Program-made: the position numbers and the translations under genes
DNA from: a virus
Reading direction: 5' to 3' (one strand)
Length of the DNA: 64,000 nucleotides
Virus record (IMG/VR): IMGVR_UViG_3300045988_112906
The notes under the pieces: generated by a model
Told to the model about the DNA's origin: nothing
Seen by the model: only the letters and a program-made list of their open reading frames with translations
Database searches by the model: none
Shown: piece by piece, positions 1 through 64,000 of the stretch
Layout of the letters: each line of letters opens with the position of its first letter
Position numbering within the stretch: position 1 is the first letter of the stretch

Positions 1-5
1 TATAT

Positions 6-3000
6 ATGGCAGACAAAGTAACATCACTTTATAACGCATTAAAGGCGGATGGATTGTTCAAGCAGGCAAGAAGCCTGAATGACTTCAAGGCGAAAATGGC
101 TTACCAGGGCTATCGTTCGCAGATTTACAAACTGGCTAGGGATAAGGGCGCAAATGTCGGCACGTTTTCCCAGTTCACCAATGCGCTTGGTTACAGCAGC
201 GGTAGCCCGAAGCCCAGACAATCTTATGGTAGCTACCATACTCAGCAGCATAAGCCAGCAGAGAATAAAGCTATGACTACCGCACAGAGGGCAATGCAGG
301 TGGCGCAGGAATATCAGCAGACTCATCAGCCTACTGATTACCTTCACAGACCGCAGAACCAGATGGGCAGGGCACGGAGAAATGCGCCGGGCAAGGCTTC
401 TCCTTTCGTTCAGTCTCTCTATGAGATTGACAATGCACAGAAGGGACCTGATTATTCAGTTGACTATACATCACCAAAGGCTACACAGCAGGTGTATCAG
501 CAGAATCAGCAGTTAAGAAGACAGGCGGCTAAGACTGCAGGCGACCATATTGTAAATGATGAGTACCGCAGACAGAGTCAGCCGATGATTGACAACGGAA
601 CCGTCGGCGTGATGAAGCCTATGGGCGAGATAGAGCAGGAAATGAGCGATGCAGCTGATAGCCTCGTTGCAAGTAGCGGTGACTTCATCAAGAACAGTAT
701 CAACAATGAGTATAAGCAGGCAACTCTTAACGCAGAGAAGGAGATTCGCAGCAATGATGCTATGGGAAATCCTTTCATGGGGTCTAGTGCAGGTCTTATC
801 AGCACTCAGATTGCTAATAAATATGAGTCTCCAGACAAGATAATGGCAAGCTTGCAGAACAGTATCAAGAAAAATATTGCAAATATTTTGCCTCGGGCTA
901 GAGAACAGGCTATTCGGCTTGGTGTTTCAGAAGACTACTACATCAACAATATGGTCCTTCCGAAGATGGTAGAGAAAGCTGTCGGGGATTTCAGAGAGAC
1001 GGAAGTTGCAAGACGAATGCCTAAGAATGATCTGGACTATTTCGTTCAGGAGGCTACCAGTTCAAACTATCTTGCAAAACTCGGAATGATGCTCCTGAAA
1101 ACAAAGAGCCAAAGACAGTTTGACGAGGAGGCGTTGGCTCGCACCAACGAAGGAATGAATCCGAATTACAAGCCAAGCACGGCGTTGAGAGTTGGAGCAG
1201 ACGTAGTAGGTATGGTTTCAGATCCTATTTTCGGTGCATCGGCTAAAGCGGGCGGACTTGTTGCTGGTAAGCTGATTGGTAATAGTACCAAGCTAGCGGC
1301 ATTGATGGCTAACGGAAACCTTGCGCAGAGATTGATGGCAAAGGGAGCACAGGCTGTGACAAGCGGCGGTGTTACCGGTTTTGTATTCGACTCTACAGGC
1401 TCTGTGATTCAGAACTACTCTACCGGTGAAGACACTTCTCTGGGGAATACCTTAAAGGTTGCAGCAAAGGGCGGTGCGACAGGTGCGGTGAACTTTGCTA
1501 CTATGAGTCTGGCAGGCATTCCTCTAAGTGAAGTTGGAAGAAGCGTAGGACTGACAGGTATAAAGGGCGGTTCATTCTGGGGAAATGCAGGAAGAGCTAC
1601 TGCCAAGGTAGGCTTGGAATCAGGAAAGACCTATATGGAAGCTATGGGTATGTATCTTGGTGGATATGTATCAGGAAAACTTGAAGGAAGAACGGATGCC
1701 AACGGAAAACCTATCGAGTTTGATTTGTGGAATGGCACTATGGAGAGTCTTCCTACCGCCATCGGTTTCAGATTGCAGCATGCCGTGGAAGGATTGAGAG
1801 GCGGAAGAAAGAACGAGAAGGGTGAAGATATGGGCTGGTTTGGCTCTACCATTGCCAACTTCAAGGATTTCCTCACCTCAGACAAGGCTAAGGAATCAAG
1901 ATTCCTGATGACGGAGGATGAGAGAAACATGATATTTTCTTCTGGTGCCATGAACGGCTTGATGCCGGACGGCGAGAATATTGTCAGTTACGCAAAGAGA
2001 ACCAAGAACAAGAAGGTAAGCTATGATGATCCATATCTGGAAACAGATGCTTCCATGATCAAGAACACCTATGACCAAATCATGGCAGATTCTAAAGTTT
2101 CTTGGGATGCCAAGGCTAAGTTCTCAGCTATGGTTACAGGAATCATGCCATCGGCTCGCCCGATGATGGACTATATTACATTCTCTAATGAGGACTATGT
2201 AAAGGATGGGCTGCTGAGAGGAAAGCGCAAATACGTGAACGAGTATTCTGCTAACGGTGAGCTGTTATCAAAGATTCCTTATGACAACAAAGAGGATAGG
2301 GATAATGTAGTCTATACCCACAATATCAAGAGGGAGAATCTACGTCTGTATAACGCAATGGGCTTGCTCGCAAGACAGGATAGAAACAACTATGAGCTAC
2401 AGAATGACTTCTTTGTGGAAAACATGAAGAAGCCAGGCGCCGATGTCAATACCCTTGTAACAAATATGGGTAATGAAGGTTCTGATGTTTTCAGAGATTT
2501 TTCACTCTTTGCCTTGAACTCAGAAAAAGGAACTGTTCTGAAAACCATTGATTCTGTAGCCGTCCGTAACGGAATGAAGAGTGAGGATCTAATCAAAGCC
2601 ATGAGAAAGAATCCGATGAAACGAACAGATTTCGAGCAGAATGTATGTGTAGAGCTTCGCCGTGCATTGGAATCAAAAGCTTTTCCTTACGGTAAGGTTC
2701 ATGTGGAACAGAGCAATCTCAATGGTAAGGATGTTGCCGAGGACAATAACCTTGGAACCGAGCAGCCAAACGGCGATGCAGTAAAGCAGGAACTGAATGG
2801 TCTGAGGCAGGCAGAGGAAGAAGTGGAAGTGCTGATGCGTGACAATGATGTGTTCAGCCAGAACTTCAAGAAGCTACAGAGCCAAGGCTTAACGAATCCT
2901 CAGATTTATGACTGGATGGTCCAGCAGGGCGGCTTGACCGTAGAGCAACTTGAACCATTTGCCCATTATATTAATGCGAACGCTAGAGTGCAGGGTATGC

Positions 3001-6000
3001 AGGAAGCTACCAAGCAGAAGATTGAAGAAACTGTATCAGCCTTTGTTCAAGATTGGAGCTATCACGGCACATTTAACGGTCAGCCAATGAATGGCGAACA
3101 GGCTCTGTATGTACAGGATAGCAACGGAAGAACCCTTCTTGTGGGTTCGGGTGATGTCACATTCGACCAGACCAACGGCAGAGCTAAGGAAGGTGTCGGC
3201 GATATGCTCGTATGCTTCGACCCTAACACTAAGGAAATGGTCTATGTGAAAGCTGACGAGGTTACTTTCTTCCAGAATCAGCCTATCGACCAGTTTGCTG
3301 CTGAGTATCGCCAGAGATTGCAGATAAAGAACTCTGAGCCTTACAATCAGGCGGCACAGGAACAGGCGATGCAGGATGCAGCCAAGCCTCAGCAGGAGCA
3401 GGAAGCTCCGCAAGATAATACCACAAAATCGGAAGATAGTACCACAAAATCGGGTGAAAATGGCAAAGATGATACCACATCTGACACCACATCGGGCAAA
3501 AATAATACCACAAATGAGGACTTAGTACCACAAGAGCAGCCACAGCAGGAAAGCGAGGGTATGAAGCTCGAAGATGGCACTCCTGTTCCTTTTGATGCAA
3601 ACGGAGATCCTGATTTCATGAAAATGACTCCAGAGCAGGGGGCTGAGGTCTATAAGATGCTGTTTGAGGAAGATGCGCCAATGCAGATTGACAGCGACAT
3701 CAAGACCTTGGAGAAAGACTTGGAGAAGGTAAAGGCTTCCAAGTATGAAGGCGCTTCTGTTATGGAGAGAGCCGCAGCTCGTAAGAAGGTGAAGGAAGCT
3801 ATCGCACTGGCTGAGACTCAGGTGGAGAAAGCCAAGGCTATCAAGACTGCCATGGAAAAGAAGCCTGAGGCAGAGAATACCGGTGTAGGTACGGCTGAAA
3901 ACGCAGGACAATATGAAAAGGAACGTAAGCAGGGCTATCGTGAAGGTGAAGGCGGCGTTATCTATCATCGTCAGAAGCCAGAGGATGTTGGAGGTGTACG
4001 AGGCAAGGAAGTAACAGTAGCCTTCTCCCCTACCGAGAAAGTTGCAGGTCATGTTAAGCTGGTTGAGCTTGATTCTGTTCAGGCTAGCCACAACAACGGT
4101 CAGCTGAATCTTCTTCATTTCGGTCCAGACTGGCAGCCTAAGGACAGAAGCAGCCAGGCATCAAGAGTTGAGGCTGAGAAGATTGCAGGCAATATTGACC
4201 CAGAGCAGATTACTGGCAGCAACAATGCCTTCATAGGTTCGGCGCCGAGTGTGAACGAAAGACATGAAACCATCCAAGGCAACAACCGTGTGGATGCTTT
4301 GAAAGAAATGTATGCCTCTCACCCTGATCAGGCAGCCAAGTACAAGCAGTGGTTGATTGACCACGCAGCTGAGTTCGGCTTGAATGCTGAGGACATCAAG
4401 AAGATGAAGAAGCCTGTGATTGTAAACGAATTGCCTGTAGATGATGCTACTGCAAAGAAGCTGGGTCAGATGATGGCTAGCGGATTCGAGAGTGGCGGCA
4501 AGCGTATTCCTGAGGTTAGCGCTACCATCAACAAGCTTGGTGACAAGATGGAGAATCTGGCAAACGTTCTTCTTGCCGAGGGAACTCTTGGTGAGGATGC
4601 CAAGCTCAGCGACTTGATTAACCAGAACTCCAAGCGAGCTTTGGAATATCTCAACAAGAACGGATTCATAGACAATACCGAGTATGAGAATCTGGCTACC
4701 GATGTTGTTACCAGAAGACAATGGTTAGAGAATGTGTTGAAGGCTAGTCTGTTTGATGGAAACAGAAAGACAGAAGCCGCATTCAACCGATTGCCAGGCA
4801 ACGCTCAGAAGGCAGTATTGGCAACCTTCATGCGTGACAGAAACAGCAAGGCTGAGGATAGGATCAAGGAGAATATTCAGAAATCCTTTGAGGCTTACAA
4901 TGAATTGAACCAGATTGCAGGGTTCAAGAATGCCAAGAATATCGAGCAGGCAAGGGCTGCAATACAGGCGGAACTGTTAAATGGTTCTAATAATGTGTTT
5001 GGAGAGGCTTCAATTCGAGAAAAATACACTAACTTTGAACTCGAATTAGCAGCATTATACAAGGGTTTGAAAGACCAGAAGAGCCTGACAGGATTGTTTG
5101 GCGAGTTCTACAATGCCGTTCAAGGCAAGATTGGTAAGCAGCTGGATGCTTTCAGTCAGGAAAATGCTGAGCCTTTAGGTAAGGACGAGGCTATAGAAAA
5201 AGTCTTTGGAATCAATAACAAGCAAGATTATGACAGACGAAGAGAAACTGAATCTCCTTCTGAATCTGGAGGAGAAGATGGGGCTGAACCAGCAGGAGAC
5301 AGACCAGCAGAAGCAGGAGAAGGAAGAGTAAATTCTGAGGATGAAGACAAGCCAAATTCAGCAGGCTTTACTCCAAAGGAAATTAGAGATCATCAGGAAA
5401 AACTTGATAGAGCTAAGGAAAAATACGTAAAGGCTTTAAAAGAAGCCAAGAGTGAGAAGGAGATCAAAGCAGCGGAAGGTGAATTTGAGTTTGCGTATAA
5501 AGATCACCAGAATATGAACGGTGTTCTTGACGAGGCATCTGTGGCTGACATGTGGAATAAAGAACTTGAATCAGCAAAGGATTCCGTTAAGAAAGACTCA
5601 AAAGAACCGTCCGCAGATCCTATGGAAGGTTTGAAGCAGGCTGCTGACGCATTCCATGAAGAGCAGAAGCAGAAAGGTGAATTTGCCATGAACTTGAAGA
5701 TTGGCAAGGCTCGACAAGATTATGCTGCCGCCAAGGAAAGCGGTGATGCAGAGCGGACCACCACGGCTGCCAAGGAATTGAAGCATCTCTTAGACGACAG
5801 ATTGAAGCAAGAGGGTAAAGGTCTTGCTGAGAGACAGAAGATTATCGCCGAAGAGATAGGAAAGGCTGAGGCTGAGATAATCGACAAGCCTTGGGAACAG
5901 ATGGACTTGGAGGAACGAGAAGCTGTTTCTTCAAAGAACCCTCTCACGGAATCAGAGATTAACGAACTGACCTCTGAGGAAAATAAAGAATTGATACCTG

Positions 6001-7928
6001 CCGCACTCGCATATTTGCGTGGTGACAAGAGCAATATCATAAACGCAATATCTTACTTTAAAATTTGGAACGATGTTAGAAATAGACATGAGAATGTTTC
6101 CGACAATAGCGGAACAGAAAACGGAACACAGCTGGATGCTGCCGATACTACAGGCGGCGAAGGATTGGGACTGGGACGAGGACGAGAAAGCGGAAGACCT
6201 GATGGACCAGTGGATAGAGGAACAGGCAACGAAGCTGCACCCGGAGAGCGAAATGGCGGAGAGAGTAATCAGAACGACACTACTCTATCTGCTGGAGAAC
6301 AAGGCAATAAGCAAGGTGAAGGAAATTCATCCGGAGTGGGCGCAGTACCTGCCGGAGGTTCTGACACCAACGGAGGCGGTTCAGCTAGCGGAAATGGACA
6401 TGTATCTGGAGGAAGTGGACGTGAAAGCAGCAACAGACCTGCTGACACGAATGCAGGACGGAAGCCTACAGCCAAGCAAGGAACTACTTTCCCAGATAGC
6501 ACAGCAGAACGGCTAAAGCAGGAAAGAGCTGACTATGAGAAGAAGAAGAAAGACTTCTGGGCTAGATGGAAGAAGGCAGGGCAAGGCTATGCCAAGATTG
6601 CCCTGACTCCTTTCAAGAAGCTCAACCTTACACCAGAGCAAATAGAAATGCTGCCTGAGTTGGTAAAGATGCACCTTAACGGTGCTGTCTTGAAGATTAA
6701 GGAGGGTATCTACAAGTTCAACGAGTGGAAAGCTGCCATGCTTGCCGAGGAAGGCGAGGAGCTGAAAATGATAGGTCTTAGTGATGATGATATTGACAGA
6801 TTCATTGAAGACTATTGGAACACTCCTTACGAAATGGATGGTGAGACCCATACAATCAGGGAGTGGAGCAGCATCTATGGAAACCAGCATCTGAAAAAGA
6901 AGCTAAAAGAACCTCTTGAAGAGAAGTACAAGAGACAGATGGAAGCCGAACCTATCGAAGTGAAGGTGGGCGACATGAAGAACATCGAGGAGACTTTGCC
7001 TTATCTCTTGCCTCAGCAGCAGGAAGACGTATTGAAGGCTGAAACTCAGTTCTTCGGAAAGGAACATACAGACCGTGAACATGCTTACGGTAAGGGCTAT
7101 CTGTTTACCAATGGAACTGGTACTGGAAAAACATACACAGGTCTTGGCATTGCTAAGCGATTGGCTAAGCAGGGCAAAGGCAGAATACTCTTTATTACTC
7201 CTAGCCAGAAGAAGGTTTCCGACTGGATAAAGGACGGAAAGAATCTTGGTCTGGACATTAAGGATCTTGACTCCTGGGCAAAAATGCGTGGAACCACTGC
7301 TACTACAGAAAGTGGTGAAGGTATGGTAATTACTACATTTGCAAACTTTGGTCTGAATAAGAAACTTCTTGAAACAGAGTGGGATGCCGTTATCTATGAC
7401 GAGTGTCACCGTATCATGGAAAACAAGAAGGGTACTGAAACAGCCAGAAGTATGCAGCACTACATGGTTACCAATCGTGACGAGAATCATTGTTTCCAGA
7501 GATTGCAGAGCATCAACCCTGAGTATCAGAAAATGAATGGTGCTGCCGAAAAATTCGATGCGTTGCGACTAAAGGAAATCGAACGCATAAAGAAAGAGTA
7601 CAAGAATAGCCATCCAAGTGCTACAGACAGAGATGTGGATAATGCTACATTAAAGAGCCTTCCTAGAGATTTGAACAGCTTTGCCTCTGCCGACGGAATG
7701 ACTTTCCCTAAGCTTGGAAAAGCATATCAGGATTTCATCAAGGCAAGGGAAGCATATAATAAGGTAGAGCCTAAACTGAAAGAGCAGGCAAAGAGTTCGT
7801 GGAAACACACAAAAACCATATTCCTCTCCGCTACACCTTTCAATACTAGAGAGAATCTTGATTATGTTGAGGGCTATATCTTTAAGTATCCGGAAAAGGA
7901 CGAGAGAGGAATGGGTGGAAGAACCTAG
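6..7928 (+). CDS. Giant polyvalent (DarB-like) protein, part 1 (2640 aa): long unknown N-terminal region, S/T-rich and G-rich linkers, ParB/Srx-like segment, SNF2/DEAD helicase N-lobe. Ends at an in-frame TAG.
   Basis: Longest ORF, starting at ATG 6. Helicase motifs I GTGTGKT (7113), II DECH (7398) and III SAT (~7826). ParB-like IQGNNRVDAL (~4270). Same frame as 8040..14948. Confidence 0.85.
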   Translation: MADKVTSLYNALKADGLFKQARSLNDFKAKMAYQGYRSQIYKLARDKGANVGTFSQFTNALGYSSGSPKPRQSYGSYHTQQHKPAENKAMTTAQRAMQVAQEYQQTHQPTDYLHRPQNQMGRARRNAPGKASPFVQSLYEIDNAQKGPDYSVDYTSPKATQQVYQQNQQLRRQAAKTAGDHIVNDEYRRQSQPMIDNGTVGVMKPMGEIEQEMSDAADSLVASSGDFIKNSINNEYKQATLNAEKEIRSNDAMGNPFMGSSAGLISTQIANKYESPDKIMASLQNSIKKNIANILPRAREQAIRLGVSEDYYINNMVLPKMVEKAVGDFRETEVARRMPKNDLDYFVQEATSSNYLAKLGMMLLKTKSQRQFDEEALARTNEGMNPNYKPSTALRVGADVVGMVSDPIFGASAKAGGLVAGKLIGNSTKLAALMANGNLAQRLMAKGAQAVTSGGVTGFVFDSTGSVIQNYSTGEDTSLGNTLKVAAKGGATGAVNFATMSLAGIPLSEVGRSVGLTGIKGGSFWGNAGRATAKVGLESGKTYMEAMGMYLGGYVSGKLEGRTDANGKPIEFDLWNGTMESLPTAIGFRLQHAVEGLRGGRKNEKGEDMGWFGSTIANFKDFLTSDKAKESRFLMTEDERNMIFSSGAMNGLMPDGENIVSYAKRTKNKKVSYDDPYLETDASMIKNTYDQIMADSKVSWDAKAKFSAMVTGIMPSARPMMDYITFSNEDYVKDGLLRGKRKYVNEYSANGELLSKIPYDNKEDRDNVVYTHNIKRENLRLYNAMGLLARQDRNNYELQNDFFVENMKKPGADVNTLVTNMGNEGSDVFRDFSLFALNSEKGTVLKTIDSVAVRNGMKSEDLIKAMRKNPMKRTDFEQNVCVELRRALESKAFPYGKVHVEQSNLNGKDVAEDNNLGTEQPNGDAVKQELNGLRQAEEEVEVLMRDNDVFSQNFKKLQSQGLTNPQIYDWMVQQGGLTVEQLEPFAHYINANARVQGMQEATKQKIEETVSAFVQDWSYHGTFNGQPMNGEQALYVQDSNGRTLLVGSGDVTFDQTNGRAKEGVGDMLVCFDPNTKEMVYVKADEVTFFQNQPIDQFAAEYRQRLQIKNSEPYNQAAQEQAMQDAAKPQQEQEAPQDNTTKSEDSTTKSGENGKDDTTSDTTSGKNNTTNEDLVPQEQPQQESEGMKLEDGTPVPFDANGDPDFMKMTPEQGAEVYKMLFEEDAPMQIDSDIKTLEKDLEKVKASKYEGASVMERAAARKKVKEAIALAETQVEKAKAIKTAMEKKPEAENTGVGTAENAGQYEKERKQGYREGEGGVIYHRQKPEDVGGVRGKEVTVAFSPTEKVAGHVKLVELDSVQASHNNGQLNLLHFGPDWQPKDRSSQASRVEAEKIAGNIDPEQITGSNNAFIGSAPSVNERHETIQGNNRVDALKEMYASHPDQAAKYKQWLIDHAAEFGLNAEDIKKMKKPVIVNELPVDDATAKKLGQMMASGFESGGKRIPEVSATINKLGDKMENLANVLLAEGTLGEDAKLSDLINQNSKRALEYLNKNGFIDNTEYENLATDVVTRRQWLENVLKASLFDGNRKTEAAFNRLPGNAQKAVLATFMRDRNSKAEDRIKENIQKSFEAYNELNQIAGFKNAKNIEQARAAIQAELLNGSNNVFGEASIREKYTNFELELAALYKGLKDQKSLTGLFGEFYNAVQGKIGKQLDAFSQENAEPLGKDEAIEKVFGINNKQDYDRRRETESPSESGGEDGAEPAGDRPAEAGEGRVNSEDEDKPNSAGFTPKEIRDHQEKLDRAKEKYVKALKEAKSEKEIKAAEGEFEFAYKDHQNMNGVLDEASVADMWNKELESAKDSVKKDSKEPSADPMEGLKQAADAFHEEQKQKGEFAMNLKIGKARQDYAAAKESGDAERTTTAAKELKHLLDDRLKQEGKGLAERQKIIAEEIGKAEAEIIDKPWEQMDLEEREAVSSKNPLTESEINELTSEENKELIPAALAYLRGDKSNIINAISYFKIWNDVRNRHENVSDNSGTENGTQLDAADTTGGEGLGLGRGRESGRPDGPVDRGTGNEAAPGERNGGESNQNDTTLSAGEQGNKQGEGNSSGVGAVPAGGSDTNGGGSASGNGHVSGGSGRESSNRPADTNAGRKPTAKQGTTFPDSTAERLKQERADYEKKKKDFWARWKKAGQGYAKIALTPFKKLNLTPEQIEMLPELVKMHLNGAVLKIKEGIYKFNEWKAAMLAEEGEELKMIGLSDDDIDRFIEDYWNTPYEMDGETHTIREWSSIYGNQHLKKKLKEPLEEKYKRQMEAEPIEVKVGDMKNIEETLPYLLPQQQEDVLKAETQFFGKEHTDREHAYGKGYLFTNGTGTGKTYTGLGIAKRLAKQGKGRILFITPSQKKVSDWIKDGKNLGLDIKDLDSWAKMRGTTATTESGEGMVITTFANFGLNKKLLETEWDAVIYDECHRIMENKKGTETARSMQHYMVTNRDENHCFQRLQSINPEYQKMNGAAEKFDALRLKEIERIKKEYKNSHPSATDRDVDNATLKSLPRDLNSFASADGMTFPKLGKAYQDFIKAREAYNKVEPKLKEQAKSSWKHTKTIFLSATPFNTRENLDYVEGYIFKYPEKDERGMGGRT
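4040..4315 (+). other. ParB/sulfiredoxin-like domain segment inside the giant protein
   Basis: The sequence VELDSVQASHNNG...ETIQGNNRVDALKEMY resembles the ParB N-terminal pattern (I/V)xGxxRxxA. Judged by eye only. Confidence 0.4.
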
Positions 7929-8770
7929 TTCTACCTTAATCACTTTGGTGCAGCATACAAGTTCCGCTACCATCGTCTGGAGCAGAGTATCAGTAACCCG
8001 GATGCCGTAGCCAAGCAGGAGGTTGCCTTCTCTGATTACTTGCAGAACACACTTGGCACGATGAGCGGAAGAATTATTGATAGTCCTTACGACTATTCTA
8101 GAGACTTTCCTACCGTGGCTCCTGATCATGCCGAGAGTTTCAATAATGCGGTGCAGGACACATTGAAGACAAAGTATCTGCATGATGCGTACAGCAAGAC
8201 CATCGGTGATTACAACTATGGTAGTGCCCTTTTCGAGACTATGAAAGTGTCTGCTGCCATTGACAGAATCAAACAGCACTTGGATATGGGCAGAAAGGTT
8301 GTTATCTTCCATCGCCGTGTTGAGAGCAAGGAACCTTTGGAGGCTCCATTTGCTTACATGCTTAGAGTTGCCAACGAGCAGATCAAGATGATGAAACCAG
8401 GCAAGGAGCGTGACGAATACATCAAGGAATGCACCGAGTTCCGAAACAAGTATGCAGACCTTCTGGAATGGGAGAAGACTCTTGACTACAGTATGCCAAG
8501 AGAACAGATTGCCAAGGTGTTTGGCGAGAAGAATGTGTTGTTCTTCAGCGGAAAGGAAAGCAAGAAGGTGAAGGATAAGGCGGTTGATACATTTAATGAT
8601 GATGATAGCGGCAAGAATATCATCGTGATTCAGGAAGCTTCAGGAAAGGAAGGAATCTCACTTCATGATACCACAAGCAAGCACCAGCGTGTCTGCATCA
8701 CTCTCGCATTGCCTCAGAGTCCTATCACAGCCTTGCAGATTGAAGGTCGCATTTACCGTATCGGTAATAT
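7113..8770 (+). other. SNF2/DEAD-like helicase core (motifs I-VI) spanning the TAG at 7926
   Basis: Motifs I-III lie upstream of the TAG and motifs IV-VI lie downstream of it. Confidence 0.7.
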
Positions 8771-11700
8771 GAGCAATGCCATCTTTGAGTACCCTATCTT
8801 GGGTCTCAACTCTGAAATGATGCTTTTTGGAGAAAAGTTCAATAATCAGGTAAGTACTACCGAGAACCTTGCATTGGGCAGTCAGGCAAGAAACTTGCGT
8901 GACAGTTTCGCTAATGGTATCTTGGAACATAGCGGTATTGTACCGGTAGAGAACCAGGGTGTAGGCGGAAAGGAGTTTGACGCAGCAACACCAAGTGAGA
9001 ATGACCCATTCGATAATGCGGTGCTTGATTATTACAGCAATCAGAAACTTAATAAGAACAATCGTGAAGGTAGCGACTACTTCCCTACTCCTGAACCTCT
9101 TGGCTACAAGATGGTAGAATGGGCTGGCTTGGGTGAAGGTGACTCTGTATTGGAGCCTAGTGCCGGTCATGGAGCCATCGCAAGATACGTGCCTAAGACT
9201 AACGAAATGGTAAGCATCGAACCTAGTCAAAGTCTCTTCACGAAGTTGCAGTTGAAGGCTGGCGGTTTGGGTAGAAAGTTCTTAAACAATACGTTTGAGA
9301 ACTATGCGCTGAACAACAAGCACGATGTAATTGTAATGAATCCTCCTTTCGGCAAGGCTGGTGCATTGGCTATCCAGCATGTTGACAAGGCTTTCAAGCA
9401 CTTGGATGAAGGAGGTCGTATCGTAGCAATCATACCTAGAGGCTCAACAGACAAGAAGTTTGACAAGTGGTATAACGAGCAGAAGAACGTTGCCATGCGT
9501 GCTGAGGTAAATCTGCCTGATATCCTTTTCCAGCAGGCAGGAACCAGAGTTGCATGCCGAGTAGTTGTATTGGATAAGATTTCCGATGCTGCTTTGAGAA
9601 GCAAGGCAGGTTATCCTGAAAAGATTGATCTGAGCGGTCATTACGATAAGATTGAAGATTTCTTCAATGACCTCCGAGATATTGAAATGCCTGAGCGCAT
9701 CATTGATACGAATCTCAAAATGCAGAAGAAAGCCAAGGCTGCTGTCAAGGATATTATGGAAATCAAGGGCGTGAAAAACGTTTCTTATGGTAAGACTGGT
9801 ATTGATGTTTCTTTGACTGGTTCTTGGATGAACTACGGAATATCTTTCACTGGTAGTGACAAACCGAACTACTGGAGAGATAAGATGGCTAACTATTATA
9901 CCAAATATGATGAGCTTCAAAAGCTGGAGTATCAGGAAAACAAGCAGTCGGTGTTTGATGAGTTGAAGAAACTGTCTTGCAAGCTTGCCGGTATGACAGA
10001 GGATGAAATGCAGAGATATATCGCATCAAAGACCAACGGCAGCACCCACTTCCGTATGGAACTAGGCAAGACATTCTCAGACTCCAAGGAGAACTTTGAT
10101 GGAGTAAGAGACAGAGCAGTAGAGGAAAAAGGCATTGTCATGCCTAACCTGAATAAGGAAAGCGTTAATGTTGTGCCGGTGGAAAAACATAGCTTTGGAG
10201 TTACCGAGAATGAGATATTGACAAATGCAAAGGCATGGGCGAAAGATAATCTTGTAACTACAGGAAAATCGGAATTGCCTACAATGCGTGATGGAACGCC
10301 TTATACTATTAGTAAAAAGGCTGTTGAAAAATACTTGTCTGAGAGTGCTGTAAAGAAGAGCGATGGTCTTGATATTCATCTTTCCGTTCTTCCAAAGCTT
10401 ACAGATGTTATTCATGAAAGCATTGAAGCTGAGATTCATCCAGACTACAATAAGGACGAAGACGGAAATCGCAGCATCGAAAATGGGCACGGTGACAATA
10501 TTTTGGTCCATCGTTTGTATGGTGCTGTACAATTGGACGGTAAGACGTACCGAGTAAAAACAACCATGCAAGAGTTCAGAGGTGGTGAAGAAAACAAGCC
10601 TCATAGTTATGAGGTAACAAAAATAGAGTTGCTGGAAGGCTCCAAGACAGCGAACGAATCCGACAGTCTCCCTTTGAGCAGTGCAACCAACAACTCTGAA
10701 AATGAGTTACTTGGCTCCCCTGGAGAGCGAGAGAATCCCGACAAACCACATTCGGATGCACCAAGCAACTCTATTTCTGTTGCAAAGTTACTAAATGGAG
10801 TTGAGAAATCATACGATTCTGGGAAGAAATTGCTTGAAGAAAGCAAAAATTTAACAGATGAAGATACTTATTTTAGAAATGATAACGATTCACCCGTATC
10901 AATTTCTAAGGATGCTCCTGTTGTAGTAAAGCATGTGGCGAAGGTTGCAAAGGCTACTGGCGGCAAGGTGAAGATGTTGCAAAGTGTCGAAGAAGTTACC
11001 AATGCCGAGGCTAAGACAAGACTTGAAAAGGGTGAAAAGGTAGAAGGATGGTACGATGAACGCACAGGTGAAGTTGTGCTGTATATGCCAAACGTACATG
11101 ACAGCTACACAGCTGAGAAAACGGTATGGCATGAAATCGTAGGTCATAAAGGCATGCGTGAACTGTTCGGTAACGACAACTACGACAAATTCCTTGATGA
11201 TATTTACTTCAATCTTGATAAGCCGGAATACGCCGATCTTAAAAAGCTCGTCATGAAGGAACTACAGTACAATCCATTCGATTACAGAAATGCCATCGAA
11301 GAGGCTATTGCTAGAATGGCGGAAGAGGGACATGGCGAGCATGGTCTTTGGAATAACCTGAAAAACAAGGTAGCAAATATCTTTAGAGAAATCGGCTACC
11401 GTGTGGCGCCGAACACAAAGGACATTAAGTATCTCTTATGGCTCGCCAAGAATTACTCCAAGCATCCTGAGAGTGATGGTTACTTTGCTATCAGAAGAAA
11501 TGCCTTGCTGCATAAGTTAGAGAAAGATAATACGCCTAGCATCGTGGATAGAAACGGAATGTACTTTGATAATGATGGAAAGAACCATGATTATCTGCTA
11601 GACTTGAACCATAAGGACTTCGAGGAGGCTACCGATGGAAAAGTGCATTTCCGCACCTCCCCTATGACTGCATCTAAGATTGAGGAGTATAACCGCAGAC

Positions 11701-14700
11701 TCGGAACAAAACTCTATGCTTTCAAGGAAAGTTCCGTTGATAATATGCAGTCTTTGCAAGAGGCTATGGAAATAATCTCTGGTGAAAAGAATGCGTGGAC
11801 GGATATTCCTTCTGCCTTCAATCCATTGCAGGCGCAGAACCGCATTGATAGTATCGTACAGCAAAAGGCAGAAGAGTATGACGATAAATACACGAAGCCT
11901 CTTGATGATTCTTTCAAGAAAGTTGTATCTACCATGAGCGGTAGCGATAAGGATGAGCAGTTGAGAAACGCACAGATCTATATGATTACCAAGCATGGTT
12001 TGGAGCGTAACCGTGTATTCTTTGTTCGTGACGCAATTCGGGATATGATGAATGGCGATGTTACGAAAGCAAAGACATTGATGAAGGACTGGAACGACAA
12101 GCAGAAGGATTTGGCTGACGAACTAGAGAAAGGCAACATCAGATTTGATGAGTACCTGGAGCAAATGGACGAATGGATTCGTAGCAACGTGGACGTTAAC
12201 TTTGTTGCTGACGAACACGATTATTCTGGATTCCATGGTATGCAAAATATAGCCAAGACCTCTGATCCATACGACGACAAGCTTGCCATTGACAACGTGA
12301 TGAGTGCAGAAAGCCAGATGGGTAGCGATTTGGCAAAAGACTTCTGGATAAAGAAGAAGGCTGCAACAGATTACGTTATCGACCAAGAATACTACAACGG
12401 CTTTATTGATCAATCTGATAGAGATTATCTAAAGGGAATGTTCCAATGGTATGTGCCTCTTAGAAAGTTTGATGATACAACCGCAGAAGATGTGTATGGT
12501 TATATCGGAGAAAAGGGAGATCCTTCCAACTTTGTTGGTCCTGTATTGGCAAATGCAAAGGGAAGAAGCAGTCTGAGCGACATTAATGTTATGGCTCAAA
12601 TATCCGCCATGGCAAAGTCTTCGCTTATCAATGGTGGAAAGAATGTAGTAAAGCAGTACTTTGCCAGATTTGTTTCTGCCTATGAAACTGGTAATACAAA
12701 AGATAAAATCTTTGTTGAAGTGAATCCTTGGCTAGAGAAGCACGTGGTAGATGGTAAAGAAGTTTGGGAAGAGGTTACACCTCAAATTCCGGAGAACGCC
12801 ACACAGCAGCAAATAAGCGATATACTGCAAAACTTTGAGGACAGCATGCAGGCGAAGAAAGCAACTGGTGATGCAAAGCTTTCACACAGAAAGCCTAACA
12901 TTGGCTTTAAATTCCAGCGTGCCAAGGATAAGTCTGAACATATCATTGATGTGTATATCGCAGGAAGGAAAAGAAGCTTTGTCTGTCAGGGTAACCCAAG
13001 AGCAGCCCAAGCACTCAATGGTCTTTTGAAAGATTCAGGAACCAGAAATGCGGTAACGCAATTTGATGCGAAGGTTACGAGAAAAATTGCCCAATTCAAT
13101 ACATCGCTGAATCCAGACTTTATGATGTCTAATATGTTGCGTGACTTAACTTTTGCATCAGCCAATGTTACCAAGGAAGGATTTAGCTACACCAAGGACT
13201 TCTTGAAAGAATATGCAGGAAACATGATTTCTATCAAGAACGGAAAAGGTAGTGGAAACTATCTTACTATGTTCCGCAAGTATAGAGACGGTAAGCTTGA
13301 TACAAATAATGAACGAGAAAGAATGTTCAAAGAGTTTATGGACAATGGCGGTCAGACTGGTTTTGTTCAAATCAAGAAACTGGAAAGCCTGATTGAGGAA
13401 TATGATAACCTGATCAAGAAAGGAAGTAAGGATGCAGACGGATGGTTTGTCAAGAAAATCAAGGAAGGTGGAACCTTTATTGAGACTGCCAACGAGATTA
13501 TTGAAAACGTAGCTCGCTACTCTACTTACTGTACTTCACGAAAGCACGGAAGAAGCGTAGGACGAAGTATCTATGATGCCAAGGAGGTTTCAACAAACTT
13601 CAACCGGCACGGTTCTGGAGATGCCATCAAGACCTTGAAAACTTCAAATGATAGCAATATTGATAAGAAATTCCGTGGTACTCTCGGTTTCTTCAATAGC
13701 TGGATGAAGAATCATACGCAGTTCTATAACGCCGGCGTGCAAGGTGCAAATCTGTTTTTCAAGAACTATAAGAGTGCATGGAAGACTTCTGCCGTTTCAT
13801 TCGGTATGTTACCTTTAGGACTCGGTATTGCTCAGGCGTTAATCAATCAATACCTGATTAATAATGAGGACGAGAAGGACAGAAAGGGCGTGAAGGATCC
13901 ATACGCAGAGTTACCAGAATGGAAACGCAGAAATAATATCTGTATCTATACTGGGCACGGAAACTTTAAGACTATTCCTATTGCCATCGAGTTAAGAGCG
14001 TTCTTCGGGTTGGGCGATATTGCGGCTGGCTATGTTGTGAATGATAAGTTGAAGAGTAGTACGCCTATCGGTTATGATATTTTGGGACAGATGGCACAAT
14101 TAGTACCAGCCTCTGATTTCCTTGGACACCATTCGCCAAGCAACAACATTAAGGAACTTGGAGAGGATGCAATACTTGCAGTAACTCCAACAACCATATC
14201 TCCTGCTATGGAACTTGCCTTCAATCGAGACTGGACAGGCAGACCTTTCTATCGTGATTATGACTATCTTGATAAGGCTCCAAGATGGAAGAGGGCATAC
14301 GATAACACCAATAGTATTTATATGAGTATTAATAAATGGGCTAACCAAGGCACAAATGGTATTGATAGTTCTAATGCAGACATGAAGGGAAATGAAACTC
14401 TTGATTATCTTACTGCACCTTACGCTTGGCAACATTTGATAGATAGTTACACCGGTGGCATGGGTTCAACTATTGGCAGAACTTACAAAACGTTAGAAGC
14501 TGTTGGTAAGGGCGTTGTATCTGGAGCAAAGAACAAAGAAGGATTCAGCAAGGGCTTCTCTGATGAATTTGAAAAGTTTGATAAAAATCAAATCCCTCTT
14601 TACAGGGTGTTTAACTATACTCCTAAAGAGGGGCAAGACATGCAGCGAACTAGATCGAAATGGTATAACTATTCCGACGAGTTGAAGCAGACGGAATATA

Positions 14701-14948
14701 ATATTAAGCAGTTGAAGACTAACACGCCTGATGTTTTGAAGAACATGGAGAACAATGCCAAGAAGTTCAACTTTACTCATAGCAAAGAAGGAAAGGCGTA
14801 TAATATATGGAATGCAGCAGATAATTATATCCAGAAGAAGAAAAAAATCTTAAAAAGAGTATCTGATCCGGAAGTAATCAAGTCAATTAACGAAGACATC
14901 AATCGAAAGATGCAAGAAGCGGTGAATGATTTGGATAAGCTAAATTAA
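8040..14948 (+). CDS. Giant polyvalent protein, part 2 (2302 aa as tracked): helicase C-lobe, N6-adenine DNA methyltransferase, zincin-like motif, long C-terminal region.
   Basis: Same frame as 6..7928. The frame is open from 7929, and the first in-frame ATG is at 8061. Motifs: VVIFHRR, QEASGKEGISLHD, QIEGRIYRIGN (8736), VLEPSAGHGAI (9147), NPPF (9339), HEIVGH (11130). Confidence 0.85.
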   Translation: MQNTLGTMSGRIIDSPYDYSRDFPTVAPDHAESFNNAVQDTLKTKYLHDAYSKTIGDYNYGSALFETMKVSAAIDRIKQHLDMGRKVVIFHRRVESKEPLEAPFAYMLRVANEQIKMMKPGKERDEYIKECTEFRNKYADLLEWEKTLDYSMPREQIAKVFGEKNVLFFSGKESKKVKDKAVDTFNDDDSGKNIIVIQEASGKEGISLHDTTSKHQRVCITLALPQSPITALQIEGRIYRIGNMSNAIFEYPILGLNSEMMLFGEKFNNQVSTTENLALGSQARNLRDSFANGILEHSGIVPVENQGVGGKEFDAATPSENDPFDNAVLDYYSNQKLNKNNREGSDYFPTPEPLGYKMVEWAGLGEGDSVLEPSAGHGAIARYVPKTNEMVSIEPSQSLFTKLQLKAGGLGRKFLNNTFENYALNNKHDVIVMNPPFGKAGALAIQHVDKAFKHLDEGGRIVAIIPRGSTDKKFDKWYNEQKNVAMRAEVNLPDILFQQAGTRVACRVVVLDKISDAALRSKAGYPEKIDLSGHYDKIEDFFNDLRDIEMPERIIDTNLKMQKKAKAAVKDIMEIKGVKNVSYGKTGIDVSLTGSWMNYGISFTGSDKPNYWRDKMANYYTKYDELQKLEYQENKQSVFDELKKLSCKLAGMTEDEMQRYIASKTNGSTHFRMELGKTFSDSKENFDGVRDRAVEEKGIVMPNLNKESVNVVPVEKHSFGVTENEILTNAKAWAKDNLVTTGKSELPTMRDGTPYTISKKAVEKYLSESAVKKSDGLDIHLSVLPKLTDVIHESIEAEIHPDYNKDEDGNRSIENGHGDNILVHRLYGAVQLDGKTYRVKTTMQEFRGGEENKPHSYEVTKIELLEGSKTANESDSLPLSSATNNSENELLGSPGERENPDKPHSDAPSNSISVAKLLNGVEKSYDSGKKLLEESKNLTDEDTYFRNDNDSPVSISKDAPVVVKHVAKVAKATGGKVKMLQSVEEVTNAEAKTRLEKGEKVEGWYDERTGEVVLYMPNVHDSYTAEKTVWHEIVGHKGMRELFGNDNYDKFLDDIYFNLDKPEYADLKKLVMKELQYNPFDYRNAIEEAIARMAEEGHGEHGLWNNLKNKVANIFREIGYRVAPNTKDIKYLLWLAKNYSKHPESDGYFAIRRNALLHKLEKDNTPSIVDRNGMYFDNDGKNHDYLLDLNHKDFEEATDGKVHFRTSPMTASKIEEYNRRLGTKLYAFKESSVDNMQSLQEAMEIISGEKNAWTDIPSAFNPLQAQNRIDSIVQQKAEEYDDKYTKPLDDSFKKVVSTMSGSDKDEQLRNAQIYMITKHGLERNRVFFVRDAIRDMMNGDVTKAKTLMKDWNDKQKDLADELEKGNIRFDEYLEQMDEWIRSNVDVNFVADEHDYSGFHGMQNIAKTSDPYDDKLAIDNVMSAESQMGSDLAKDFWIKKKAATDYVIDQEYYNGFIDQSDRDYLKGMFQWYVPLRKFDDTTAEDVYGYIGEKGDPSNFVGPVLANAKGRSSLSDINVMAQISAMAKSSLINGGKNVVKQYFARFVSAYETGNTKDKIFVEVNPWLEKHVVDGKEVWEEVTPQIPENATQQQISDILQNFEDSMQAKKATGDAKLSHRKPNIGFKFQRAKDKSEHIIDVYIAGRKRSFVCQGNPRAAQALNGLLKDSGTRNAVTQFDAKVTRKIAQFNTSLNPDFMMSNMLRDLTFASANVTKEGFSYTKDFLKEYAGNMISIKNGKGSGNYLTMFRKYRDGKLDTNNERERMFKEFMDNGGQTGFVQIKKLESLIEEYDNLIKKGSKDADGWFVKKIKEGGTFIETANEIIENVARYSTYCTSRKHGRSVGRSIYDAKEVSTNFNRHGSGDAIKTLKTSNDSNIDKKFRGTLGFFNSWMKNHTQFYNAGVQGANLFFKNYKSAWKTSAVSFGMLPLGLGIAQALINQYLINNEDEKDRKGVKDPYAELPEWKRRNNICIYTGHGNFKTIPIAIELRAFFGLGDIAAGYVVNDKLKSSTPIGYDILGQMAQLVPASDFLGHHSPSNNIKELGEDAILAVTPTTISPAMELAFNRDWTGRPFYRDYDYLDKAPRWKRAYDNTNSIYMSINKWANQGTNGIDSSNADMKGNETLDYLTAPYAWQHLIDSYTGGMGSTIGRTYKTLEAVGKGVVSGAKNKEGFSKGFSDEFEKFDKNQIPLYRVFNYTPKEGQDMQRTRSKWYNYSDELKQTEYNIKQLKTNTPDVLKNMENNAKKFNFTHSKEGKAYNIWNAADNYIQKKKKILKRVSDPEVIKSINEDINRKMQEAVNDLDKLN
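9147..9353 (+). other. N6-adenine methyltransferase catalytic region (SAM-binding motif I and NPPF motif IV)
   Basis: LEPSAGHGAI together with VIVMNPPFGKAG. Confidence 0.75.
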
Positions 14949-14955
14949 AAGTAAA

Positions 14956-14978
14956 GGAGCGGGCATTAAGCTCGCTCC
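14956..14978 (+). terminator. Hairpin just after the giant gene's stop codon
   Basis: GGAGCGGGC-ATTAA-GCTCGCTCC forms a 9-bp stem (one G-U pair) 8 nt after the TAA. The T-tract is weak. Confidence 0.5.
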
Positions 14979-15019
14979 TATCATTATACTATAACGAAAC
15001 TTCCCATTGTAGTGATATA

Positions 15020-15454
15020 TTACTTTTTGACAGGAGCTTTGTTCTCTTCATTAATTGTATTGTTATCAAACAGAACATCCCATCCGCTTACACCATCTGA
15101 TTTTAAGAAAAATAGACAGGCAAACAAAATAGCTACTTGAAAAGCATTTACTGTCATCTGATGAAAGGCAATACGGTATTCGCCATCACAGAGAATGAAT
15201 GATGCAATGATGTTAACGACAACCATAGCCAAATATCCATACAAGCCTATCTTCTTGGCAGAGCAAAGCATGATCAGGAAATAAACCACAGCTGCTCTTG
15301 CTATAATTTCATACACTCCAGCAGCAAGCGACACCTCATCTTGACTGATATTCATTATGCTTAAGAATATACCTAAGCCACTGTTGAGAATACCGAGTAT
15401 AAGGATGCATTCTGTAAACCCATTTAAACGAGCTGTTTTCTTTTTCTGTTCCAT
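15020..15454 (-). CDS. Small integral membrane protein (about 4 TM helices)
   Basis: ORF with a hydrophobic helix pattern. It is the last gene of the leftward three-gene cassette. Confidence 0.7.
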   Translation of the reverse strand: MEQKKKTARLNGFTECILILGILNSGLGIFLSIMNISQDEVSLAAGVYEIIARAAVVYFLIMLCSAKKIGLYGYLAMVVVNIIASFILCDGEYRIAFHQMTVNAFQVAILFACLFFLKSDGVSGWDVLFDNNTINEENKAPVKK

Positions 15455-15465
15455 AATTCTATATT

Positions 15466-15903
15466 TTAAAAATTCAAATATGTTAAATAAAATGTTCCAA
15501 AAACTAATCCGTTAGCATCTATATAATTGTATTTAAATTTAAGACCTACTTGTTTCATAAACCATCTAAATTCGGAGCGCTTCATATTATAAGCACCAGA
15601 GTCTATCATCTTTCTCTGTTCTTCGTTCATGTCGTCCTTAACTTCGCTCAATATTTCATTTCTTTCTTGCAGTGAATAATCATTCCTGTCTAACGTCAGA
15701 TGGAAATTGTATGTCCAAACCCAATTTAGAAAGACCACCGATGTTAATGTCGTGTAATCATCTATGTACATTGGGAGCTGCTGGTTGAATTCCCTTGCAG
15801 TCTTTATAAATAAATTTTTTGCTCTTTGCTTTTCTTGTACTGTCTGTCCAAAAGAAAACAGGCTTGCAAAAAGCAAAGCGAGTGCTAATGCAAATTTCTT
15901 CAT
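15466..15903 (-). CDS. Secreted protein with an N-terminal signal peptide
   Basis: The N-terminus MKKFALALALLFASLFSFGQ looks like a signal peptide. A TATTTTTG box lies upstream. Confidence 0.7.
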   Translation of the reverse strand: MKKFALALALLFASLFSFGQTVQEKQRAKNLFIKTAREFNQQLPMYIDDYTTLTSVVFLNWVWTYNFHLTLDRNDYSLQERNEILSEVKDDMNEEQRKMIDSGAYNMKRSEFRWFMKQVGLKFKYNYIDANGLVFGTFYLTYLNF

Positions 15904-15934
15904 ACCGTTATTTTTTTATTCGTTAATCTTCGTG

Positions 15935-15942
15935 CAAAAATA
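15935..15942 (-). promoter_or_regulatory. Bacteroidota-type -7 box (TATTTTTG)
   Basis: Matches the TAnnTTTG consensus about 30 nt upstream of ATG 15903. Confidence 0.5.
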
Positions 15943-16035
15943 CTAAAAATATTAATAGGGTGTATCTTTAAAGTGCAACTTTCTTTATAGTTTAGACAAA
16001 AACAAAATAAGGTGAGCACCTGCCCACCTTATTTA

Positions 16036-16768
16036 TTATATAACCTTCAATAACTCTTCAAACTTATCATCATACCATCGTGGCTGCGTCTCACTCTGGT
16101 TCTTTGGAGATACCTGGTTCTCTCCATAAGACTTACCCTTCTCGGTAATCACCTTGAACTTGTGAATCCTTGTGGTTCCCTGTCGGGTCTCCTCTTTCAA
16201 GAAGCCAAGCTTAACCATCTGCTGGTTGAACTTCAATGCCGACATCTTGGATCCAAAGCGTTTCAACAGTTCTGATGCCGAGTGCATCACTCCCTTGCTA
16301 GCAACATAGTCTGGGGATGGCAAGCCAAGAGGTTCTGCTACCTTCTGCATCAATGCAAGCGTTGATGAATCGCTGAGGTTAAGGATTCGCTTGCAGCCTT
16401 CCACCCACATCATACCAGCCTCTACTCTATCCTTGATTACATTCGTGACAGAATAGCATCCTGTGCGGCGGATAGACTTCAAGATTTCCTTCACTCCCTT
16501 CTTGAACTGCTTAGCTTGCGGTTTACGACTCTGCATCAAAACTTCGTAAAGACCATCCTCGGTGAGGAACCAAGTCTCACCCTGACGCCCTAAGTTGAAC
16601 TTAGACCGTTCATCCTCATCAACTCTTGTGATCATGTCGGAAACATTCGAAAGTTCCAACCACTCTGCAACATCGTTTGCCTTAAACAATGGGTTCTCGG
16701 CGTTACCATACACATCAATCTCCTTACCAAGGAAAGTTGACTTGCTAATCAAACTGATTTCGTTCATA
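16036..16768 (-). CDS. Bro-N domain antirepressor-like protein
   Basis: The N-terminus (MNEISLI...FGKEIDVYGNAENPLFKANDVAEWLE...WFLTEDGLYEVLMQSRKPQAKQFKKGVKEILKSIRRTG) follows the Bro-N pattern. ATG 16768 is preferred over the tracked start at 16821. Confidence 0.75.
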
Positions 16769-16919
16769 ATAATATATTTTAAAATTCTACTTCCAATGAA
16801 AGGGCATAAGAAATGCCCCATCCGCTAGTGTGAGAGGTGCAGACAGGGCATTATATTTTATATGATGAAATCCATTGATTCTGTGTCTGTTTGTGCCTCT
16901 CACCTCACGAACTTACGAG

Positions 16920-16929
16920 TGCAAAGATA
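16920..16929 (-). promoter_or_regulatory. -7 box 10-mer TATCTTTGCA driving the leftward cassette
   Basis: The reverse complement of tgcaaagata is TATCTTTGCA. The same 10-mer occurs at 43509, 59485, 59548(-) and 63921. Confidence 0.55.
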
Positions 16930-17101
16930 GTACGATTTTTCGGGATAAGCGCAATTTTAAAAGTTAAGAAATCCATACGATATAAACCAGTCAATAACTG
17001 TTCGACGACAGTTCTATGTATTATCTCAAAAATCACCTTTATTTATCGGTACTTCACATCATTTAACAGTTTCAAAAATTCATATTTTAGTCGTATGGTG
17101 C

Positions 17102-17956
17102 TTGGCGGCTGGATTGACCTTCTCGCCTAACGTGAGCGGACAGAAGAATCCTTACTTAGATGCCGTGGGCTGTATGTCGCAGCTTGTGCCGGTGATGGAC
17201 TATCTCGGCAACTCTTCGGCTGGTAAGGAGCCATTGAACGAGACGATCAAGGCTTTCTCTCCTTCTGCCCTATCTCCTTTCGTGGAATGGGAGTTAAATA
17301 CCGACTGGAAGGGTGCGCCAATTGAAAGACGTGGTGACTGGAATGAAAATTCCCCTGCTTGGCAGAGAGCCTACAAGGGCACGCCTGACGGATATATGGC
17401 TGTGAATAAATGGGTGAATGCCCAGACCAACGATGTAGCCAAGGGCAACGAGGATATGCTGGGCAACAGTTTCCTGGATATGGCAACGAACCCTAGTATG
17501 CTGAATCACTACATCGGTGGTATCGGTGGCGGTGCTGCTACGTTTACAGAGCGACTTATCGGTGTTATCAAGCATGGAAACGATACGGAAACCAAGGATA
17601 TTCCTTTCCTTCGATCGCTGCTTTATACGCCTAACGAGCAGAGCAGTTTGCAGAGAACCAAGAGCAAGTGGTATAACTACAAGGATGAAATGGAGAAGAC
17701 GATGGCGAACGTGGACCGCCTGAAATCGAAGAACGTTCCGCTGGATAAGAGAATCACAAATATCGGTGAGTATTATCAATTCCAGAACTCCAAGGAGGCT
17801 GCCAAGGTTAGGGTGATAGAACTGGCTGAGAAGCAGATGAAGCGATGGAAGAAGATGAGGGATAAGGCGAGCGATACCGAAAGCATCAACTTCGCCAATC
17901 AGAATATTGATAGGATCATGATGGATGCGGTGGATGAGCTGGATAGGCTGGAATAA
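17102..17956 (+). CDS. Orphan, diverged copy of the C-terminal ~285 aa of the giant protein (possibly a remnant)
   Basis: Colinear similarity to residues encoded at ~14020-14948: QLVP, DWxGxP, AWQRAY/RWKRAY, NKWxN, YxGGxGG, QRT(K/R)SKWYNY, AVxELDxL. There is no ATG at the boundary (TTG instead). A terminator follows. Confidence 0.6.
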   Translation: MAAGLTFSPNVSGQKNPYLDAVGCMSQLVPVMDYLGNSSAGKEPLNETIKAFSPSALSPFVEWELNTDWKGAPIERRGDWNENSPAWQRAYKGTPDGYMAVNKWVNAQTNDVAKGNEDMLGNSFLDMATNPSMLNHYIGGIGGGAATFTERLIGVIKHGNDTETKDIPFLRSLLYTPNEQSSLQRTKSKWYNYKDEMEKTMANVDRLKSKNVPLDKRITNIGEYYQFQNSKEAAKVRVIELAEKQMKRWKKMRDKASDTESINFANQNIDRIMMDAVDELDRLE

Positions 17957-17966
17957 TATGAAATGA

Positions 17967-17999
17967 GGAGTGGGCGCTTGAGTGCTCACTCCTTCTTTT
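17967..17999 (+). terminator. Rho-independent-type terminator
   Basis: A GGAGTGGGC...GCTCACTCC hairpin followed by TTCTTTT. Confidence 0.6.
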
Positions 18000-18032
18000 G
18001 GGGACTCAGCATGGAATGCTGAGGAACGGGGG

Positions 18033-18419
18033 CTAGAGGGAGCTTTTCTTGCTGGCGGCGGCTTGGCAGAGGGAGCCTAAGAGATAGCAGGGTTCTTCGG
18101 TGTACATATTTATCAGGAACTGCTCGGATATGTGCTGAACTACATGGAGCATTTCGTGGGTAAGGCTATTCGTATACTCCCCTTTTGAGGTGGTCCAGCT
18201 TATTACTACTATCGTTTTTCTAGTGTCTATGTTGGAATAGGTGATGCCTTTGTTGGGTTCACCTTCGAGCACGAGATTACAGGCATCTTCGAGAGGAATG
18301 CCGCTGCATCCCAAATCCCGAAGATGCCTTCTTACCTTCATGGCATCCTTTGAGTGAACATCGTACATTACGTGTACGGTCCAGTCGTATCTATCTATGT
18401 AAATCTCCTGCTCTGTCAT
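18033..18419 (-). CDS. Small HExxH (HEMLH) metallopeptidase-like protein
   Basis: 128-aa ORF containing LTHEMLHVVQH. Confidence 0.6.
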   Translation of the reverse strand: MTEQEIYIDRYDWTVHVMYDVHSKDAMKVRRHLRDLGCSGIPLEDACNLVLEGEPNKGITYSNIDTRKTIVVISWTTSKGEYTNSLTHEMLHVVQHISEQFLINMYTEEPCYLLGSLCQAAASKKSSL

Positions 18420-18422
18420 ATT

Positions 18423-18848
18423 TTACAAAATGTCTTCCCAAGGAATGCCTATGCCATTGAATGACGTATCTGCATAGAAGCGGTTGAAGATGAATCCGTC
18501 CTGCTGGTCCTCATCATCCACGTAGTCTTTGATGAACTGTGCCATCTGTTTTTCCTCTGTGATGGATGATCCGTAGAAATCGGCGAGGCACATGTGTGCG
18601 ATGTAAACAGCATCGTAGCCCACATTATTCTCCAGCACGATATTATTCTTCTTCAGAATGTCCTCAATATCATCCTTACTCATGATGCGGATAGATTTTC
18701 CATTCTTCCGCATCTGCTTGATTGCCCACTCGCACATCTTCTTATTGAAGTGCCAACCATTGTAGCGAAGATAAGCCTTCATTTCCTCTGGCTGATAATC
18801 GTAGGCATTTAATGATTGTCTGTATTTTCTTCCCATAATCTCAATCAA
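18423..18848 (-). CDS. Hypothetical protein
   Basis: 141-aa ORF packed tightly against its neighbours. Confidence 0.65.
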   Translation of the reverse strand: MIEIMGRKYRQSLNAYDYQPEEMKAYLRYNGWHFNKKMCEWAIKQMRKNGKSIRIMSKDDIEDILKKNNIVLENNVGYDAVYIAHMCLADFYGSSITEEKQMAQFIKDYVDDEDQQDGFIFNRFYADTSFNGIGIPWEDIL

Positions 18849-18893
18849 TTTAAGAAAGGGGTATGCCCACTTTTGAGCACACCCCCAAACTAG

Positions 18894-19169
18894 TTAGTAA
18901 TCTTCTCCGTAATCACTTCTGTAATCACGTCCACGGTCTTCACGTTGGCGCATGTCTTCGTACTCCTCATGCTCTCGCATACCACTTCTGCCTCCACGAC
19001 CTCTGTAATCGGGCATGCGGTTGCGCTCGCCGTATCGGTCACGTCTGCCTTCACGCTTCATTTCGCCCAGGCAGTTCATTGCCTTATCCAAGTAGCGCAA
19101 GCCCTTCTCCACGTTCTCATACAAGCCATCAAACTTGTCTTCTGTAATCTCAACCATTATCATAATCAT
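18894..19169 (-). CDS. Low-complexity R/D/E/Y/G-rich protein
   Basis: ORF whose C-terminal half is RRDRYGERNRMPDYRGRGGRSGMREHEEYEDMRQREDRGRDYRSDYGEDY. Confidence 0.5.
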   Translation of the reverse strand: MIMIMVEITEDKFDGLYENVEKGLRYLDKAMNCLGEMKREGRRDRYGERNRMPDYRGRGGRSGMREHEEYEDMRQREDRGRDYRSDYGEDY

Positions 19170-19197
19170 AAGATTTTAAAAGTGAATAGATAGGAGA

Positions 19198-19698
19198 TTA
19201 CTTATTGATGCTCTGTTGGAGCCATCCCATCATTTTGTCAATCTTGCCCTCAATGCCGGAAACCTTGCCTTCCAGCTTGTTGATCTTCTCAGTCTGTTCC
19301 CTATCCTTGGCTATCTGGGGGTTGAGTTGCAGTAGCATTCCCTCACAAGATTTAACGACTCTCTCATGGTAATCTACGCTCTCCAGTATCGCCTTGGATT
19401 GTCTCAGCATTGCATCGACCTCTGCACTCATGGCTTCCTTGCTATCGCTTACCACAAGATTCTTGTCGTTCGCTATCTGTCCGTTAGCAGGTAGCTGCTT
19501 GAAATCCGCCTCTTCGTCACCCAGCTTCACCCTAACGTCCACCACAGTCTCCATAGGTTGAGGGGTGAAGCCATTGTTGAAGGATGGGTATCTCGTCTGA
19601 GGGTTGCTAACCGAAACAACCTGACCGATCCTCAAGCTAGGGTTTTCGCCCTTGTCGAGCACATAGAATAAAGAATTTGTTCGTAGTCCTTGAAACAT
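19198..19698 (-). CDS. Hypothetical protein with a C-terminal coiled coil
   Basis: 166-aa ORF. Heptad-like C-terminus KINKLEGKVSGIEGKIDKMMGWL. Confidence 0.65.
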   Translation of the reverse strand: MFQGLRTNSLFYVLDKGENPSLRIGQVVSVSNPQTRYPSFNNGFTPQPMETVVDVRVKLGDEEADFKQLPANGQIANDKNLVVSDSKEAMSAEVDAMLRQSKAILESVDYHERVVKSCEGMLLQLNPQIAKDREQTEKINKLEGKVSGIEGKIDKMMGWLQQSINK

Positions 19699-19728
19699 AA
19701 TGTAATCTCCTATTATCTATTCTGTTTG

Positions 19729-20073
19729 TTAAACAATACCCGTCATCAGCTGAAGGGTGTTAGTATCTCGCTCGAACCAGAGCTGAACCACTCCAGTTCC
19801 CGGCACATCTGCAACCGTCAATGGTTCGCCATTGAACTTGCTCACAGCTTGTGTCGCTCCGTTTGTCTCGAAAAGGATAGGCAGCGTACCAGTCGTTCCA
19901 GTCGGAATAGCCTGCATCAGGTTCACGAAAATCGTCCCCCTGTAGCTGGCATTCACGAAGGCGTGGTTTTTGAACGAGAAAATAACATTTTCGGTGTTCA
20001 CCGCCACGCCTGTAGAAGCGATAGCCGCCGAACCGTTACGATTCACCCATGTATAAGGTCTTAACCATAACAT
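19729..20073 (-). CDS. Hypothetical small protein, probably beta-rich
   Basis: 114-aa ORF in the same operon. Confidence 0.6.
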   Translation of the reverse strand: MLWLRPYTWVNRNGSAAIASTGVAVNTENVIFSFKNHAFVNASYRGTIFVNLMQAIPTGTTGTLPILFETNGATQAVSKFNGEPLTVADVPGTGVVQLWFERDTNTLQLMTGIV

Positions 20074-20088
20074 AGCAGCCTCCTTTCT

Positions 20089-21093
20089 TTAACCCCAGAA
20101 TCCTGCACCGTTGGCAGCATTCAGTCCGTACAAACCTGCCTGATAAGCCACGCAGTTAGGAACCGCAGTAAATGGGCTGTAAGGAGTGGTTACAGTCTCA
20201 GGCAACTTACACTTGATGCCAGCTACCTCGCTCTGAAGACCGGCAAGTACCGCATTGATAGGTGCTACTGCCTGACCCACAATCTGAGAGGTCATTGCCG
20301 AAGACTTGAAGGTGCTATTCTCCTCACGCAGAGAATCAATCTTGTTCTGCATCTCACGCATCTCTGCCTGCTTCTGACCGTCAACGATGGTCTGAGTGCT
20401 TTCCTTGATAGCGTTGTGCAAATCACAAGTCTGGTCCTTAGTAGCATAAGCAAGAGAAGAAGCTGCTCGCTCCTGACCTACTGCCACGTTGTTGATGGCA
20501 TTCTGCAAGGTTCCAGTCTGCTGACACATCGCCAACTTGATATTGCCGTCCATGGCGGTAATGTTGTTGTTGGTCTTGCAGCAGCATTCTGCCAACTGGG
20601 TAGCGATTGCGTTGTTACCCTGCATGATGGCAGTCAATACCTGATTAGCTGTCATGCCCATCTGGTTGCCGACACCACAAATCTCATTGCTTACACCATT
20701 GATGGCAGCGATAACGTTACCGGTAGTGGTGTTGAGAGCTGTAGCGAGAGACTGAACATCGTAGCCATTGCGCTGAACTGCCTGCATGATAACAGCCGTA
20801 TTGGCATCGTTGTTAATCATAGGAGCAACACCGCCCTGTCCGTTAGGCATGAAGCCACCACCGTTGGCACCGCCGAAGAAGTTGCCTCTACCCATGATAA
20901 TGAAGAGAAGCAGGATGGCAAACAAATCATTGCCCCATCCGCCACCATTGCCCTTGCCGTTACAGAGAGCAATCAAACTTGGATCTACACCCTGCTTCTG
21001 CATGAGTGCTGGGAGCATAGCGAGAATGCTATTCAAACCGCCGCCTTGGCTGGTTCCGTTCTCCCCGAATACGTAAGTTTTCGATTCTGACAT
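20089..21093 (-). CDS. Gly-rich protein with one TM segment and a long Asn/Ala/Gln-rich helical region
   Basis: GGGWGNDLFAILLLFIIMGRGNFFGGANGGGF. ATG 21093 is preferred, because the tracked start at 21123 is GTG. Confidence 0.65.
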   Translation of the reverse strand: MSESKTYVFGENGTSQGGGLNSILAMLPALMQKQGVDPSLIALCNGKGNGGGWGNDLFAILLLFIIMGRGNFFGGANGGGFMPNGQGGVAPMINNDANTAVIMQAVQRNGYDVQSLATALNTTTGNVIAAINGVSNEICGVGNQMGMTANQVLTAIMQGNNAIATQLAECCCKTNNNITAMDGNIKLAMCQQTGTLQNAINNVAVGQERAASSLAYATKDQTCDLHNAIKESTQTIVDGQKQAEMREMQNKIDSLREENSTFKSSAMTSQIVGQAVAPINAVLAGLQSEVAGIKCKLPETVTTPYSPFTAVPNCVAYQAGLYGLNAANGAGFWG

Positions 21094-21137
21094 AATAAAT
21101 GATAGATTAATCGTTTCGTTCACTATTGAACTTGGTG

Positions 21138-21145
21138 CAAAGTTA
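21138..21145 (-). promoter_or_regulatory. -7 box (TAACTTTG) for the leftward 21093-18033 operon
   Basis: The reverse complement of caaagtta fits TAnnTTTG. Confidence 0.4.
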
Positions 21146-21312
21146 CGAAGATGTTAGCGTCCTGCCTAACTATGCTCAAAATAAAGTTTTTGCTAGTTAG
21201 AATGCTGTTTTTCAATGATTTACGATGAGCAAGTTGATGCTCATTAATTTAGCATTTTTCTAAACTAGGAAGAAAACGAGCTTCTGTCGGTACAACCTAT
21301 CGTATTTTTTCG

Positions 21313-21320
21313 TACTTTTG
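21313..21320 (+). promoter_or_regulatory. -7 box (TACTTTTG) for the Zorya-like operon
   Basis: TAnnTTTG match 22 nt upstream of ATG 21342. Confidence 0.5.
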
Positions 21321-21341
21321 CAGGAAAAATCGCTTAAAATT

Positions 21342-22850
21342 ATGACTGAACAAGGAACGAATATCGCAACATTGATTTGCTGCATCATTATCGGTGGCGC
21401 ATTCTTAGTCTTCTTTTATATCACCAAGACAGCGAAAGAAGACTTTCTATTGAAACACAAGAGAACGGTTGATGCTTTCCCTTCAATCATTTCTACTCTT
21501 GGAGTTTTGGGAACATTCTTAGGAATCACAATAGGATTATCAGGTTTTGATGTGAACGACTTAACACGTAGTATTCCTATTCTTCTTGGTGGATTGAAGA
21601 CAGCATTCTACACTTCGCTTGGCGGTATGTTAGGTTCCCTTATTCTACGTCATTTCTGTACAGATATTAAGTTTGACAAAGAAGATGGAGGTGTCTCTTC
21701 TACTGATGCAGCAATCAGAGAGTTGGGAAAAGGTGTGCGAGAAATGAGTTCTACCCTAGTTACTACCTTAATCCAAAACAGAAACGAAATGAAGCAGATG
21801 GGTATGGCGCAGGCATCATTCTTTAATCAGATTTTAGAGATAAACAAATCGCTTGTTGGCTCTGCAACTAATATTGATACCAAGCTAGCTCGTATCTCTT
21901 TGGTTGAAGGAGAACAGACTGCCACACTTAACACGCTGGCTTCTCATGCTTCTAATTTTGAAGCCAGCAATAAGCGCCTTGAGGAATCCTTGGGAGAAAT
22001 TGTTGATGCACAATCGGCAAACACTTCTACATTTGACGAAATGAACGAGGAACTTAAGAAGTTCAGCCAGATTTTACGTTCAGAGGTAGATGAAATCGAA
22101 GATAAGATGGAAAGTACCAATAAACTTCTTACCAACAAGTTTGACGAGTTCAGCGAACTGCTTAAGAAGAGCAATACAGAAGCTTTGGTTAATGTCATGA
22201 AGAAGGTAACAGAAGAGTTCCAGAAGCAGATGAACGACCTTATCAGCAGATTGGTACAAGAGAACTTTGCTAAGCTGAATGAAAGTGTTGAGAAGCTGAA
22301 CACATGGCAGGAAGAAAATAAGACTATGATAGAAAGCTTGACTAAGCAGTATCACCAGATGGAGCAGGACTTTGAAGGTACATCTACTGTGATGCTTGAC
22401 GTTTCCAACTATGCAAACCAACTTGTTGGAAACGGTGGAAAGTTGGCTCAGTTGGTATCAGTTCTTAAAGAAGTAATGGTTGACGATCAGAAATTTATAG
22501 AAATTTCTAGAAACCTTTCCGAGTCTGCTTCGCTTGCTAAAGACGGAATGGAGAAACAGGATGCTATTACAAATAAGCTCAATGAATGGGTTCAAGGTGT
22601 TCAAGTTTTCAAGGATGATGTTCAGCGCCTTATCAATAAGCTCGAAGAGTTGGATAGAATAAGAAACTACAACGAACAGTTCTGGCAAGGCACAAAGAAG
22701 AGCTTGGAAGAAGGTGTCGGTATTATTCAGAGCGGAAGCGAAGAGCTGAATAAGCAAATTCTGAATATAGATAAGAGTTTCTACAATAGATTAAGTGCAA
22801 CATTGGCTAGTCTTGATAACTTGATTGCAACGATGTTAGATAGACACTAA
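21342..22850 (+). CDS. zorA: ZorA-like protein: MotA/ExbB/TolQ-like 3-TM channel domain plus a ~350-aa coiled-coil tail
   Basis: Three TM helices containing LGTFLGITIGL and LKTAFYTSLGGMLGSLIL, then a long heptad-rich region. Followed by a MotB-like gene. Confidence 0.7.
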   Translation: MTEQGTNIATLICCIIIGGAFLVFFYITKTAKEDFLLKHKRTVDAFPSIISTLGVLGTFLGITIGLSGFDVNDLTRSIPILLGGLKTAFYTSLGGMLGSLILRHFCTDIKFDKEDGGVSSTDAAIRELGKGVREMSSTLVTTLIQNRNEMKQMGMAQASFFNQILEINKSLVGSATNIDTKLARISLVEGEQTATLNTLASHASNFEASNKRLEESLGEIVDAQSANTSTFDEMNEELKKFSQILRSEVDEIEDKMESTNKLLTNKFDEFSELLKKSNTEALVNVMKKVTEEFQKQMNDLISRLVQENFAKLNESVEKLNTWQEENKTMIESLTKQYHQMEQDFEGTSTVMLDVSNYANQLVGNGGKLAQLVSVLKEVMVDDQKFIEISRNLSESASLAKDGMEKQDAITNKLNEWVQGVQVFKDDVQRLINKLEELDRIRNYNEQFWQGTKKSLEEGVGIIQSGSEELNKQILNIDKSFYNRLSATLASLDNLIATMLDRH

Positions 22851-22861
22851 ACAGAATCATT

Positions 22862-23560
22862 ATGGCAAAAAATAATATATGGATGTCTGTTTCTGACCTT
22901 ATGACAGGATTGATGGTGATATTTTTGTTTGTTGCCATTGCCTATATCAGTAAGGTTCAGGAACATTCGGTAACGCTGAAAGATTACGTGGAGGTGAAAG
23001 AAAATCTTCACGACAAACTGGTAAGCAAGTTTGAAGGAGATACTGCTAAATGGCAAATGACCATTGGTAGCGATTTGTCAATGAAGTTCAAGAATGCTTC
23101 TGTACTTTTTCAGCAGGGTTCAGATCAGCTTTCTCCTGAGTTCAAAAAGGTTCTTGCGGACTTCTTGCCAAGGTATTTTGATATACTTTTGAATGACAGT
23201 TTACGAAACCATATAACAGAAATTCGCATCGAGGGGCATACGGACGACTGGGGTTATCCACAGCTTGATAAAGACCCTTATATTGCAAATGTTATCCTCT
23301 CGCAGAAACGTGCACTGAATGTCCTTCGCTTCTTCCGTTCTCTGCCAGAGTTTCAGAAATACACTCCAAAAGAGAAGGCGTTGCTGGAATATTGGTTTAC
23401 GGCAAATGGTCTTTCATACGGCAAGGCTTTGGATTCAAAAGGTGAATACATTCATGACAGCCATAACAAAATCGACTTAGCTAAGTCTAGACGAGTAGAG
23501 TTCAGAATTATTACTGATAGCGAAAAGCTTCTGGAGAATTTTGTTGGCAAAAACAAATAA
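22862..23560 (+). CDS. zorB: ZorB-like protein: MotB-type TM helix plus an OmpA-like peptidoglycan-binding domain
   Basis: SVSDLMTGLMVIFLFVAI carries a TM-embedded Asp. EGHTDD...NVILSQKRALNV...RRVEFRI fits the OmpA-like motif. Confidence 0.75.
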   Translation: MAKNNIWMSVSDLMTGLMVIFLFVAIAYISKVQEHSVTLKDYVEVKENLHDKLVSKFEGDTAKWQMTIGSDLSMKFKNASVLFQQGSDQLSPEFKKVLADFLPRYFDILLNDSLRNHITEIRIEGHTDDWGYPQLDKDPYIANVILSQKRALNVLRFFRSLPEFQKYTPKEKALLEYWFTANGLSYGKALDSKGEYIHDSHNKIDLAKSRRVEFRIITDSEKLLENFVGKNK

Positions 23561-23573
23561 TTAAATAATTATT

Positions 23574-24416
23574 ATGGAAGAGGAACCATTGATTAATTTT
23601 AGTGCACTTAGAGATAAACTAATAGCATTGGGATTTCATATAAAGGAGCCAAAAGGAAAAGGCGGCTATAGCGAGGTTGAATCACAAGATGTTACTCTTG
23701 GAGATATACAAAATGGAACATTAAAGATTGATAAAACCGGTATCTTTAATATTGATCCTGACACAGGAGAAGAACAACGTATTTTTCTGTATAAAAGAAA
23801 ATACAATCTCAAAAGGTTTGGAAAGCCAAGATACCATATTTGCAAATGTCAAACCATAGAAGATTTTATGAATGCTGCTGGTGCCATCCCAGAATACAGG
23901 AAAGCAAATAAAATGCCCGTGTGGGTTATTGATACTAGTGACAATAACAAAGATAAACAGATAGATAATCTACCTCTTTGTAAAAATTGTGCAGCCATTT
24001 TAGGCAACATTAATAAAAACACTACTTCAAATGAATTTGTTGAAATTTTAAAAAAGGCATATAAAGCTCCTAGTAAACCGGGAGAAAAGATAGAAGTCGA
24101 TGTTAATGGCTATACTAGAGATTGGAGGGAGATCAGTAAAAAGTATCGAGAGAAGCATAACTACACATGTGAAAGATGTGGTGTAAAAGTTATGAATCCG
24201 TTCGAAAGTGAGTTTATGCAGACTCATCATCGAAATGGCAACAAGACTGACAATCGTGAAAACAACCTGGAGTGTCTTTGCATTAAGTGCCATTCCGAAG
24301 TTGATGATACCCATAGAAGAAATTTCAACACTCTAGCCCAGCAAGGTATCATCCAAGAGTTTCTGCTGAAATATGGTACGGAACGCTTTAAAGGAAAAAG
24401 TGGGGAGTTGTTTTAA
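23574..24416 (+). CDS. zorE: ZorE-like HNH endonuclease
   Basis: CERCG...THHRNGNKTDNRENNLECLCIKCH is an HNH motif with a Zn-binding CxxC pair. It is the third gene of the operon. Confidence 0.7.
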   Translation: MEEEPLINFSALRDKLIALGFHIKEPKGKGGYSEVESQDVTLGDIQNGTLKIDKTGIFNIDPDTGEEQRIFLYKRKYNLKRFGKPRYHICKCQTIEDFMNAAGAIPEYRKANKMPVWVIDTSDNNKDKQIDNLPLCKNCAAILGNINKNTTSNEFVEILKKAYKAPSKPGEKIEVDVNGYTRDWREISKKYREKHNYTCERCGVKVMNPFESEFMQTHHRNGNKTDNRENNLECLCIKCHSEVDDTHRRNFNTLAQQGIIQEFLLKYGTERFKGKSGELF

Positions 24417-24433
24417 CGCCCCCACTCTTTTAT
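24400..24433. terminator. Hairpin between convergent genes
   Basis: A GTGGGG...CCCCAC stem overlapping the zorE stop codon, followed by TCTTTTA. Confidence 0.45.
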
Positions 24434-24468
24434 TATAAAGTCAGCGACTTAGAGTTCTTTTTTCTCAA

Positions 24469-25455
24469 TTACTTATATTTATTCATTTCAATATTATTGA
24501 CAATGATATTAGTCAATCCTTTTTTGTAAAGTGTGCGGATGGCAGCTTGAGCATCAGTAGATGGAATGTAACCATTAGGGCATCTCACAACAATCTTCTT
24601 AACTTTATTGTCATGTTGAGAACTTAAAGAATCTGCATCCAGTGTACAAGTAGATTGGTCAATAAACATATTATCCACATCAGAATGTGAAGCAAATCCT
24701 AACTGGTCTAATGTGGTATCTATAGCAAGAAGATACGCATTGGTTCTTTTCCCCTTTGTCCAAGTTAGTTTTGGATAAGGAACTGTTACATAACGAACAG
24801 AGGATGGGACATCTGCTAGGTCACCTGATATTCCACTATTGCGAATAGTAAATGCCCAGTCTTTATTCTCTGTCAAATTTAACTTTGCTACATCTGCTAT
24901 TTTTCCAGTAATATTCTTGCAAGATGCAATCTGCATAGTTGTGGTAGAACTTGGAAGGTTGCTGATGTCAAGATATAAGTCTGGACATGAACCTATAATC
25001 AAATCTGTTACCTGCGAATGTTTTACCAAATCGTTAATATCTCCTTTGAAGTTAGACGAAATTCTTAATTTCTTTAGCCCTGTAAGCCATGTCAATTTTG
25101 ACAAATCCATCTTGTCTTTATCTGAGAAAAGGCAAGAACCGTCATTTTTAATATTTAAAACAGTCACTGATTCCTTTGGAATTATGCTTAGCGTAAATTT
25201 CTTATCAGACAGAATATTCTTAGTTTTTTCAGTCTTTACATCCAAGGTTGTACTTCCATCAATGAAAGTTACTCCATCTGTACTAATTATTTTTATAGTC
25301 GCATTGCTGTTTGTGTCAACAATCCCCCATTCACTACCACAAACTCTAAACTGCTCATCGCTTTTTCCATAGCAATGGAGCTTTATTTCATTGAACTTTA
25401 AAAGTTTGTCGTTGCCAACTAAATGTGTCAACGTTTTTTTAAGACATTTATTCAT
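24469..25455 (-). CDS. Leucine-rich-repeat-like protein in the tail-fibre module
   Basis: Repeated segments such as LxxLxL/IxxC...ITG (e.g. LKKLRISSNFKGDINDL, DLIIGSCPDLYLDISNL). Lies immediately downstream of the tail-fibre gene. Confidence 0.55.
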   Translation of the reverse strand: MNKCLKKTLTHLVGNDKLLKFNEIKLHCYGKSDEQFRVCGSEWGIVDTNSNATIKIISTDGVTFIDGSTTLDVKTEKTKNILSDKKFTLSIIPKESVTVLNIKNDGSCLFSDKDKMDLSKLTWLTGLKKLRISSNFKGDINDLVKHSQVTDLIIGSCPDLYLDISNLPSSTTTMQIASCKNITGKIADVAKLNLTENKDWAFTIRNSGISGDLADVPSSVRYVTVPYPKLTWTKGKRTNAYLLAIDTTLDQLGFASHSDVDNMFIDQSTCTLDADSLSSQHDNKVKKIVVRCPNGYIPSTDAQAAIRTLYKKGLTNIIVNNIEMNKYK

Positions 25456-25457
25456 AA

Positions 25458-27650
25458 TTATTTGATTTTTATTAATTCAAAATTTCTATGTTTACCTTCT
25501 GTTGACCATTGATTTCCAAGTCGATTGAGAATCAAGGAGTCTTTTCTAAATGTCACAACTGTTAGAGCATCAAATGCTAACGAGTTAACATCATCCACAT
25601 TAGGAATGTCTGCTGCATGTCTTTGTTGCTTGTTGTTTGATGCACACACAGGATTGATGGAATATTGTTTGCCATACGAGTTGTGCTTAAAGACCAAATC
25701 ACGATGGCTATGCCCACCTATATATGCAATGAAATTTGCTTTCACATTTGTAAAGTCATAGTCTAATGAGTAAGCGTATTTGTCCGAATCTCCATTGACA
25801 TTAAGATAGGAAGCATCCGCAGTATGCCATCCAGAATGGCACATCTTTACCTTAATATTTCCTGTTGTCTTATTGTTAAAACCATTAATCAGCTCAGAAA
25901 ACAAGTCTGTTTCCATTGCATACATGCCATCGTCTTTAGCATTTAAATCCGAGCTTACGGCAAACTTATAATCCTTCACATTTGAGCTGTTTATCATCGC
26001 AGGATTGTGAGTTGCAACAACAATCCCATAACCTTCCGGAGTAGAGTTTAAGGTATCAATAAACCATCTAGCTTGTTCCGCCATGATAACCCTTGTTGCT
26101 CTTCCGCATTTATAATATGGAAGTGTATGAAGCGTATAATCAGGGTTCTGAGTATTATCAATAGTCACGACATTTTTTTTGCAGACAAAAGAATGATCTT
26201 TATATCCACCGCAGTTAATCTTATCGCCAACTGAATATGATGCTCCAGGTTTTACCATAGCAGCAGTAGAATCGTATTCTACTACATTCCAATAATCATT
26301 GTCTGCAACATCTAGAGGATTATCATACTCATACGGAACTATAAGCCTGATTTTTCTTTCTTTGAAGTCGTGATAATAATAATTTTTTCCATAAGTATAT
26401 TCACCTTCTTTAAGGATGCCCGATTCTATCATTGGTAGTATGAAATCCATAAAGATTTCATCATGAGTTGCAGCTGTATTTAAATATAAGGTGTTACCAA
26501 CATCATGATTTCCGACAACAATAAACCACGGTTTTACACAAGATGACATAACCTTAATTGTAGATTGTACTTCACTACGGTCATAGATATAATTACAAAT
26601 ATCTCCACAATGAATAATCGCATCTATGGAAGCGAAATTACTTGTTAGCTTAACTGCATTTTCTACTGGTGTAGTTTCTCCATGTGAATCTGTCACTATA
26701 CATAATTGTAAATCTTTCCCCTGTGCTTCCAAAGTGTTATATCTGCAAGCACTAAACAAGGCATCAGTATTTTGTTTGTTTCGTAAAACGACATTGCTTC
26801 CCGTGATTATTTCTTTTTGCAACTTTTCAATTTTCTCACTGAGATACGATGATAGTTTATCTATCGTCTCAGACTTCATATTGTGAGCATAGTGACTTCC
26901 GTCTTCATACGTGCCGGCAAGAACCTTGCCATCTGCATCCGTCTCCACCTCTATAAACTCGGGGTTGTCAATTACCGAATGGGCTGCTGCAACTTCGGAA
27001 TCAATCAGGGATTTGCCTTCCTCCTTGTCAACCTTAGTATCGTTCAGTTCATCAATCGTCTCAGACTTCATATTGTGAGCATAGTGACTTCCGTCCGCAT
27101 ACGTACAAGCAAGCACATTATCGTCCGCATCGGTCTCAATATTCATGAACTCTGGGGTGTTGACATAAGAAAATGGATTTTTAATAATATTATTTTCCGT
27201 GTCTCTAATTTCTGTATTGTCTGCCAAGTTGCTGAGTTTATCACTCACCGCCTTCTGACTCATTACCTTATCTTCTGCTTCACCAGACTCCTGCAAGATT
27301 GATGTCTTGTCAATTTTAGCCCCTTGCAGTTCATCGACTGCACCTTGGATATTTGCCGAGGTAAGTTGGGAAGTGGTGTTGTCGTAAGTAACAGCACTTG
27401 CAACACTGGCACCACCAGTGGCGGCGATATTCTTCAAAGTCTCTGTAATCTGATCATCACGAGTGTTGAGCTTTTTCATATTATCATCCAGCGAGGCGTT
27501 CTTTGCGTCTTGGGCAGATTTGTTGGCGGTAATCTGCTGCTGCTTGTCATTAATCTGACCCTGCAAGGCGTCTGATACGGACTTTGTGTAGGATTTGATT
27601 TTACCCCAAAAGTGCATGAGACCAGAATCGTTTAAATATTTCTTTTCCAT
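25458..27650 (-). CDS. Tail-fibre-like protein with a C-terminal calcineurin-like metallophosphoesterase domain
   Basis: Metallophosphoesterase motifs VTDSHG, HCGDI, VGNHD, VATHNP and GGHSH. The N-terminus KYLNDSGLMHFWGKIKSY is shared with the 27661 gene. Confidence 0.75.
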   Translation of the reverse strand: MEKKYLNDSGLMHFWGKIKSYTKSVSDALQGQINDKQQQITANKSAQDAKNASLDDNMKKLNTRDDQITETLKNIAATGGASVASAVTYDNTTSQLTSANIQGAVDELQGAKIDKTSILQESGEAEDKVMSQKAVSDKLSNLADNTEIRDTENNIIKNPFSYVNTPEFMNIETDADDNVLACTYADGSHYAHNMKSETIDELNDTKVDKEEGKSLIDSEVAAAHSVIDNPEFIEVETDADGKVLAGTYEDGSHYAHNMKSETIDKLSSYLSEKIEKLQKEIITGSNVVLRNKQNTDALFSACRYNTLEAQGKDLQLCIVTDSHGETTPVENAVKLTSNFASIDAIIHCGDICNYIYDRSEVQSTIKVMSSCVKPWFIVVGNHDVGNTLYLNTAATHDEIFMDFILPMIESGILKEGEYTYGKNYYYHDFKERKIRLIVPYEYDNPLDVADNDYWNVVEYDSTAAMVKPGASYSVGDKINCGGYKDHSFVCKKNVVTIDNTQNPDYTLHTLPYYKCGRATRVIMAEQARWFIDTLNSTPEGYGIVVATHNPAMINSSNVKDYKFAVSSDLNAKDDGMYAMETDLFSELINGFNNKTTGNIKVKMCHSGWHTADASYLNVNGDSDKYAYSLDYDFTNVKANFIAYIGGHSHRDLVFKHNSYGKQYSINPVCASNNKQQRHAADIPNVDDVNSLAFDALTVVTFRKDSLILNRLGNQWSTEGKHRNFELIKIK
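26863..27165 (-). repeat. Tandem ~192-nt (64-aa) duplication inside the tail-fibre gene
   Basis: atcgtctcagacttcatattgtgagcatagtgacttccgtc occurs at ~26863 and ~27055. The protein repeat reads NPEF(M/I)..ETDAD..VLA.TY.DGSHYAHNMKSETID. Confidence 0.8.
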
Positions 27651-27660
27651 ATTATGTTTA

Positions 27661-28185
27661 TTATGTTAAACCATTAATATATTCGTCTGAAATTGCAGTG
27701 AAGTCTAGGTTTGCCAGCTTCTGTTTTTCAGCCGTAGTATAATCGTTTTCCGAAAGCCCTTTACCTTCCACCTTATCTACCTTTTTCGAGAGAGCAGCAT
27801 TTACTGTTTCAGTCTTAGCGTATGACGTAAGATCAACGTCCGACTTATATTCTCCGATTTTCTCCCATTTGGTTTCATCATAAGTTTTGCTTGTATCGCC
27901 AGTATAGAGATACTCGGCATAGATATTTTTGGATGAAGTGGAAGAAGCTTTAATGAGGTAGATTCTGTTTGAAAGGATATTGCTTGTAGGCAAATACTCA
28001 ACAACCTTGAACAACGACATATCAAGATTGCCAAGCTGTGTCAGCGGTATTTTTCCATTCGCATCGAGTGAAGCTAATCCGTTGGCTTTTCCTTTTTCTG
28101 AACTTGGTATAAAGTTTTTTTCGTTGATATACGATTTTACTTTGTTCCAAAGTGTAGATAGTCCGAGTTTATCAAGATATTCCAT
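27661..28185 (-). CDS. Tail-fibre-like small protein
   Basis: MEYLDKLGLSTLWNKVKSYI parallels the N-terminus of the 730-aa fibre. ATG 28185 is preceded by GCGT. Confidence 0.65.
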   Translation of the reverse strand: MEYLDKLGLSTLWNKVKSYINEKNFIPSSEKGKANGLASLDANGKIPLTQLGNLDMSLFKVVEYLPTSNILSNRIYLIKASSTSSKNIYAEYLYTGDTSKTYDETKWEKIGEYKSDVDLTSYAKTETVNAALSKKVDKVEGKGLSENDYTTAEKQKLANLDFTAISDEYINGLT

Positions 28186-28192
28186 ACGCAAA

Positions 28193-29056
28193 CTATATTA
28201 ATACTTCTTTTACCTCATTTGGTTTCATATTAGACTGCTTGATGTTGTCAATCTCGTCTTCTACATTTCTGACTCTTGACTCTAAGGAAGCAGACGGCTG
28301 AACTGGCACAGGAACATACGTTCCGTCAATAACCTTATCTATATCTGCATCAGAAATAGAAACAAACTCATTTACCTGATTTTGAATATTCTGAATAGAT
28401 TTATCAATGTTCTGAATCTTCTCTACAAGATCTTCCGGCAAGCCAATAGCTGCAAGGAGAAGCTTCCTTAATTCCTCGGCGAGCTTGTCTAGTGTAACGG
28501 AACATTCTGCAAGCTTATCTCTTGTAACACCTTCTGTAGCTATCTTGTCCGTTGTTACCGCATCGTTTGCGATGATGTCAGACGTTACGCTGCTGTCTCG
28601 AAGTACTCTTGTATCAACAGAAGAATCTCCCAACTTTCCATTGGTTACATTCTTATCGGCAATCTTCTCAGCGGTAACACTGCCATCCTTGATTTTCCGT
28701 GTTATGACAGCATCATCTTGAAGCTTATCATAGCTTACGGATGAAAAATCTAACTTTCCGTTAGTTACAGACCGATCATCAAGCTTTTCTTCTGTTACAG
28801 ATCCATTATCAAGCTTAGATGTAGAAACAGCACCTTCAGCTAACTTCTCGGTCGTGATATTCTCATCCGCTATCTTCGAAGCCTTGATTGCTCCGTCAGG
28901 TAGCTTATCCGTAGAAACTGCACCATCAGCGAGCTTCTCGGTCGTAACATTGCCGTCACGAATCTTTTCTTTCGTGATGGCTTGGTCGTTGATGTCGTCT
29001 GTTTTCATCATCGGCACCATGCAACCTAATTTTGGATCATCTCTAAATGTAGGCAT
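28193..29056 (-). CDS. Tail-fibre protein built from about 15 copies of an 11-aa repeat
   Basis: A period-11 repeat (...GxVTxxKLxD...) spans most of the ORF. Confidence 0.7.
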   Translation of the reverse strand: MPTFRDDPKLGCMVPMMKTDDINDQAITKEKIRDGNVTTEKLADGAVSTDKLPDGAIKASKIADENITTEKLAEGAVSTSKLDNGSVTEEKLDDRSVTNGKLDFSSVSYDKLQDDAVITRKIKDGSVTAEKIADKNVTNGKLGDSSVDTRVLRDSSVTSDIIANDAVTTDKIATEGVTRDKLAECSVTLDKLAEELRKLLLAAIGLPEDLVEKIQNIDKSIQNIQNQVNEFVSISDADIDKVIDGTYVPVPVQPSASLESRVRNVEDEIDNIKQSNMKPNEVKEVLI

Positions 29057-29321
29057 ATTTGATTTCTTTTGGTTCTGATGAAGTGAATATCTGAATCTTT
29101 ATGGTTTCTGGAATCACCCGAAGACGAAGTTTGAACTCACTGGTGTTCTTGTGGGCACGGATGGGAACTCTCGGTTTCTTGCCATCGCCCCTATCCTGTC
29201 TGATTACCAGTTTTCCTGGGCGCTTTAGCTTAATCATCAGGTAGATGTCACGCTGCAAGGTTATCTCTGGGGAGACCCATGCCAGTTCTTCTTCGCTATA
29301 ATTCGTAGATACATACTCCAT
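29043..29321 (-). CDS. Virion-module hypothetical protein
   Basis: 92-aa ORF whose stop overlaps the next gene's start. Confidence 0.6.
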   Translation of the reverse strand: MEYVSTNYSEEELAWVSPEITLQRDIYLMIKLKRPGKLVIRQDRGDGKKPRVPIRAHKNTSEFKLRLRVIPETIKIQIFTSSEPKEIKYAYI

Positions 29322-29328
29322 GATTTCA

Positions 29329-29985
29329 TTATTTTGATGTTTGACTAACGCCTAGCTGCTGCAAGGCTATCGTGTACATTTGCGTAGCCTTGGTATCATC
29401 GTAGGCTGAAAGCAATAAGAAGGCGAGATAGTAGATGAAGGCATTCTTCAAGCGGTCTGGGATAGCTACATCTGTAGAATCGGACGTGCTTACGTTCTTC
29501 GGAACACCCACATAGGAAATAACCGCTTCCGTAGGCTTGGGCTGCAAGAGGATTTTCAGAGGATTCTCACGCATGATAGCCGCTTGTGGTCGGTCGATGG
29601 TTCCCTTTGCCGTATCATCAAACATCATGACAGCCTCATCTTGGGTATCTTCTATAGGCACTACTGCCTTGAACCAGCCATTGCCCCGAATGCGAGAGAT
29701 ATTGATCACCTCGGTATTGGCATCCATCGTAATGATACCGATGCTTTTCTGAGCATCGTAGTCCTGCACTTGGAGGGTGGCGGAAGAAGTACCTATCTTC
29801 TTGGAATCAATCAATGCAGCAGAGGATGATGCGGTAACGGCAATCCAATGCAGGGCATCGTTGATTTTTGCCTTGATGATGTTGTCCATATACAAATCAT
29901 CCTTCTCATCTGTGATTGATGAGAAGTTGTTGGATTCCTCGTCTATGCACCAACGAACTGCCTTTATGATGTCTTCTACCTTCAT
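29329..29985 (-). CDS. Virion-module hypothetical protein (possibly head-tail joining)
   Basis: 218-aa ORF located between the capsid and fibre genes. Confidence 0.6.
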   Translation of the reverse strand: MKVEDIIKAVRWCIDEESNNFSSITDEKDDLYMDNIIKAKINDALHWIAVTASSSAALIDSKKIGTSSATLQVQDYDAQKSIGIITMDANTEVINISRIRGNGWFKAVVPIEDTQDEAVMMFDDTAKGTIDRPQAAIMRENPLKILLQPKPTEAVISYVGVPKNVSTSDSTDVAIPDRLKNAFIYYLAFLLLSAYDDTKATQMYTIALQQLGVSQTSK

Positions 29986-30003
29986 TTCACCTTATTATAT
30001 ATG

Positions 30004-30450
30004 TTACTCCTTCATGTAGTTCGGGAAGTCATAGTTGTGCTTCTTCGCCCATTCCATAGCACTTGATGCGGTCTTGAACATTCTTGAACCCTCACGATTG
30101 TCTTCCTCGTTGACGAAAGCAAGGAGATCTGATGCCGTGACTACAGAAGTTACCTCAATGACAGAACCCTTGGTCTTGGCTAAAGAAGCTTCCTTTTCCT
30201 TCTCCTCATTCTCCCTCAGTCTGTCTTCGATGGTCTTCTCAGAGCGAACGAGAGTAACAAGCCCCTTCTGGAACAATTCACTGTTTTCGAGCAGATTCTG
30301 AGCATACTCATTCTTCAAGATAAGCTCGGGTTTCTGCTTGGTGATTACATTACCTCGCTCGAAGTTATAGCGAACGGTTACGCCATTCTTACCCTGTAGG
30401 ATATGACTTACCGTGTTTCTATTTGCGTTATATCTATAAGTCTTAATCAT
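30004..30450 (-). CDS. Virion-module hypothetical protein
   Basis: 148-aa ORF downstream of the capsid gene. Confidence 0.6.
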   Translation of the reverse strand: MIKTYRYNANRNTVSHILQGKNGVTVRYNFERGNVITKQKPELILKNEYAQNLLENSELFQKGLVTLVRSEKTIEDRLRENEEKEKEASLAKTKGSVIEVTSVVTASDLLAFVNEEDNREGSRMFKTASSAMEWAKKHNYDFPNYMKE

Positions 30451-30473
30451 ATTGCTAAAAGTTTAGTTTGAAT

Positions 30474-30505
30474 AACAGGTGACCGGCATTAACCAGTCAC
30501 TTGTT
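30474..30505 (-). terminator. Strong hairpin just downstream of the capsid gene
   Basis: AACAAGTGAC-N12-GTCACCTGTT forms a 10-bp stem (one G-U pair) 13 nt after the TAG-TAA stops. Confidence 0.5.
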
Positions 30506-30518
30506 ATTCTGTGCATTA

Positions 30519-32240
30519 CTAGGCAGCTACCAGCTGACCCGAGAAGAGTTCCCATTTACCACCCTTGTAGATGTAAACATTCTCCTTCTCGTACTTGGTT
30601 GTACCTTCGCCACCAGCATTGGTAACCTCGTAATCGGCAGTCAAAGCGACGATCATACCCTCATGTGGAGTCTCAGGCAACCTGCTCATGGAGATAATGT
30701 TGTTGATAACGCCAGATGCGCCAAGAGCAGAAATCTTCGCCTCTGGACCGACAAGAATACTGTTGTAGCCACGGAGTGCTATGCAGTCTGCCTCCCAGTG
30801 CATGTAGCGCTTAGCCAGACGTGGGTCGTAAGCATCCTTAGACAAGTCGTTGGTGCGCTCTTTGCTCTTCTCCTTGACGTAGTGACGAGCACCCTTGAAG
30901 TCAGCACCAATCATGCAGTCTTCCAAATCCATGTAGTCGAGTGTGCTGTCCCAAACGAAGTTGAGTGTACCATAGCTGCACTTGAACTGGTTGAAGGTGA
31001 TATCGAACTCCTTGACGGTAGAGAACATAACATCACGACCCTTAGGAAGCTCAATCTTCATCAGGCGCTCGATAGCGTTCTTGCCGCAGAAGAGATACAT
31101 TTCATCAGACTCAGCAAAGTCTGTAAACATCAGTTTGGCGATAGCGATAAGGTCAGCGAATGTATAGGTGTCACCGATACCATAGGAGTTGGTCAACTGA
31201 TTGATGATACCCTCGGCAGAGTAAGCGTACTCCTGGGCGCCATCCTTGGTTTCCATCAGGAATTTGAGCTTAGTACCATAGAGGTAGCTTCGCTCCTGAC
31301 GGAGCAAGAACTTGGTGAGAGCATCTTCCTTCATGTCGGCAACAGTATGAGGAGCCTTCCTCTTGATCTTCTCGAACTCCTCGGTGAAGATGATAGAGAA
31401 TGCACGCTTCTGCAAGTAAACCTCCTCAGAACGAGGCTGGTAGTTCTCTGGCGGAACATTCATCTGGCTCTCAGAGAGGATGGTGGAAGCGCAGAGAATA
31501 CGACTATTGGCAGGGATAGCAGGGCAACCCATCGTATCGAGCGTTTCGCCAATAGTGCCCTCTGTCTCAGCTGGACCATTGAGCGCCTGCAAAGTAACCT
31601 CGTCCTTTGTCTTCTCAACAACCAGGAGATTCAAGCGACCATTAACCTTGGTCTTTGAACCACGCTCGTAACCAGGCACAGAAGGAACGATCACGGTGCT
31701 ACCCTTGTAGAGAGGAAGAAGCGAACCGGAGAAGTTTGCCTTGGTAAGCTTGATTGTGCCGCCAGCCGCAGCTGCCTCAATCGCCTTGGTAGTCATACCA
31801 TCAAGAGTATCACCACCAACACGAGCGTGCTTCTTCTCGTAGCTGTTACAAGGAACACTCTTGGTAACCTTGCGGATAATCTGCAACAAAGGAGTGCGGA
31901 AAGGGCGATACTTCTCTACCTCACTATCCCAATCCTCTTCGGCAAGACCACCCTTGCGAATCTGGGTAGCAGAAGCCTGTGTGCCGGTTAAGTCCTGACC
32001 TTCGGCTTTGCCGCCTGGCGCCAATCGGTCTGATACGTTTGGATCAACAGGCTCGGTTGCAGCATCAGCCTTAGATGAAGGCTCATGACCCTCGTCACCA
32101 ATCTGTGTAGTCGGTTCAGCCGTATCTGCCATAGCAAGAACGCCGCCGCCAGTTACCACGGCAAGAAGCATCAGAATCATCTTGAAGACGAACTGAGCAC
32201 TTGTGAAATTCTTAATACAATCTTTCTTCATTTTATACAT
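30519..32240 (-). CDS. Major capsid protein (HK97-fold type), with a hydrophobic signal-peptide-like N-terminus
   Basis: 573-aa ORF directly after the scaffold gene. Its overall sequence character and position match phage major capsid proteins. Assignment made by eye. Confidence 0.6.
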   Translation of the reverse strand: MYKMKKDCIKNFTSAQFVFKMILMLLAVVTGGGVLAMADTAEPTTQIGDEGHEPSSKADAATEPVDPNVSDRLAPGGKAEGQDLTGTQASATQIRKGGLAEEDWDSEVEKYRPFRTPLLQIIRKVTKSVPCNSYEKKHARVGGDTLDGMTTKAIEAAAAGGTIKLTKANFSGSLLPLYKGSTVIVPSVPGYERGSKTKVNGRLNLLVVEKTKDEVTLQALNGPAETEGTIGETLDTMGCPAIPANSRILCASTILSESQMNVPPENYQPRSEEVYLQKRAFSIIFTEEFEKIKRKAPHTVADMKEDALTKFLLRQERSYLYGTKLKFLMETKDGAQEYAYSAEGIINQLTNSYGIGDTYTFADLIAIAKLMFTDFAESDEMYLFCGKNAIERLMKIELPKGRDVMFSTVKEFDITFNQFKCSYGTLNFVWDSTLDYMDLEDCMIGADFKGARHYVKEKSKERTNDLSKDAYDPRLAKRYMHWEADCIALRGYNSILVGPEAKISALGASGVINNIISMSRLPETPHEGMIVALTADYEVTNAGGEGTTKYEKENVYIYKGGKWELFSGQLVAA

Positions 32241-32251
32241 ATATTTATGGA

Positions 32252-33055
32252 TTAATTATTGTAAGTGATACCTTCGAAGAAACCGCTCTTTGGAGCCTTC
32301 TTCTGCTTTACAGGCTTGTTGCCAGCGCCCGAAGTAGATAATGCAGGAGGAATACCCTCGTTTGCGGAAGAGCGGACCTTATTCTGAATCTTCTCGTTTC
32401 TAGCCTGCATAGCCGCCTCGTCTCGGGCAGAGGAAATATCAGAATCGTAGTTGTTGGCATTGTGAAGCATCTTCCAAACGTCATCTGGGATGTCACCGCT
32501 CTCCACCTTGTCGTGAATCTCGTAAATCTGCTTCCACATATCCTGAGCATCATCTGGGTAAAGCTTAACCAAGCGTTCGATAGACTTGCGCATATTTTCC
32601 GTAACCCTTTCGGTTGCTTCATTCTGCTCGGCAACTTCCTCATTGTGCTTTGCAAGAATCTCGGCGAGCTTCTTGCCGCCCTCTGGATCTTCGAGCAGAG
32701 CCTTGATGTCGATACCAAAGCGAGCCATCGCATCAAAAGGATTATCCTCTGGATTCTTCTCCATGTCCAATACCCATGCAGCGAGCCACTTATGCTTATC
32801 GAACACCTTAGACAACGCCTTTCCGCTCTCCTCGTATCGTCCGAGCGTATCAGCATCATCGTTCATAGCCGCATAACGAGCTTCCTTGTCCTCGAAATCA
32901 ATGTCGGTATGACGCTTCTTGAATCGGTCGGAGAAAGCCTTACGGTTAGGGCGCTCCTCTACCGGGGGAGTCTCTTCCGCAGCCTGTTCGGGTGAAGGAA
33001 CCTGCTGTTCAGATTCTCCACCTGCATTCATCTGTTCTAATTCTTCCTTTGTCAT
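32252..33055 (-). CDS. Scaffolding protein
   Basis: Acidic, helical 267-aa ORF immediately upstream of the capsid gene and divergent from the portal gene. Confidence 0.55.
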   Translation of the reverse strand: MTKEELEQMNAGGESEQQVPSPEQAAEETPPVEERPNRKAFSDRFKKRHTDIDFEDKEARYAAMNDDADTLGRYEESGKALSKVFDKHKWLAAWVLDMEKNPEDNPFDAMARFGIDIKALLEDPEGGKKLAEILAKHNEEVAEQNEATERVTENMRKSIERLVKLYPDDAQDMWKQIYEIHDKVESGDIPDDVWKMLHNANNYDSDISSARDEAAMQARNEKIQNKVRSSANEGIPPALSTSGAGNKPVKQKKAPKSGFFEGITYNN

Positions 33056-33081
33056 ATTTTAAACTGTTTGAAACGTTGCCG

Positions 33082-33123
33082 CAAAGATGCAAAGAAAATG
33101 CAATTATATTTCCGTGTTTCCGT
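33082..33123 (-). promoter_or_regulatory. Late promoter (leftward): ACGGAAACACGG-N22-CATCTTTG
   Basis: The element lies at 33112-33123 and the box at 33082-33089. The 22-nt spacing equals that of the other two copies. Confidence 0.6.
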
Positions 33124-33139
33124 GACAATAGGCAAACGC

Positions 33140-33181
33140 ACGGAAACACGGCAAAGAAAAAGGGATTTAAGACTATTTTTG
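33140..33181 (+). promoter_or_regulatory. Late promoter (rightward): ACGGAAACACGG-N22-TATTTTTG
   Basis: The element lies at 33140-33151 and the box at 33174-33181, 31 nt before portal ATG 33212. Confidence 0.6.
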
Positions 33182-33211
33182 CGCCTATAAATTAATAATG
33201 TGTAAACAAAT

Positions 33212-35236
33212 ATGGTTAAGGCGAAATTATTAACACTTAGCAAGGTGATGCCTCAGCGCAACAGATACGATTCCGTGAAGGCTCGAAAGAAGCGGCAGGA
33301 GCACGGAAAGGACTGGGAACTGCTGACCCGATGCAAGAATGCCTGGAATAATCTGAGCGGCGTGAGGGAGACCCGAGCAAGAACGATGAGATACTGCAAC
33401 GGAGACCAATGGAGCGACACCATCAGGGTGTATCATCATGGCTACTGGGAGGAAATGACGGAGCGCACCTATATGGAGCGGCGCAACCAGACCCCTATGA
33501 GCAACAACATCATGATCAGTATCTTGGAATCCATCGCAGGACTCTATGCCAAGCAGGGTACGGAGCCAGTATGCTTCGCTAGGGACAGCAATTCCCGGCA
33601 ACTGAGCGACATGATGAGCGCCACGATGCAGTGCAACTGGCAGAACACCTATATGCAGGACGTACTGAACCACGCTATCAAGGACTATCTGATAGGCGGT
33701 CAGATGTTCGTAAGAGAGTGCTGGGAAGACAGAGACCTTGAAATGCCCGATTCGTGGACAGATGCGATGGAAGCAGACCACATGTTCTTTGAATGCGGCA
33801 GCGACCCACGCCACAATGACGTGAGTCTGATCGGTGTGCTGCACGATGTAAGCAAGGAAGACCTTTATCAGAAATTCGCGCGACAAGAATACGGTTTGAC
33901 GGAAAACGACCTAGACACCATCTTCGATATTCAGGATATGGATGATAGCGGCTACGGCTACGAGTTCAACGAGGAGAAGGCTCTGGAGAACCTCAGCTTC
34001 GACTACAGCAACAAGGGCAAGCACTACGTGAGGGTGATTGAGGTGTGGACCACTGAAACCAAACACAGACTCCAATGCTACGACCCGATTGCTACCACAG
34101 GAACCAGCGCTTACTTCCGGGTGGATATGGAAGATACCGCCATGATAGAGAAGCTACGCAAGGACAATATCAAGCGAAAGCAGCAGTATGATGAAATGGG
34201 CGTGGCAGAAGAAGATAGAGCCTACATTACCAGCAAGGAAATCGCCGATAAGTACTGGTACTTTACCTATATGGCGCCAGACGGAACAATCCTCTGCCAG
34301 GGGGAAACTCCTTATGACTACAAGAGCCATCCATTTACGATGAAACTCTATCCGTACATCAACGGAGAGATTCATCCGTTTATGGCGAACGTAATAGATC
34401 AGCAGAGATACATCAACCGACTGATTGTAATGAACGACATGGCTATCAGAAGCAGCTTCAAGGGATTCAAGATGATTCCGACAACCGTACTGAACGGCAA
34501 GACCAAAGAACAGTTTATGGAAGATGCTATTGAATACGATGGATGGATATTCTATACACCAAAGCGCACGATGCCGCAGGTGAAGCCAGAGATTATCACA
34601 TCGAATGCGGTGAATATCGGAACCAACGAACTCTTGCAGATAGAGCTGAACCTGATACGAGAGGTTACCAACGTGAGCGGAGCTTTGCAGGGCAAGACCC
34701 CTTCGGCAGGAACATCGGCTGCAAGATATGCGCAGGAGAGCCAGAACGCCACCACTTCGCTCTATACCATTCTATCGGATATGGACGTGTTTACGGAGAA
34801 GCTGGCAACCAAGAAGTGTATGACTATCCAGCAGTACTACGAAGACGGAAGAAAGGTTTACGACCGAAACTTCACCCAAGTCTATATGTACGACCGCCTT
34901 TCTGCCCGAGACATCCATTTCAAGATCAGCATCAAGAATGCGGCAGCTACGGCAACCTACAACACGATGCAGAACGATACACTCGACAAGCTTCTTGACA
35001 AGGGCGCTATCAACGTAGTACAGTACTTGCAGAACCTGAATGCACCATTTGCCGACAAGCTTCTTGCCAGCGTGCAGGAACAGCAGGCACAGCTTGAACA
35101 GATGTACCAGCAGCAACAGGCGATGGCTCAGCAGCAGGGCGGCGGACAGGTAGAGAACGGCATCGTACAGGGTGCAGACCAGAACGCAGTGGCTCAGGCT
35201 ATGAGCATGAACAATCAGTATTATCAAACAGCATAA
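33212..35236 (+). CDS. Portal protein
   Basis: 674-aa ORF that is the first gene of the rightward head operon. It has a Q-rich C-terminus. Assigned by size and position. Confidence 0.6.
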   Translation: MVKAKLLTLSKVMPQRNRYDSVKARKKRQEHGKDWELLTRCKNAWNNLSGVRETRARTMRYCNGDQWSDTIRVYHHGYWEEMTERTYMERRNQTPMSNNIMISILESIAGLYAKQGTEPVCFARDSNSRQLSDMMSATMQCNWQNTYMQDVLNHAIKDYLIGGQMFVRECWEDRDLEMPDSWTDAMEADHMFFECGSDPRHNDVSLIGVLHDVSKEDLYQKFARQEYGLTENDLDTIFDIQDMDDSGYGYEFNEEKALENLSFDYSNKGKHYVRVIEVWTTETKHRLQCYDPIATTGTSAYFRVDMEDTAMIEKLRKDNIKRKQQYDEMGVAEEDRAYITSKEIADKYWYFTYMAPDGTILCQGETPYDYKSHPFTMKLYPYINGEIHPFMANVIDQQRYINRLIVMNDMAIRSSFKGFKMIPTTVLNGKTKEQFMEDAIEYDGWIFYTPKRTMPQVKPEIITSNAVNIGTNELLQIELNLIREVTNVSGALQGKTPSAGTSAARYAQESQNATTSLYTILSDMDVFTEKLATKKCMTIQQYYEDGRKVYDRNFTQVYMYDRLSARDIHFKISIKNAAATATYNTMQNDTLDKLLDKGAINVVQYLQNLNAPFADKLLASVQEQQAQLEQMYQQQQAMAQQQGGGQVENGIVQGADQNAVAQAMSMNNQYYQTA

Positions 35237-35239
35237 GGT

Positions 35240-35734
35240 ATGGCAGTAACAGAACAGACAATAACAATAGGGTATGCCGACATCAAGAGCAAGGTGAAGA
35301 AGCATTTCTCCATCATCGGAAAAAGACTTTCCGACAAGCAGGGAAACATTCTCTTTACTGGCGTTACCCTATCCTCGACCGAGGAAGACATCTTGAAGCA
35401 GTATGTGAAGGATGCAGCAGAGACATTCGTGGGTAACTTCGCTCCACTGATAGCCGGCTACACGGACAACACCGATGATGTAATATTCACCTACCAGCAG
35501 AACAGAGTGAGCGAGAGCAAGGCAAACGCATTCTGTAGTCTCTTCAAAAGCTATGTGGTAGATTACGTAGCCTATTCTGTGCTATCCATGACCTATGCTG
35601 ATTCTGCAAGGAAGTATGCAGACGATATGACGAATCATGTGAACTCTGCATTGAAGCTGATCTTCCAGAAGGATGCGCCGGCATCTGTAATCGGAAACCT
35701 GACTGATATGACAGGAGAAGTAATTTTGAACTAA
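35240..35734 (+). CDS. Head-module hypothetical protein
   Basis: 164-aa ORF, tightly packed. Confidence 0.65.
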   Translation: MAVTEQTITIGYADIKSKVKKHFSIIGKRLSDKQGNILFTGVTLSSTEEDILKQYVKDAAETFVGNFAPLIAGYTDNTDDVIFTYQQNRVSESKANAFCSLFKSYVVDYVAYSVLSMTYADSARKYADDMTNHVNSALKLIFQKDAPASVIGNLTDMTGEVILN

Positions 35735-35746
35735 AAAGATAAAACT

Positions 35747-36538
35747 ATGATTATAAAATTTCAAATTGTAAAGTCGGTGGTGATTGGAGCTGTGAAGAGA
35801 GCCACCTACCTGAAGGCAAAGGTGGATAGTGCGGCTGACGAGAAGGCTATCAAGTTGGGATTCAATGAGGCTGCTGGTGATGATGAGGTTCACGAAGCAA
35901 CGCTCACCCATGATTTTGATACGGCACTGGAGATTGTGAAGACACTTCTTGCCGAGTATCTGGTACCGAATGCGCAGACCATCGGTGACAACATTATCTA
36001 CTACGACTCCAAGACGGATGATGTGGTAGAGTTTATCATCAATGCCTCCAGAAGATGCAACGGAACCTTGACCGATACACTTGCCCGACTGGTGTCAAAG
36101 TATGTGGAAGATTATGTAATTTTCCAGTGGTGGTTAAAGACTACCAATCTGAAACAGGCAGAACCTTATCAGGCTTCGCTCAGCATAGATGAACAGAGCA
36201 TCCGCAGATGTTTCGTACTGAGTGGTCCAGTAGTTCCAACCGTTCCTTATACCCAGCATCTTACTGCCAAGGTGGATGGAAGCTGTGGTGATGGAGCTAT
36301 CACGATTGCCCTGGAGGAAGAGGACGTGAATATCTCCTACTCCATTGATGATGGCGCCATTGATGATATTGAGGCGAGAAGCAGCGACCCTAGCATCGTT
36401 GAGATCCAGCGCAGCCCAGACCCTTATACCTTCGCCCTGAAGCCAAGGAATACCGGTGTGGCAACCGTTATCCTCTTCTCCCGACACAGCGACAACTTGA
36501 AGACAGAGGTAGAAGTAACCGTAGCAAAGGAGGTGTAA
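35747..36538 (+). CDS. Head-module protein with a C-terminal Ig-like (Big_2-like) domain
   Basis: C-terminal sequence DPSIVEIQRSPDPYTFALKPRNTGVATVILFS. Confidence 0.55.
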   Translation: MIIKFQIVKSVVIGAVKRATYLKAKVDSAADEKAIKLGFNEAAGDDEVHEATLTHDFDTALEIVKTLLAEYLVPNAQTIGDNIIYYDSKTDDVVEFIINASRRCNGTLTDTLARLVSKYVEDYVIFQWWLKTTNLKQAEPYQASLSIDEQSIRRCFVLSGPVVPTVPYTQHLTAKVDGSCGDGAITIALEEEDVNISYSIDDGAIDDIEARSSDPSIVEIQRSPDPYTFALKPRNTGVATVILFSRHSDNLKTEVEVTVAKEV

Positions 36539-36539
36539 A

Positions 36540-37148
36540 ATGGAGTTCAACGCATTACACCCAACACATTTTATTCGTGAGAGAGGATGGAAGCCCGAGC
36601 CGAATCCTTTTCTTCCGAAGCCTCCACGCCCGGCACACAAGTATTACAGCAAGCACATCTTCATCTATGCCAACCAACTCTGGTATGACATTGATGCAGC
36701 TACGAACATGGTGGGCAGGGCAAGACGAGGCAACCAGACGAATCAGGAAGACATCATCCCAACCAGTGAGAACGATAAGGAAAGACCCCTCTTCTACCGC
36801 TGGTTTGACAAGTACCTGAAAAAGGCAGAAGGAATCCTCTCTGCCTACGTGATGAAGCCGCAGGGAGTGGTAAGAGACAATGCCCTGAAGGAGTGGGATG
36901 AGAAGGAAATCTGGCTTAACATGCCCGACTACTGGGATGATACACGGTATGACGAGCTGGTGAAGCACATCCACAGCTACATCGTGGCTGGTGCTCTCTA
37001 CGAATATTTCCTGCTTATACTTACCAGCAAGGACCCGCTTACCGTCTCAAAGCAGGAGGAAATGAACGATGAAGAACTGGAGATACTGGATGCAGCGAGT
37101 GCCAGCAAAGCAGGAATGCTGGTTCATACACTAAAGCCATTTGGATAA
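36540..37148 (+). CDS. Head-module hypothetical protein
   Basis: 202-aa ORF. Confidence 0.65.
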   Translation: MEFNALHPTHFIRERGWKPEPNPFLPKPPRPAHKYYSKHIFIYANQLWYDIDAATNMVGRARRGNQTNQEDIIPTSENDKERPLFYRWFDKYLKKAEGILSAYVMKPQGVVRDNALKEWDEKEIWLNMPDYWDDTRYDELVKHIHSYIVAGALYEYFLLILTSKDPLTVSKQEEMNDEELEILDAASASKAGMLVHTLKPFG

Positions 37149-37590
37149 AAAAGAGAAGGAGAAGCTTATGGGAGAGTTTGATGATCTTAAGTCGGTAAGA
37201 GAAATCATGCAGGAGAAGCGAGAGAAGGCGAAGAAGATTCTGCCAGTGAGCAAGAGCGCACAGAAAGAATTTATCCGTGACTTCCTAGCCCGACATCAGG
37301 ATAAGTTTGAGGATTGTATGAACCAGTTGGCGGAATACGATCCAAAAACATACGTTACCATCTATGCCCAGCTTACCAAGCACATGATACCTAAGCAGAG
37401 CGAGATGAGCGTGACCCACGGACTTGACGATGACTTTAAACAGCTCATGGCATTGGGCATGACAACCGTAGAGGACGAAGATGAAGTAAATGTACTAGAT
37501 ATAAGAAAAGCACCCGAGATACAGGATGCGGAATTTGAAGAACTAGACGACTGGGTAGATGGCACAAGTGACAGAAAAGGAAATAGATAA
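37141..37590 (+). CDS. Small acidic protein upstream of and overlapping terL (possible small terminase subunit)
   Basis: Called from position only. The likely start is ATG 37168. Confidence 0.4.
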   Translation: MDKKEKEKLMGEFDDLKSVREIMQEKREKAKKILPVSKSAQKEFIRDFLARHQDKFEDCMNQLAEYDPKTYVTIYAQLTKHMIPKQSEMSVTHGLDDDFKQLMALGMTTVEDEDEVNVLDIRKAPEIQDAEFEELDDWVDGTSDRKGNR

Positions 37591-39673
37591 TCTCGTAACT
37601 GAGAATCAGAAGCGTTACGATGAAATTTATGGCACCTATGACCCTATTACTGGCGAAGGGTGTTATAACTTCGAAAATCGTGTTCTGATAGAGTTGGACG
37701 ATTTCTTCATTCCCAAGATGTGGGTTCCCAAGAAGACAGCCAAGTCTGTTCTGTACAGGGGACTGAGAAAGATGGGTAGTTTGAAGGATTACAATAAATA
37801 TGTTCTACACAAGAAGGATGATGCCCAACATTTCAAGACATTAACCTTTGCCATCTGTAGAACCAGATTTATGGAAGACCCAGAATTTGCACTGTACATG
37901 ACCGACAAGATTGAGGATAAGGTGACGGGTGACATGATTCCGTTTAAGCTGAACTATCCACAAAGATTGCTTCTGAAGATATTTGAGGATTTGCGAACCA
38001 ACAGGAAGGCTATCCGAGTAGTTATCTTGAAAGCCCGTCAGTGGGGAGGCTCTACTTTAACTCAGCTCTATATAAAATGGCTACAGGATTTCCGCAGAGA
38101 TGGCTGGAATGCCATTGTGCTTGCCCAACAGAAGAATACGGCTAAGAAGATTAAGGCGATGTACCGAAAAGCCTTGGAGCATCAGCCGGGCTGGACCATC
38201 GGAAGACCAGGAGTCAAGTTACAATTCTCTCCTTACGAGAACTCGCCTGATGATTTCCAGGTGACAGACGGAATAAGGGCTATAAGAAGAAGTACGCTGA
38301 CCGTGGCATCCTTCGAGAACTTCGATTCCGTGCGTGGTAGCAACTTCCACTGTGCCCACTATTCTGAGGTTGCCTATTGGAAGAAGACCCCAGAGCATGA
38401 TCCTGAGGGTGTGATTTCCTCTATTTCGGGTGGTATCAGAAACCAAGAGGATAACTTGGAGGTATTCGAGAGTACCGGCAAGGGTAACTCTGGCTTCTTC
38501 TATGAGAAATGCCAGTTGGCTATGGACCCAAAGAACAATGATGCCTATTCCTTCCTATTTATCCCTTGCTTCTTCATCGAGCACGATATGGAGGAAGTGA
38601 AGAGTGAACGAGCCTTTGCCAAATGGCTTTTGGAAAACAAGGATAAGAGTACCAACCCGAAGGGCTACCGAGAGACCGGAAAGTTCTTCTGGCGTATGTG
38701 GGAGAAGGGAGCCTGCTTCCAAGCTATCGAGTGGTACAGAAACTTCCGCAACAAGTTTACCACCCATTCCTTCTGTGCTACCGAGGCACCAGTGGATGAG
38801 GAAGATGCTTTCCGTAACTCTGGTAATCTGGTCTTCAACCCCTACTCTATTGATGATTTACAGAAGAAGTACAAGCGTGAGCCAATCTATACCGCCGACA
38901 TCATCATTGACGGCAACAAGAATGAGTCTTCCATCGAAAAGTCGAAGATAAGTATCCGAACAGATGGTGATGGAGACTTGAAGATCTGGGCAGTACCGAA
39001 CTGTCTAAAAGTGGAGAACAGATACTTGGTGAGTGTGGATATTGGCGGTAAATCCTCGACTTCCGACTATACCGTGATGACGGTGATAGACAGATTCGAC
39101 ATTATGCCTACCATCAAGGGAAAGCCGAAGGTGGTGGCAAGATGGAGAGGACACGTAAGACACGACAAGCTGGCGTGGATGGCGGCAGCATTGGCGCATT
39201 ACTACGATGATGCACTGCTGGTAATCGAGAGCAACACGGCAGATAGAGAGAAGAACAACAATACGGAAGGCGACCACTTCGGAAGTATCTTGAACGAGAT
39301 TGCCGACTATTACGACAATCTGTATCAGCGCACCACAAGCCCTGAGGACGTGAGCGATGATGTGCTTGCCAAGTATGGATTCCAGACCAATAAGTTGACG
39401 AAGGGTTGGGTGATTGATAATCTAGAGCAGTTCGTGGATGATATGCTCTGGGATGAGCCAGACCGGGAGATGTATCATGAGCTGAGAATCTACGAGCGGC
39501 ATGATGATGGAAGTCTTGGCAATATCGTGGGCAACGGAAACCATGATGATGTACTGATGAGTACTGCCATCGGGTTGTGGGTAAGCGCCAACGATATGGA
39601 GAAGCCGAAATGGAAACAAAAGGAAAGAACAAGCAGCGGTGGCGACGGCGTTCACTCTGCTGCGAAAATTTAA
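37559..39673 (+). CDS. terL: Terminase large subunit
   Basis: Walker A-like ILKARQWGGST, Walker B/catalytic HYSEVAYW, and the RNaseH-like nuclease motif YLVSVDIGG. Confidence 0.75.
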   Translation: MAQVTEKEIDNLVTENQKRYDEIYGTYDPITGEGCYNFENRVLIELDDFFIPKMWVPKKTAKSVLYRGLRKMGSLKDYNKYVLHKKDDAQHFKTLTFAICRTRFMEDPEFALYMTDKIEDKVTGDMIPFKLNYPQRLLLKIFEDLRTNRKAIRVVILKARQWGGSTLTQLYIKWLQDFRRDGWNAIVLAQQKNTAKKIKAMYRKALEHQPGWTIGRPGVKLQFSPYENSPDDFQVTDGIRAIRRSTLTVASFENFDSVRGSNFHCAHYSEVAYWKKTPEHDPEGVISSISGGIRNQEDNLEVFESTGKGNSGFFYEKCQLAMDPKNNDAYSFLFIPCFFIEHDMEEVKSERAFAKWLLENKDKSTNPKGYRETGKFFWRMWEKGACFQAIEWYRNFRNKFTTHSFCATEAPVDEEDAFRNSGNLVFNPYSIDDLQKKYKREPIYTADIIIDGNKNESSIEKSKISIRTDGDGDLKIWAVPNCLKVENRYLVSVDIGGKSSTSDYTVMTVIDRFDIMPTIKGKPKVVARWRGHVRHDKLAWMAAALAHYYDDALLVIESNTADREKNNNTEGDHFGSILNEIADYYDNLYQRTTSPEDVSDDVLAKYGFQTNKLTKGWVIDNLEQFVDDMLWDEPDREMYHELRIYERHDDGSLGNIVGNGNHDDVLMSTAIGLWVSANDMEKPKWKQKERTSSGGDGVHSAAKI

Positions 39674-39685
39674 AGATATTGAGTT

Positions 39686-42436
39686 ATGGAGAGAAACTTG
39701 GATAGAAAGACTTTGAGTTTCAGCAAGGGTATGACGAACGTACCGAGTGACTTGCTGAGTGAAGATAGCGAGCTTGCCTATTCGCAAAACATCATATATA
39801 GGAATGGTGAAATGGTCCCGATTCAGAAGATGAAGCCTTTCGGAACGGTGGGCGGCACGATTCTGTTTGTCCATAAAATGGCAGACTTCGAGAATATCAT
39901 TACCTATGACAAGTATGTTGGGGATAGTGGCGAGAACAAATATACCATCAGATGCTACAAGAAGAGCGACCTAAGCGCTCCGATTGGAGAATTTGAGGGA
40001 GAAGGAGAAGTGAAGGATGCACAGGCGGTGGGGAATACTCTGGTACTGGCTACAGATAATGGACTGAGATACATCCTTTATAAATCAGATACCTACAAGG
40101 ATTTGGGAATGAATATCCCTAACCTGAAATGCAACTTCACCTTCGAGAAGCCAACCAACAACTACATACCAGAAGAGAGCGAAAGAACTCTGATGAATAT
40201 TTCCAACGATGTTGATGGACCTGATGCCTGGAAATGTTATTATGATGCGAATGGAAAATTCCTACATGCTGCTGGAGATGAACCTAGCGGAATATTCCAA
40301 CAAGGTACGTATCACCATTTCTCCATCAAAGTATCTACAGACGGCTCACACGAAAAAGGCTTTCAGGAAACAGTTCAAGGGCATGTTGCCCAAGCTATCA
40401 ACTGGGTAAAAAGCAAGAATATGTTTGCGTTCCCTTTCTTTATCAGGTGCGCATTCAGACTCTTCGATGGCTCTTATGCCAAGATTACTACCCCATATAT
40501 CTGCTATCCTACCATTAACAGAAACTGCCGTTTCAGCTCTGCGACTTTCGACCGTACCCATAACACATATATGGATCTTAGGCAAATGACAGGAAAAGAA
40601 AGTATCTTTTACTTCATCGAGTATAGCGAACTGAAATTCAAGTTTGAACCGATAAGCAATGATTGGAGAGGCATTATCAAGGAAATTGTAGTCTTTGCCT
40701 CTGATCAGGTCCTGCCATTCCGTTTAGATAGCGGTTGGAAATTAGTTTCCCCAAACGATACCTACATGAAGCCTTCCGCTAATTTCGGCTACGACAAGTA
40801 TAGAGAGCTTCCGTTTGACTACGACAAGCAAGCGATGGCTTCCCATACCATCACGGTACACAGCGAAATTCAGCCGGAATATAAAACGGACCAGGAAATC
40901 ATAGATGAACTGCTGACAAAATCACAGTTCTACAAACTGTTTTCTGTAAAGGCATCGGATAAGGTTATGGATGGAAACTGGCATTACTCGGTTAACGGAA
41001 TAAAGGACGGAGATAGAACGTTCATTGCGAAAGGAGTTGTTGAGAATCTTACGACACAAACCCAACTGAATGTTGATGATTATTACGGATGGGCAAAGGC
41101 TACAGCAGAAAGACTGTACACCTATAACGGCAGACTTCAAGCTATCGGATTGTTGCGCTATCCATTTGGTGGTTTCTCGAATTTTACAGGAAGAGACTTG
41201 ACTGGCGATGATTATTACTATATGTACACCCATATCGTGACGAACACTTCTGATACTTGGGCGATGAATATCGCTTCGGTGAATAAGTCGTTCCTGCGTG
41301 GATGGATTTATTATCCAGACCCAAACGCTACGGAAATCATTCTTTATTCGGGCGAGAAATATCTTAGAATTCCATTAACCATACACCCAATGTTGAACGG
41401 CTCCTATTCGTTCACCAATCTTCCGTCAGCTGAAGGTGATGCGGAATTTGAAAGTATCACCGAAGATGAAATGATAGAACTGGTCAAGAACCTTAACCAG
41501 CCCGAATATCTTGATTCCCAGATTTTCACTTCTGTAGTGAACAATCCGTTTGTATTTGAGGCATCGGGCGATAACACCGTGGGTACTGGTAAGATTCTTG
41601 GTATCGTGGCTAATACGGAGGCGGTAAGTCAGGGACAGTTCGGTCAATATCCTCTGCTCGTCTTTACCGATGAAGGCATCTATGCCATGAGCGTGAATGC
41701 AGAGGGTCTTTACTCCAGCATACACCCTATATCCAGAGAGGTTTGCAATAATGCCGATTCCATCACCCCTACCGACAAGGTGGTTTACTTCACTTCCGAG
41801 AAGGGATTGATGGCTACATCGGGCGGCGAGGCGATTTGCGTATCGGGGCAGTTGAGCGGTGGAAAGAACAAAGGATTGCCAAGCGACTTCCTGCCTTTCA
41901 AGACTTTCTTGGAGAACTGCCTGATAGCCTATGACTACAAGGCTTCGCTGCTGAGAATATTCAACAAGAAGACCAGCTATCACTATGTATATAATATGGT
42001 GGATAAGATTTTCTCTATCTCCCACAACTATACAAGCAGCAAGATTTTCTGTAGAACGGTAGCCAACAACTATCCCGACAATCTTGTGCAGTTTGATGAT
42101 AGTACCGTTTATTCCCTTGCCAACATTCCATTGGCAGAGGATGATGCCAACGACTATTACTGCGTAATAACTACCCGACCCCTGAAACTGGGCGGCTCTA
42201 CCATTCTGAAATCATTGAGGGGCTTGAAGCATCTTTTCGATTCTGATGCCGGCACGGTAAGTGTAACGGTCTATGGCTCCAACAACGGCAAGGACTGGGT
42301 TGCGCTGCAGAGCCTCTTCGGCAAACCGTGGAAATACTTCAAGCTGGAGTATTCTTTCAAGAACTTCAAGGCAAGCGATTCCTTTGCCGGGTCCATCATA
42401 GAGACCCAGAGCAGAAGAGAAGACAAGATAAGATAA
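39686..42436 (+). CDS. Large virion structural protein (916 aa; function unassigned, possibly tail or adaptor)
   Basis: Long ORF that ends the rightward structural operon. Confidence 0.6.
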   Translation: MERNLDRKTLSFSKGMTNVPSDLLSEDSELAYSQNIIYRNGEMVPIQKMKPFGTVGGTILFVHKMADFENIITYDKYVGDSGENKYTIRCYKKSDLSAPIGEFEGEGEVKDAQAVGNTLVLATDNGLRYILYKSDTYKDLGMNIPNLKCNFTFEKPTNNYIPEESERTLMNISNDVDGPDAWKCYYDANGKFLHAAGDEPSGIFQQGTYHHFSIKVSTDGSHEKGFQETVQGHVAQAINWVKSKNMFAFPFFIRCAFRLFDGSYAKITTPYICYPTINRNCRFSSATFDRTHNTYMDLRQMTGKESIFYFIEYSELKFKFEPISNDWRGIIKEIVVFASDQVLPFRLDSGWKLVSPNDTYMKPSANFGYDKYRELPFDYDKQAMASHTITVHSEIQPEYKTDQEIIDELLTKSQFYKLFSVKASDKVMDGNWHYSVNGIKDGDRTFIAKGVVENLTTQTQLNVDDYYGWAKATAERLYTYNGRLQAIGLLRYPFGGFSNFTGRDLTGDDYYYMYTHIVTNTSDTWAMNIASVNKSFLRGWIYYPDPNATEIILYSGEKYLRIPLTIHPMLNGSYSFTNLPSAEGDAEFESITEDEMIELVKNLNQPEYLDSQIFTSVVNNPFVFEASGDNTVGTGKILGIVANTEAVSQGQFGQYPLLVFTDEGIYAMSVNAEGLYSSIHPISREVCNNADSITPTDKVVYFTSEKGLMATSGGEAICVSGQLSGGKNKGLPSDFLPFKTFLENCLIAYDYKASLLRIFNKKTSYHYVYNMVDKIFSISHNYTSSKIFCRTVANNYPDNLVQFDDSTVYSLANIPLAEDDANDYYCVITTRPLKLGGSTILKSLRGLKHLFDSDAGTVSVTVYGSNNGKDWVALQSLFGKPWKYFKLEYSFKNFKASDSFAGSIIETQSRREDKIR

Positions 42437-42463
42437 GTCCTTCCATAAGTTTGATAACATCAA

Positions 42464-42496
42464 GAAGGCGGCTACTCGTGATGAGCAGTCGCCTTC
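42464..42496. terminator. Hairpin between convergent genes
   Basis: GAAGGCGGCTACTC-GTGAT-GAGCAGTCGCCTTC forms a 14-bp stem with one mismatch and one G-U pair. Confidence 0.55.
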
Positions 42497-42517
42497 GACA
42501 TTAAAACACTAACAAAC

Positions 42518-43003
42518 TTATGCTGAACGTCTCCGTTCTATGTAGATTATAAACCATTCCATCAAATAACCTATGACGAAGCAATAAAGGTGGAGGCATC
42601 CGTTCACGTTATTCAACAGCATCGTGAAGAGGATGAAGGGTCCAGCCTTTCTGATTGCATCTTTCCATCGTCCTGTCCTGCCCCACATCACACCGAAGAC
42701 GGCGAAGAGGAACCCAGACAAACCCATCGTTGGCTCGGTGACGAACATCGGCAGATAACTGGCTGCTACGGCTACCGCAAAAGCCTTGACAGGCGAAATC
42801 CTGCCCTTGATCTGCCAGAGTACCAGCAGATTGATGGCAAGATGAAAGCCATTGACGTGGAAGAAGCTGTACAGTAGATGATTCTCCCAGGGGCATCCGT
42901 GATAGAAGCCTATGTGCCAAGTGCAAAGAATGATGCAGATGAGCGACAGAAACGCCTTCAATCTGAAACTATTCGTGCTTACCATCCCTGTAACCTTTCC
43001 CAT
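42518..43003 (-). CDS. Compact rhomboid-family intramembrane serine protease-like protein (161 aa, about 6 TM helices)
   Basis: FFHVNGFHLAINLLVLW fits HxxxN, TMGLSGFLFAVFG fits GxSG, and GCLHLYCFVIGYL supplies a TM6 His with GxxxG. Confidence 0.6.
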   Translation of the reverse strand: MGKVTGMVSTNSFRLKAFLSLICIILCTWHIGFYHGCPWENHLLYSFFHVNGFHLAINLLVLWQIKGRISPVKAFAVAVAASYLPMFVTEPTMGLSGFLFAVFGVMWGRTGRWKDAIRKAGPFILFTMLLNNVNGCLHLYCFVIGYLMEWFIIYIERRRSA

Positions 43004-43394
43004 ATCGCTTGCAATTATAGAAAATATCCTCTGCAGAACGAGGAGACAGGAAGAATTCGGGGGCTGGCTCTCCTACCAGAAACTGGCAGATGAAATGGAG
43101 CGACTGCCCGATAAACTCCTTCTTCTGAGATACTGCGTTCAATCTATCGAACAGAGAATAGTACATTCTCCTTCTCGGTTCCGTCATGGCATCCACCTCA
43201 GAGAAATCGCCTACCACCATTTTTCTGAGCTTCTCGAATGCCTGCTTCGGATTCACATAATATCTCGGTGCGGGATGAGATACTATCTTCGCCCACGCCT
43301 CCTTTGCGGTGTGGCAGGTGGGTGCTACCTCACGATAAGTCTTCATCAGGTCTTCCCGTTGCTTTTCCGTCAAGCTATAATTGGTTTTCGTCAT
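42969..43394 (-). CDS. Hypothetical protein
   Basis: 141-aa ORF. Its start sits in AAGCGTATG. Confidence 0.6.
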   Translation of the reverse strand: MTKTNYSLTEKQREDLMKTYREVAPTCHTAKEAWAKIVSHPAPRYYVNPKQAFEKLRKMVVGDFSEVDAMTEPRRRMYYSLFDRLNAVSQKKEFIGQSLHFICQFLVGEPAPEFFLSPRSAEDIFYNCKRYGKGYRDGKHE

Positions 43395-43508
43395 ACGCTT
43401 TACTCGTTAAATCGTACTGCAAAGGTACGAATAATCTAGAATACGTCCAAATAAATAATATATTTTAATATTTTGCTCATTTTTTATGGTTTTGTGCAGG
43501 AATATTTT

Positions 43509-43518
43509 TATCTTTGCA
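43509..43518 (+). promoter_or_regulatory. -7 box 10-mer TATCTTTGCA
   Basis: About 80 nt upstream of ATG 43596. Confidence 0.55.
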
Positions 43519-43595
43519 CCGACTAAAACATTTAGCTACCGTTTTCTAATAAACAGCAACTAGATCAACGATATCAACATAAAATTGAAACAAAA

Positions 43596-44159
43596 ATGAA
43601 AAAGAGTATTAACAACGCTCTTTCAGAAGAAGAGCAAGAGCTGGTTCTGCAAGGTTTGCTGAGCCGCAAAATTTGGAGATTCTATGAACTCCTGGCAAAA
43701 TGGGCACCCATACCGCTGATGCTAGGGCACTGGTATGGAGTTTGGGACTATGGGCGTTACCCAAGACCTACCGTACTTGATACGGCTGATAACGGAAATT
43801 GTATCATCTGGATTTACTTTCTGGCATACGTGTATATGCCAATCTGCATGATACCAGTGAGCTTCTTCTTCAGATACTGCTGGATTTTCCGCATCCCATT
43901 CTTCTACTTCATTGGCATCAATGCCATCAGACTGTATTATCGGCACTGGCTCATCACGCCAGACCAACTGGAGACGCACCATGTATTTATCATTTTTACA
44001 TTAATATTATATGCCTATGGATTTATCAAGATCGCTATCACACGTAGCAAATGCCGCATTTCAGATGTTTCAGAACGGAGAATGCGGTTTTTCGGAAGAA
44101 GAAGAGAGAATCGTACAGAGAAACCTTCTGTACTGGATGGAAAGAAGACATCACTTTGA
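43596..44159 (+). CDS. Multi-pass membrane protein
   Basis: Several hydrophobic helices. It is the first gene after the promoter box. Confidence 0.6.
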   Translation: MKKSINNALSEEEQELVLQGLLSRKIWRFYELLAKWAPIPLMLGHWYGVWDYGRYPRPTVLDTADNGNCIIWIYFLAYVYMPICMIPVSFFFRYCWIFRIPFFYFIGINAIRLYYRHWLITPDQLETHHVFIIFTLILYAYGFIKIAITRSKCRISDVSERRMRFFGRRRENRTEKPSVLDGKKTSL

Positions 44160-44478
44160 TGAGAAGCTGGGAAGAGCCTGCATCGCCAACATCTACTATT
44201 TCAAGGATGATGTGACCAAGGAGTATGCTCCATTCTTCGGTTACGAGGAAATGAAGGAGGAGTACGACAAGCAGGCTTGGATGATTCCCGACTACACGAT
44301 GTGGGATTTTGCCGTGACCATGAACAAGATGTTTGCAGAAAACATTGATGTGATTGGCAAATGGTCGAGAAGCAAGGAGACCCTGAAGAAGAGAATCTCC
44401 GAACTATCAGTGAGTTTCCTCTGCGACGAGTCAACCAATCACCCCACCGATAAAATTTGGTGGTACATGAACAGTTAG
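44011..44478 (+). CDS. Hypothetical protein
   Basis: The ORF overlaps the previous gene. The likely real start is ATG 44065 (MFQNGE...). Confidence 0.55.
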   Translation: MPMDLSRSLSHVANAAFQMFQNGECGFSEEEERIVQRNLLYWMERRHHFDEKLGRACIANIYYFKDDVTKEYAPFFGYEEMKEEYDKQAWMIPDYTMWDFAVTMNKMFAENIDVIGKWSRSKETLKKRISELSVSFLCDESTNHPTDKIWWYMNS

Positions 44479-44520
44479 ACGGAAACACGGAAAAAGCTAT
44501 CTGAAAACCCCTTATCTTTG
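44479..44520 (+). promoter_or_regulatory. Late promoter: ACGGAAACACGG-N22-TATCTTTG, ahead of the lysis cassette
   Basis: The element lies at 44479-44490 and the box at 44513-44520. The architecture is identical to the 33.1-kb pair. Confidence 0.6.
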
Positions 44521-44538
44521 CGCCATTAATCAATATTA

Positions 44539-44997
44539 ATGGTATATATGGCAGAGATTATTCATACATTTTTGCAAGAGCACCTGTACAGATCGGCATT
44601 GGTTATTGCCATCTGCATGGGTGCTCTTATCATTTCTATGGGCGTGGACCTGTTCTTTGGCATCAAGAAAGCGAAGGAGAACGGACTGGCTACGACAAGT
44701 ACAGGATTCAAGAAGACTTGCGACAAGGCGAGGAAATACTTCTCTCCCTTCATGGTGACGGTCTGCATAGACCTGATAGCCTGTACGGTTCTCCCCTTCC
44801 CTGTCTTCTCTATGATATGGGCAGGCTATTGCGTGTTCTGTGAATTTGTAAGCGTAAGAGAGAAGAGCTGGCAGAAGGCTGAGATACGGAAGCAGGAGAA
44901 AACGGTAAGCATTCTTCTGGAGAACAAAGAAGACTTGGCTAGGGCTTTTGCCGAGATTATGAAGGAACTGGAAAAGGAGAAGGAGGGCAAGGTATGA
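44539..44997 (+). CDS. Holin-like membrane protein
   Basis: Two or three TM helices and a charged C-terminal tail. Lies immediately upstream of, and overlaps, the amidase gene. Confidence 0.55.
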   Translation: MVYMAEIIHTFLQEHLYRSALVIAICMGALIISMGVDLFFGIKKAKENGLATTSTGFKKTCDKARKYFSPFMVTVCIDLIACTVLPFPVFSMIWAGYCVFCEFVSVREKSWQKAEIRKQEKTVSILLENKEDLARAFAEIMKELEKEKEGKV

Positions 44998-45416
44998 GAC
45001 TGATTGAGAGAATTTTCGTTCACTGTACTGCCTCTTCTCAGAAATGGGGCGTAAAGGAGCTTTGGGATGAGTTTAAGCGCAAGGGCTGGAAGAACCCCGG
45101 CTATCACTATGTAATTACCAAGGATGGTGGCATACACCAGATGCTGCCGGTAGAAATGGTTAGCAACGGTGTGAAGGGATATAATTCTACTGCCATCAAT
45201 ATTGCCTATGTGGGCGGTATCGACTCGAAGGGAAAGGCTGTAGATAACAGAACCAAGGAGCAGAAGGATGCTCTGGTTACCCTGCTTAGACAGCTGAAAA
45301 AGAAATATCCGAATGCGGCGATTATGGGGCATCGTGACATTTGGGGGGCAGACAAGTCGAAGTGGAAGAAGATGTGCCCTTGTTTTAATGCGAAAGAGGA
45401 ATATAAAAATCTATAG
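44994..45416 (+). CDS. N-acetylmuramoyl-L-alanine amidase endolysin (PGRP / amidase_2 type)
   Basis: IFVHCTAS...GYHYVITKDG...GYNSTAINIAYVGG...MGHRD...CPCF. Confidence 0.8.
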   Translation: MRLIERIFVHCTASSQKWGVKELWDEFKRKGWKNPGYHYVITKDGGIHQMLPVEMVSNGVKGYNSTAINIAYVGGIDSKGKAVDNRTKEQKDALVTLLRQLKKKYPNAAIMGHRDIWGADKSKWKKMCPCFNAKEEYKNL

Positions 45417-45419
45417 CGT

Positions 45420-45860
45420 ATGAAGTGGTATGACATAAAATTTTGGAAATGGACTTGCATCGGTTTAGTGGTTGGAGTTATCCTACTGGCATTTACTAGC
45501 TGCAAGACCAAGGAGTATGTGAAGGTTCCCGAGTATCATACTGAGTATATTGTGAGAAGTGATACTATCGCCAAAATGGATAGTGTGTATGTGAAGGATT
45601 CGGTTTATGTGTATCAGAAGGGTGATACCGTGGTTATAAGCAAGATTGCCTATCGGGACCGATACCGCAATATATATAAGGTGAAGCTTGATACCATCTT
45701 CAAGCATGATTCAGTTTCCGTGCCAGTACCAGTTGAGCGGCAACTTACCAAAAGTGAGCAGAGATTAATGACACTGGGAAGATGCTATATCGGATTTCTT
45801 TTCCTGTTGGCTGTATGCGCCATCGGCTTTGCCTTCTGGTATCACAATAAAAAGTGCTAG
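45420..45860 (+). CDS. Unimolecular spanin-like protein (N-terminal lipobox plus C-terminal TM helix)
   Basis: LLAFTSC lipobox and the C-terminal helix IGFLFLLAVCAIGFAFW. Follows the endolysin gene. Confidence 0.6.
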   Translation: MKWYDIKFWKWTCIGLVVGVILLAFTSCKTKEYVKVPEYHTEYIVRSDTIAKMDSVYVKDSVYVYQKGDTVVISKIAYRDRYRNIYKVKLDTIFKHDSVSVPVPVERQLTKSEQRLMTLGRCYIGFLFLLAVCAIGFAFWYHNKKC

Positions 45861-45863
45861 CTT

Positions 45864-46175
45864 ATGGGAAAGATTAGCGAAGAACTCCAAATGATAGACT
45901 CGCTCCTGATGGAATTTCATGAGCGGATTCAGTCGGGGCGATGCCTTACCAATAAGCTTCAGAACAAAATGATGCTGAATTTCCTGCATCAGATTGCCAA
46001 CAAGGATGAGCCGATCAGTAAAGCTGAGGCTTGCGGTTATGTCAAAGTTTCCAGGGCTACCTTTGACCGGCTGGTGAAAGAAGGAAGGCTTCCTAAGGGA
46101 CGGAAGCGCAAGGGCTGGACCGAACTTGTTTGGTATGAAAAGGATTTGGATAAGTACATAGATAAGTTGATTTAG
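45864..46175 (+). CDS. Small HTH DNA-binding protein (excisionase / MerR-like)
   Basis: ISKAEACGYVKVSRATFDRLVKEGRLPKGRK. Confidence 0.55.
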   Translation: MGKISEELQMIDSLLMEFHERIQSGRCLTNKLQNKMMLNFLHQIANKDEPISKAEACGYVKVSRATFDRLVKEGRLPKGRKRKGWTELVWYEKDLDKYIDKLI

Positions 46176-46232
46176 GTATAATTTTAGGTTTTTGTTTTTA
46201 TAGGTTAGACGTTTGTTTATTTAGCTAAAAAT

Positions 46233-46260
46233 CCCCACCCGGCTGTGAAGCTAGGTGGGA
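46233..46260. terminator. Hairpin between convergent genes
   Basis: A TCCCCACC...GGTGGGA stem. Confidence 0.45.
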
Positions 46261-46268
46261 ATTGTAGT

Positions 46269-46610
46269 TTACTCTCCAAGAATATCCTTGATTTTCTTTT
46301 CGATGAACTCATTAGAAGTGAGTTTCTTAATAAGTTCATCTATATCAGGTAACTCTGCATCAACTCCGACTTCCTGATTTTTGGAGGAAACATATTCCTT
46401 TAGTGCTTTCATCCAAGAACTATTAGCCATGTCTGCCAACGAATCTTTTTTGCTCTCGTAGGCTTTCTTCACCTCTCCGTTATCTCGGAAATATCTGAGC
46501 ACTTCCGTTAATGCAACAATGAAGTTCTTGTCTATCATCGGGTTGCTCTTTGCCTCTTCCAGTTTAAGCATCAGGAAGAGCAATGATGAATGTAAATCTG
46601 TTTTGTTCAT
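46269..46610 (-). CDS. Early-region hypothetical protein
   Basis: 113-aa ORF. Confidence 0.6.
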   Translation of the reverse strand: MNKTDLHSSLLFLMLKLEEAKSNPMIDKNFIVALTEVLRYFRDNGEVKKAYESKKDSLADMANSSWMKALKEYVSSKNQEVGVDAELPDIDELIKKLTSNEFIEKKIKDILGE

Positions 46611-46613
46611 AAT

Positions 46614-46697
46614 TTAATCCTTTCTTCTACGATTTTTGATATGTAATGCTAAAGCGCAAAACGACAACAATAGCACTAATAATTGTCCTGCTTCCAT
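46614..46697 (-). CDS. 27-aa single-TM micro-protein (not in the ORF track)
   Basis: MEAGQLLVLLLSFCALALHIKNRRRKD. Its stop lies 3 nt before the next ATG. Confidence 0.35.
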   Translation of the reverse strand: MEAGQLLVLLLSFCALALHIKNRRRKD

Positions 46698-46743
46698 ATT
46701 ACTTTTCCTCCATTATTTTCTTTGCCAATCTAATCTTCATACG

Positions 46744-46920
46744 CTAATTAATTCCCTCCTCAATCGTTTTGAGATAGTAAAGTGTATTACCGATACATGT
46801 AAGTTCCTTGCAAGGACTTTTATAAGTCTCATAGATTTGTTCCAAATCCTTGATAAATTGTTGTAGCTTAATTTTATCCTCCCAATCGAGAACTACTACT
46901 TTTCTTGTTTCTTTTTTCAT
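46744..46920 (-). CDS. 58-aa hypothetical protein (not in the ORF track)
   Basis: Both its start and its stop sit in TAGCGTATG junctions. Confidence 0.5.
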   Translation of the reverse strand: MKKETRKVVVLDWEDKIKLQQFIKDLEQIYETYKSPCKELTCIGNTLYYLKTIEEGIN

Positions 46921-46923
46921 ACG

Positions 46924-47064
46924 CTAAAAGATTAATTGTTTGTTTCTACTGAGAACATGGAGATATTTTCTTCTCCAAGCTAAATTGTTTTCTACTTTAA
47001 TATGCCCGTCTGGGAATTGATGTACTCTATCCCAATAAGCAAACATAGAGAATATACTTTTCAT
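46924..47064 (-). CDS. 46-aa hypothetical protein (not in the ORF track)
   Basis: Both its start and its stop sit in TAGCGTATG junctions. Confidence 0.45.
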   Translation of the reverse strand: MKSIFSMFAYWDRVHQFPDGHIKVENNLAWRRKYLHVLSRNKQLIF

Positions 47065-47067
47065 ACG

Positions 47068-47439
47068 CTACTTCTCCTTATCGAATTTATTACCTACAAT
47101 CGTTACTGATAGTCCACTTTTCACCAAATTACAAAGCAGACATTCTGTATATTTTCCAAACTTAGCATAGAAAGCTCCGTCTTTAAATACAACTTCACCT
47201 TCGCCATCAAAGCCAATAATGTCACCTTCAAAAATAGGCACATCGTTGGTGTCTTTCAGTCCTGTGAATTGGCAGACTGTAGAAGGGTCAACTTCATAAG
47301 TGATATTTCTGTTGAACATACTTTCTTTCTGACAATTTTCGATGATGTAGGCATTACCACATTCGGAATAAAAGTAACCTTCTACCCAAGTGTTGTCATC
47401 AATACGTTTAGCCTTGAACTTGATATTTTCTACTTTCAT
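47068..47439 (-). CDS. YopX-like protein
   Basis: The N-terminal pattern KFKAKRIDDNTWVEGYFY and the DIIGFDGEG segment are typical of the YopX family. Judged by eye. Confidence 0.6.
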   Translation of the reverse strand: MKVENIKFKAKRIDDNTWVEGYFYSECGNAYIIENCQKESMFNRNITYEVDPSTVCQFTGLKDTNDVPIFEGDIIGFDGEGEVVFKDGAFYAKFGKYTECLLCNLVKSGLSVTIVGNKFDKEK

Positions 47440-47451
47440 AAGCTATAATTC

Positions 47452-47742
47452 TTATTTTTCCATTTCAACACGCATCAGAAAATTGTCAGCAAAGTTTTCA
47501 AAATCAAACTTGCCACCTATTGTTCCATGAAAGCGATACTTAGTGAAGCACTTTTTGCACTCACAGACCATCATATAGCCATGAGGAGTATCACACCACC
47601 CAATAATATTTCTAGCGTGATAACTACAACTTTTATTATCACACTCCTCATTAGGACAATTAAGTCCCTCACTATACTCTATAGACTCCCAATTACTAAT
47701 CTTCATCGGGAGCATTTCTTCCATTAAGCTTTTGTCTGCCAT
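47452..47742 (-). CDS. Cys-rich (zinc-ribbon-like) small protein
   Basis: CPNEEC...CSYH...CECKKC. Confidence 0.6.
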   Translation of the reverse strand: MADKSLMEEMLPMKISNWESIEYSEGLNCPNEECDNKSCSYHARNIIGWCDTPHGYMMVCECKKCFTKYRFHGTIGGKFDFENFADNFLMRVEMEK

Positions 47743-47944
47743 ATTCTCTTCTTTTTACCCTCCCCATGATGTTATCAAAATAATAACGGATTGGAGTCTT
47801 TATGAGCCTTTCACTCATTAACGTTCTTCGATGTGTACTAAATGCTTGATACCTTTTCCACATAAGAGTGCTCTGAGGTGAATTGTCAAGCGGTAATTGA
47901 TATTTTACGGCTACACCTAATGCCAACCAATCTAATTCGAGCAC
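47696..47944 (-). CDS. Hypothetical protein
   Basis: 82-aa ORF overlapping the next gene by 47 nt. Confidence 0.35.
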   Translation of the reverse strand: MLELDWLALGVAVKYQLPLDNSPQSTLMWKRYQAFSTHRRTLMSERLIKTPIRYYFDNIMGRVKRREYGRQKLNGRNAPDED

Positions 47945-47990
47945 GGCTTTTTCATTATTATCTTAATTTCACCAAGGTGAGGGTGGTTAG

Positions 47991-48140
47991 TTACTCTGTT
48001 ATCACTACATCAAAATCTTCAAATTCACAATTCTGTTCTACAATATCTTCTTTAATAGCATTTTTGATACTATAAAGATATTCTTCCGCCTTGTCTAATT
48101 CTTTACCTCTCAGAATTACTTTAAAAGAAATTTCTTCCAT
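47991..48140 (-). CDS. 49-aa acidic hypothetical protein (not in the ORF track)
   Basis: MEEISFKVILRGKELDKAEEYLYSIKNAIKEDIVEQNCEFEDFDVVITE. Preceded by a conserved 16-mer. Confidence 0.4.
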   Translation of the reverse strand: MEEISFKVILRGKELDKAEEYLYSIKNAIKEDIVEQNCEFEDFDVVITE

Positions 48141-48175
48141 ATTACTTCTATTTATATCCTTTACAGGATGGTTAG

Positions 48176-49027
48176 TTACTCATTAACTTCAACAAACTTT
48201 CCGTTTTTAAGTTGATACCAAGTATCAGCCTTGATATTCTCTCCATCAACGTACTCTGTCTTAACACATACTGGAACATTACGTTTCTTTTTATCGCTCC
48301 ATTTCCATTCTGCCAGCGTTATCCATGAGCCAACCTTTGCTTTCGCTATTGAACTGTTGCCAGCACACATAATAACGGAATCTTCTCCAGTGCTACCAAT
48401 CTTAGCAGAGTAGCCCGATGAACCAATCTTAGCATAGTCGCCCGATGAACCAATCTGAGCATAGTAGCCCGATGAACCAATCTGAGCAGAGTAGCCCGAT
48501 GAACCAATCTGAGCAGAGTTGCCCGATGAACCAATCTGAGCAGAGTCGCCCGATGAACCAATCTGAGCAGAGTCGCCCGATGAGCCAATCTGAGCAGAGT
48601 AGCCCGATGAACCAATCTTAGCATAGTCGCCCGATGAACCAATCTGTTTTCTTCGGTCTCCGTTGTCGTTCAACTCACCATCTGTCTTAACTTTAGATGT
48701 TGATGTAATATCTTTCAGCCACTCGACACCGATATTAATGATGTCAGCAAGCTTCAACTCAGCCTTAATCTTGATACGAGAAGAGCATACCTTTGTTGAA
48801 TTTTCTTCTTTATCAATCTTACCAGACTGTTCTACCTCTGCATAGCGAGAGCTAAGCATATCGTAGTAGTCCCACACTTCCATTGGAGACTTGCAAGCGT
48901 GGAAACCTTGTTTGCAACACTTGATTTCTCCGTCCATTTCATACTCTTTTCCTACTTCGTACTGAAATCCATGGCATTTCATATTCTTGTCGAATCCCTT
49001 GTACGATGTGATTACATTTTCACTCAT
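48176..49027 (-). CDS. Repeat protein with about 9 copies of a 9-aa unit (IGSSGxxAQ)
   Basis: A globular Cys/His-containing N-terminal domain followed by nonapeptide repeats. Confidence 0.7.
   Translation of the reverse strand: MSENVITSYKGFDKNMKCHGFQYEVGKEYEMDGEIKCCKQGFHACKSPMEVWDYYDMLSSRYAEVEQSGKIDKEENSTKVCSSRIKIKAELKLADIINIGVEWLKDITSTSKVKTDGELNDNGDRRKQIGSSGDYAKIGSSGYSAQIGSSGDSAQIGSSGDSAQIGSSGNSAQIGSSGYSAQIGSSGYYAQIGSSGDYAKIGSSGYSAKIGSTGEDSVIMCAGNSSIAKAKVGSWITLAEWKWSDKKKRNVPVCVKTEYVDGENIKADTWYQLKNGKFVEVNE
48396..48645 (-). repeat. 27-bp tandem repeat, about 9.3 copies, in-frame and coding
   Basis: The unit is ccaatct(g/t)agca(g/t)ag(t)(a/c/t)gcccgatgaa. Confidence 0.9.
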
Positions 49028-49058
49028 ATTCTATCTATTTATATCCTTTGTAGAATGA

Positions 49059-49364
49059 TTAATCAATCTTCTTGATGCTACCAATTTCCATACTCAATAG
49101 AACAAACTCTCTATTGGAGCGAGTTCCATCTTTCTTAGTAGGATTGATTCTTACATCAATCTCGCCAGTATAACCTTTATAACCACGCTTTGGAACAATG
49201 CTTGCAATCCAACAAACATCACATCTGGAGCAGCTAACTTTGTCTCCAACTTTGTATGGAAGACTTTCTATGTAATCATTTACGTAAGAACAAATCTCAT
49301 TGTTAGCATCATTGATAATGCTTAGTTGCTTGGCAACCTTTACTTTTAATTCTTCCTTTGTCAT
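49059..49364 (-). CDS. Early-region hypothetical protein
   Basis: ATG 49364 (MTKEELK...) is preferred over the tracked start. Confidence 0.55.
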   Translation of the reverse strand: MTKEELKVKVAKQLSIINDANNEICSYVNDYIESLPYKVGDKVSCSRCDVCWIASIVPKRGYKGYTGEIDVRINPTKKDGTRSNREFVLLSMEIGSIKKID

Positions 49365-49390
49365 ATCTTTAAAATTTATGCCCGAAAGCG

Positions 49391-49522
49391 TTAAACATCT
49401 ATTTGATTTGCACACTCTTCTGTTTCATCAGGAACAGATAACTGATCCCACATATCACATTTATCTTTGTCATTATAGATACAAGGTCTGTGACAGATTC
49501 CTCTAATATCTTCTCTTAACAT
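49391..49522 (-). CDS. 43-aa Cys-containing micro-protein (not in the ORF track)
   Basis: MLREDIRGICHRPCIYNDKDKCDMWDQLSVPDETEECANQIDV. Its start lies in TAGGTATG. Confidence 0.4.
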   Translation of the reverse strand: MLREDIRGICHRPCIYNDKDKCDMWDQLSVPDETEECANQIDV

Positions 49523-49524
49523 AC

Positions 49525-50025
49525 CTACACCTCCATTTCGTGATTAATACCAAGACCGAAGAGAAGATGTTGGAGTTCATGGACATAATGAACTTCAAAT
49601 TTTAATGTCTCTCCACGCATATCTATAACCCAACCATCCTTCTTATTTTGATAATAAAGCTGAAAACATGTATAATTGACTTCATCATTTTCATCACCTC
49701 CCATAAATGCTTCTGATAAAGAAAATACACTTCCGTCTTTTTCTTCTTTATCCCATACATTCTTCTCTAGAATCTCTGGAGTAATAGGGATAGGAACAAT
49801 ATCCTTAACCCAAGCACAGCAATCTCCGAAGAGATAACCTTTGTCTCCAAATTCAACACCTTCAAGATTCTCTAAGCGAACAACACCTTTCATAACCGTT
49901 CCATCGTCCAACTTCAAAGTCTTTGATGGGTCTGATGATGTTACTCGGTAAACGACATCCTGTTCTGTACCTAGTGGTGCTCCGTTTGTCATTACCAAAT
50001 CTCCTGGAATATATAACTTATCCAT
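49525..50025 (-). CDS. Early-region hypothetical protein
   Basis: 166-aa ORF. Its start lies in TAAAGCGTATG. Confidence 0.65.
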   Translation of the reverse strand: MDKLYIPGDLVMTNGAPLGTEQDVVYRVTSSDPSKTLKLDDGTVMKGVVRLENLEGVEFGDKGYLFGDCCAWVKDIVPIPITPEILEKNVWDKEEKDGSVFSLSEAFMGGDENDEVNYTCFQLYYQNKKDGWVIDMRGETLKFEVHYVHELQHLLFGLGINHEMEV

Positions 50026-50030
50026 ACGCT

Positions 50031-50309
50031 TTACTTTTCAAGTTTCTTAATCAATGCCTTAATCTTATCGCAAATCAAAGAATCGTCACATATGGTTCTA
50101 ATATACTTCAAATCCTTGATTATCTCATGGTTGGTAGGTACACCATGCTTCTTTCTTACCCATTCAATGAACTCTGGAATTACGACATTATAACTTTCCA
50201 AATATCTACTTTCTCTGCCATTGTAAGACAGAAGATAGTGGTTCTTTCTTGTTAAGAGCCACCACAAAGCGATTAACTTGTTCTTGATATTTAATAATTT
50301 CTGTTTCAT
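50031..50309 (-). CDS. Early-region hypothetical protein
   Basis: 92-aa ORF. Confidence 0.6.
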   Translation of the reverse strand: MKQKLLNIKNKLIALWWLLTRKNHYLLSYNGRESRYLESYNVVIPEFIEWVRKKHGVPTNHEIIKDLKYIRTICDDSLICDKIKALIKKLEK

Positions 50310-50314
50310 GTTCT

Positions 50315-50485
50315 TTACTCCTTAATACTATCTAGTTCTGACATAAAAGTTACTATAAAACCCAAAAGGGTGATGAATACAAACAGACCTATGACGTCTG
50401 TCTTGAACAGAAAGTAGCCGTACAATTCCAATACTCCGATCAATAAGTATGTAATACTTACAAGAAGTAGCTTAAATACTTTCAT
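50315..50485 (-). CDS. Two-TM micro-protein (56 aa)
   Basis: MKVFKLLLVSITYLLIGVLELYGYFLF...LFVFITLLGFIVTF. Confidence 0.5.
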   Translation of the reverse strand: MKVFKLLLVSITYLLIGVLELYGYFLFKTDVIGLFVFITLLGFIVTFMSELDSIKE

Positions 50486-50497
50486 ATTATTATTCAA

Positions 50498-50659
50498 TTA
50501 AAATGCAATTCTAAAATCCTTACCTTTCAAAGTAGGTCTCTTTTTGAGGACGAACTTCTCTAAATCTTCAAAATCAATCGGGAAGAGCGCACAATATTTA
50601 TACTTTAATGTGCAGACGAATCTTCCGTTGAGCATAACATCAAATACAAATGTTTTCAT
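50498..50659 (-). CDS. 53-aa hypothetical protein (not in the ORF track)
   Basis: Shares an ATGA start/stop overlap with the upstream gene. Confidence 0.4.
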   Translation of the reverse strand: MKTFVFDVMLNGRFVCTLKYKYCALFPIDFEDLEKFVLKKRPTLKGKDFRIAF

Positions 50660-50880
50660 TGATTATCTCCTTTCCTTGAAACTTCTTCAATTAAAATCTC
50701 AGCTTCTTCTGCCGACTCTCTTGCGAGATTTCGTATATGTGCTTTACGTTCAGCATTGGAGCATGCGCCTCTATGGTCGTAATCTTCACCACATCTTCTT
50801 ACTTTATTAATAAACAACTCTGATGCTGTATTAAATAAAGTTTTTGTTTTGAATCCTTCTACATTAATCTTCACTCCCAT
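50656..50880 (-). CDS. Early-region hypothetical protein
   Basis: Likely start at ATG 50880 (MGVKINVEG...). Confidence 0.5.
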   Translation of the reverse strand: MGVKINVEGFKTKTLFNTASELFINKVRRCGEDYDHRGACSNAERKAHIRNLARESAEEAEILIEEVSRKGDNQ

Positions 50881-51247
50881 ATTCTTCCTGCATTTTTTTG
50901 ATTTCACTTACGAAAAGATTGACGTTGATGTCGCAATCTATCACTTCCTGGTGGTGCTTGACGGCATCTTCTATCAGATGTGTGCATGACTCGGTGAAGC
51001 CACAAATGTGATCGCCCTCTATGCTATAGAGATAGCGGTTCGTGTTGTAATAGGCACACTGGCAAAGCTTGATGCCATTTTGTGATAACACCTCTCTGAC
51101 TGCGGCGTTGTTGATGCGAAGCACTACCAGCTTGCTTTTTGAGGCGTAGTACTTGTGGTATTTGATGCGGTCGTAGGCTACGACTGCGATAGCCATCAAC
51201 CATAAGATAGCTGTTACGATAGCTATGTCTGTCTGTAATGTATTCAT
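50864..51247 (-). CDS. N-terminally membrane-anchored hypothetical protein
   Basis: TM helix IAIVTAILWLMAIAVVAY. Confidence 0.6.
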   Translation of the reverse strand: MNTLQTDIAIVTAILWLMAIAVVAYDRIKYHKYYASKSKLVVLRINNAAVREVLSQNGIKLCQCAYYNTNRYLYSIEGDHICGFTESCTHLIEDAVKHHQEVIDCDINVNLFVSEIKKMQEEYGSED

Positions 51248-51265
51248 AAGTTTGTTACGTTTTAA

Positions 51266-52003
51266 TTATTTCTGTTCTTTACGTCTGTCTTGGCGATAGA
51301 ACTTCCGTTCTGCCATCTTCCGCTCTTCTTCGGTCTTGTAAAGCACCTGATTAACATCATGCTTGCTCATATCTACGGTATGAATGCGATGGGTGGCAGG
51401 ATCCAGACCGTTCTTCTCGCAATAAATCTTCCAAGCTTCCACGCCATGTGGGTTCTTGGCTTCTTCGGCTGCTTTTCTGATTTCCTCTGCCCTTCTGCGC
51501 TCATCGTCCTGTCTTCCACGCTCTGCCAGCATATCCTGCTCGTATTTGTTGAGCGCTTCGATAATATCCTGCGGATTGATGGTCGTGTTGTTATCATCGT
51601 GCTTGTGCTGGAACAGCTTGCCGTACTTTCCATCCATGATGGTGACAAAGGCATAGTCCAGTTCGGTGGTGGTCCAATAATGATACTTGGCACAGATTCT
51701 TGCGGCAAGCATCTGAACCTGATACTCCGTAACGATGTCGAAGACTCCGAGATAGGTGAAAAGTTCTATCAGTTTGCCCTTGACCCAGCCAACAAGACTA
51801 GGCAATCCTCTCTGCATGCGGACGGAAAGCAAAGTGGTGCTGCTCTTGGTGCAGGCATCAGCGAAGGAAGTAGGACGAATATAGTCCGGCTTATCCTTGA
51901 TAATCGGAACCAAGGATTCTTGCTGCCTTTGCTGCAAGATTGTTTGCTCTCTGTTGTTCATTGCTCTGTACTGGATAAATTTCATCCTCCCATCTTGCTC
52001 CAT
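51266..52003 (-). CDS. Hypothetical protein (possibly replication-associated)
   Basis: 245-aa ORF with a basic/acidic C-terminal tail. Its 5' end overlaps the upstream ORF, so the start is uncertain. Confidence 0.55.
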   Translation of the reverse strand: MEQDGRMKFIQYRAMNNREQTILQQRQQESLVPIIKDKPDYIRPTSFADACTKSSTTLLSVRMQRGLPSLVGWVKGKLIELFTYLGVFDIVTEYQVQMLAARICAKYHYWTTTELDYAFVTIMDGKYGKLFQHKHDDNNTTINPQDIIEALNKYEQDMLAERGRQDDERRRAEEIRKAAEEAKNPHGVEAWKIYCEKNGLDPATHRIHTVDMSKHDVNQVLYKTEEERKMAERKFYRQDRRKEQK

Positions 52004-52388
52004 TCAGATAAGTGAGAGGGTGCATTCTATATTGTTTTCTGGAACCATCTGATACGGAACCTGGAATAACCGTGTTCGCCACATAAGCAGGAACGGCTCT
52101 CATGCAGGCTGTCTTTTCGAAAGGTTTCAATCTATTCCACTTCTCTTCTGCTTTCTTGCGTCCCTTCTTGTACGCATAGGCATCCCAAAAGTCTTGGAAG
52201 GTTGGTATTGGAAACGTTACCTGCAAGTCCACGGTCTCCACCTCGTTCTCTTCCGGGAACATCGGCTTCTCCTTGTAATACTTGCCGGTTGCCATGAATC
52301 TTGCGCCATTCACAAATGCGTCACGCATGGCTTCGTTGTCGGGGGCATAGTTGTTAGCCTCGGCAATGACTTCCTTTAATGTTTTCAT
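51891..52388 (-). CDS. Hypothetical protein with an FW..Y..K.GRKKAEEKW motif (possibly replication initiation)
   Basis: The start lies in AGCTTATG. The functional suggestion is a guess. Confidence 0.5.
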   Translation of the reverse strand: MKTLKEVIAEANNYAPDNEAMRDAFVNGARFMATGKYYKEKPMFPEENEVETVDLQVTFPIPTFQDFWDAYAYKKGRKKAEEKWNRLKPFEKTACMRAVPAYVANTVIPGSVSDGSRKQYRMHPLTYLNGARWEDEIYPVQSNEQQRANNLAAKAARILGSDYQG

Positions 52389-52408
52389 AAGCTTGTAGTT
52401 TTTATGAG

Positions 52409-52840
52409 TTATACCCACCCCTTGTTGGAGTCTATATCCATCTGACAATACTTCTTCGCCAGCTCATCATCCTGCTCGGGAAGCGGAATACCTATGCTGT
52501 TGGCATAGTCGGCAACGTTTCTGATTACTGATGAGGCTTCTGCGGTATCAAGGAAACCAAGGGGCTTGAATCTTGGAAAGCCCTTGGAATCATATTCGCC
52601 AGTCATGAAGATGTGAGGGGCTACATTCTTCTGAATCTCACTGAGAGTCTGATAGAACGTCTGCCCTATCTGTCCGGATAGATACGTGATGATGAAGTTG
52701 AGATAAGCCTTCTGCTGGTCGGTGGCTATAGGATGAAACTTCTTGATTTCCAAACTATAGCCTGCTGACTTAGCCTTCACTATCTCCTTCAATGCAGCCA
52801 TATAGCTGCGAGGATCGTTTAAATTCTTGAATACTGCCAT
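52409..52840 (-). CDS. Early-region hypothetical protein
   Basis: ATG 52840 is preferred; it lies 1 nt after the MBL gene's stop codon. Confidence 0.55.
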   Translation of the reverse strand: MAVFKNLNDPRSYMAALKEIVKAKSAGYSLEIKKFHPIATDQQKAYLNFIITYLSGQIGQTFYQTLSEIQKNVAPHIFMTGEYDSKGFPRFKPLGFLDTAEASSVIRNVADYANSIGIPLPEQDDELAKKYCQMDIDSNKGWV

Positions 52841-52841
52841 A

Positions 52842-53567
52842 TCAAATAAGATTGATGATTTTTCCACTCTTGGCATAGTACGTTGGTACGCCTATTACCT
52901 GTTGGAACTTGTTTACTGCCAGGACTGGATTGAGGTGTCGGGAGGAACCGTGAATGAGGATGATTTGGTGGGCAGACTGCTCTGCCTTGCAATCCTGCAA
53001 CCACGAAACGGCATGTTCGAGACTCATGTGGGATAAGCGAACACGATCAGCCTGACTTCGTGGAGTCTTGCCTTCTGCTACTGCCTTGTCTAGGAGTTCA
53101 TCCGAATAGTTACACTCTGTAAGATAGGTATTGCAACCTTGGATAACGAAATGCAGATTGTAGCAATCCGTGGCAAAGAAGATGGTTCCGATTTCCTTAT
53201 GATGAATCAGATAGCCGTAATTTGGTGCATCCTCATCATGCTTTACAAAAAAAGGTGTGGCACTAAATTCACCAAAACAATGAGTACACTCGCAACCCAA
53301 AGTCCTTACGCAATTAGGGAAATGTTGCGATACGTTGGCGTTGGAATAAACTACAATTCCAGCCTTATCATATTCCTTGATATACTTGGCATGGTCTGAA
53401 TGCCGATGAGAACACAAGCATGCCTCTACCTTACTCGTCTTGTAACCGATAGCTCTCTTCACTTCTTTCAAGGGTATGCCTGCTTCAATCAGCAGGATTT
53501 CTCCCGAATCTGATTGAAGGGCATACGAATTGCCTTTTGATGATGAACCTATAATGATTAGCTTCAT
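52842..53567 (-). CDS. Metallo-beta-lactamase-fold nuclease/hydrolase
   Basis: HRHSDH (the HxHxDH motif). Adjacent to recT. Confidence 0.7.
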   Translation of the reverse strand: MKLIIIGSSSKGNSYALQSDSGEILLIEAGIPLKEVKRAIGYKTSKVEACLCSHRHSDHAKYIKEYDKAGIVVYSNANVSQHFPNCVRTLGCECTHCFGEFSATPFFVKHDEDAPNYGYLIHHKEIGTIFFATDCYNLHFVIQGCNTYLTECNYSDELLDKAVAEGKTPRSQADRVRLSHMSLEHAVSWLQDCKAEQSAHQIILIHGSSRHLNPVLAVNKFQQVIGVPTYYAKSGKIINLI

Positions 53568-53568
53568 A

Positions 53569-54471
53569 CTAGCTCAACTTAAACTTCTTGGTTTCGGTCT
53601 GAGCCTCTGGATCCTCGCCAGCTGGCTGCTTGATTTCACCAGTCTCAGCATCAACCACGATTACTTTCTTTGCTTCGGCAAATTCCTCGTCTCGCTGAAC
53701 GATGGCAGAAGGAGCCTCATCAAGGTTTGTGATGTCATTTGATTCGATAGAGAGTTCTCCCCACTTCGACAGGAGTCTTCTGAGGACAGTCTTGATAGCC
53801 ATACTTTCGAAGTTGGAATACCATCCTACTCCTTCGCCACTTCCGTTGGCAGCCTGCTTGAGAGCCATTTCCTTCAGCTTCTCAGCATCAACCTTTTCGC
53901 TGAACTTAACGGTAGGACTATACTGCTTTGCATAGCGGCATACCTCATCAAGAGTCATATAGAGAAGTTTGGTGAGACCATCCTTCTTCTTGAAGTAGGC
54001 GAAGTAACCGATTGGAGTATTTGAAATCTGAGCACCCGAAAGGTCAAGCTTTCCTGTAACCTTGTCGTAATGGTTGAACTCGCCTTCATATACGACGTCA
54101 GCGTTGATTGTCTCGTACTTGCCAGTACGCATAGCCAACTGGAGATAACCCTTCGTACCGATAACGAGCGTAGGAGTCATTACTCCTTTGTTCTTGAACG
54201 GAAGGAGATACGCCTGTCCTAACTGCTTATTGAGAGGCAAGCGAAGGGAGGCTGCTTTCAGAGCCTCAGCCATCAAATCATTCGGTTTGCACTGGAGCAA
54301 CTTTTCATCGGAAGAAAAGATTTCCATAAGTGAGGTGCAAAAGGCACCTTTGTTCTCTTTAAGTGAACTCTGCAAAAGGGTCTGGTAATAACTATTGTTC
54401 ATTACCGCCTGAAAGTTCTTTACTGCTAAAGCCTTCTGTGAAGGCTGATTTGCTACTGCTGTTTCTGCCAT
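53569..54471 (-). CDS. recT: RecT-family single-strand annealing protein
   Basis: GTKGYLQLAMRTGKY and overall RecT-like sequence character. Judged by eye. Confidence 0.65.
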   Translation of the reverse strand: MAETAVANQPSQKALAVKNFQAVMNNSYYQTLLQSSLKENKGAFCTSLMEIFSSDEKLLQCKPNDLMAEALKAASLRLPLNKQLGQAYLLPFKNKGVMTPTLVIGTKGYLQLAMRTGKYETINADVVYEGEFNHYDKVTGKLDLSGAQISNTPIGYFAYFKKKDGLTKLLYMTLDEVCRYAKQYSPTVKFSEKVDAEKLKEMALKQAANGSGEGVGWYSNFESMAIKTVLRRLLSKWGELSIESNDITNLDEAPSAIVQRDEEFAEAKKVIVVDAETGEIKQPAGEDPEAQTETKKFKLS

Positions 54472-54473
54472 GA

Positions 54474-54716
54474 TTACTTCTCCTTATCTAATTTAAGTTC
54501 CTTTGAAATCCCAAGAAGGACAAGCGTTGCCATTGCCGCTCCCATTTCAGGGGTATCGCAAATTACGCTAGCAGGAAGCTCAACGCTATCATGCTCGTTA
54601 ATCCACGTTTTTACAATGCTTGATGGTGTGTTGTCTTTCATACCTCCACCTATTGCAAGCATACCCTTCACTAGGTCTTTATCGACCTCTACAGTCAACT
54701 TAATATTTTCTGCCAT
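54474..54716 (-). CDS. Hypothetical small protein
   Basis: 80-aa ORF. Confidence 0.55.
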   Translation of the reverse strand: MAENIKLTVEVDKDLVKGMLAIGGGMKDNTPSSIVKTWINEHDSVELPASVICDTPEMGAAMATLVLLGISKELKLDKEK

Positions 54717-54746
54717 GATTTATATTTTTAACAAATTCTACTTCAT

Positions 54747-56750
54747 TTACTCCATAACCGCAAGGGATGGATATTCAAACTTCAACTTATCATCGGTTGT
54801 TACCTTCAACCGAATCTGCTGCTGGTCGCCCGAATAGATTGGGTCGTTCACACTCTCGCATTCATCGAGCACCATCGGTGCAGATACCTCATAGAATCTA
54901 GAGAAGGTATTGGCGATGTCGATTCCAGCATTCACCTTGGCGGCTCCATTGAGTCGGCTATAAGGCACGCCATCGTGATAGCACTCACAATATGGCTTCA
55001 TATTGCCGTCAAGATCCTGAGTAAACATTGACCACTTGACGTATGAGAAGTGTCCATTCACATTCTCTTCGAGCAGCTGGCACGACTTCTTGTTGTACTC
55101 ATTTGCCAGGTCGAGCTTCTCATCAAGTTCATCCAGCTGATTCTGATATGATTCCTTGTCCTGCTTTGCCTTTTCGATAAGTTCGGAAATGCGGTCATAG
55201 GCTTCCTTGGTGAAAAGAAGTTTCAGCACCTCGTTGTATCTTGTGCCGATAGGTTCACGCTCCTTCTCCAATTCTGCGAGCATCTTTGCGTTCTCTTCCG
55301 AGCTGGCGGATGGTTCATTAAGCTCAGCCTGCAAGTCGGCAATCTCCTTCACTACCTGCTGATACTCTTCCTTCTCTGCAAGAATCTGCTCGTAGGTCTT
55401 CGGCTTCTCGGCATCCACCTCCAGCTTCTTGAACTCAGCTTCCTTGAGGGTCTTGTTAGCCTTCACCAGCTGGTTGGTTGTAACCATTCGGTCGTTGTCA
55501 AGTTTCTCAAGGATATTCTTTGCATCGGTATATTCCTGCTGAATGCCGTTGAACTCATCTTGAATCTTCTTCGATGCGTTAGACTTGCGTTCGTTGAAGC
55601 GGTCCTTGGATTCCTTCTTGATACGCTCAACATCTTCTGCAGGAAGCGGCTGACCGCAATGAGGACAGATGCCATCCTCTGCATTCCAGCTCCATCGGGA
55701 TTTGGAGAGTTCATCAAGCCGGTTATTGATGTCCACCACCTTTCGCTCGCACTCTTCCTTCTTATCCTTGGCGTGAATCTCCGATTCTGTATAGCCCCTC
55801 ATCGTTGCTTTCAGGTCATCAACCAGACTCTGCGCCTTCTTTACTGCGATATTGGCAGTAATCACATCGCTCTGATGCTTGGTAGCCTGCTCGGTAGCGA
55901 GATTCATGGCTCCCTGCTCCATATTGTGCTTGCGCTTCTCGGCAAATTCAATCTTCTTTAGGATTCCATCGTATCTTACCTTGTCGGCACCGCCAATACG
56001 GATAGTCCGTGTTTTTTGGTCGATTTCCCCAAGCTTTTCTTGGAGATTCTCTATTTCGGCAGACAAGGCATCCCAATCCTGCGCTTCAGGCAGAGACTTG
56101 TTGAGTTCAGCCAAGCGGACTGGAACGGCATCCAACTGCTTCTGTACCTCCTTGCGCTTGTACTTGATGTGGTGGATAAGGTCGGCAATCGACTTCTTTT
56201 TGAGTTCCTCTACCACGAAATCGAATCGCTCATCGCCCTGCGTAATATCCTGCGTAGTATATTGGTCAGCAAGTGATTCCAACAGTTCACGCTGCTTCTG
56301 CCAAGGGAGACTACAGAAATTTGTTGCCGAAGTTATGCGGCGGAAAACGGATTCCGGGCAAATATCTTCTACTATCTTCTTGAAATCTCCTGCCGTGGTA
56401 ACATCGCCATCCACATAGTACTTGTAGGTGTTCATGCACTTGCTGCCCTTCCAAGAATCGGTGAGGGTTCGCTTCAATACAATCTGATCGTAATCCACCA
56501 GCAGGGTGAGTTCTGCTTCGTGAGGAATCTCCTTGATAATCTCGTGATTCTCGTTGAAGGTCTTGATGTCGAGCGAATTTCCTGCCATATCCGTACCGAA
56601 GAGAACATACATGATTGCGTTGGCAATCGTGCTCTTTCCTCGTCCGTTGCCGCCCGACACGATGGTAAGCTTCTCGCTAAACTCATACTCGGCATCACGG
56701 ATGCCACAGAAGTTGAGCAGTCTCAAATTCTTAATTATTATCTTCTTCAT
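54747..56750 (-). CDS. SbcC/Rad50-like AAA ATPase with a long coiled coil
   Basis: N-terminal Walker A GGNGRGKST, a central coiled coil containing CPHCGQ, and C-terminal Walker B MVLDECE. Confidence 0.75.
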   Translation of the reverse strand: MKKIIIKNLRLLNFCGIRDAEYEFSEKLTIVSGGNGRGKSTIANAIMYVLFGTDMAGNSLDIKTFNENHEIIKEIPHEAELTLLVDYDQIVLKRTLTDSWKGSKCMNTYKYYVDGDVTTAGDFKKIVEDICPESVFRRITSATNFCSLPWQKQRELLESLADQYTTQDITQGDERFDFVVEELKKKSIADLIHHIKYKRKEVQKQLDAVPVRLAELNKSLPEAQDWDALSAEIENLQEKLGEIDQKTRTIRIGGADKVRYDGILKKIEFAEKRKHNMEQGAMNLATEQATKHQSDVITANIAVKKAQSLVDDLKATMRGYTESEIHAKDKKEECERKVVDINNRLDELSKSRWSWNAEDGICPHCGQPLPAEDVERIKKESKDRFNERKSNASKKIQDEFNGIQQEYTDAKNILEKLDNDRMVTTNQLVKANKTLKEAEFKKLEVDAEKPKTYEQILAEKEEYQQVVKEIADLQAELNEPSASSEENAKMLAELEKEREPIGTRYNEVLKLLFTKEAYDRISELIEKAKQDKESYQNQLDELDEKLDLANEYNKKSCQLLEENVNGHFSYVKWSMFTQDLDGNMKPYCECYHDGVPYSRLNGAAKVNAGIDIANTFSRFYEVSAPMVLDECESVNDPIYSGDQQQIRLKVTTDDKLKFEYPSLAVME

Positions 56751-57039
56751 TTTCCTTATCTTTATTCTGTTCTTGTTTCTCTCTCAGCTCCTTTTCGTAA
56801 GCTTCGAATGCGCAAGCGGCTGCATAGGCGAATGCATTGCTATTGCGCATAGCTTGAAGAAGGAGTTGCTGTAAATCTCCATCTGAGGCGTGGAGAAAGG
56901 AGAAGCCCTGCTTGGTGCTGGCATCGCCCATAAGGATGATGCAGCGGAAATGCTTGCCGTGTTCTCCTGCCTTGTCAACCTCCTCGGTAACCTTTCTGAT
57001 TTGGTTGAAGTAATTTTGTCTGATATTCTTTCTACTCAT
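56731..57039 (-). CDS. Hypothetical protein
   Basis: 102-aa ORF. Confidence 0.55.
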   Translation of the reverse strand: MSRKNIRQNYFNQIRKVTEEVDKAGEHGKHFRCIILMGDASTKQGFSFLHASDGDLQQLLLQAMRNSNAFAYAAACAFEAYEKELREKQEQNKDKENEEDNN

Positions 57040-57122
57040 GATTCCTTTCTTTCTAAAAACCTGCCCACGCCCGGTTGCTACCCGAGAAATGGGCAGGAAA
57101 GTGCATATATGAAAACTACTAA

Positions 57123-57641
57123 CTAACTATCTGTTGAACCTTGCCCCTTTCGTGTGCCGGTTACCTTGCCAAGTTCCAAGTTTACATCTGGAACATAGGT
57201 GAAGGCACCCTGACAAATGCGCCAGCTATAAGGGAGAACGAACTTGAAACCGAGGAGTCGCAAAATGCGATTCTTCCATTTCCACCTGCCCGACTTCACA
57301 ATGGCGTGGACCTCATCGCCATAACCGCAATCTATCAAGCCGAGAACCACATCAAGGTTCTCTCTTACCTTGCCCAAGCGACCGCCCTTCATCCAAGAAG
57401 GGAAATACACGTCAAGCTGCATGCCTTTGCTCGACATACCGCTGCGTGGCTGGATCAGCATCTTCACATTGGATGGAAGCTGAATCTTGAACCCGAGCGG
57501 AACGTAATAGCGAGCGTAAGGAGCCACCTCCATATCCTTTGCTACATGAAGGTCGTAAGCGGCATCCGTCTCATACGCCTTTGTCGGGAAACAACCATGC
57601 GTCACTAACTCTACTTTAATTTTTGTACCGAATTTACTCAT
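57123..57641 (-). CDS. dut: dUTPase-like protein
   Basis: DAAYDLHV, IQPRSGMSSKG and GLIDCGYGDEV match dUTPase motifs. Confidence 0.7.
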   Translation of the reverse strand: MSKFGTKIKVELVTHGCFPTKAYETDAAYDLHVAKDMEVAPYARYYVPLGFKIQLPSNVKMLIQPRSGMSSKGMQLDVYFPSWMKGGRLGKVRENLDVVLGLIDCGYGDEVHAIVKSGRWKWKNRILRLLGFKFVLPYSWRICQGAFTYVPDVNLELGKVTGTRKGQGSTDS

Positions 57642-57648
57642 ATATAAT

Positions 57649-58158
57649 CTATTCTGTTAAATGTTTCTCATCAAGAAGCTTATCCACTTCCTTCTGATAG
57701 AAGTCTATCATAGCCTTATACTCAAACAAAGACCAGTTCTTGGATTCCTGCTTTGCCCGGACCTCTATCAAGTCAACTCTCTGTTCCCCAATCTGCTTGA
57801 TAAGCGCTCGGCGGTACATCTGAATATTACCTTGATTGAAGATATTGCAGGCTACACATTGCGGTCGGCAGTTGTCTTCGCTGAATCGGGTGGACATATA
57901 TCGTCTTGACATATAATGCCCATTCTGAATATCCTTCCAATAGAACACCTTGCCACAACTGATGCAGCGGCAATTACCTCTATCGTCTGAGAATTTCAGC
58001 CGGATATATTTAGAGAAGACGGAATCAAGCTTATCTCTCAGCTTGCTCTTGCTGAGACCAGCTTTAGCCTTCTTCTTTTCCTGCTCCTTCTTGGGCTTAT
58101 CCCAAGGAGTTTTCTTTATCGGAGTCCTTTTCAGGGGCTTGTATCTTCTTAATACCAT
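57649..58158 (-). CDS. ninG: NinG/Rap-like recombination protein
   Basis: FSKYIRL...CISCG...GHYMSRR...CVACN follows the NinG pattern. Confidence 0.65.
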   Translation of the reverse strand: MVLRRYKPLKRTPIKKTPWDKPKKEQEKKKAKAGLSKSKLRDKLDSVFSKYIRLKFSDDRGNCRCISCGKVFYWKDIQNGHYMSRRYMSTRFSEDNCRPQCVACNIFNQGNIQMYRRALIKQIGEQRVDLIEVRAKQESKNWSLFEYKAMIDFYQKEVDKLLDEKHLTE

Positions 58159-58173
58159 ACCTTATTATATATA

Positions 58174-58365
58174 TTATAGTGTATTGTACTTACCCTCTTC
58201 ACGTCCCATGTCTGCTGCGAGATTCTTGATACGTGAGTTGAGCATATTAATCTTTCTGACTTTCAGCTCAAAAATCTCCAGCGGACACCACGGATTCCTT
58301 TCGAGCTGTTTGTATATATCGTCCACTCGCTCTTGATAGGACCGAGTCGTGAATAATTGAAGCAT
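58174..58365 (-). CDS. Hypothetical small protein
   Basis: 63-aa ORF. Its start lies in ATAGCGTATG. Confidence 0.5.
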   Translation of the reverse strand: MLQLFTTRSYQERVDDIYKQLERNPWCPLEIFELKVRKINMLNSRIKNLAADMGREEGKYNTL

Positions 58366-58514
58366 ACGCTATTGTTTTTAAGTTTGAAAATCCTGCCTAT
58401 CCTCACGGACTGGCAGGGATCATTATATGATAAAATCTCAAATTCCGCCCAATATGTTGCCGCTGCAACAGGGGGCATTGCTTTTTAATTCAGATAAATA
58501 TGAAAAATTAAAAG

Positions 58515-58624
58515 TTGCAGAAGTGGGACTCGAACCCACGACCAGGTCGCACGGTTGATAAGAATATGTTAAGGGTTTACTCATTATGTTACGTGCCTGC
58601 TCTAACCAACTGAGCTATTCTGCA
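58515..58624 (-). tRNA. tRNA-like gene with canonical acceptor, D and T arms but a 38-40-nt AU-rich sequence in place of the 7-nt anticodon loop. Isotype not assignable.
   Basis: Sense strand: TGCAGAA-TA-GCTC-AGTTGGTTA-GAGC-A-GGCAC-[40 nt]-GTGCG-ACCTGGTC-GTGGG-TTCGAGT-CCCAC-TTCTGCA-A. Confidence 0.75.
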
Positions 58625-59003
58625 ATATAGCGGCATCGTGCGCTACCACGAATTTAAGAGCCATGCTCACCGCTCGGGCTTGCGAAGGATTTTTGTAATA
58701 CTAACAAGCAATCAGTTATTATTTTGCTTTCATCCTCGCTTACCCTATATAAAGACTTAATATCCTTCAGCTTAATTTTTCCAATAAGTCAATGATCGTA
58801 TGCCCACCGAAGGGGCAATGGGATAGCTTTGCGATTGCCATTAAAATGAAAGGTGTTGGTAGAATAGCCGCCAAAGCTATTTCCTTCTGGTTCGTGGCAT
58901 CTTGTTTCGACCCGCAAATAATGAAATATCCGCCACTTGACATATACCGCTCTTTTGTCACCTTACATCACATTTTTATAATAACAAAACACAAAAACTT
59001 GTG

Positions 59004-59103
59004 TGGGCTTGGGGCGAGTTGAACACCCTTGCTAGAAAACCTGCTAAATTGCTGACTGGCGCCTAAGGTCTCCCTCTACTACCGAGCAGACTGGCTCAAA
59101 CCC
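59004..59103 (-). ncRNA. Second tRNA-like element (acceptor stem and T arm; aberrant D region; 25-nt anticodon loop)
   Basis: Sense strand: GGGTTTG...GCTC-GGTAGTA-GAGG-G-AGACC-[25 nt]-GGTTT-TCTAGCAA-GGGTG-TTCAACT-CGCCC-CAAGCCC-A. Confidence 0.35.
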
Positions 59104-59240
59104 GGTTGATACTCCTATTATCACGAACGAGAGTACCTTGATGTTATTTATTTTAGTTATACACATTCGATTAAGATTTTCTTCAAGCAACCTCCACCCT
59201 GCTCACGCAGGATGGGGGCTTGGTTTTAAATCACAACTTT

Positions 59241-59258
59241 TATCTAAAAGCCGAACGG
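59241..59258 (-). terminator. Terminator of the cro-like gene
   Basis: Leftward sense: AAGCC-GTTC-GGCTT followed by TTTAG. Confidence 0.5.
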
Positions 59259-59264
59259 CTTCCT

Positions 59265-59474
59265 TTAATCTTCCACAAGTTCGGGGTACTTCTTGACGAG
59301 GATACCACCGAACCTATTGCAAGTAACATTTCGAATATCGACTGCTAACTTGCTGTTTGTCTTATATGCTATTGCAGCGTAAACTGCCGCATTGCAGCAG
59401 CCGACTGACTTAGCTATTTTGCCGATTTTTGATTTTCTAACCAAAATTTTCTGTTTATATACCACTTTATCCAT
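59265..59474 (-). CDS. Small HTH protein (Cro-like position)
   Basis: IGKIAKSVGCCNAAVYAAI looks like an HTH. The gene is divergent from the XRE-type repressor gene. Confidence 0.55.
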   Translation of the reverse strand: MDKVVYKQKILVRKSKIGKIAKSVGCCNAAVYAAIAYKTNSKLAVDIRNVTCNRFGGILVKKYPELVED

Positions 59475-59484
59475 ACTTTTTTAT

Positions 59485-59494
59485 TATCTTTGCA
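59485..59494 (+). promoter_or_regulatory. -7 box 10-mer TATCTTTGCA (rightward)
   Basis: TAnnTTTG match in the switch region. Confidence 0.5.
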
Positions 59495-59547
59495 CACGTA
59501 AAACATTAAATGATAAAGAAACGATGAATCGTTGTCTGAATCACGGA

Positions 59548-59557
59548 TGCAAAGATA
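59548..59557 (-). promoter_or_regulatory. -7 box 10-mer TATCTTTGCA (leftward)
   Basis: The reverse complement of tgcaaagata. It faces the 59485 box. Confidence 0.5.
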
Positions 59558-59639
59558 TATAATTATAGGCAATTAGCCAAGCGTATAGGCATTATTTTAT
59601 ATTTAATTTATCTATTTACACATTTATAAACATATAGCT

Positions 59640-60014
59640 ATGGAAGGATTAAGAGACAGAATCAATGTGATAAGAGACCATTACAGACTGTCTAACAGAG
59701 GGTTTGCAGAAGCAATCGGTGCAAAACCAGCTGCTACGAACAACTATTTGAATGGTACAAAGGAGCCGTCATTAGAGTTTGTGGATAGGATTCTGTCCAC
59801 ATACATAGACGTGTCGGCAGATTGGCTTCTACGAGGCAAGGGAACCATGTTCTATGAGGAAGATAAGCCAACCGATGAAGCGCTCTTGAAGGAACTTGCA
59901 GAAGCAAAGGTCAAGCTGCTCGTACAAGAGGGCATCACCAAGGAGCTTCGTGATATGCTCCTTGAGAAGAATAACGGAAAGATAGCCGAAGACCGCAAGA
60001 GTCTTGTAGGCTGA
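59640..60014 (+). CDS. XRE-family HTH repressor (CI-like)
   Basis: LSNRGFAEAIGAKPAATNNYLNGTKEPSLEFVDRIL...ADWLLRGKG. Confidence 0.7.
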   Translation: MEGLRDRINVIRDHYRLSNRGFAEAIGAKPAATNNYLNGTKEPSLEFVDRILSTYIDVSADWLLRGKGTMFYEEDKPTDEALLKELAEAKVKLLVQEGITKELRDMLLEKNNGKIAEDRKSLVG

Positions 60015-60126
60015 TACCTATATATACGAAAAAAGCAGGGCACTAGGCTCTGCTTTTTCTGTTACCACATTATCATTCTGTTGCATTCTTGCTGCCACAT
60101 ATAGGCAAGTTGTCTCTTATATTCTT

Positions 60127-60396
60127 TTATAAGTTAAAACATGCCTTTACTTTCCATTTGGTACGCCTGCCTAATATTACATACTTAAAATTCTCGGTAT
60201 AGATGTATGCATGACCAACGGCTGTGTTCTTCTCTTCAGTCTTTGGGCTTACACGTCTTTCTATAATAACAAACTTCGCAGCCTTCTTTAGCTTGCGAGG
60301 AATGCGAGCCTTAAATCTTTCAAAAAATCTTCTTCTCATGCCCACCTCACTTTTTGACAAAAAACGCTCCTGCGCACCAATCGTTGCTTTCGGCAT
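60127..60396 (-). CDS. Basic hypothetical protein
   Basis: 89-aa ORF that overlaps the upstream ORF by 50 nt. Confidence 0.45.
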   Translation of the reverse strand: MPKATIGAQERFLSKSEVGMRRRFFERFKARIPRKLKKAAKFVIIERRVSPKTEEKNTAVGHAYIYTENFKYVILGRRTKWKVKACFNL

Positions 60397-60673
60397 TAGT
60401 ATTCAACTTGACACATCTTCCGACAAACTCATTACCTTTATAATGCTTACAACGACTGCATTCCTTTGATTTTCTCAAAATTGCACGAAACAAACTGACG
60501 TTAGCACTAGGGGCATTTGCCTTATTCCATCTGACTACAGCTTTTTTGTACAGATATACAAATCTAGGTAAGAACCTACTATCTTCTTTGATTCCATCCT
60601 CTGAATCGAAGTAACGTTCATCCGTTCCTCTCTTCATAATATTCAGAATCTTCTTGGCACTTCTGATTTTCAT
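60347..60673 (-). CDS. Hypothetical protein with a Cys cluster
   Basis: CSRCKHY...RC...WC. Its start lies in TAGCGTATG. Confidence 0.6.
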   Translation of the reverse strand: MKIRSAKKILNIMKRGTDERYFDSEDGIKEDSRFLPRFVYLYKKAVVRWNKANAPSANVSLFRAILRKSKECSRCKHYKGNEFVGRCVKLNTNAESNDWCAGAFFVKK

Positions 60674-60676
60674 ACG

Positions 60677-61051
60677 CTATTTGAACTTGATGATGAAAAA
60701 TTCATGATTCAACCATTTGTCGGGGCACAAGCCCTTCTTTGGTTTGCCAATGCTGATGCTCTCAATATCCTTTCCGATACGTGAACTATCCTTGCGGTAG
60801 CCGTTGATGAAGAGGACGTGGGTATATTGTTTTAACACAATTCTCTGTGCGTCAATATATTTTTTAAGTAAATCCGTTCGCCCTGCCAAAGCCAAGGCAA
60901 GATGTCGCACATCAACGATATTGCTATTGTTTTGAAGTAATCGTGCTACCCAATACGGCTTTATCTCCCGATACTCTTCATCCTTTTTTCCGTCAGCAAT
61001 CATTTCAAACCATCGCTTGCTGACGGTGAGGGTCAATACTTTCTTTTTCAT
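60677..61051 (-). CDS. ASCH-domain-like protein
   Basis: KRWFEMIADGKKDEEYREIKPYW. Confidence 0.55.
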   Translation of the reverse strand: MKKKVLTLTVSKRWFEMIADGKKDEEYREIKPYWVARLLQNNSNIVDVRHLALALAGRTDLLKKYIDAQRIVLKQYTHVLFINGYRKDSSRIGKDIESISIGKPKKGLCPDKWLNHEFFIIKFK

Positions 61052-61054
61052 ACG

Positions 61055-61351
61055 CTATTTCTTTCTAGTATATTCAATATCCTTGTAAGATACTCGCTCC
61101 TTGCTCCAAGTCACCTCATCCAACTCATCGAAGTCGGCACTATCGGGTGTGTCTTCTCCTATGACCAAAAAGACACGATCAGGAACGTTGGTCATTTCGT
61201 TCTCACCCTCAAACTCTCGGATGGTGGTATCTAGAAGGTCGTAGAGGTCTTGTGATTGCCCCTCGAAAAGCATCTTCTTAGTATCACCCTTCCGATTTTT
61301 GAGTTTCTTTCTAGCATCCTTCAATGCTTCGTAAGTCTCTTGTGTAATCAT
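61055..61351 (-). CDS. Acidic hypothetical protein
   Basis: 98-aa ORF. Confidence 0.6.
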   Translation of the reverse strand: MITQETYEALKDARKKLKNRKGDTKKMLFEGQSQDLYDLLDTTIREFEGENEMTNVPDRVFLVIGEDTPDSADFDELDEVTWSKERVSYKDIEYTRKK

Positions 61352-61373
61352 AACTTTATAATTTTTGATTTTA

Positions 61374-61517
61374 CTAACTAAGCCTTCTGCCTTTCAGAAT
61401 CACCACTCTTTTGTGGTGTTCAGCCGCATATTGCAATTTACGGAGAAGTTCTTTCTGTGCCCAACTCAGTTTTGCATCAGTCAAATACTTATCCATTACC
61501 TTTATCAGTCTGTCCAT
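61374..61517 (-). CDS. 47-aa hypothetical protein (not in the ORF track)
   Basis: MDRLIKVMDKYLTDAKLSWAQKELLRKLQYAAEHHKRVVILKGRRLS. Confidence 0.4.
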   Translation of the reverse strand: MDRLIKVMDKYLTDAKLSWAQKELLRKLQYAAEHHKRVVILKGRRLS

Positions 61518-61687
61518 ATTTTAAATGTATATCCCCACTGTCTAGCTTTCAGGTACGCCAATCTTTTGCGCTTTTGAAGTTTAGTCGTATCTTTAATATT
61601 ACGAACCAATTTTAGAGCTATCAATTGCGGTTCTGATAGAGTTATACGCTTACCGTACTCACTCAAATCTACGTTTACTATTGCCAT
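61505..61687 (-). CDS. Hypothetical small protein
   Basis: 60-aa ORF. Confidence 0.5.
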   Translation of the reverse strand: MAIVNVDLSEYGKRITLSEPQLIALKLVRNIKDTTKLQKRKRLAYLKARQWGYTFKIWTD

Positions 61688-61694
61688 AACACTA

Positions 61695-61826
61695 TTATTT
61701 TAATTGTTCACACGCTTTCTTTTCCCACTCGGCAAAGGAAAGAATATCCTTCCCCTTGCCAAACACTCTCATGTGTCGCTTGTAGCTATTGTAAGCCGCA
61801 AGCTTTATTTCATCCATTTCTGTCAT
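61695..61826 (-). CDS. 43-aa hypothetical protein (not in the ORF track)
   Basis: MTEMDEIKLAAYNSYKRHMRVFGKGKDILSFAEWEKKACEQLK. Its start lies in TAGCGTATG. Confidence 0.45.
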   Translation of the reverse strand: MTEMDEIKLAAYNSYKRHMRVFGKGKDILSFAEWEKKACEQLK

Positions 61827-61829
61827 ACG

Positions 61830-62081
61830 CTACAACTTTTCTATTTGCGACTCCAAGTTACGAATTTTGTCCTTGATGATGGCGATAACTTTCCCTTTAA
61901 TTTCTTTAATACCTTCATCGCCAAGAACACGGTTCGCAATGAACATATCTCCGTTTCTTTCTCGACTACAAAGAATCACGTTTAACTCTACAGAAGGGTT
62001 CAGCGCAAATTTCAGAAGATTTCTATCGTAATCGAGATCCTTCTTGAGCTTGATAGCTTTCTCTAAATCCTGCTCTGTCAT
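61830..62081 (-). CDS. Hypothetical small protein
   Basis: 83-aa ORF flanked by TAGCGTATG on both sides. Confidence 0.6.
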   Translation of the reverse strand: MTEQDLEKAIKLKKDLDYDRNLLKFALNPSVELNVILCSRERNGDMFIANRVLGDEGIKEIKGKVIAIIKDKIRNLESQIEKL

Positions 62082-62084
62082 ACG

Positions 62085-62369
62085 CTAGTCCTCCTTCTTA
62101 ACATTGTCAACATTAAAACCTCTTCTATACAACTCTTCAAGCATAGTTTGAGAGTCGGCATAGTTGATGTTCTCGTTCACAAACTTATCCATGTCGCTGA
62201 ATGATTTGCCCGAAGCAGGGTCCGTGATGGCGAACTTGTTTAGCTCATCTTTCATGTCCACAAGGGATAATATAATCTCCTCATAAGTCTGCTTTTGGAT
62301 TTTACCCTCCATGCACAAGACTTTTACGATGGTAACAATCTTGTCTATCTGTTTAAATACCTTTTCCAT
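62085..62369 (-). CDS. Hypothetical small protein
   Basis: 94-aa ORF. Confidence 0.6.
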   Translation of the reverse strand: MEKVFKQIDKIVTIVKVLCMEGKIQKQTYEEIILSLVDMKDELNKFAITDPASGKSFSDMDKFVNENINYADSQTMLEELYRRGFNVDNVKKED

Positions 62370-62383
62370 AATTTGTTATTTGT

Positions 62384-62629
62384 TTAAAAGTTCAAATTTT
62401 CTCTTTTCTTCCAGGCATCAAGCGTGGTTGGGAACTCCGGCTTTGTCTTGTGATAATGTCTGGATCGGCTTATCTTCCAATACACGTTGATATAGTTCCG
62501 GCATGGATTGCCAGTCTTAACACAACTGAAATCGCATAGTTTCTCACGCTTCTTGCCATACATGCATATAAACACTTCGCAGGATTCATGGCAAGCACCT
62601 TTCTTGCGAACATCTCTTCTTCTGCCCAT
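62384..62629 (-). CDS. Cys-rich basic small protein
   Basis: 81-aa ORF containing 8 Cys residues. Confidence 0.5.
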   Translation of the reverse strand: MGRRRDVRKKGACHESCEVFICMYGKKREKLCDFSCVKTGNPCRNYINVYWKISRSRHYHKTKPEFPTTLDAWKKRENLNF

Positions 62630-62711
62630 AAGCCTACAATTTATCTTTTATCTCGCTCAGCTGCGATATGATAACGCAAAGGGAGAGCATAATGAATACC
62701 TTGAACATAAC

Positions 62712-63272
62712 CTAGAACAATTTAGCTATACGTCTGAAATCCTCACCTTCGGGTACCGGACAATCCTTTATCCACTCCATTTCCTTCACCTTCCATAGTG
62801 AAAGGTCGATGTCCTTAGGCAGAAGAGCCTTCATGTCTGCGAAGAGGTTGAGACGGAGGGAGCAGTCAGGGTTGAAACCATTGTCGTTCCATCTGTATTT
62901 CTTATGTCTGAGCATAACATCGTTCATTTCAACGAACTTTACCACATCGAGCTTGCTGTGGAGCGTGAGACAGATTCCGTCGAAGTCATAGCTGCGATTG
63001 CGGAGTGTTCTGTAATCAACCCATGCCGTATAGAGGAAAAGTCTTGGTGCAGGGATTCCGAGCGTACGGAATACGTTTCTGATTCCGTGAGCAAGCCACA
63101 TTGTCTTTCCGTTGCAATCAAGCAGCAGCGGTTCTCCACCCGTGATACTAATCTCATCATAGTCCAATCTGTCAACTACCGGAATCTTCTCGAAGTCGAA
63201 CTGATTATTGCAGCACATTGGGCACTTGTTGTGACACTTTGCAGTCACCAGCAATCTAAGTTTCTTGTTCAT
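62712..63272 (-). CDS. Small radical SAM protein (similar in size to NrdG/QueE-type activases)
   Basis: CHNKCPMCCNN carries the CX3CX2C motif. ITGGEPLL is also present. Confidence 0.65.
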   Translation of the reverse strand: MNKKLRLLVTAKCHNKCPMCCNNQFDFEKIPVVDRLDYDEISITGGEPLLLDCNGKTMWLAHGIRNVFRTLGIPAPRLFLYTAWVDYRTLRNRSYDFDGICLTLHSKLDVVKFVEMNDVMLRHKKYRWNDNGFNPDCSLRLNLFADMKALLPKDIDLSLWKVKEMEWIKDCPVPEGEDFRRIAKLF

Positions 63273-63743
63273 AATCTATAATTTTAGTTCAATGTTCATT
63301 ATAGGGTACACCCCAGTCTTTTCCGCACTCCACTAGGAATTGAGGATTGACCGACTTGAAATTTGGTTTTATATAATTATATATTTACCTGCCTAAATGG
63401 CACCAAATATCAAAAGTCTTACCTAGATACAGAAAAGCCATTCCGCAAGCCTTCTTCATCCCAGTGTAAACCTTTCGGTCGTGCGTTGCCTGTTGAGACT
63501 GGTTGCTCAGAGCAGGGCTAGAGGGATATATCGTTCTAAGTTAGGGTCGTTTTATATATCGGCAGGTAAACCGAAGAGGACGATACTGATGAAACCTCGT
63601 ATGTCTTGCCAAAAAAACTCGGGGAAAATAAAAATCCCCAAGTCGTGTGACGCCGACCTAGGGATTTCGTGATTTATATATTGAACCTATTGAATCAGGT
63701 CTATATATCGAAGTTCTTGCATCAATCGTCACATTGACGAGTG

Positions 63744-63751
63744 CAAAAGTA
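63744..63751 (-). promoter_or_regulatory. -7 box (TACTTTTG) facing the early operon, overlapped by a palindrome
   Basis: The reverse complement of caaaagta. The palindrome TTGCA-N5-TCGTCA-CAT-TGACGA-N2-TGCAA spans 63716-63746. Confidence 0.4.
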
Positions 63752-63920
63752 CACAATCATAGACAAATATCCAAGCTTTTATACACTCTTTAACTGAGAA
63801 GGAATGTAAAAAGCTTGTATCTTGTTGGTTTTTAGCTACTTATAGCATTTTTCTTATTTTTAAAGCGTATAAATATCAAAGAAAACTACCTAAAAATTTG
63901 TGTTATAAAAAAGTTATCAT

Positions 63921-63930
63921 TATCTTTGCA
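63921..63930 (+). promoter_or_regulatory. -7 box 10-mer TATCTTTGCA (rightward, reading out of the window)
   Basis: TAnnTTTG match. Confidence 0.45.
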
Positions 63931-64000
63931 TTGGAAAAGGAAGTGTCTGAAACAGACTATGTTAGAAATTTTGTTGTATGACCCCTAAGGGTGTACCAAA

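Follow-up and report, generated by a model that had tools for sequence, protein, structure and literature searches.

Phage-type polyvalent proteins are giant polypeptides of tailed-phage genomes, in which a ddrB-ParB domain, a dyad of SWI2/SNF2 ATPase and adenine methylase, LPD3 and LPD38 are found together (Iyer, Burroughs, Anand, de Souza & Aravind 2017; PMC5512222). LPD38 is specific to the phage-type proteins, and a zincin-like MPTase processing domain is the commonest hub domain of polyvalent proteins (PMC5512222). The antirestriction protein DarB of phage P1 and DarB-like proteins also fuse a SNF2-type helicase to an N6-adenine methylase; virion packaging and the protection of injected DNA from restriction are described in the P1 literature summarised in PMC5512222. 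In this work we analysed a window of 64,000 nucleotides from an IMG/VR virus record, in which one reading frame carries the polyvalent repertoire (ddrB-ParB, ResIII/Helicase_C of the SNF2/Sno-like type, MTS methylase, LPD3 and LPD38). Three differences separate it from the described phage-type proteins: with ~4,980 residues it stands at the large end of their range, the MPTase (zincin) Pfam match is absent and only a HEIVGH motif is present, and the frame of this variant is broken by an amber codon. Compared to DarB, the module lies inside a far larger protein and its helicase is interrupted; by analogy with P1, its function and its virion packaging are putative.

Classical amber mutants of non-essential phage genes share with this locus a truncation by a single-base CAG-to-TAG change, an intact downstream frame and possible restart codons nearby, at which translation occasionally restarts. 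Here, however, the amber codon belongs to the consensus of a wild gut-metagenome phage and was not selected in the laboratory. The second resemblance is to the code-15 gut phages (crAss-like, Lak), human-gut phages with in-frame TAG codons where homologues have Gln, in which TAG is reassigned to Gln (genetic code 15; bioRxiv 10.1101/2021.08.26.457843; PMC9523058). Unlike in those phages, the TAG considered here is alone in its gene and unconserved in relatives, TAG is a frequent true terminator, and a suppressor tRNA was not found.

The giant frame runs from ATG 6 to TAA 14946-14948 on the plus strand (4,981 codons), and its sole internal stop is TAG 7926-7928, codon 2641, which separates helicase motif III from motif IV in the DarB-like SNF2 helicase/methylase module (Table 1). 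The initial annotation had proposed that the SNF2 core of a giant gene is interrupted by a single amber codon, with a complete helicase in neither half. Our analysis bears this out: motifs I-III lie upstream of the TAG and motifs IV-VI downstream, exactly where they had been placed, with Pfam matches to ResIII/AAA_34/DEAD on the upstream side and to Helicase_C/Helicase_C_4 on the downstream side. The 37 open codons following the stop, described earlier as protein-like, indeed read as FYLNHFGAAYKFRYHRLEQSISNPDAVAKQEVAFSDY, and TTG 8040 and ATG 8061 are both in frame. The open frame 3' of the TAG extends over 2,339 codons, which is beyond chance, and homologues align without a break across the stop position; consequently, both halves are coding sequence of one ancestral gene.

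Table 1. Features of the giant gene (positions in the window).
Feature	Position	Strand	Remarks
Upstream ORF	6..7928	+	2,640 codons, amber end; low-complexity linkers, ddrB-ParB, SNF2 N-lobe
ddrB-like ParB superfamily domain (aa 1343-1474)	4032..4427	+	Pfam PF18763, E=6.8e-25
SNF2/SF2 helicase N-lobe (ResIII/AAA_34/DEAD)	7056..7451	+	Pfam; motifs I and II
Helicase motif I, GTGTGKT	7113-7133	+	motif search
Helicase motif II, DECH	7398-7409	+	motif search
Helicase motif III, SAT (inside FLSATPF)	7827..7835	+	invariant in homologues
Amber codon TAG (codon 2641)	7926..7928	+	CAG (Gln) in closest relatives; single C-to-T transition
44 open codons, stop to first in-frame ATG	7929..8060	+	well-conserved helicase segment (FYLxHFG...RY...F)
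Downstream ORF (gene call of public assemblies)	8061..14948	+	2,295 codons, TAA end; NCBI DAU30926.1
Helicase C-lobe, motifs IV-VI	8298..8768	+	Pfam Helicase_C match 8481-8765
Helicase motif IV, VVIFHRR	8298-8318	+	motif search
Helicase motif V, QEASGKEGISLHD	8631-8669	+	motif search
Helicase motif VI, QIEGRIYRIGN	8736-8768	+	motif search
Methyltransferase domain; NPPFG catalytic motif 9339-9353	9216..9440	+	Pfam MTS; UPF0020, N6_Mtase weak
LPD3 (large polyvalent-protein-associated domain 3)	10221..10589	+	Pfam PF18798, E=2.5e-8
HEIVGH zincin-like motif	11130..11147	+	motif only
LPD38 domain	13896..14507	+	Pfam PF18857, E=1.5e-26

The downstream ORF contains the SNF2 C-lobe, the N6-adenine methylase, LPD3, the HExxH motif and LPD38. 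Motifs I-VI and NPPFG of the DarB-like module are all present, but the chain is broken by the TAG in this variant; a complete SNF2 core in one chain next to the adenine methylase is present in all 13 relatives and absent here. Pfam gave no match in the HEIVGH region, even at E<=1, and the motif may be the remnant of a processing peptidase. The window also encodes portal, terminase, RecT-like, SbcC-like and tail-fibre-like proteins, which is a phage setting. Megablast against a phage collection retrieved no near-identical cultured phage, and a PDB sequence search was without match. Searching the protein against cultured phages gave matches at 32-34% identity only; two of these, over 650 aa in Serratia phage Parlo and Pseudomonas phage Skulduggery, carry a DarB-like annotation and are continuous across the stop site. 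The host was not assigned from genome bins, as the MAG labels were inconsistent (Alistipes, Oscillospiraceae).

Next to the interrupted gene stand 13 IMG/VR relatives, all with a single uninterrupted ORF of 4,791-5,573 codons. The initial annotation had named homologues that are consistently two separate genes as evidence against its proposal; they are fused in 13/13. These relatives are viral contigs of 70-86 kb. Codon 2641 is CAG in six relatives at ~98% protein identity, CGA in four at 84%, and CAA or CAG in two at 81-83%. The residue opposite the TAG, which the initial annotation had wanted aligned, is therefore Gln (CAG) in the closest relatives. A sense codon is likewise present in eight other contigs spanning the site, including CAG in three metagenome contigs and CGN in four MAG contigs; a fourth metagenome match with CAG (L039) is the same contig as one already considered (L014). 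Moreover, several intact proteins of 4,983-4,984 aa share a 90% identity cluster with the interrupted protein. A stop at codon 2641 was found in 0/13 IMG/VR relatives, in 0/8 other contigs and in none of the near-identical proteins.

On the window branch, synonymous and nonsynonymous substitutions were 62:25 upstream of the TAG and 30:10 downstream, and pairwise dN/dS downstream was 0.02-0.11. Private downstream changes of this lineage comprised 9 synonymous and 3 nonsynonymous substitutions, and the frame downstream of the TAG has no further internal stops. Purifying selection is still visible and the downstream part is not decayed, indicating that the TAG mutation is recent, although an intact 2,339-codon frame with an excess of synonymous changes is also expected from continued expression of the C-terminal half.

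The amber codon is very probably a recent loss-of-function allele of a conditionally dispensable anti-defence gene, without a recoding or regulatory role. Of the nonsense mutation or assembly error considered at the outset, we thus retain the nonsense mutation, for which a single transition from the CAG codon found in the six closest relatives suffices, while an assembler-specific error is unlikely. The 15-kb gene encodes a phage-type polyvalent protein with the domain order ddrB-ParB, SNF2 ATPase and N6-adenine methylase, LPD3 and LPD38; by analogy with P1 DarB/DdrB, it would be a large virion protein injected with the DNA and blunting host restriction. A spontaneous C-to-T change in this one variant converted the Gln codon CAG 2641 into amber TAG. 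Translation would stop after 2,640 residues, giving a truncated product of ~290 kDa in which ParB and the N-lobe of the helicase are retained, whereas the C-lobe, the methylase and every later domain are missing. Any C-terminal 2,295 residues would come from a fortuitous and inefficient restart at the conserved internal Met 8061. The stop, its uniqueness, its origin in one step, its recency and the ordinary use of TAG as terminator are shown by the data; the anti-restriction role, packaging in the virion and tolerance of the knock-out are inferred.

A tolerated or selected split is a quite unlikely alternative, in which the helicase is knocked out and both halves are still made: translation would terminate at the TAG with some restart at ATG 8061 or TTG 8040, and the ParB part and the LPD3/LPD38 part would be kept as two proteins. 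Nonsense alleles would then recur in the helicase because it alone is dispensable or because its loss is advantageous, for example as an escape from a host defence sensing the DarB-like module. Private nonsense codons, both verified by direct translation, are also present in the SNF2 domain of two other close relatives: a TAA at codon 2526 (GAA to TAA, L045, from SRR29703735) and a TGA at codon 2813 (CGA to TGA, L051, from ERZ27270099). Together with the TAG, three private single-nucleotide nonsense alleles thus fall in a stretch of less than 290 codons, in a gene of 4,980, with downstream ORFs otherwise intact. The helicase (codons 2340-2960) represents 12% of the nonsense target of the gene, and the probability of both extra alleles falling in it is about 0.015; however, this concerns three alleles only, and ascertainment was biased, as they were found through the cluster of the downstream half, of whose 30 members 15 were listed. 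The additional alleles hint that the helicase is repeatedly knocked out in nature, and something beyond random decay may be acting.

Private downstream changes were mostly synonymous in the nonsense lineages (9:3 in the window, 25:6 in L045), and in-frame start codons occur 16-45 codons past each stop. Against a maintained split, the stop-to-start distances equal the chance expectation, the start contexts differ from those of real starts, L051 has no private downstream changes with respect to an intact relative and shows recency only, and the split is kept in no diverged lineage. The A+T content upstream of TTG 8040 and ATG 8061 was 48-52%, compared to 73 +/- 13% at 43 real starts. ATG 8061 corresponds to an internal Met conserved in homologues and lies in a GC-rich context; the segment 7929..8060, which any restart product would lack, is well conserved in homologues and includes a nearly invariant Phe. 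The idea of a gene evolved as split, with reinitiation at ATG 8061, is consequently not supported, given the fusion in 13/13 relatives and a start context unlike real starts.

Several other candidate interruptions were rejected. Two short C-terminal 'fragments' of the same cluster (P0134 and P0142) were artefacts of 100-N scaffold gaps. Two frameshifted contigs (L048 and L049) showed several frame changes in 4-5 kb of scaffold, probably assembly or sequencing noise, and a third with a single +1 frameshift (L044) was put aside as probably of the same nature. Nucleotide alignments projected onto codons generated false 'stops' in indel-rich mosaic regions, and only directly translated events were retained. 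Querying with the 650 C-terminal residues was uninformative on where the gene is split, as that search apparently lists only proteins of up to ~1,100 aa and giant ORFs are invisible to it.

An error of sequencing or consensus, in which the population really has CAG and the T is artefactual (e.g. cytosine deamination at modest coverage), is very unlikely. The identical 2,640-aa product is present in at least three public assemblies (ENA ERZ1748977, Logan SRR1761719 and ENA ERZ28621585) and in NCBI TPA DAU30927.1. The assembly DNA had 0 mismatches to the window over 17.9 kb, and the assemblies are mutually identical up to 10 kb upstream. As several assemblies give the same sequence, an assembler artefact is unlikely; the 100% mutual identity also suggests that all TAG-bearing assemblies probably come from one sample, and probably from one read set, which would favour a shared error. 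A literature search on SRR1761719 found no paper. The reported k-mer coverage is only ~9.9x, and C-to-T is the commonest damage-type error; nevertheless, consensus errors are rare at Illumina depths of ~10x or higher, and the same base was called by several different assemblers and pipelines. The analogous private nonsense codons in the two relatives, which come from other samples, demonstrate that such alleles exist.

The last alternative is that the TAG is decoded, by readthrough to isoforms of 2,640 and ~4,980 aa or by a code-15-like reassignment or suppression of TAG to Gln. Gln is aligned at the TAG in the closest homologues and the frame 3' of it is intact, and Gln is also the residue inserted in known TAG-recoded phages (bioRxiv 10.1101/2021.08.26.457843; PMC9523058). 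In this genome, however, TAG terminates ~18/65 other greedy ORFs (~27%), the RecT-like and amidase genes included, and it terminates the same giant gene in 10/13 relatives. The stop-start junction TAGCGTATG occurs 10 times, compared to 0.31 expected. Three open stretches with TAG, at 44883-46181(+), 60347-61393(-) and 61695-62375(-), had the appearance of recoded genes and raised the possibility of global recoding; on translation they were arrays of separate small genes with TAG-CGT-ATG junctions, and recoding was rejected. ARAGORN detected no tRNA genes in the window or in the 10 kb upstream (L027), which cover ~74 kb of the ~76-kb genome, nor in six stretches of 19-21 kb around the giant gene in relatives. 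The minimum free energy of 7906-8025 was no better than that of shuffled sequences (z = 0.12), and the +4 base after the TAG is T.

Neither of the decoding mechanisms put forward by the initial annotation is supported by these data: programmed UAG readthrough has against it the lack of the stop in every relative, the absence of downstream structure and the +4 T, and dependence on a suppressor tRNA the routine use of TAG as terminator, also of the same gene in relatives, and the failure to find a tRNA in ~74 kb. Programmed decoding is highly improbable, largely refuted already by the non-conservation of a TAG that is the only one in about 5,000 codons of the gene, and a CAG-to-TAG mutation would lead one to expect precisely this Gln at the aligned column.

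Where a gut phage has TAG in frame in place of a Gln codon, the gene looks like a case of code-15 recoding or readthrough; here the relatives reveal a fresh nonsense allele. Consequently, NCBI DAU30927.1 and DAU30926.1 are to be read as one disrupted gene, neither as two genes nor as a recoded gene. By itself, the amber allele is an ordinary finding of a kind already known. We consider it unlikely that the helicase is a recurrent target of natural knock-out, its loss being selected in some hosts and the flanking parts being used as two polypeptides via restart. Should an unbiased survey confirm that independent nonsense alleles cluster in the helicase, this would provide a natural read-out of when a DarB-like anti-restriction module becomes a liability to a phage.

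The TAG at window 7926-7928 is the sole internal stop between ATG 6 and the TAA at 14946-14948 (4,981 codons), and the frame remains open for 2,339 codons past it, which makes a chance origin of this frame impossible. The initial annotation described this amber codon as splitting the helicase core; the description was correct, and its motif coordinates all proved exact when re-checked against the window (see the table). Pfam concurs, placing ResIII/AAA_34/DEAD before the TAG and Helicase_C/Helicase_C_4 after it.

Positions of the features in the window, and contigs sharing the upstream product
Feature	Position	Remark
Helicase motif I	7113	5' of TAG
Helicase motif II	7398	5' of TAG
Helicase motif III	7827	5' of TAG
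Helicase motif IV	8298	3' of TAG
Helicase motif V	8631	3' of TAG
Helicase motif VI	8736	3' of TAG
HEIVGH motif	11130-11147	zincin-type
Low-complexity linker	~3400-3650	aa ~1150-1210
Low-complexity linker	~6300-6600	aa ~2090-2200
Second LPD38 protein	17174-17956 (+)	260 aa, E=2.8e-14
TAGCGTATG sites	45414, 46738-47070, 58363, 60671-62087	10 sites; also 27816
ENA ERZ1748977 NODE_37		76,317 bp, coverage 9.9
Logan SRR1761719; ENA ERZ28621585 (SAMN03283292)		exact 2,640-aa product

From N to C terminus, the giant protein comprises a ddrB-like ParB domain, an SNF2/Strawberry-notch-like ATPase, an N6-adenine methylase (MTS match and NPPFG motif), LPD3, HEIVGH and LPD38. Its architecture is that of a phage-type polyvalent protein (PMC5512222). 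P1 DarB, which belongs to the virion head and guards injected DNA against type I restriction, is the archetype of the SNF2-methylase dyad treated there (PMC5512222). Among cultured phages, the nearest annotated proteins (32-34% identity over the 650-aa helicase region; "DarB-like antirestriction" in two of these phages) are all unbroken at the TAG site. The window is a tailed-phage genome, with genes for portal, terminase, RecT-like, SbcC-like and tail-fibre-like proteins, and the relatives' contigs measure 70-86 kb.

The HEIVGH motif occupies the position where polyvalent proteins often have an MPTase processing peptidase; no Pfam family matched the 300 aa around it, even at E<=1. The linkers between the domains are rich in Gly, Ser, Thr, Asn, Glu and Asp, and indel differences among relatives fall there too. 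The second LPD38 protein is encoded ~2 kb 3' of the giant gene; its ORF is kept in other assemblies of the window contig, and the counterpart ORF in the Logan contig L045 has no Pfam call. The C-terminal ~1,000 aa with LPD38 also exist as a stand-alone protein of ~1,000-1,100 aa (~42% identity; P0152, P0155, P0156 and P0164, encoded on 38-50-kb contigs), so the giant gene may be a fusion of modules encoded separately elsewhere.

IMG/VR was scanned with a protein guide, which yielded 13 loci, and in all of them the giant gene was a single unbroken ORF (4,791-5,573 codons). The codon at the TAG site was CAG in the six closest relatives (~98% protein identity), CGA in four (84%), CAA or CAG in two (81-83%) and an unrelated sense codon in one distant relative. 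A degenerate DNA pattern permitting any NAG at the site recovered CAG alone, its matches being those six viral contigs plus four metagenome sequences, one of which (L039) is the near relative L014; four MAG contigs have CGN there. Moreover, the 90% identity cluster containing the downstream half also has intact proteins of 4,983-4,984 aa reading ...GGRTQFYLNHFG... As all relatives compared have a sense codon at this site, the stop is private to the window sequence, and their codons place it one C-to-T transition from an ancestral Gln codon. Of the fourth explanation considered initially, a nonsense mutation or an assembly error, the first part is therefore the supported one.

The second part is unlikely. 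The exact 2,640-aa product was found on five contigs, ERZ1748977, SRR1761719 and ERZ28621585 being among the matches listed. These three show 0 mismatches to the window across the 17.9 kb in common and are mutually identical over up to 10 kb upstream as well. A TPA Caudoviricetes record at NCBI holds the same 2,640-aa product (DAU30927.1) and the downstream ORF (DAU30926.1). The complete agreement suggests one underlying sample processed through several pipelines, which argues against an assembler artefact and is no proof that the allele circulates.

The gene is not an evolved split gene with reinitiation at ATG 8061, since the relatives are all fused and the start contexts are atypical. The candidate restarts TTG 8040 and ATG 8061 correspond to a conserved helicase Leu and Met, and the 25 nt before them are 48-52% A+T vs. 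73 ± 13% at 43 real window starts, within the lowest 5-10% of these. A product starting at 8061 would lose 44 residues that homologues conserve well, among them a nearly invariant Phe; a complete helicase could not be restored from it.

Programmed readthrough has no support, and code-15-type reassignment of TAG is excluded, because TAG serves as an ordinary stop in this genome, tRNA genes were not found and the RNA 3' of the TAG folds no better than shuffles (z = 0.12); the sense codons in relatives also speak against readthrough. In a greedy non-overlapping ORF set, TAA ends 38 ORFs, TAG 19 (the truncated ORF counted) and TGA nine, and the giant gene itself ends in TAG in 10 of the 13 relatives. 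Dependence on a suppressor tRNA is not supported, given the same terminator use and the ARAGORN result, which shows no tRNA gene in the window, the 10 kb before it or six stretches of 19-21 kb that surround the giant gene in relatives.

Open stretches with several in-frame TAGs were considered as recoded genes and are actually arrays of small genes, in which CGT-ATG comes after a TAG and begins a new protein (e.g. an amidase-like ORF, recognised from its translation, and then a protein whose signal sequence is lipoprotein-like). TAGCGTATG, a nonamer made up of stop TAG, CGT and start ATG, occurs 10 times vs. 0.31 expected, and the five copies read (45414, 60679, 61057, 61832 and 62087) all lie at junctions of consecutive small genes. 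The nonamer resembles a conserved junction for stop-restart (translational coupling), or else the footprint left by a repeated gene cassette.

With substitutions polarised using outgroups, the window branch had synonymous to nonsynonymous ratios of 62:25 before the stop and 30:10 after it. Downstream pairwise dN/dS was 0.02-0.11, similar to intact lineages, and private changes in codons 2830-4980 (10-sequence alignment) were 9 synonymous and 3 nonsynonymous. The giant gene contained no additional stops or frameshifts. The intact downstream half is explained by either a very recent stop or ongoing selection there, and recency is the simpler reading. The TAG is thus an ordinary, recent amber allele in an already known kind of gene, and the two public gene models are best read as a single disrupted polyvalent-protein gene.

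The giant gene is strongly mosaic against near relatives L014-L019: blocks of 95-99.6% nucleotide identity are interleaved with blocks of 40-60%, which vary by relative (approximately the opening 750-1,250 columns of the alignment, plus 1500-2000 and 3750-4000). N-termini also vary, and together these patterns indicate module swapping by recombination. In the first 60 nt of L046 and L047, loci from two different samples, the independent assemblies break <=6 nt apart, just 5' of helicase motif III, and the sequences past the break are not homologous, suggesting a strain-level recombination junction. In contig L030 (ENA ERZ26858467 NODE_128, 72.5 kb), a related polyvalent gene at the contig end (2-5046) is in pieces (957-aa and 713-aa ORFs), with the helicase C-lobe and methylase deleted, and the genes elsewhere on the contig are of cellular type (MoxR-like ATPase, carbonic anhydrase, MFS and RND efflux components). 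The broken gene resembles an integrated remnant in decay.

Two further single-nucleotide nonsense alleles were found in the same SNF2 domain, a private GAA-to-TAA at 9947-9949 of L045 (Logan SRR29703735_6499; window-equivalent codon 2526; product on three contigs) and a private CGA-to-TGA at 3536-3538 of L051 (ENA ERZ27270099 k95_41430; codon 2813). In each, the other two sites are sense and the rest of the gene is intact. Other apparent fragments were contig ends, 100-N scaffold gaps or multi-frame-change scaffolds, and the helicase is intact throughout ~15 other close sequences. The helicase (codons 2340-2960) is 12% of the giant gene's one-step-to-stop target; the chance of both extra alleles falling there is ~0.015, and of all three ~0.002, figures subject to biased ascertainment, as the extra alleles were reached via the downstream-half protein cluster, among 15 of its 30 members listed. 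The pattern is consistent with repeated knock-out of a conditionally dispensable anti-defence module; such losses might be selected, and restart might rescue the C-terminal half. This possible enrichment of independent helicase nonsense alleles is the one lead of note.

What the first reader, a model, noticed from the sequence alone, without database searches (positions are those of the whole stretch)
14020..17956. Orphan diverged 3' module of the giant gene, separated from it by an opposite-strand cassette
ORF 17102..17956 is colinear with the last ~285 residues of the giant protein. Shared blocks include QLVP, DWxGxP, (A/R)W(Q/K)RAY, NKWxN, YxGGxGG, IPxxR, QRT(K/R)SKWYNY and AVxELDxL. By eye, well under half the residues are identical. 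Homology begins abruptly at 17100 with no ATG, directly after an AT-rich stretch. Between the two copies lie three leftward genes with their own promoter box (15020-16929). This layout resembles the displaced orphan C-terminal modules found downstream of polymorphic toxin and tail-fibre genes. It implies that a recombination event brought in a new 3' end plus cargo and displaced the old 3' end.
Basis: seen in the sequence. Interest (0 to 1): 0.6.

Follow-up and report, generated by a model that had tools for sequence, protein, structure and literature searches.

The report
Leftover tail of a replaced giant gene
The 284-codon reading frame is the leftover 3' end of the giant anti-defence gene that most relatives of this Segatella (Prevotella) gut phage carry, stranded when the whole 15-17 kb gene was swapped for a very different version; it is an ordinary recombination scar, not a new gene.

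Summary
ORF 17102-17956 aligns colinearly with the last 308 residues of the giant gene (34% identity, E 2e-52). It starts about 41 residues inside the Pfam LPD38 domain.

Relatives decide what it is.
- In 78 of 80 related viral contigs and 3 of 3 MAG contigs, this same sequence (65-99% aa identity) is the true end of an unbroken giant ORF of about 5,770 aa. I call this allele A.
- The window carries a different allele, B (4,938-4,980 aa). B is 34-45% identical to A at the two ends and not alignable with it in the middle.
- Seven B genomes show three relic states: 284 codons (3 genomes), 137 codons (3) and no relic (1).

The whole giant gene was replaced, together with half of the upstream gene. 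It was not just the 3' module. The right-hand join is illegitimate.

The relic has no start context and no Bacteroidetes-type promoter box. It shares no nucleotide homology with the resident 3' end. Nearly all of its variants also occur in intact A alleles, so it appears to be refreshed by recombination with A phages.

It is most likely a non-functional scar. The Rhs/CDI orphan-cassette analogy fails the tests made here. RNA data could not be obtained.

Earlier notes of this scan on the same genome had flagged this stretch and the amber codon.

The parts
6..14948 (+). Giant polyvalent-protein gene, allele B (ddrB-ParB, SF2 helicase, N6-MTase-like, LPD3, HExxH, LPD38). One frame of 4,980 codons, cut by an amber codon at 7926-7928.
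   Evidence: It is uninterrupted (4,938 aa) in relative G003. TAG is CAG in six B relatives.
14019..14948 (+). Resident 3' module of allele B (giant residues 1994-2302), the part colinear with the relic.
   Evidence: 34% identity, E 2e-52. 94-96% identical in L087-L092.
13866..14031 (+). Island of nucleotide similarity between alleles A and B (72-79% identity) that ends where the relic begins.
   Evidence: window 13866-14031 matches L001 9848-10013, and the relic starts at L001 9995.
14955..14979 (.). Hairpin just after the giant gene's stop codon.
   Evidence: Read from the sequence (AGGAGCG...CGCTCCT).
15020..15454 (-). 144-aa cargo ORF, hydrophobic (by eye probably a membrane protein), no family hit.
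   Evidence: Absent from all 86 related loci.
15466..15903 (-). 145-aa cargo ORF with an N-terminal signal-peptide-like stretch. A TAnnTTTG box lies at 15935-15942 (-).
   Evidence: A 90%-identical homologue lies directly downstream of a 5,826-aa A-like giant gene in L184.
16036..16821 (-). Bro-N / Ant-like anti-repressor gene, with a terminator hairpin at 16005-16034 and a TAnnTTTG box at 16922-16929 (-).
   Evidence: 99% identical in L006 (downstream of an intact A gene), L019 and L021.
16757..17094 (.). Conserved right end of the cargo slot, found whatever the cargo is.
   Evidence: It is present in L006, L014, L025, L089 and L019/L021, and it continues into a hairpin (agtcgtggtacgact) in the genomes that lack the relic.
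17095..17100 (.). Illegitimate junction (filler/microhomology 'atggtg') between the cargo-slot end and codon ~5484 of allele A.
   Evidence: The junction is identical in L019/L087 and L021/L088.
17102..17956 (+). Relic: the last 284 codons of allele A of the giant gene, truncated about 41 residues inside LPD38.
17967..17999 (+). Hairpin plus T-run, the native terminator of allele A, conserved with A genomes.
   Evidence: Sequence. Homology to A loci runs through 17999.

Best explanation
17102-17956 is a non-functional relic. It is the last 284 codons of the common allele (A) of a giant virion-type polyvalent (DarB-like) protein gene.

A recombination between two related Segatella phages replaced about 17 kb of the A-type genome. 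The replaced stretch ran from the middle of the gene upstream of the giant gene to codon ~5484 of the giant gene. It was replaced by a divergent allele B with a different middle set of enzyme domains, plus the cargo that sits downstream of B.

The left crossover was homologous and left an in-frame chimeric upstream gene. This is shown in the relative G003 and lies outside the window. The right join was illegitimate, between the conserved end of the cargo slot and the interior of the A gene. The distal A fragment and its terminator therefore stayed behind.

Shown: the relic's identity with intact A 3' ends, the graded relic sizes, the junction sequences and the lack of a promoter box. Inferred: the order of events, that the relic is silent, and that its intact-looking frame is kept by recency and by repeated recombination with co-circulating A phages.
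For: 1. The same sequence is the true 3' end of an open frame that runs off the start of the fetched DNA (up to 3,333 codons) in 78/80 viral loci. It is the end of a 5,767-codon ORF in G002 and is intact in 3/3 Segatella/Tannerellaceae MAG contigs.
2. Only L019 and L021 share the window's layout, and they have a base-identical junction.
3. B-allele genomes show relics of 284 codons (window, L087, L088), 137 codons (L090-L092, a second junction) or none (L089). The relic is therefore dispensable.
4. The relic begins 41 residues inside LPD38.
5. No ATG/GTG/TTG lies between the upstream stop (16958-16960) and 17102. No plus-strand TAnnTTTG box lies between 14949 and 17102. The neighbouring genes are on the other strand.
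6. Of the window relic's 62 differences from the A consensus, 60 also occur in intact A alleles. The L019 relic is 99-100% identical in DNA to the intact 3' end of L007, yet only 90-95% identical to the window's relic. This indicates exchange with A phages rather than selection on the relic.
7. No A genome carries a B remnant.
8. Both flanks of the B segment are shared with A genomes.
Against: - The relic frame has no stop or frameshift over 284 codons, and a TTG (17102) or ATG (17174) could start translation.
- Only four private mutations exist (3 non-synonymous, 1 synonymous). That is too few to show relaxed selection (Fisher p = 0.63).
- A second, independent isolated fragment with nearly the same start (A residue 5462) exists in a bacterial contig, L177. 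This is an unexplained coincidence.
- The 37 further viral matches that were not returned could not be inspected.
Confidence: 0.85

Rival explanations
1. The fragment is an expressed stand-alone gene. It would be a C-terminal LPD38/coiled-coil protein that works on its own, for example in packaging or ejection of the giant protein, or as a decoy.
For: The frame is intact over 284 codons and the native terminator is retained. The last ~100 residues are predicted as confident helices. An isolated similar fragment exists in bacterial contig L177.
Against: It is absent or half-length in 4 of 7 B genomes. It starts inside the Pfam domain. There is no promoter box and no ATG at the homology start. 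Short database homologues were contig-end or frameshift artefacts, apart from L177. Its variation is imported from intact A alleles.
Confidence: 0.07
2. The fragment is a silent cassette of the Rhs/CDI orphan type. It would be kept so that recombination with the resident gene can swap the 3' module.
For: The layout looks similar: full gene, intervening genes, then a 5'-truncated alternative end. Orphan Rhs modules are known to be activated by recombination (PMC3967940).
Against: The relic and the resident 3' end share no usable DNA homology: longest exact match 11 nt, best local hit 32 nt at 81% identity with E 0.038. No B::A chimeric giant gene occurs among 80 loci. There is no toxin domain and no immunity-like gene downstream. 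The C-terminal region is among the better conserved parts between the alleles, not a hypervariable tip. There is no recombination hot spot at the module boundary among A alleles.
Confidence: 0.03
3. The layout is a metagenome assembly chimera that joins a B phage and an A phage, or it is an in-situ tandem duplication that later diverged.
For: A and B phages probably co-occur in gut samples. The window's own assembly is not held, so reads could not be checked.
Against: The identical junction occurs in two other, separately assembled contigs, and a second junction type occurs in three more. The two sides of the junction share no repeat on which an assembler could switch. Duplication followed by divergence cannot explain 93-99% identity of the relic to intact genes in other genomes alongside 34% identity to its neighbour.
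Confidence: 0.03

Closest known systems
Recombination scars of phage mosaicism
   Same: A junction between two genome segments of different ancestry falls inside a coding region and leaves a truncated gene fragment beside a functional replacement. The flanks are shared with a large pool of related phages.
   Different: The replaced unit is unusually large, a single gene of 15-17 kb. The relic is seen in three decay states, and it is visibly overwritten by exchange with the intact allele pool.
Phage-type polyvalent proteins (Iyer, Burroughs, Anand, de Souza & Aravind 2017, PMC5512222) and P1 DarB/DdrB; virion protein gp47 of phi24B with LPD38 (bioRxiv 10.64898/2026.04.10.717836)
   Same: Both alleles combine ddrB-ParB, an SF2 helicase and LPD38 in one giant protein encoded among virion genes. 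[quoted passage not shown] PHROG 10089 'DarB-like antirestriction' and Bacteroides phage BKO1-TP3 DarB-like give weak hits.
   Different: Those papers describe domain shuffling across families. Here two alleles, with shared ends and non-homologous middles, replace each other on one phage backbone and leave a relic. Anti-restriction activity and packaging were not tested.
Orphan C-terminal toxin modules of Rhs and CdiA (e.g. Koskiniemi et al. 2014, PMC3967940)
   Same: A 5'-truncated alternative 3' end lies downstream of the full-length gene, separated from it by other genes.
   Different: The relic shares no homology stretch with the resident gene, has no toxin domain and has no cognate immunity gene. 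It is not a variable tip. It is lost or halved in sister genomes.

Membership tests
Phage-type polyvalent protein with C-terminal LPD38 (relic as a fragment of one) | Significant match to Pfam LPD38 (PF18857) above the gathering score | tested here: met
   Relic 54.7 bits (cut-off 27), giant 94.1 bits, allele A 89.3 bits.
Phage-type polyvalent protein with C-terminal LPD38 (relic as a fragment of one) | The domain is part of a multi-domain giant protein encoded among virion genes | tested here: met
   In 78/80 relatives the relic's sequence ends an ORF of >3,000 codons; it ends a 5,767-aa ORF in G002. SU10-type capsid and P22-type portal genes are in the window. In the window itself the relic is detached.
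Phage-type polyvalent protein with C-terminal LPD38 (relic as a fragment of one) | Protein is packaged in the virion and injected; anti-restriction activity | not testable with these tools
   This rests only on analogy with P1 Dar proteins and phi24B gp47.
Rhs/CdiA-type orphan C-terminal cassette | The orphan keeps a stretch of the conserved core-coding DNA, homologous to the main gene, that allows recombinational switching | tested here: not met
   Longest exact match between 13800-14948 and 17000-17956 is 11 nt. The best local match is 32 nt at 81% identity, E 0.038.
Rhs/CdiA-type orphan C-terminal cassette | Variable toxin tip demarcated from a conserved body, followed by a cognate immunity gene | tested here: not met
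   No toxin family hit. The C-terminal 1,340 aa are the best conserved part between the alleles (45% identity) while the middle is unalignable. The relic is followed by a terminator and then an unrelated opposite-strand block.
Conserved stand-alone gene | Present with its own start and the same boundaries in related genomes | tested here: not met
   It is stand-alone only in the window, L019 and L021. It is half-length in L090-L092, absent in L089, and part of the giant ORF everywhere else.

The most novel reading that the evidence does not exclude
The relic is not just debris. The position about 40 residues into LPD38 may be a preferred breakpoint or module boundary. Two observations point that way. 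Two independent isolated fragments start within 22 codons of each other: the window at A residue ~5484, and bacterial contig L177 at 5462, next to tRNA-Arg. Both abut the only sizeable island of A/B nucleotide similarity in the last 10 kb of the gene. The retained fragment could also serve as a homology arm that keeps B phages exchanging DNA with the A-phage pool right up to the junction. The Mantel-type scan among A alleles showed no dip in linkage at this position, which argues against a general hot spot.
Probability: 0.08. Interest if true: 0.5.

Novelty: new member of a known kind. Interest (0 to 1): 0.33.

Why it matters
This is a clean, datable example of how phages swap a whole giant anti-defence gene as one cassette. 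The two alleles keep the same N- and C-terminal parts but carry different enzyme domains in the middle. The swap happened on an otherwise shared backbone of abundant human-gut Segatella phages.

The relic gives the polarity of the event (A was there first). It also shows that truncated fragments can look intact simply because they keep recombining with intact alleles. That is a caution for annotators and for dN/dS-based calls of function.

It does not reveal a new mechanism.

Tried and rejected
1. Phage GenBank collection: megablast of 13000-19000 found nothing, and tblastn found only a 25%-identity DarB-like hit.
2. The window's own assembly is not held.
3. A second viral scan with an A+B alignment returned the same 80 loci and no more distant alleles.
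4. Short database homologues were followed up as possible stand-alone genes.
   - P0003, P0007 and P0012 are cut by contig ends.
   - P0013 comes from a frameshift.
   - P0004 comes from an in-frame TAG.
   - Only P0008/L177 is truly isolated.
5. Selection test on private mutations: 3 non-synonymous to 1 synonymous in relics, against 93 to 77 singletons in intact alleles. This is not significant.
6. Recombination hot spot at the relic's start among 73 A alleles: no dip in the correlation of flanking distances at L001 position ~9995 (r about 0.7). Dips lie elsewhere, at ~7800-7900 and ~8900-8960.
7. AlphaFold2 of the last 421 aa of allele A with 12 sequences: mean pLDDT 41.9, with only the last ~100 residues confident. 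No fold search was made.
8. Inverted repeats around the flipped block 18000-21353: none convincing.
9. An attP-like copy of the tRNA-Arg 3' end in the window: none.
10. tRNA or suppressor tRNA in the window: none.
11. PADLOC hits for the cassette genes and the relic: none.
Full report
**1. What is in the sequence**

The plus strand carries one very long frame, 6-14948. It has 4,980 codons and is interrupted only by a TAG at 7926-7928.

Pfam finds these domains in it:
- ddrB-ParB;
- an SF2 helicase, with ResIII/DEAD before the TAG and Helicase_C after it;
- a weak small-methyltransferase match;
- LPD3;
- LPD38 at residues 1953-2156 of the second half.

By eye there is also an HExxH motif (HEIVGH).

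Downstream lie three minus-strand ORFs:
- 15020-15454: 144 aa, hydrophobic;
- 15466-15903: 145 aa, with a signal-peptide-like N-terminus;
- 16036-16821: 261 aa, Bro-N / anti-repressor Ant family.

Bacteroidetes-type -7 boxes (TAnnTTTG) lie on the minus strand at 15935-15942 and 16922-16929.

Then comes ORF 17102-17956 (284 aa). It starts with TTG, and its first ATG is at 17174. A hairpin plus T-run follows at 17967-17999.

**2.

BLASTP aligns the 284-aa ORF colinearly with giant residues 1994-2301. Identity is 34%, positives 50%, E = 2e-52.

- Both sequences match Pfam LPD38. The ORF matches only profile positions 71-189 of 189, whereas the giant matches positions 2-176.
- Both match the C-terminus of PHROG 14770.
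- At the DNA level the two copies are essentially unrelated. The longest exact match is 11 nt.

**3. Relatives identify the ORF**

A scan of IMG/VR with the 284-aa sequence gave 117 relatives, of which 80 loci at 83-99% identity were returned.

- In 78 of the 80, the frame containing the match stays open to the start of the fetched DNA, up to 3,333 codons. The 600 residues just upstream are 46-48% identical to the window's giant protein.
- In G002 the gene is a single 5,767-codon ORF. It carries ddrB-ParB, a Strawberry-notch-type helicase and LPD38 at residues 5443-5653.
- The relic therefore starts at about residue 5484 of this 'allele A', 41 residues inside LPD38.
- Three contigs in Segatella copri, Candidatus Segatella violae and Tannerellaceae MAGs also have it as the end of a long open frame.
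- Only L019 and L021 have the window's layout: 12 open codons upstream, the window-type giant gene at 96-100% identity, and the Bro gene at 99%.

**4. The window's giant gene is a different allele throughout**

- Allele B is 4,938 aa and uninterrupted in the close relative G003.
- Against allele A it shows 34% identity over residues 1-1,490 and 45% over the last ~1,340. There is no alignment over the ~2,150 to 2,950 residues between, apart from one short 114-residue match at 29% identity.
- The two alleles thus share their end regions and differ in the middle enzyme set.
- At the DNA level the window and A-type L001 are unrelated from the start of the stretch that can be compared (about window 4000) to 17096. 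The exceptions are two short islands, 11952-12032 and 13866-14031. From 17097 onward they are 88% identical for more than 7 kb.
- Upstream, in G003 against G002 and G004, homology returns at G003 position ~7709. That is inside the gene preceding the giant gene. This gene is 486 aa in G003 and 441 aa in G002; the first ~258 residues are shared and the rest is divergent.

The replaced unit is therefore the C-terminal half of the upstream gene plus the entire giant gene. The left junction lies about 0.7 kb outside the window and is seen only in the relative.

**5. The relic is dispensable and decays**

Seven genomes carry allele B.

| Genomes | Relic state |
|---|---|
| Window, L087 (=L019), L088 (=L021) | 284 codons, identical junction ...attttagtcgt / atggtg / cttggcggctgg... 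|
| L090, L091, L092 | Only codons 148-284, behind a second, shared junction |
| L089 | None; the cargo-slot end abuts the next gene block |

In genomes without a relic (L006, L014, L025, L089), the cargo-slot end continues as a hairpin...agtcgtggtacgactgggcttatggtatgagc.... The window's junction cuts in this hairpin and shares an ATGGT with both partners. I read this as an illegitimate join helped by microhomology. That reading is an inference.

No A genome carries a B remnant. This gives the polarity: the backbone to the right of the junction once carried allele A.

**6. Why the frame still looks intact**

- The window's relic differs from the A consensus at 62 positions, and 60 of these variants also occur in intact A alleles. 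For L019 the figures are 43 of 44.
- The L019 relic is 99-100% identical in DNA to the intact 3' end of L007. The window's relic is closest to other alleles (L009, L006, L002).
- The two relics are only 90-95% identical to each other, although they share the junction. Their differences begin 12 nt after it.
- The simplest reading is repeated homologous exchange with co-circulating A phages, running up to the edge of homology. The window encodes a RecT protein at 53569-54483.
- The low apparent dN/dS between relics is therefore no evidence of function.
- Private changes are 3 non-synonymous to 1 synonymous. This fits neutrality but is far too few to test.

**7. Expression**

- No start codon lies between the upstream stop (16958-16960) and 17102.
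- No plus-strand TAnnTTTG box lies between the giant gene's stop and the relic.
- The neighbouring genes on both sides are on the minus strand. On the left are the three cassette genes. On the right is the block that starts at 18033.
- I infer that the relic is transcriptionally isolated.

**8. The cargo is not one unit**

- The Bro module with its upstream region (15894-17094) is 94% identical in L006, where it lies downstream of an intact A gene. Diverged Bro alleles sit in the same slot in L014, L025, L090 and L092.
- The 144/145-aa pair is absent from all 86 fetched relatives. L019 instead has a 182-aa secreted protein and a 312-aa HExxH protein there.
- A 90%-identical homologue of the 145-aa protein lies directly downstream of a 5,826-aa A-like giant gene in L184.
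- The space after the giant gene is therefore a general cargo slot.

**9. Comparison with known things**

The giant proteins fit the phage-type polyvalent proteins of Iyer et al. (PMC5512222). That paper lists ddrB-ParB and LPD38 as confined to phage versions. A recent preprint finds an LPD38-bearing giant protein in phi24B virions.

The relic fits the familiar class of gene fragments left by illegitimate recombination in mosaic phage genomes. That comparison is from my own knowledge.

The Rhs/CDI orphan-cassette analogy fails on each tested feature:
- no shared DNA for switching;
- no chimeras;
- no toxin or immunity pair;
- a conserved rather than variable C-terminus.

**10. Open points**

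- An isolated A-type fragment (A residues 5462-5766, 76% identity) lies directly after tRNA-Arg(TCT) and a terminator in an 87-kb bacterial contig. Ordinary chromosomal genes lie on both sides, and no other similarity to the window was found.
- Its start is within 22 codons of the window relic's start, and both lie at the end of the A/B nucleotide island. I could not explain this coincidence.
- A scan for a recombination boundary among A alleles was negative.
- The structure prediction was too poor to say whether the cut falls inside a fold.

**11. Verdict**

The 'displaced old 3' end' reading is right. The scale of the event was underestimated, because the whole gene was replaced and not only a module. 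The toxin-orphan analogy does not hold.

This is a well-documented but ordinary recombination scar, in a phage group whose members turn up in Segatella MAG bins.

Noticed in passing
window 7926-7928: A single in-frame TAG splits the SF2 helicase of the giant gene. All six B-allele relatives have CAG (Gln) there, and G003 has an uninterrupted 4,938-aa frame. No tRNA gene is in the window. It looks like a private nonsense mutation or a read error, as earlier notes of this scan also concluded.
   Followed up: yes
window 18000-21353: This six-gene block (d128, DUF7841 and others) has the opposite orientation in many close relatives (L003, L006, L019, L021, L089-L091). It has the window's orientation in others (L001, L092). 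No flanking inverted repeats were found, and the DNA beyond the block differs between genomes.
   Followed up: partly
L177 9730-10783 (ENA ERZ26859184 NODE_80, 87 kb): A bacterial contig carries an isolated 305-codon A-type 3' fragment (76% identity) immediately after tRNA-Arg(TCT) and a terminator hairpin. Housekeeping genes lie on both sides. It may be a remnant of an integrated element.
   Followed up: partly
L178 2183-2266 (Logan SRR29027572 contig): An A-like giant gene has an in-frame TAG 362 codons before its end, at a position that is Gln in allele B. This is a second, independent amber codon in this gene family. The cluster of the 362-aa product has 36 member sequences.
   Followed up: no
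window 14949-16024; L019 7349-8920; L184 361-1612: The slot just after the giant gene holds different small secreted or membrane cargo genes in different genomes. The window has a 144-aa and a 145-aa ORF. L019 has a 182-aa ORF and a 312-aa HExxH peptidase-like ORF. L184 has ORFs of 145, 135 and 132 aa.
   Followed up: partly
L093 (G003) 6934-8394 vs L094 (G002) 10269-11594, just left of the window: The gene upstream of the giant gene is chimeric between A and B genomes. About 258 N-terminal residues are shared and the C-terminal halves are unrelated. This marks the left crossover of the allele swap.
   Followed up: yes
window 10665-10699: Alignment with L019 overlaps here. Read by eye, the window's giant protein has an extra ~26-residue Ser/Asn-rich insert (EGSKTANESDSLPLSSATNNSENELL) relative to L019. 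This is a local repeat or indel difference inside the giant gene.
   Followed up: no
window 53569-54483 and 30519-35236: The window encodes a RecT recombinase, an SU10-type major capsid protein and a P22-type portal. This fits a podovirus-like phage with its own single-strand-annealing recombination system.
   Followed up: no

What the first reader, a model, noticed from the sequence alone, without database searches (positions are those of the whole stretch)
21313..24433. Phage-borne type II Zorya-like operon (ZorA-ZorB-ZorE) inserted among virion genes
This is a rightward three-gene unit with its own TACTTTTG box and a terminal hairpin, flanked on both sides by leftward genes. Gene 1 encodes a MotA/ExbB/TolQ-like 3-TM domain (LGTFLGITIGL; LKTAFYTSLGGMLGSLIL) followed by ~350 aa of coiled coil. 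Gene 2 encodes a MotB-like TM helix with a conserved Asp (SVSDLMTGLMVIF) and an OmpA-like peptidoglycan-binding motif (NVILSQKRALNV, RRVEFRI). Gene 3 encodes a C-terminal HNH nuclease (HHRNGNKTDNRENNLECLCIKCH) with CxxC pairs. This is the gene content defined for type II Zorya (Doron et al. 2018). Two things are unusual. The operon lies inside a phage structural region, which suggests inter-phage competition. The ZorA tail is also short: 502 aa in total, against roughly 700 aa for E. coli type I ZorA as I recall it. That matters if tail length sets the sensing distance.
Basis: partly seen in the sequence, partly recalled or inferred. Interest (0 to 1): 0.7.

Follow-up and report, generated by a model that had tools for sequence, protein, structure and literature searches.

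The report
Gut phage carrying type II Zorya
An uncultured ~76-kb phage of gut Bacteroidales carries a complete, well-preserved three-gene type II Zorya anti-phage system as swappable cargo next to its tail-fibre genes, most likely to keep rival phages out of the cell it occupies; this is a new member of a known kind of system, not a new kind.

Summary
Three tightly spaced rightward genes (21342-22850, 22862-23560, 23574-24416) match PADLOC ZorA2, ZorB2 and ZorE2 over their full length (E = 3.5e-172, 2e-76, 2e-82). ZorB aligns end to end with the solved type II ZorB (8VVI), and its Asp12 falls on the critical Asp21. The HNH and Cys motifs are conserved in about 50 relatives.

The context is clearly a phage: SU10-like capsid and adaptor, P22-like portal, terminase, tail fibres. 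The window matches a 76,317-bp gut metagenome contig at 100% in every protein compared. The same proteins sit in NCBI nr as 'chromosome segregation ATPase', 'OmpA family' and 'NinG', so they are not recognised there as Zorya.

Zorya is accessory cargo. Homology to Zorya-less relatives runs through the conserved TACTTTTG promoter and stops at the ZorA ATG. Other relatives carry small lipoprotein or membrane genes there, or an independently acquired Zorya II with a 368-aa ZorA. The genes are under strong purifying selection (ZorB dN/dS 0.002-0.014).

The 'short tail' claim fails. 502 aa is typical for this Bacteroidales clade (about 480-556 aa) and longer than the solved 378-aa type II ZorA.

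Extra finding: ZorA tail segments and the ZorE N-domain exist as deeply diverged, recombining alleles around an invariant ZorB.

Verdict: a new member of a known kind, of moderate interest.

The parts
21313..21320 (+). Bacteroidota-type -7 promoter box TACTTTTG (consensus TAnnTTTG), 21 nt upstream of the zorA ATG. It belongs to a conserved backbone intergenic region (21124-21341) that also holds a divergent box, TAACTTTG, at 21138-21145 (-) for the leftward operon.
   Evidence: Sequence. Conserved at the same position in all 9 Zorya-bearing relatives. Homology with Zorya-less relatives extends through it to about 21328-21345. The motif alone is not enriched in the window. Promoter function is inferred from the published Bacteroides consensus (my own knowledge).
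21342..22850 (+). zorA (type II), 502 aa. It has a hydrophobic N-terminal helix (8-26), a MotA/ExbB-like TM2-TM3 core (about 46-106) and a proline-free, all-helical tail (about 112-502). The tail has a variable membrane-proximal insert (about 130-262) and a highly conserved core (about 248-340).
   Evidence: PADLOC ZorA2 PDLC00635, E = 3.5e-172, positions 7-499 of 505. PDB 8VVI_F type II ZorA, E = 4.4e-14. Hydropathy and proline count. Conservation map. dN/dS 0.05-0.14. The low-confidence AF2 model is all helix.
22862..23560 (+). zorB (type II), 232 aa. It has a single TM helix carrying the invariant Asp12, and an OmpA-like peptidoglycan-binding domain (IEGHTD, NxxLSQxR, SRRVExR).
   Evidence: PADLOC ZorB2 PDLC00641, E = 2e-76. 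PDB 8VVI_A, E = 1.8e-40 over residues 3-230, with D12 aligned to D21. Pfam OmpA 28.5 bits, above the cut-off. 36.6% identity to RefSeq-annotated E. coli zorB2. dN/dS 0.002-0.014.
23574..24416 (+). zorE, 280 aa. The N-terminal domain (about 1-190; DUF8245 in the precomputed annotation) has a conserved H88/C92/C136/C139 cluster and is highly variable between phage strains. The C-terminal HNH nuclease has C199/C202, H218-H219, N227/N231, C236/C239-H240 and H247.
   Evidence: PADLOC ZorE2 PDLC00644, E = 2e-82, positions 3-264 of 267. PHROG HNH endonuclease families. Conserved residues. DUF8245 (weak) on the identical protein in L004. Allele pattern.
24394..24436 (+). Intrinsic-terminator-like hairpin that spans the zorE stop codon, followed by a T-rich run. 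A short conserved element at 24426-24460 marks the right border of the cargo slot.
   Evidence: Fold -15.2 kcal/mol, z = -2.6. Conserved with compensatory changes in 8 of 9 relatives. The 24426-24460 element is found next to other cargo in L081, L084, L118 and L151.
24469..29056 (-). Right flank: the variable tail-fibre / receptor-binding module. It comprises a 328-aa LRR-like protein, a 730-aa protein with a metallophosphoesterase domain, and 176-aa and 287-aa tail-fibre proteins. It is followed by the SU10-like adaptor (29329-29985) and the major capsid protein (30519-32240).
   Evidence: PHROG tail-fibre families. Pfam Metallophos. SU10_adaptor and SU10_MCP on the identical proteins of L004.
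18033..21123 (-). Left flank: a conserved six-gene leftward block (o344, o114, o166, o91, o141/DUF7841, o128) of unknown function. It is transcribed divergently from zorA and occurs in either orientation among related phages.
   Evidence: PHROG families of unknown function. Synteny and orientation survey.

Best explanation
This is a genuine, intact type II Zorya anti-phage system (zorA-zorB-zorE). It is carried as accessory 'moron' cargo in a dedicated slot of a ~76-kb uncultured podovirus-like phage of gut Bacteroidales.

**The slot (shown).** It lies between the tail-fibre genes and a conserved leftward operon. It supplies a conserved Bacteroidota-type promoter on one side and a terminator/border element on the other.

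**Mechanism (inferred from the experimentally studied homologues).**
1. Five ZorA and two ZorB subunits form an inner-membrane, ion-driven motor.
2. The ZorB OmpA-like domain anchors the motor to peptidoglycan.
3. The ZorB TM aspartate (D12 here) and the ZorA Ser/Thr ring form the ion path.
4. The bundled ZorA C-termini form a long cytoplasmic tail.
5. When an incoming phage perturbs the envelope, the motor is activated.
6. ZorAB then recruits the soluble HNH nickase ZorE to the entry site, where it nicks the invading DNA and, collaterally, host DNA. This stops the superinfecting phage.

**Benefit to the carrier phage (inferred).** Its own entry precedes expression, so the system acts only on later arrivals. 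It protects the cell the phage occupies, whether as lysogen, pseudolysogen, carrier state or during a long infection, from competing phages.

**Shown here:** family membership, gene order, conserved functional residues, phage context, cargo-slot structure, presence/absence polymorphism, independent second acquisition, and strong purifying selection.

**Inferred:** 5:2 stoichiometry, nickase activity, the trigger, timing of expression, host genus and phage lifestyle.
For: **Membership**
- PADLOC gives full-length ZorA2, ZorB2 and ZorE2 hits.
- ZorB matches 8VVI at E = 1.8e-40 with D12 on D21, and ZorA matches 8VVI at E = 4.4e-14.
- ZorB is 36.6% identical over 94% of its length to RefSeq-annotated zorB2 of E. 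coli plasmids.
- The collinear A-B-E triad is present in 72 of the 73 related loci; the exception is a 2.8-kb contig that ends just after zorA.
- Invariant residues across 42-51 unique homologues include ZorB D12 and the PG-binding motifs, the ZorA TM2/TM3 polar residues, and the ZorE HNH core with its Cys pairs.

**Phage context**
- Portal, terminase, capsid, adaptor and tail-fibre genes are present.
- Independent contigs recur at 76.3-76.8 kb, and one contig of 153,592 bp is about twice that size.
- The proteins are in an NCBI TPA 'Caudoviricetes sp.' record.

**Cargo slot**
- Homology to Zorya-less relatives ends at 21328-21345 and resumes at 24426-24460.
- Alternative cargo occupies the slot in relatives.
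- Only 3 of 40 close relatives sampled carry any Zorya.
- L090 and L091 carry a different Zorya II (ZorA 33% identical) at the same site, and it branches separately in the ZorB tree.
- G+C is low across the cassette.

**The genes are maintained**
- ZorB differs by 48-85 synonymous against 1-9 non-synonymous changes, giving dN/dS 0.002-0.014. ZorA gives 0.05-0.14 and the ZorE HNH part 0.06-0.11.

**Mechanism in the literature**
- PMC11890865: type II ZorA5B2, ZorE nickase, recruitment to the membrane on infection.
- PMC11946911: the type I motor and the requirement for the tail.
- PMC13192584: ZorE has a DUF8245 plus HNHc architecture.

**Host clade**
- All 28 cellular relatives of this ZorA are Bacteroidales.
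- The capsid protein's only hits in the phage collection are Bacteroides phages, at about 24% identity.
Against: - There is no experimental evidence for this clade. NCBIfam equivalog models for ZorA2, ZorB2 and ZorE score far below their curated cut-offs (91 vs 700, 114 vs 400, 74 vs 600 bits), so it is a distant branch from the E. coli-type systems that were tested.
- The phage's lifestyle is unknown. No integrase or repressor was found among the ORFs tested in 64 of 76.3 kb; only an Ant/Bro anti-repressor, RecT, an SbcC-like protein and NinG were seen.
- If the phage is strictly lytic with a short cycle, the benefit of a membrane sensor system is less obvious.
- ZorE nicks host and resident DNA in E. 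coli. How the resident phage genome would be spared is unexplained.
- The cassette is rare in the family: about 7 of at least 598 IMG/VR relatives.
Confidence: 0.8

Rival explanations
1. The phage uses ZorABE offensively or for its own cycle rather than as defence. For example, the ZorE nickase could degrade or relax host DNA during takeover, or the system could act purely as short-term superinfection exclusion during a strictly lytic infection, possibly against its own kin.
For: No integrase or repressor was seen in the visible 84% of the genome. ZorE damages host DNA when overexpressed or activated (PMC11890865). The cassette sits next to tail-fibre genes, so receptor specificity and exclusion could travel together.
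Against: The system is absent from most close relatives, so it is not needed for the phage cycle. In E. coli, ZorE alone is inactive at native levels and needs infection-triggered ZorAB. The whole sensor module, including peptidoglycan anchoring, is under extreme purifying selection, which fits sensing of incoming phages. Superinfection exclusion is in any case a form of the defence explanation.
Confidence: 0.1
2. The three genes are a generic MotAB/ExbBD/TolQR-type proton-channel pair plus an unrelated homing HNH endonuclease. On this reading they are not a Zorya system, and the resemblance is domain-level only.
For: Pfam sees only a sub-threshold MotA_ExbB hit (14.3 vs 22.9 bits), OmpA, and sub-threshold HNH. 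NCBI annotates the proteins generically. HNH homing endonucleases are common in phages.
Against: The best PADLOC hits are Zorya-specific and full length, including the ZorA tail and the ZorE N-terminal domain. The ZorA tail aligns with the solved type II ZorA tail. The triad is strictly collinear in 72 of 73 loci from diverse Bacteroidales and viral contigs. No flagellar, Ton or Tol partner genes are nearby.
Confidence: 0.03
3. The cassette is a decaying or neutral passenger, or the contig is a misassembled or chromosomal island rather than a phage.
For: Low G+C relative to the backbone. Rarity among relatives. Some IMG/VR loci with related Zorya (the L042 group) look like integrase-rich islands rather than phages.
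Against: The ORFs are intact in all but one of 13 lineage loci; L007 has a split zorE. dN/dS is very low at dS 0.45-1.2. The same synteny appears in at least 8 independent assemblies from different samples. Genome-sized contigs of about 76 kb recur, with a full virion and packaging gene set.
Confidence: 0.02

Closest known systems
Type II Zorya of Sulfuricurvum kujiense (ZorA5B2 cryo-EM, PDB 8VVI) and E. coli (functional work), Mariano et al. 2025, PMC11890865
   Same: Same three-gene content and order. ZorB aligns over its full length (E = 1.8e-40) with the critical TM Asp conserved. The ZorA TM2-TM3 core and the tail core (window residues about 245-433 against chain residues 147-329) align. 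ZorE has an HNH domain with flanking Cys pairs. The expected mechanism is therefore the same: a peptidoglycan-anchored ion-driven motor that recruits a nickase.
   Different: Sequence is distant: ZorB is 36.6% identical to E. coli ZorB2, and the NCBIfam equivalog cut-offs are not reached. ZorA is 502 aa against 378 aa in S. kujiense. The extra length is a variable, membrane-proximal tail insert (about residues 130-262) that is also missing from the 368-aa ZorA of L090. The carrier is a phage of Bacteroidales, not a proteobacterial chromosome or plasmid.
Type I Zorya of E. coli (ZorABCD), Hu et al. 2025, PMC11946911
   Same: A homologous ZorA5B2-type motor with a long helical tail that is needed for signalling. 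PADLOC ZorA1 and ZorB1 profiles are hit secondarily.
   Different: There is no ZorC or ZorD; the effector is ZorE. Type I ZorA is 729 aa in E. coli (deletion constructs run to residue 729).
Prophage- and phage-encoded defence 'morons' and cargo hotspots. Examples from my own knowledge: the P2/P4 hotspots and BstA in lambdoid prophages. From papers read here: Owen et al. 2021, cited in PMC11946911, and the survey of defence systems in gut phage genomes, bioRxiv 10.1101/2024.10.26.620412.
   Same: A defence system sits in a variable slot with its own promoter and terminator, shows presence/absence polymorphism among close relatives, has a deviating G+C, and alternates with other small cargo genes.
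   Different: The cargo here is a 3.1-kb, three-gene membrane-motor system rather than the usual single-gene Abi or RM type. The carrier is an uncultured Bacteroidales podovirus-like phage with no visible integrase. The slot has captured Zorya II at least twice.
Chromosomal, plasmid and MAG Zorya II of Bacteroidales (Prevotella, Alistipes, Bacteroides, Phocaeicola, Muribaculum; loci L046-L073 and Prevotella sp. E2-28 pE2-28)
   Same: Same PADLOC sub-family (PDLC00635/00641/00644), same gene order, and similar sizes (ZorA mostly 480-556 aa).
   Different: Identity to the window is at most 54% for ZorA and about 60-67% for ZorB. The phage-lineage copies form their own tight clade in the ZorB tree.

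Membership tests
Type II Zorya (ZorA-ZorB-ZorE) | ZorA: a MotA/ExbB/TolQ-like transmembrane core followed by a long helical cytoplasmic tail | tested here: met
   PADLOC ZorA2 PDLC00635, E = 3.5e-172, covering 7-499 of 505. 8VVI_F, E = 4.4e-14, in both core and tail. Hydrophobic helices at 8-26 and 46-71, and a proline-free 391-aa tail. Predicted all-helical, at low confidence.
Type II Zorya (ZorA-ZorB-ZorE) | ZorB: a MotB-like single TM helix with the conserved ion-path aspartate, plus an OmpA-like peptidoglycan-binding domain | tested here: met
   PADLOC ZorB2, E = 2e-76. 8VVI_A, E = 1.8e-40, with D12 aligned to D21, the critical Asp named in PMC11890865. Pfam OmpA above its cut-off. D12 and the NxxLSQxR / SRRVExR motifs are conserved in at least 95% of 42 homologues.
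Type II Zorya (ZorA-ZorB-ZorE) | ZorE: a soluble protein with an HNH nuclease domain (N-terminal DUF8245 plus HNHc) | tested here: met
   PADLOC ZorE2, E = 2e-82, covering 3-264 of 267. PHROG HNH families. H218, H219, N227, N231, H240 and H247 and the Cys pairs 199/202 and 236/239 are conserved. DUF8245 is recorded (weak) for the identical protein. There is no TM segment.
Type II Zorya (ZorA-ZorB-ZorE) | The three genes are contiguous, on one strand, in the order zorA-zorB-zorE | tested here: met
   Gaps of 11 and 13 nt in the window. The same order holds in 72 of 73 related loci.
Type II Zorya (ZorA-ZorB-ZorE) | ZorA5B2 stoichiometry and ion-driven motor activity | not testable with these tools
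   No multimer prediction was available. This is inferred from homology to 8VVI only.
Type II Zorya (ZorA-ZorB-ZorE) | Confers resistance to phage infection; ZorE nicks DNA and is recruited by ZorAB on infection | not testable with these tools
   Known for the E. coli system (PMC11890865). Needs experiment here.
NCBIfam equivalogs ZorA2 / ZorB2 / ZorE (E. coli-type type II Zorya) | Score at or above the curated equivalog cut-off | tested here: not met
   91.1 vs 700, 113.6 vs 400 and 73.7 vs 600 bits. These are annotation thresholds for a narrow clade, not a definition of the system. The failure explains why PGAP and the TPA records name these proteins generically.
Flagellar stator MotAB / Ton ExbBD / Tol-Pal TolQR | A MotA_ExbB family match above threshold, with partner genes nearby (flagellar, TonB or TolA/Pal) | tested here: not met
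   Pfam MotA_ExbB scores 14.3 bits against a cut-off of 22.9. No such partner genes were found among the neighbouring ORFs scanned. NCBIfam MotB-type hits are far weaker than the ZorB hits.
Phage moron / accessory cargo slot | Presence/absence among close relatives, with conserved flanks, its own promoter and terminator, and atypical composition | tested here: met
   Borders lie at about 21342 and about 24426. Alternative cargo is listed. 3 of 40 close relatives carry a Zorya. Promoter and terminator are conserved. G+C is 0.36-0.39 against 0.47-0.51.
Diversity-generating retroelement target (considered for the variable ZorA and ZorE segments) | A template repeat near the variable repeat, adenine-specific substitutions, and a reverse transcriptase | tested here: not met
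   No second copy of any variable segment exists in the window. Substitutions in the ZorA cassettes are spread over all four bases. No YxDD motif occurs in long ORFs.

The most novel reading that the evidence does not exclude
The deeply diverged alleles could be specificity or evasion determinants kept by balancing or diversifying selection in the phage population. They lie in two ZorA tail segments (aa about 142-221 and 342-381) and in the ZorE N-terminal domain. They assort independently and surround an invariant ZorB.

On this reading, Zorya II has swappable modules that either set which invaders are sensed or hit, or escape phage-encoded anti-Zorya proteins.

The natural 368-aa and 502-aa ZorA variants found at the same phage slot would then be a ready-made test of what the membrane-proximal part of the tail does.
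Probability: 0.2. Interest if true: 0.7.

Novelty: new member of a known kind. Interest (0 to 1): 0.42.

Why it matters
- **A handle on Bacteroidales defence.** Defence systems of Bacteroidales and their phages are poorly characterised. Here a complete Zorya II is carried by a phage lineage that is common in human gut metagenomes: one variant in the same 90%-identity ZorB cluster was seen on at least 1000 contigs.
- **An annotation gap.** The Bacteroidales clade of Zorya II is invisible to NCBI's naming models. The same proteins are deposited as 'chromosome segregation ATPase', 'OmpA family protein' and 'NinG'.
- **Testable natural variants.** The cargo slot, the two independent captures of Zorya II, the ZorA length variants and the recombining ZorA/ZorE alleles around an invariant ZorB give concrete hypotheses about which parts of Zorya carry specificity.
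- **No change to mechanism.** None of this alters the known mechanism of Zorya.

Tried and rejected
- **'Short tail is unusual': rejected.** The matching PADLOC profile has 505 positions. The clade range is about 480-556 aa. The solved type II ZorA is 378 aa.
- **DGR-driven hypervariability: rejected**.
- **Live invertible segment in this genome.** The o344-o128 block is inverted among relatives, and L117 has the promoter segment on both sides of it. The window has no second copy and no long inverted repeats. I treat this as an evolutionary rearrangement here.
- **Other cargo at the slot as known defence genes: not found.** Six representative proteins gave no PADLOC or Pfam hits. One P63C-HTH protein hit only HTH-type PADLOC models.
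- **Closest cultured phage: none found.** The 10-kb nucleotide search found only a 78%-identical 1-kb piece of an unannotated fragment. The capsid protein hits three Bacteroides phages at 23-25% identity.
- **tRNAs: none in the window**.
- **Single-sequence AF2 model of ZorA: too poor for fold search.** Mean pLDDT was 51.9, so I used only its secondary structure.
- **Phage family name: not resolved.** Benler et al. 2021 has no mention of Zorya, MotA or OmpA, and a literature search for the polyvalent-protein phages was unproductive.
- **Lysogeny genes: none found.** The ORFs scanned with profile libraries showed none, nor did the called genes of the first 12 kb of the source contig. I could not fetch the 11.6 kb of the genome upstream of the truncated giant ORF.

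Full report
**1.

The region contains three rightward ORFs separated by 11 and 13 nt:
- 21342-22850: 502 aa from the ATG. The mechanical ORF starts at a TTG at 21318, which lies inside the promoter box.
- 22862-23560: 232 aa.
- 23574-24416: 280 aa.

They lie between leftward genes at 20089-21123 and 24469-25455.

TACTTTTG sits at 21313-21320, 21 nt before the ATG. The motif TANNTTTG is not enriched in the window as a whole (59 found, 47.6 +/- 6.7 expected), so one box alone proves little. This box, however, keeps its place in all nine Zorya-bearing relatives while the sequence just upstream diverges.

A hairpin spanning the zorE stop codon (core 24399-24426, -15.2 kcal/mol, z = -2.6) is followed by a T-run. 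It is preserved with compensatory changes in 8 of 9 relatives. G+C falls to 0.36-0.39 over the cassette, against 0.47-0.51 on the left and 0.45-0.50 in the capsid genes.

**2. It is a type II Zorya**

| Protein | Best PADLOC hit | Solved-structure match |
|---|---|---|
| ZorA | ZorA2 PDLC00635, E = 3.5e-172, positions 7-499 of 505 | 8VVI_F (378 aa), E = 4.4e-14, in the TM2-TM3 core and the tail |
| ZorB | ZorB2 PDLC00641, E = 2e-76 | 8VVI_A, residues 3-230, E = 1.8e-40 |
| ZorE | ZorE2 PDLC00644, E = 2e-82 | none at E <= 0.01 |

- ZorB Asp12 aligns with Asp21 of the S. kujiense type II ZorB, the residue Mariano et al. name as critical (PMC11890865).
- ZorB is also 36.6% identical over 94% of its length to genes that RefSeq annotates as zorB2 on E. 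coli plasmids.
- Among the 73 related loci fetched up to that point, 72 have the collinear A-B-E triad. The exception is a 2.8-kb contig that ends just after zorA.
- Residues conserved in at least 95% of 42-51 unique homologues:
  - ZorB: D12 and the OmpA-type motifs IEGHTD, NxxLSQxR and SRRVExR.
  - ZorA: the TM2/TM3 Gly/Thr/Ser positions.
  - ZorE: H218-H219, N227, N231, H240 and H247, the Cys pairs 199/202 and 236/239, and an H88/C92/C136/C139 cluster in the N-terminal domain.
- The NCBIfam equivalog models are hit but far below their cut-offs. This is therefore a distant clade from the E. coli-type systems. That also explains the generic public annotation (section 3).

**3. The carrier is a phage, and the sequence is already public**

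The neighbourhood encodes the following:
- Tail-fibre proteins (27661-29056)
- An SU10-like adaptor (29329-29985) and capsid protein (30519-32240)
- A P22-like portal (33212-35236)
- A large terminase (37559-39673)
- An Ant/Bro anti-repressor (16036-16821)
- RecT, an SbcC-like ATPase and NinG
- Giant 'polyvalent' ORFs with ddrB-ParB, helicase and LPD domains

Every window protein compared is 100% identical to its counterpart on ENA ERZ1748977 NODE_37, a contig of 76,317 bp. The window is the reverse of roughly positions 682-64,681 of that contig.

The exact ZorB sequence occurs on at least 23 contigs. Many are about 76 kb and one is 153,592 bp, roughly twice that, which points to a complete genome of about 76.5 kb.

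The same proteins are in NCBI nr as a third-party-annotated 'Caudoviricetes sp.' MAG: DAU30913 'chromosome segregation ATPase', DAU30912 'OmpA family protein' and DAU30924 'NinG recombination protein'. PGAP likewise calls the homologous triad on Prevotella sp. E2-28 pE2-28 hypothetical / OmpA family / hypothetical.

No cultured phage is close. The capsid protein hits only three Bacteroides phages, at 23-25% identity. All 28 cellular relatives of this ZorA are Bacteroidales, at no more than 54% identity. Together with the Bacteroidota-type promoter box, this points to a Bacteroidales host. That is an inference.

**4. Zorya is accessory cargo in a defined slot**

- At least 598 IMG/VR stretches encode relatives of the left-flank gene.
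- Among the best 80 loci, 40 belong to the close family, and only three of those carry any Zorya.
- Nucleotide homology between the window and Zorya-less relatives runs through the whole intergenic region, promoter box included. It stops at 21328-21345, which is the zorA ATG.
- A short element at 24426-24460 reappears beyond the cargo in several relatives.
- In place of Zorya, relatives carry small predicted lipoproteins and membrane proteins, an IS110-type transposase, or a P63C-HTH protein. None matched a PADLOC defence model beyond HTH domains.
- L090 and L091 carry a different Zorya II at the same slot: ZorA 368 aa and 33% identical, ZorB 59%, ZorE 29%. In a ZorB neighbour-joining tree it branches apart from the window's lineage, among MAG-derived copies. 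The slot has therefore captured Zorya II at least twice.
- Related Zorya II operons (45-50% ZorA identity) also occur in two other IMG/VR contexts. One group has a lambdoid-type replication module (L018 group). The other is an integrase-rich element (L042 group).

**5. The genes are maintained by selection, with a mosaic pattern**

Against seven lineage members:

| Gene or part | dN/dS | Note |
|---|---|---|
| ZorB | 0.002-0.014 | 48-85 synonymous vs 1-9 non-synonymous differences, at dS 0.45-1.2 (six pairs; dS is saturated for L012) |
| ZorA, whole | 0.05-0.14 | |
| ZorE, HNH part | 0.06-0.11 | |

ZorB protein is 96-100% identical across the lineage. ZorA and ZorE vary much more, and in discrete blocks:
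- **ZorA residues about 142-221:** alleles are 32-48%, 75-85% or 95-100% identical to the window.
- **ZorA residues about 342-381:** alleles are either 57-65% or 95-100% identical.
- These two blocks assort independently. L003 differs only in the first and L005 only in the second.
- **ZorE N-terminal about 190 residues:** at least four alleles, while the HNH part stays 70-98% identical.

A DGR origin is excluded. The variable ZorA blocks coincide with the parts least conserved across the whole clade, whereas residues about 248-340 form a near-invariant tail core.

The 368-aa ZorA of L090 lacks window residues about 130-262. The S. kujiense ZorA aligns its residues 147-329 to window residues 245-433. 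The length differences within type II therefore come mainly from a variable, membrane-proximal tail insert.

**6. The tail-length claim**

- 502 aa matches the PADLOC sub-family profile length and the clade's usual range. It exceeds the solved type II ZorA.
- The tail (112-502) has no proline.
- A low-confidence single-sequence model (mean pLDDT 51.9) predicts it as helices 119-150, 157-275, 279-363, 368-379 and 382-501. No length in nm should be read from that model.

**7. Most likely mechanism**

By homology to the studied systems, ZorA5B2 forms a peptidoglycan-anchored, ion-driven motor with a cytoplasmic tail. Envelope perturbation by an incoming phage activates it. ZorAB then recruits the ZorE nickase, which nicks invading and host DNA (PMC11890865; PMC11946911; PMC13192584).

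For the carrier phage, its own entry precedes expression. The system would therefore act on later arrivals and protect the occupied cell.
- **Shown here:** membership, conserved residues, context, slot structure and selection.
- **Inferred:** stoichiometry, activity, trigger, timing, host and lifestyle.

No integrase or repressor was found among the ORFs tested in the 64 kb visible. The 11.6 kb upstream of the truncated giant ORF could not be read.

**8. Novelty and score**

Phage- and prophage-borne defence systems are well known. A survey of gut phage genomes already lists Zorya among the systems detected (bioRxiv 10.1101/2024.10.26.620412).

This is a new member of a known kind. Its features of moderate interest are:
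- a three-gene motor system carried in a podovirus-like Bacteroidales phage;
- a slot that captured Zorya II twice;
- natural ZorA length variants;
- recombining ZorA and ZorE alleles around an invariant ZorB;
- a clade that standard annotation misses.

Interest 0.42.

Noticed in passing
window 21765-22004 and 22365-22484 (ZorA aa 142-221 and 342-381); 23574-24143 (ZorE aa 1-190); compared with L001, L003, L005, L009-L013: Within one phage lineage, ZorB is 96-100% identical. Two ZorA tail segments and the ZorE N-terminal domain exist as deeply diverged alleles (down to 32-48% and 34-52% identity) that assort independently. A DGR is excluded. The ZorA segments coincide with the least conserved parts of the tail across the clade.
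   Followed up: yes
L090 42-2628 and L091 5179-7765 (same slot as window 21342-24416): A second, independently acquired type II Zorya sits at the same cargo slot. Its ZorA is 368 aa and lacks the equivalent of window ZorA residues about 130-262. This is a natural tail-length variant.
   Followed up: partly
window 18033-21123 compared with L075, L117, L118, L143 (one orientation) and L084, L093, L149 (the other): The six-gene block o344-o128 occurs in both orientations relative to the tail-fibre/capsid module among close relatives. In L117 a ~90-bp copy of the promoter segment flanks it on both sides in inverted orientation. The window itself has no such repeat, so this looks like recombination between repeated promoter segments rather than a live switch here.
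   Followed up: partly
window 6-7928, 8040-14948 and 17102-17956: Giant 'polyvalent protein' ORFs carry ddrB-ParB, ResIII/AAA_34 helicase, LPD3 and LPD38 domains. In relatives this is one ORF of 5,557-5,850 aa (L001-L003, L005, L007). Here it is split into pieces of at least 2640, 2302 and 284 aa, with three leftward genes (two small ORFs and Ant/Bro, 15020-16821) lying between the last two pieces.
   Followed up: partly
window 25458-27650 (-): A 730-aa protein in the tail-fibre module has a coiled N-terminal part and a calcineurin-like metallophosphoesterase domain (residues about 315-414). This is an unusual enzymatic domain for a fibre-module protein.
   Followed up: no
window 24469-25455 (-) and cargo ORFs such as L092 4914-6116, L123 11796-12875, L124 11444-12361: A family of proteins shares a conserved N-terminus (M-x-K-C-L-[IV]-T-K-L-x-G) followed by very different, often leucine-rich-repeat-like C-terminal parts. 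They are swapped next to the cargo slot. They are probably interchangeable receptor-binding proteins.
   Followed up: no
NCBI nr DAU30913.1, DAU30912.1, DAU30924.1; Prevotella sp. E2-28 pE2-28 (L156 6289-9525): Public records name the Bacteroidales-clade Zorya II proteins 'chromosome segregation ATPase' or hypothetical, 'OmpA family protein', and 'NinG recombination protein' or hypothetical. NCBIfam Zorya equivalog cut-offs are far from reached, so the clade goes systematically unannotated.
   Followed up: yes
L014-L028, L040-L041, L044-L045 (e.g. L018 9983-13118) and L030-L037, L042-L043 (e.g. L042 9986-13193): Related Zorya II operons (ZorA 45-50% identical) occur on IMG/VR contigs in two other contexts. 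One is next to DNA methyltransferases and a lambdoid-type replication module (O-like/DnaD, helicase, NinG). The other is in an element with four tyrosine-integrase genes and a Dda/RecD-like helicase, which may not be a phage.
   Followed up: partly
window 15001-16000 and 46001-51000: Further low-G+C stretches (0.34-0.41, against about 0.45-0.50 elsewhere) coincide with small leftward ORFs. They may be additional cargo regions.
   Followed up: no
L087 6237-7202: An IS110-family transposase (DEDD_Tnp_IS110 plus Transposase_20) is inserted at the same cargo slot in one relative.
   Followed up: no
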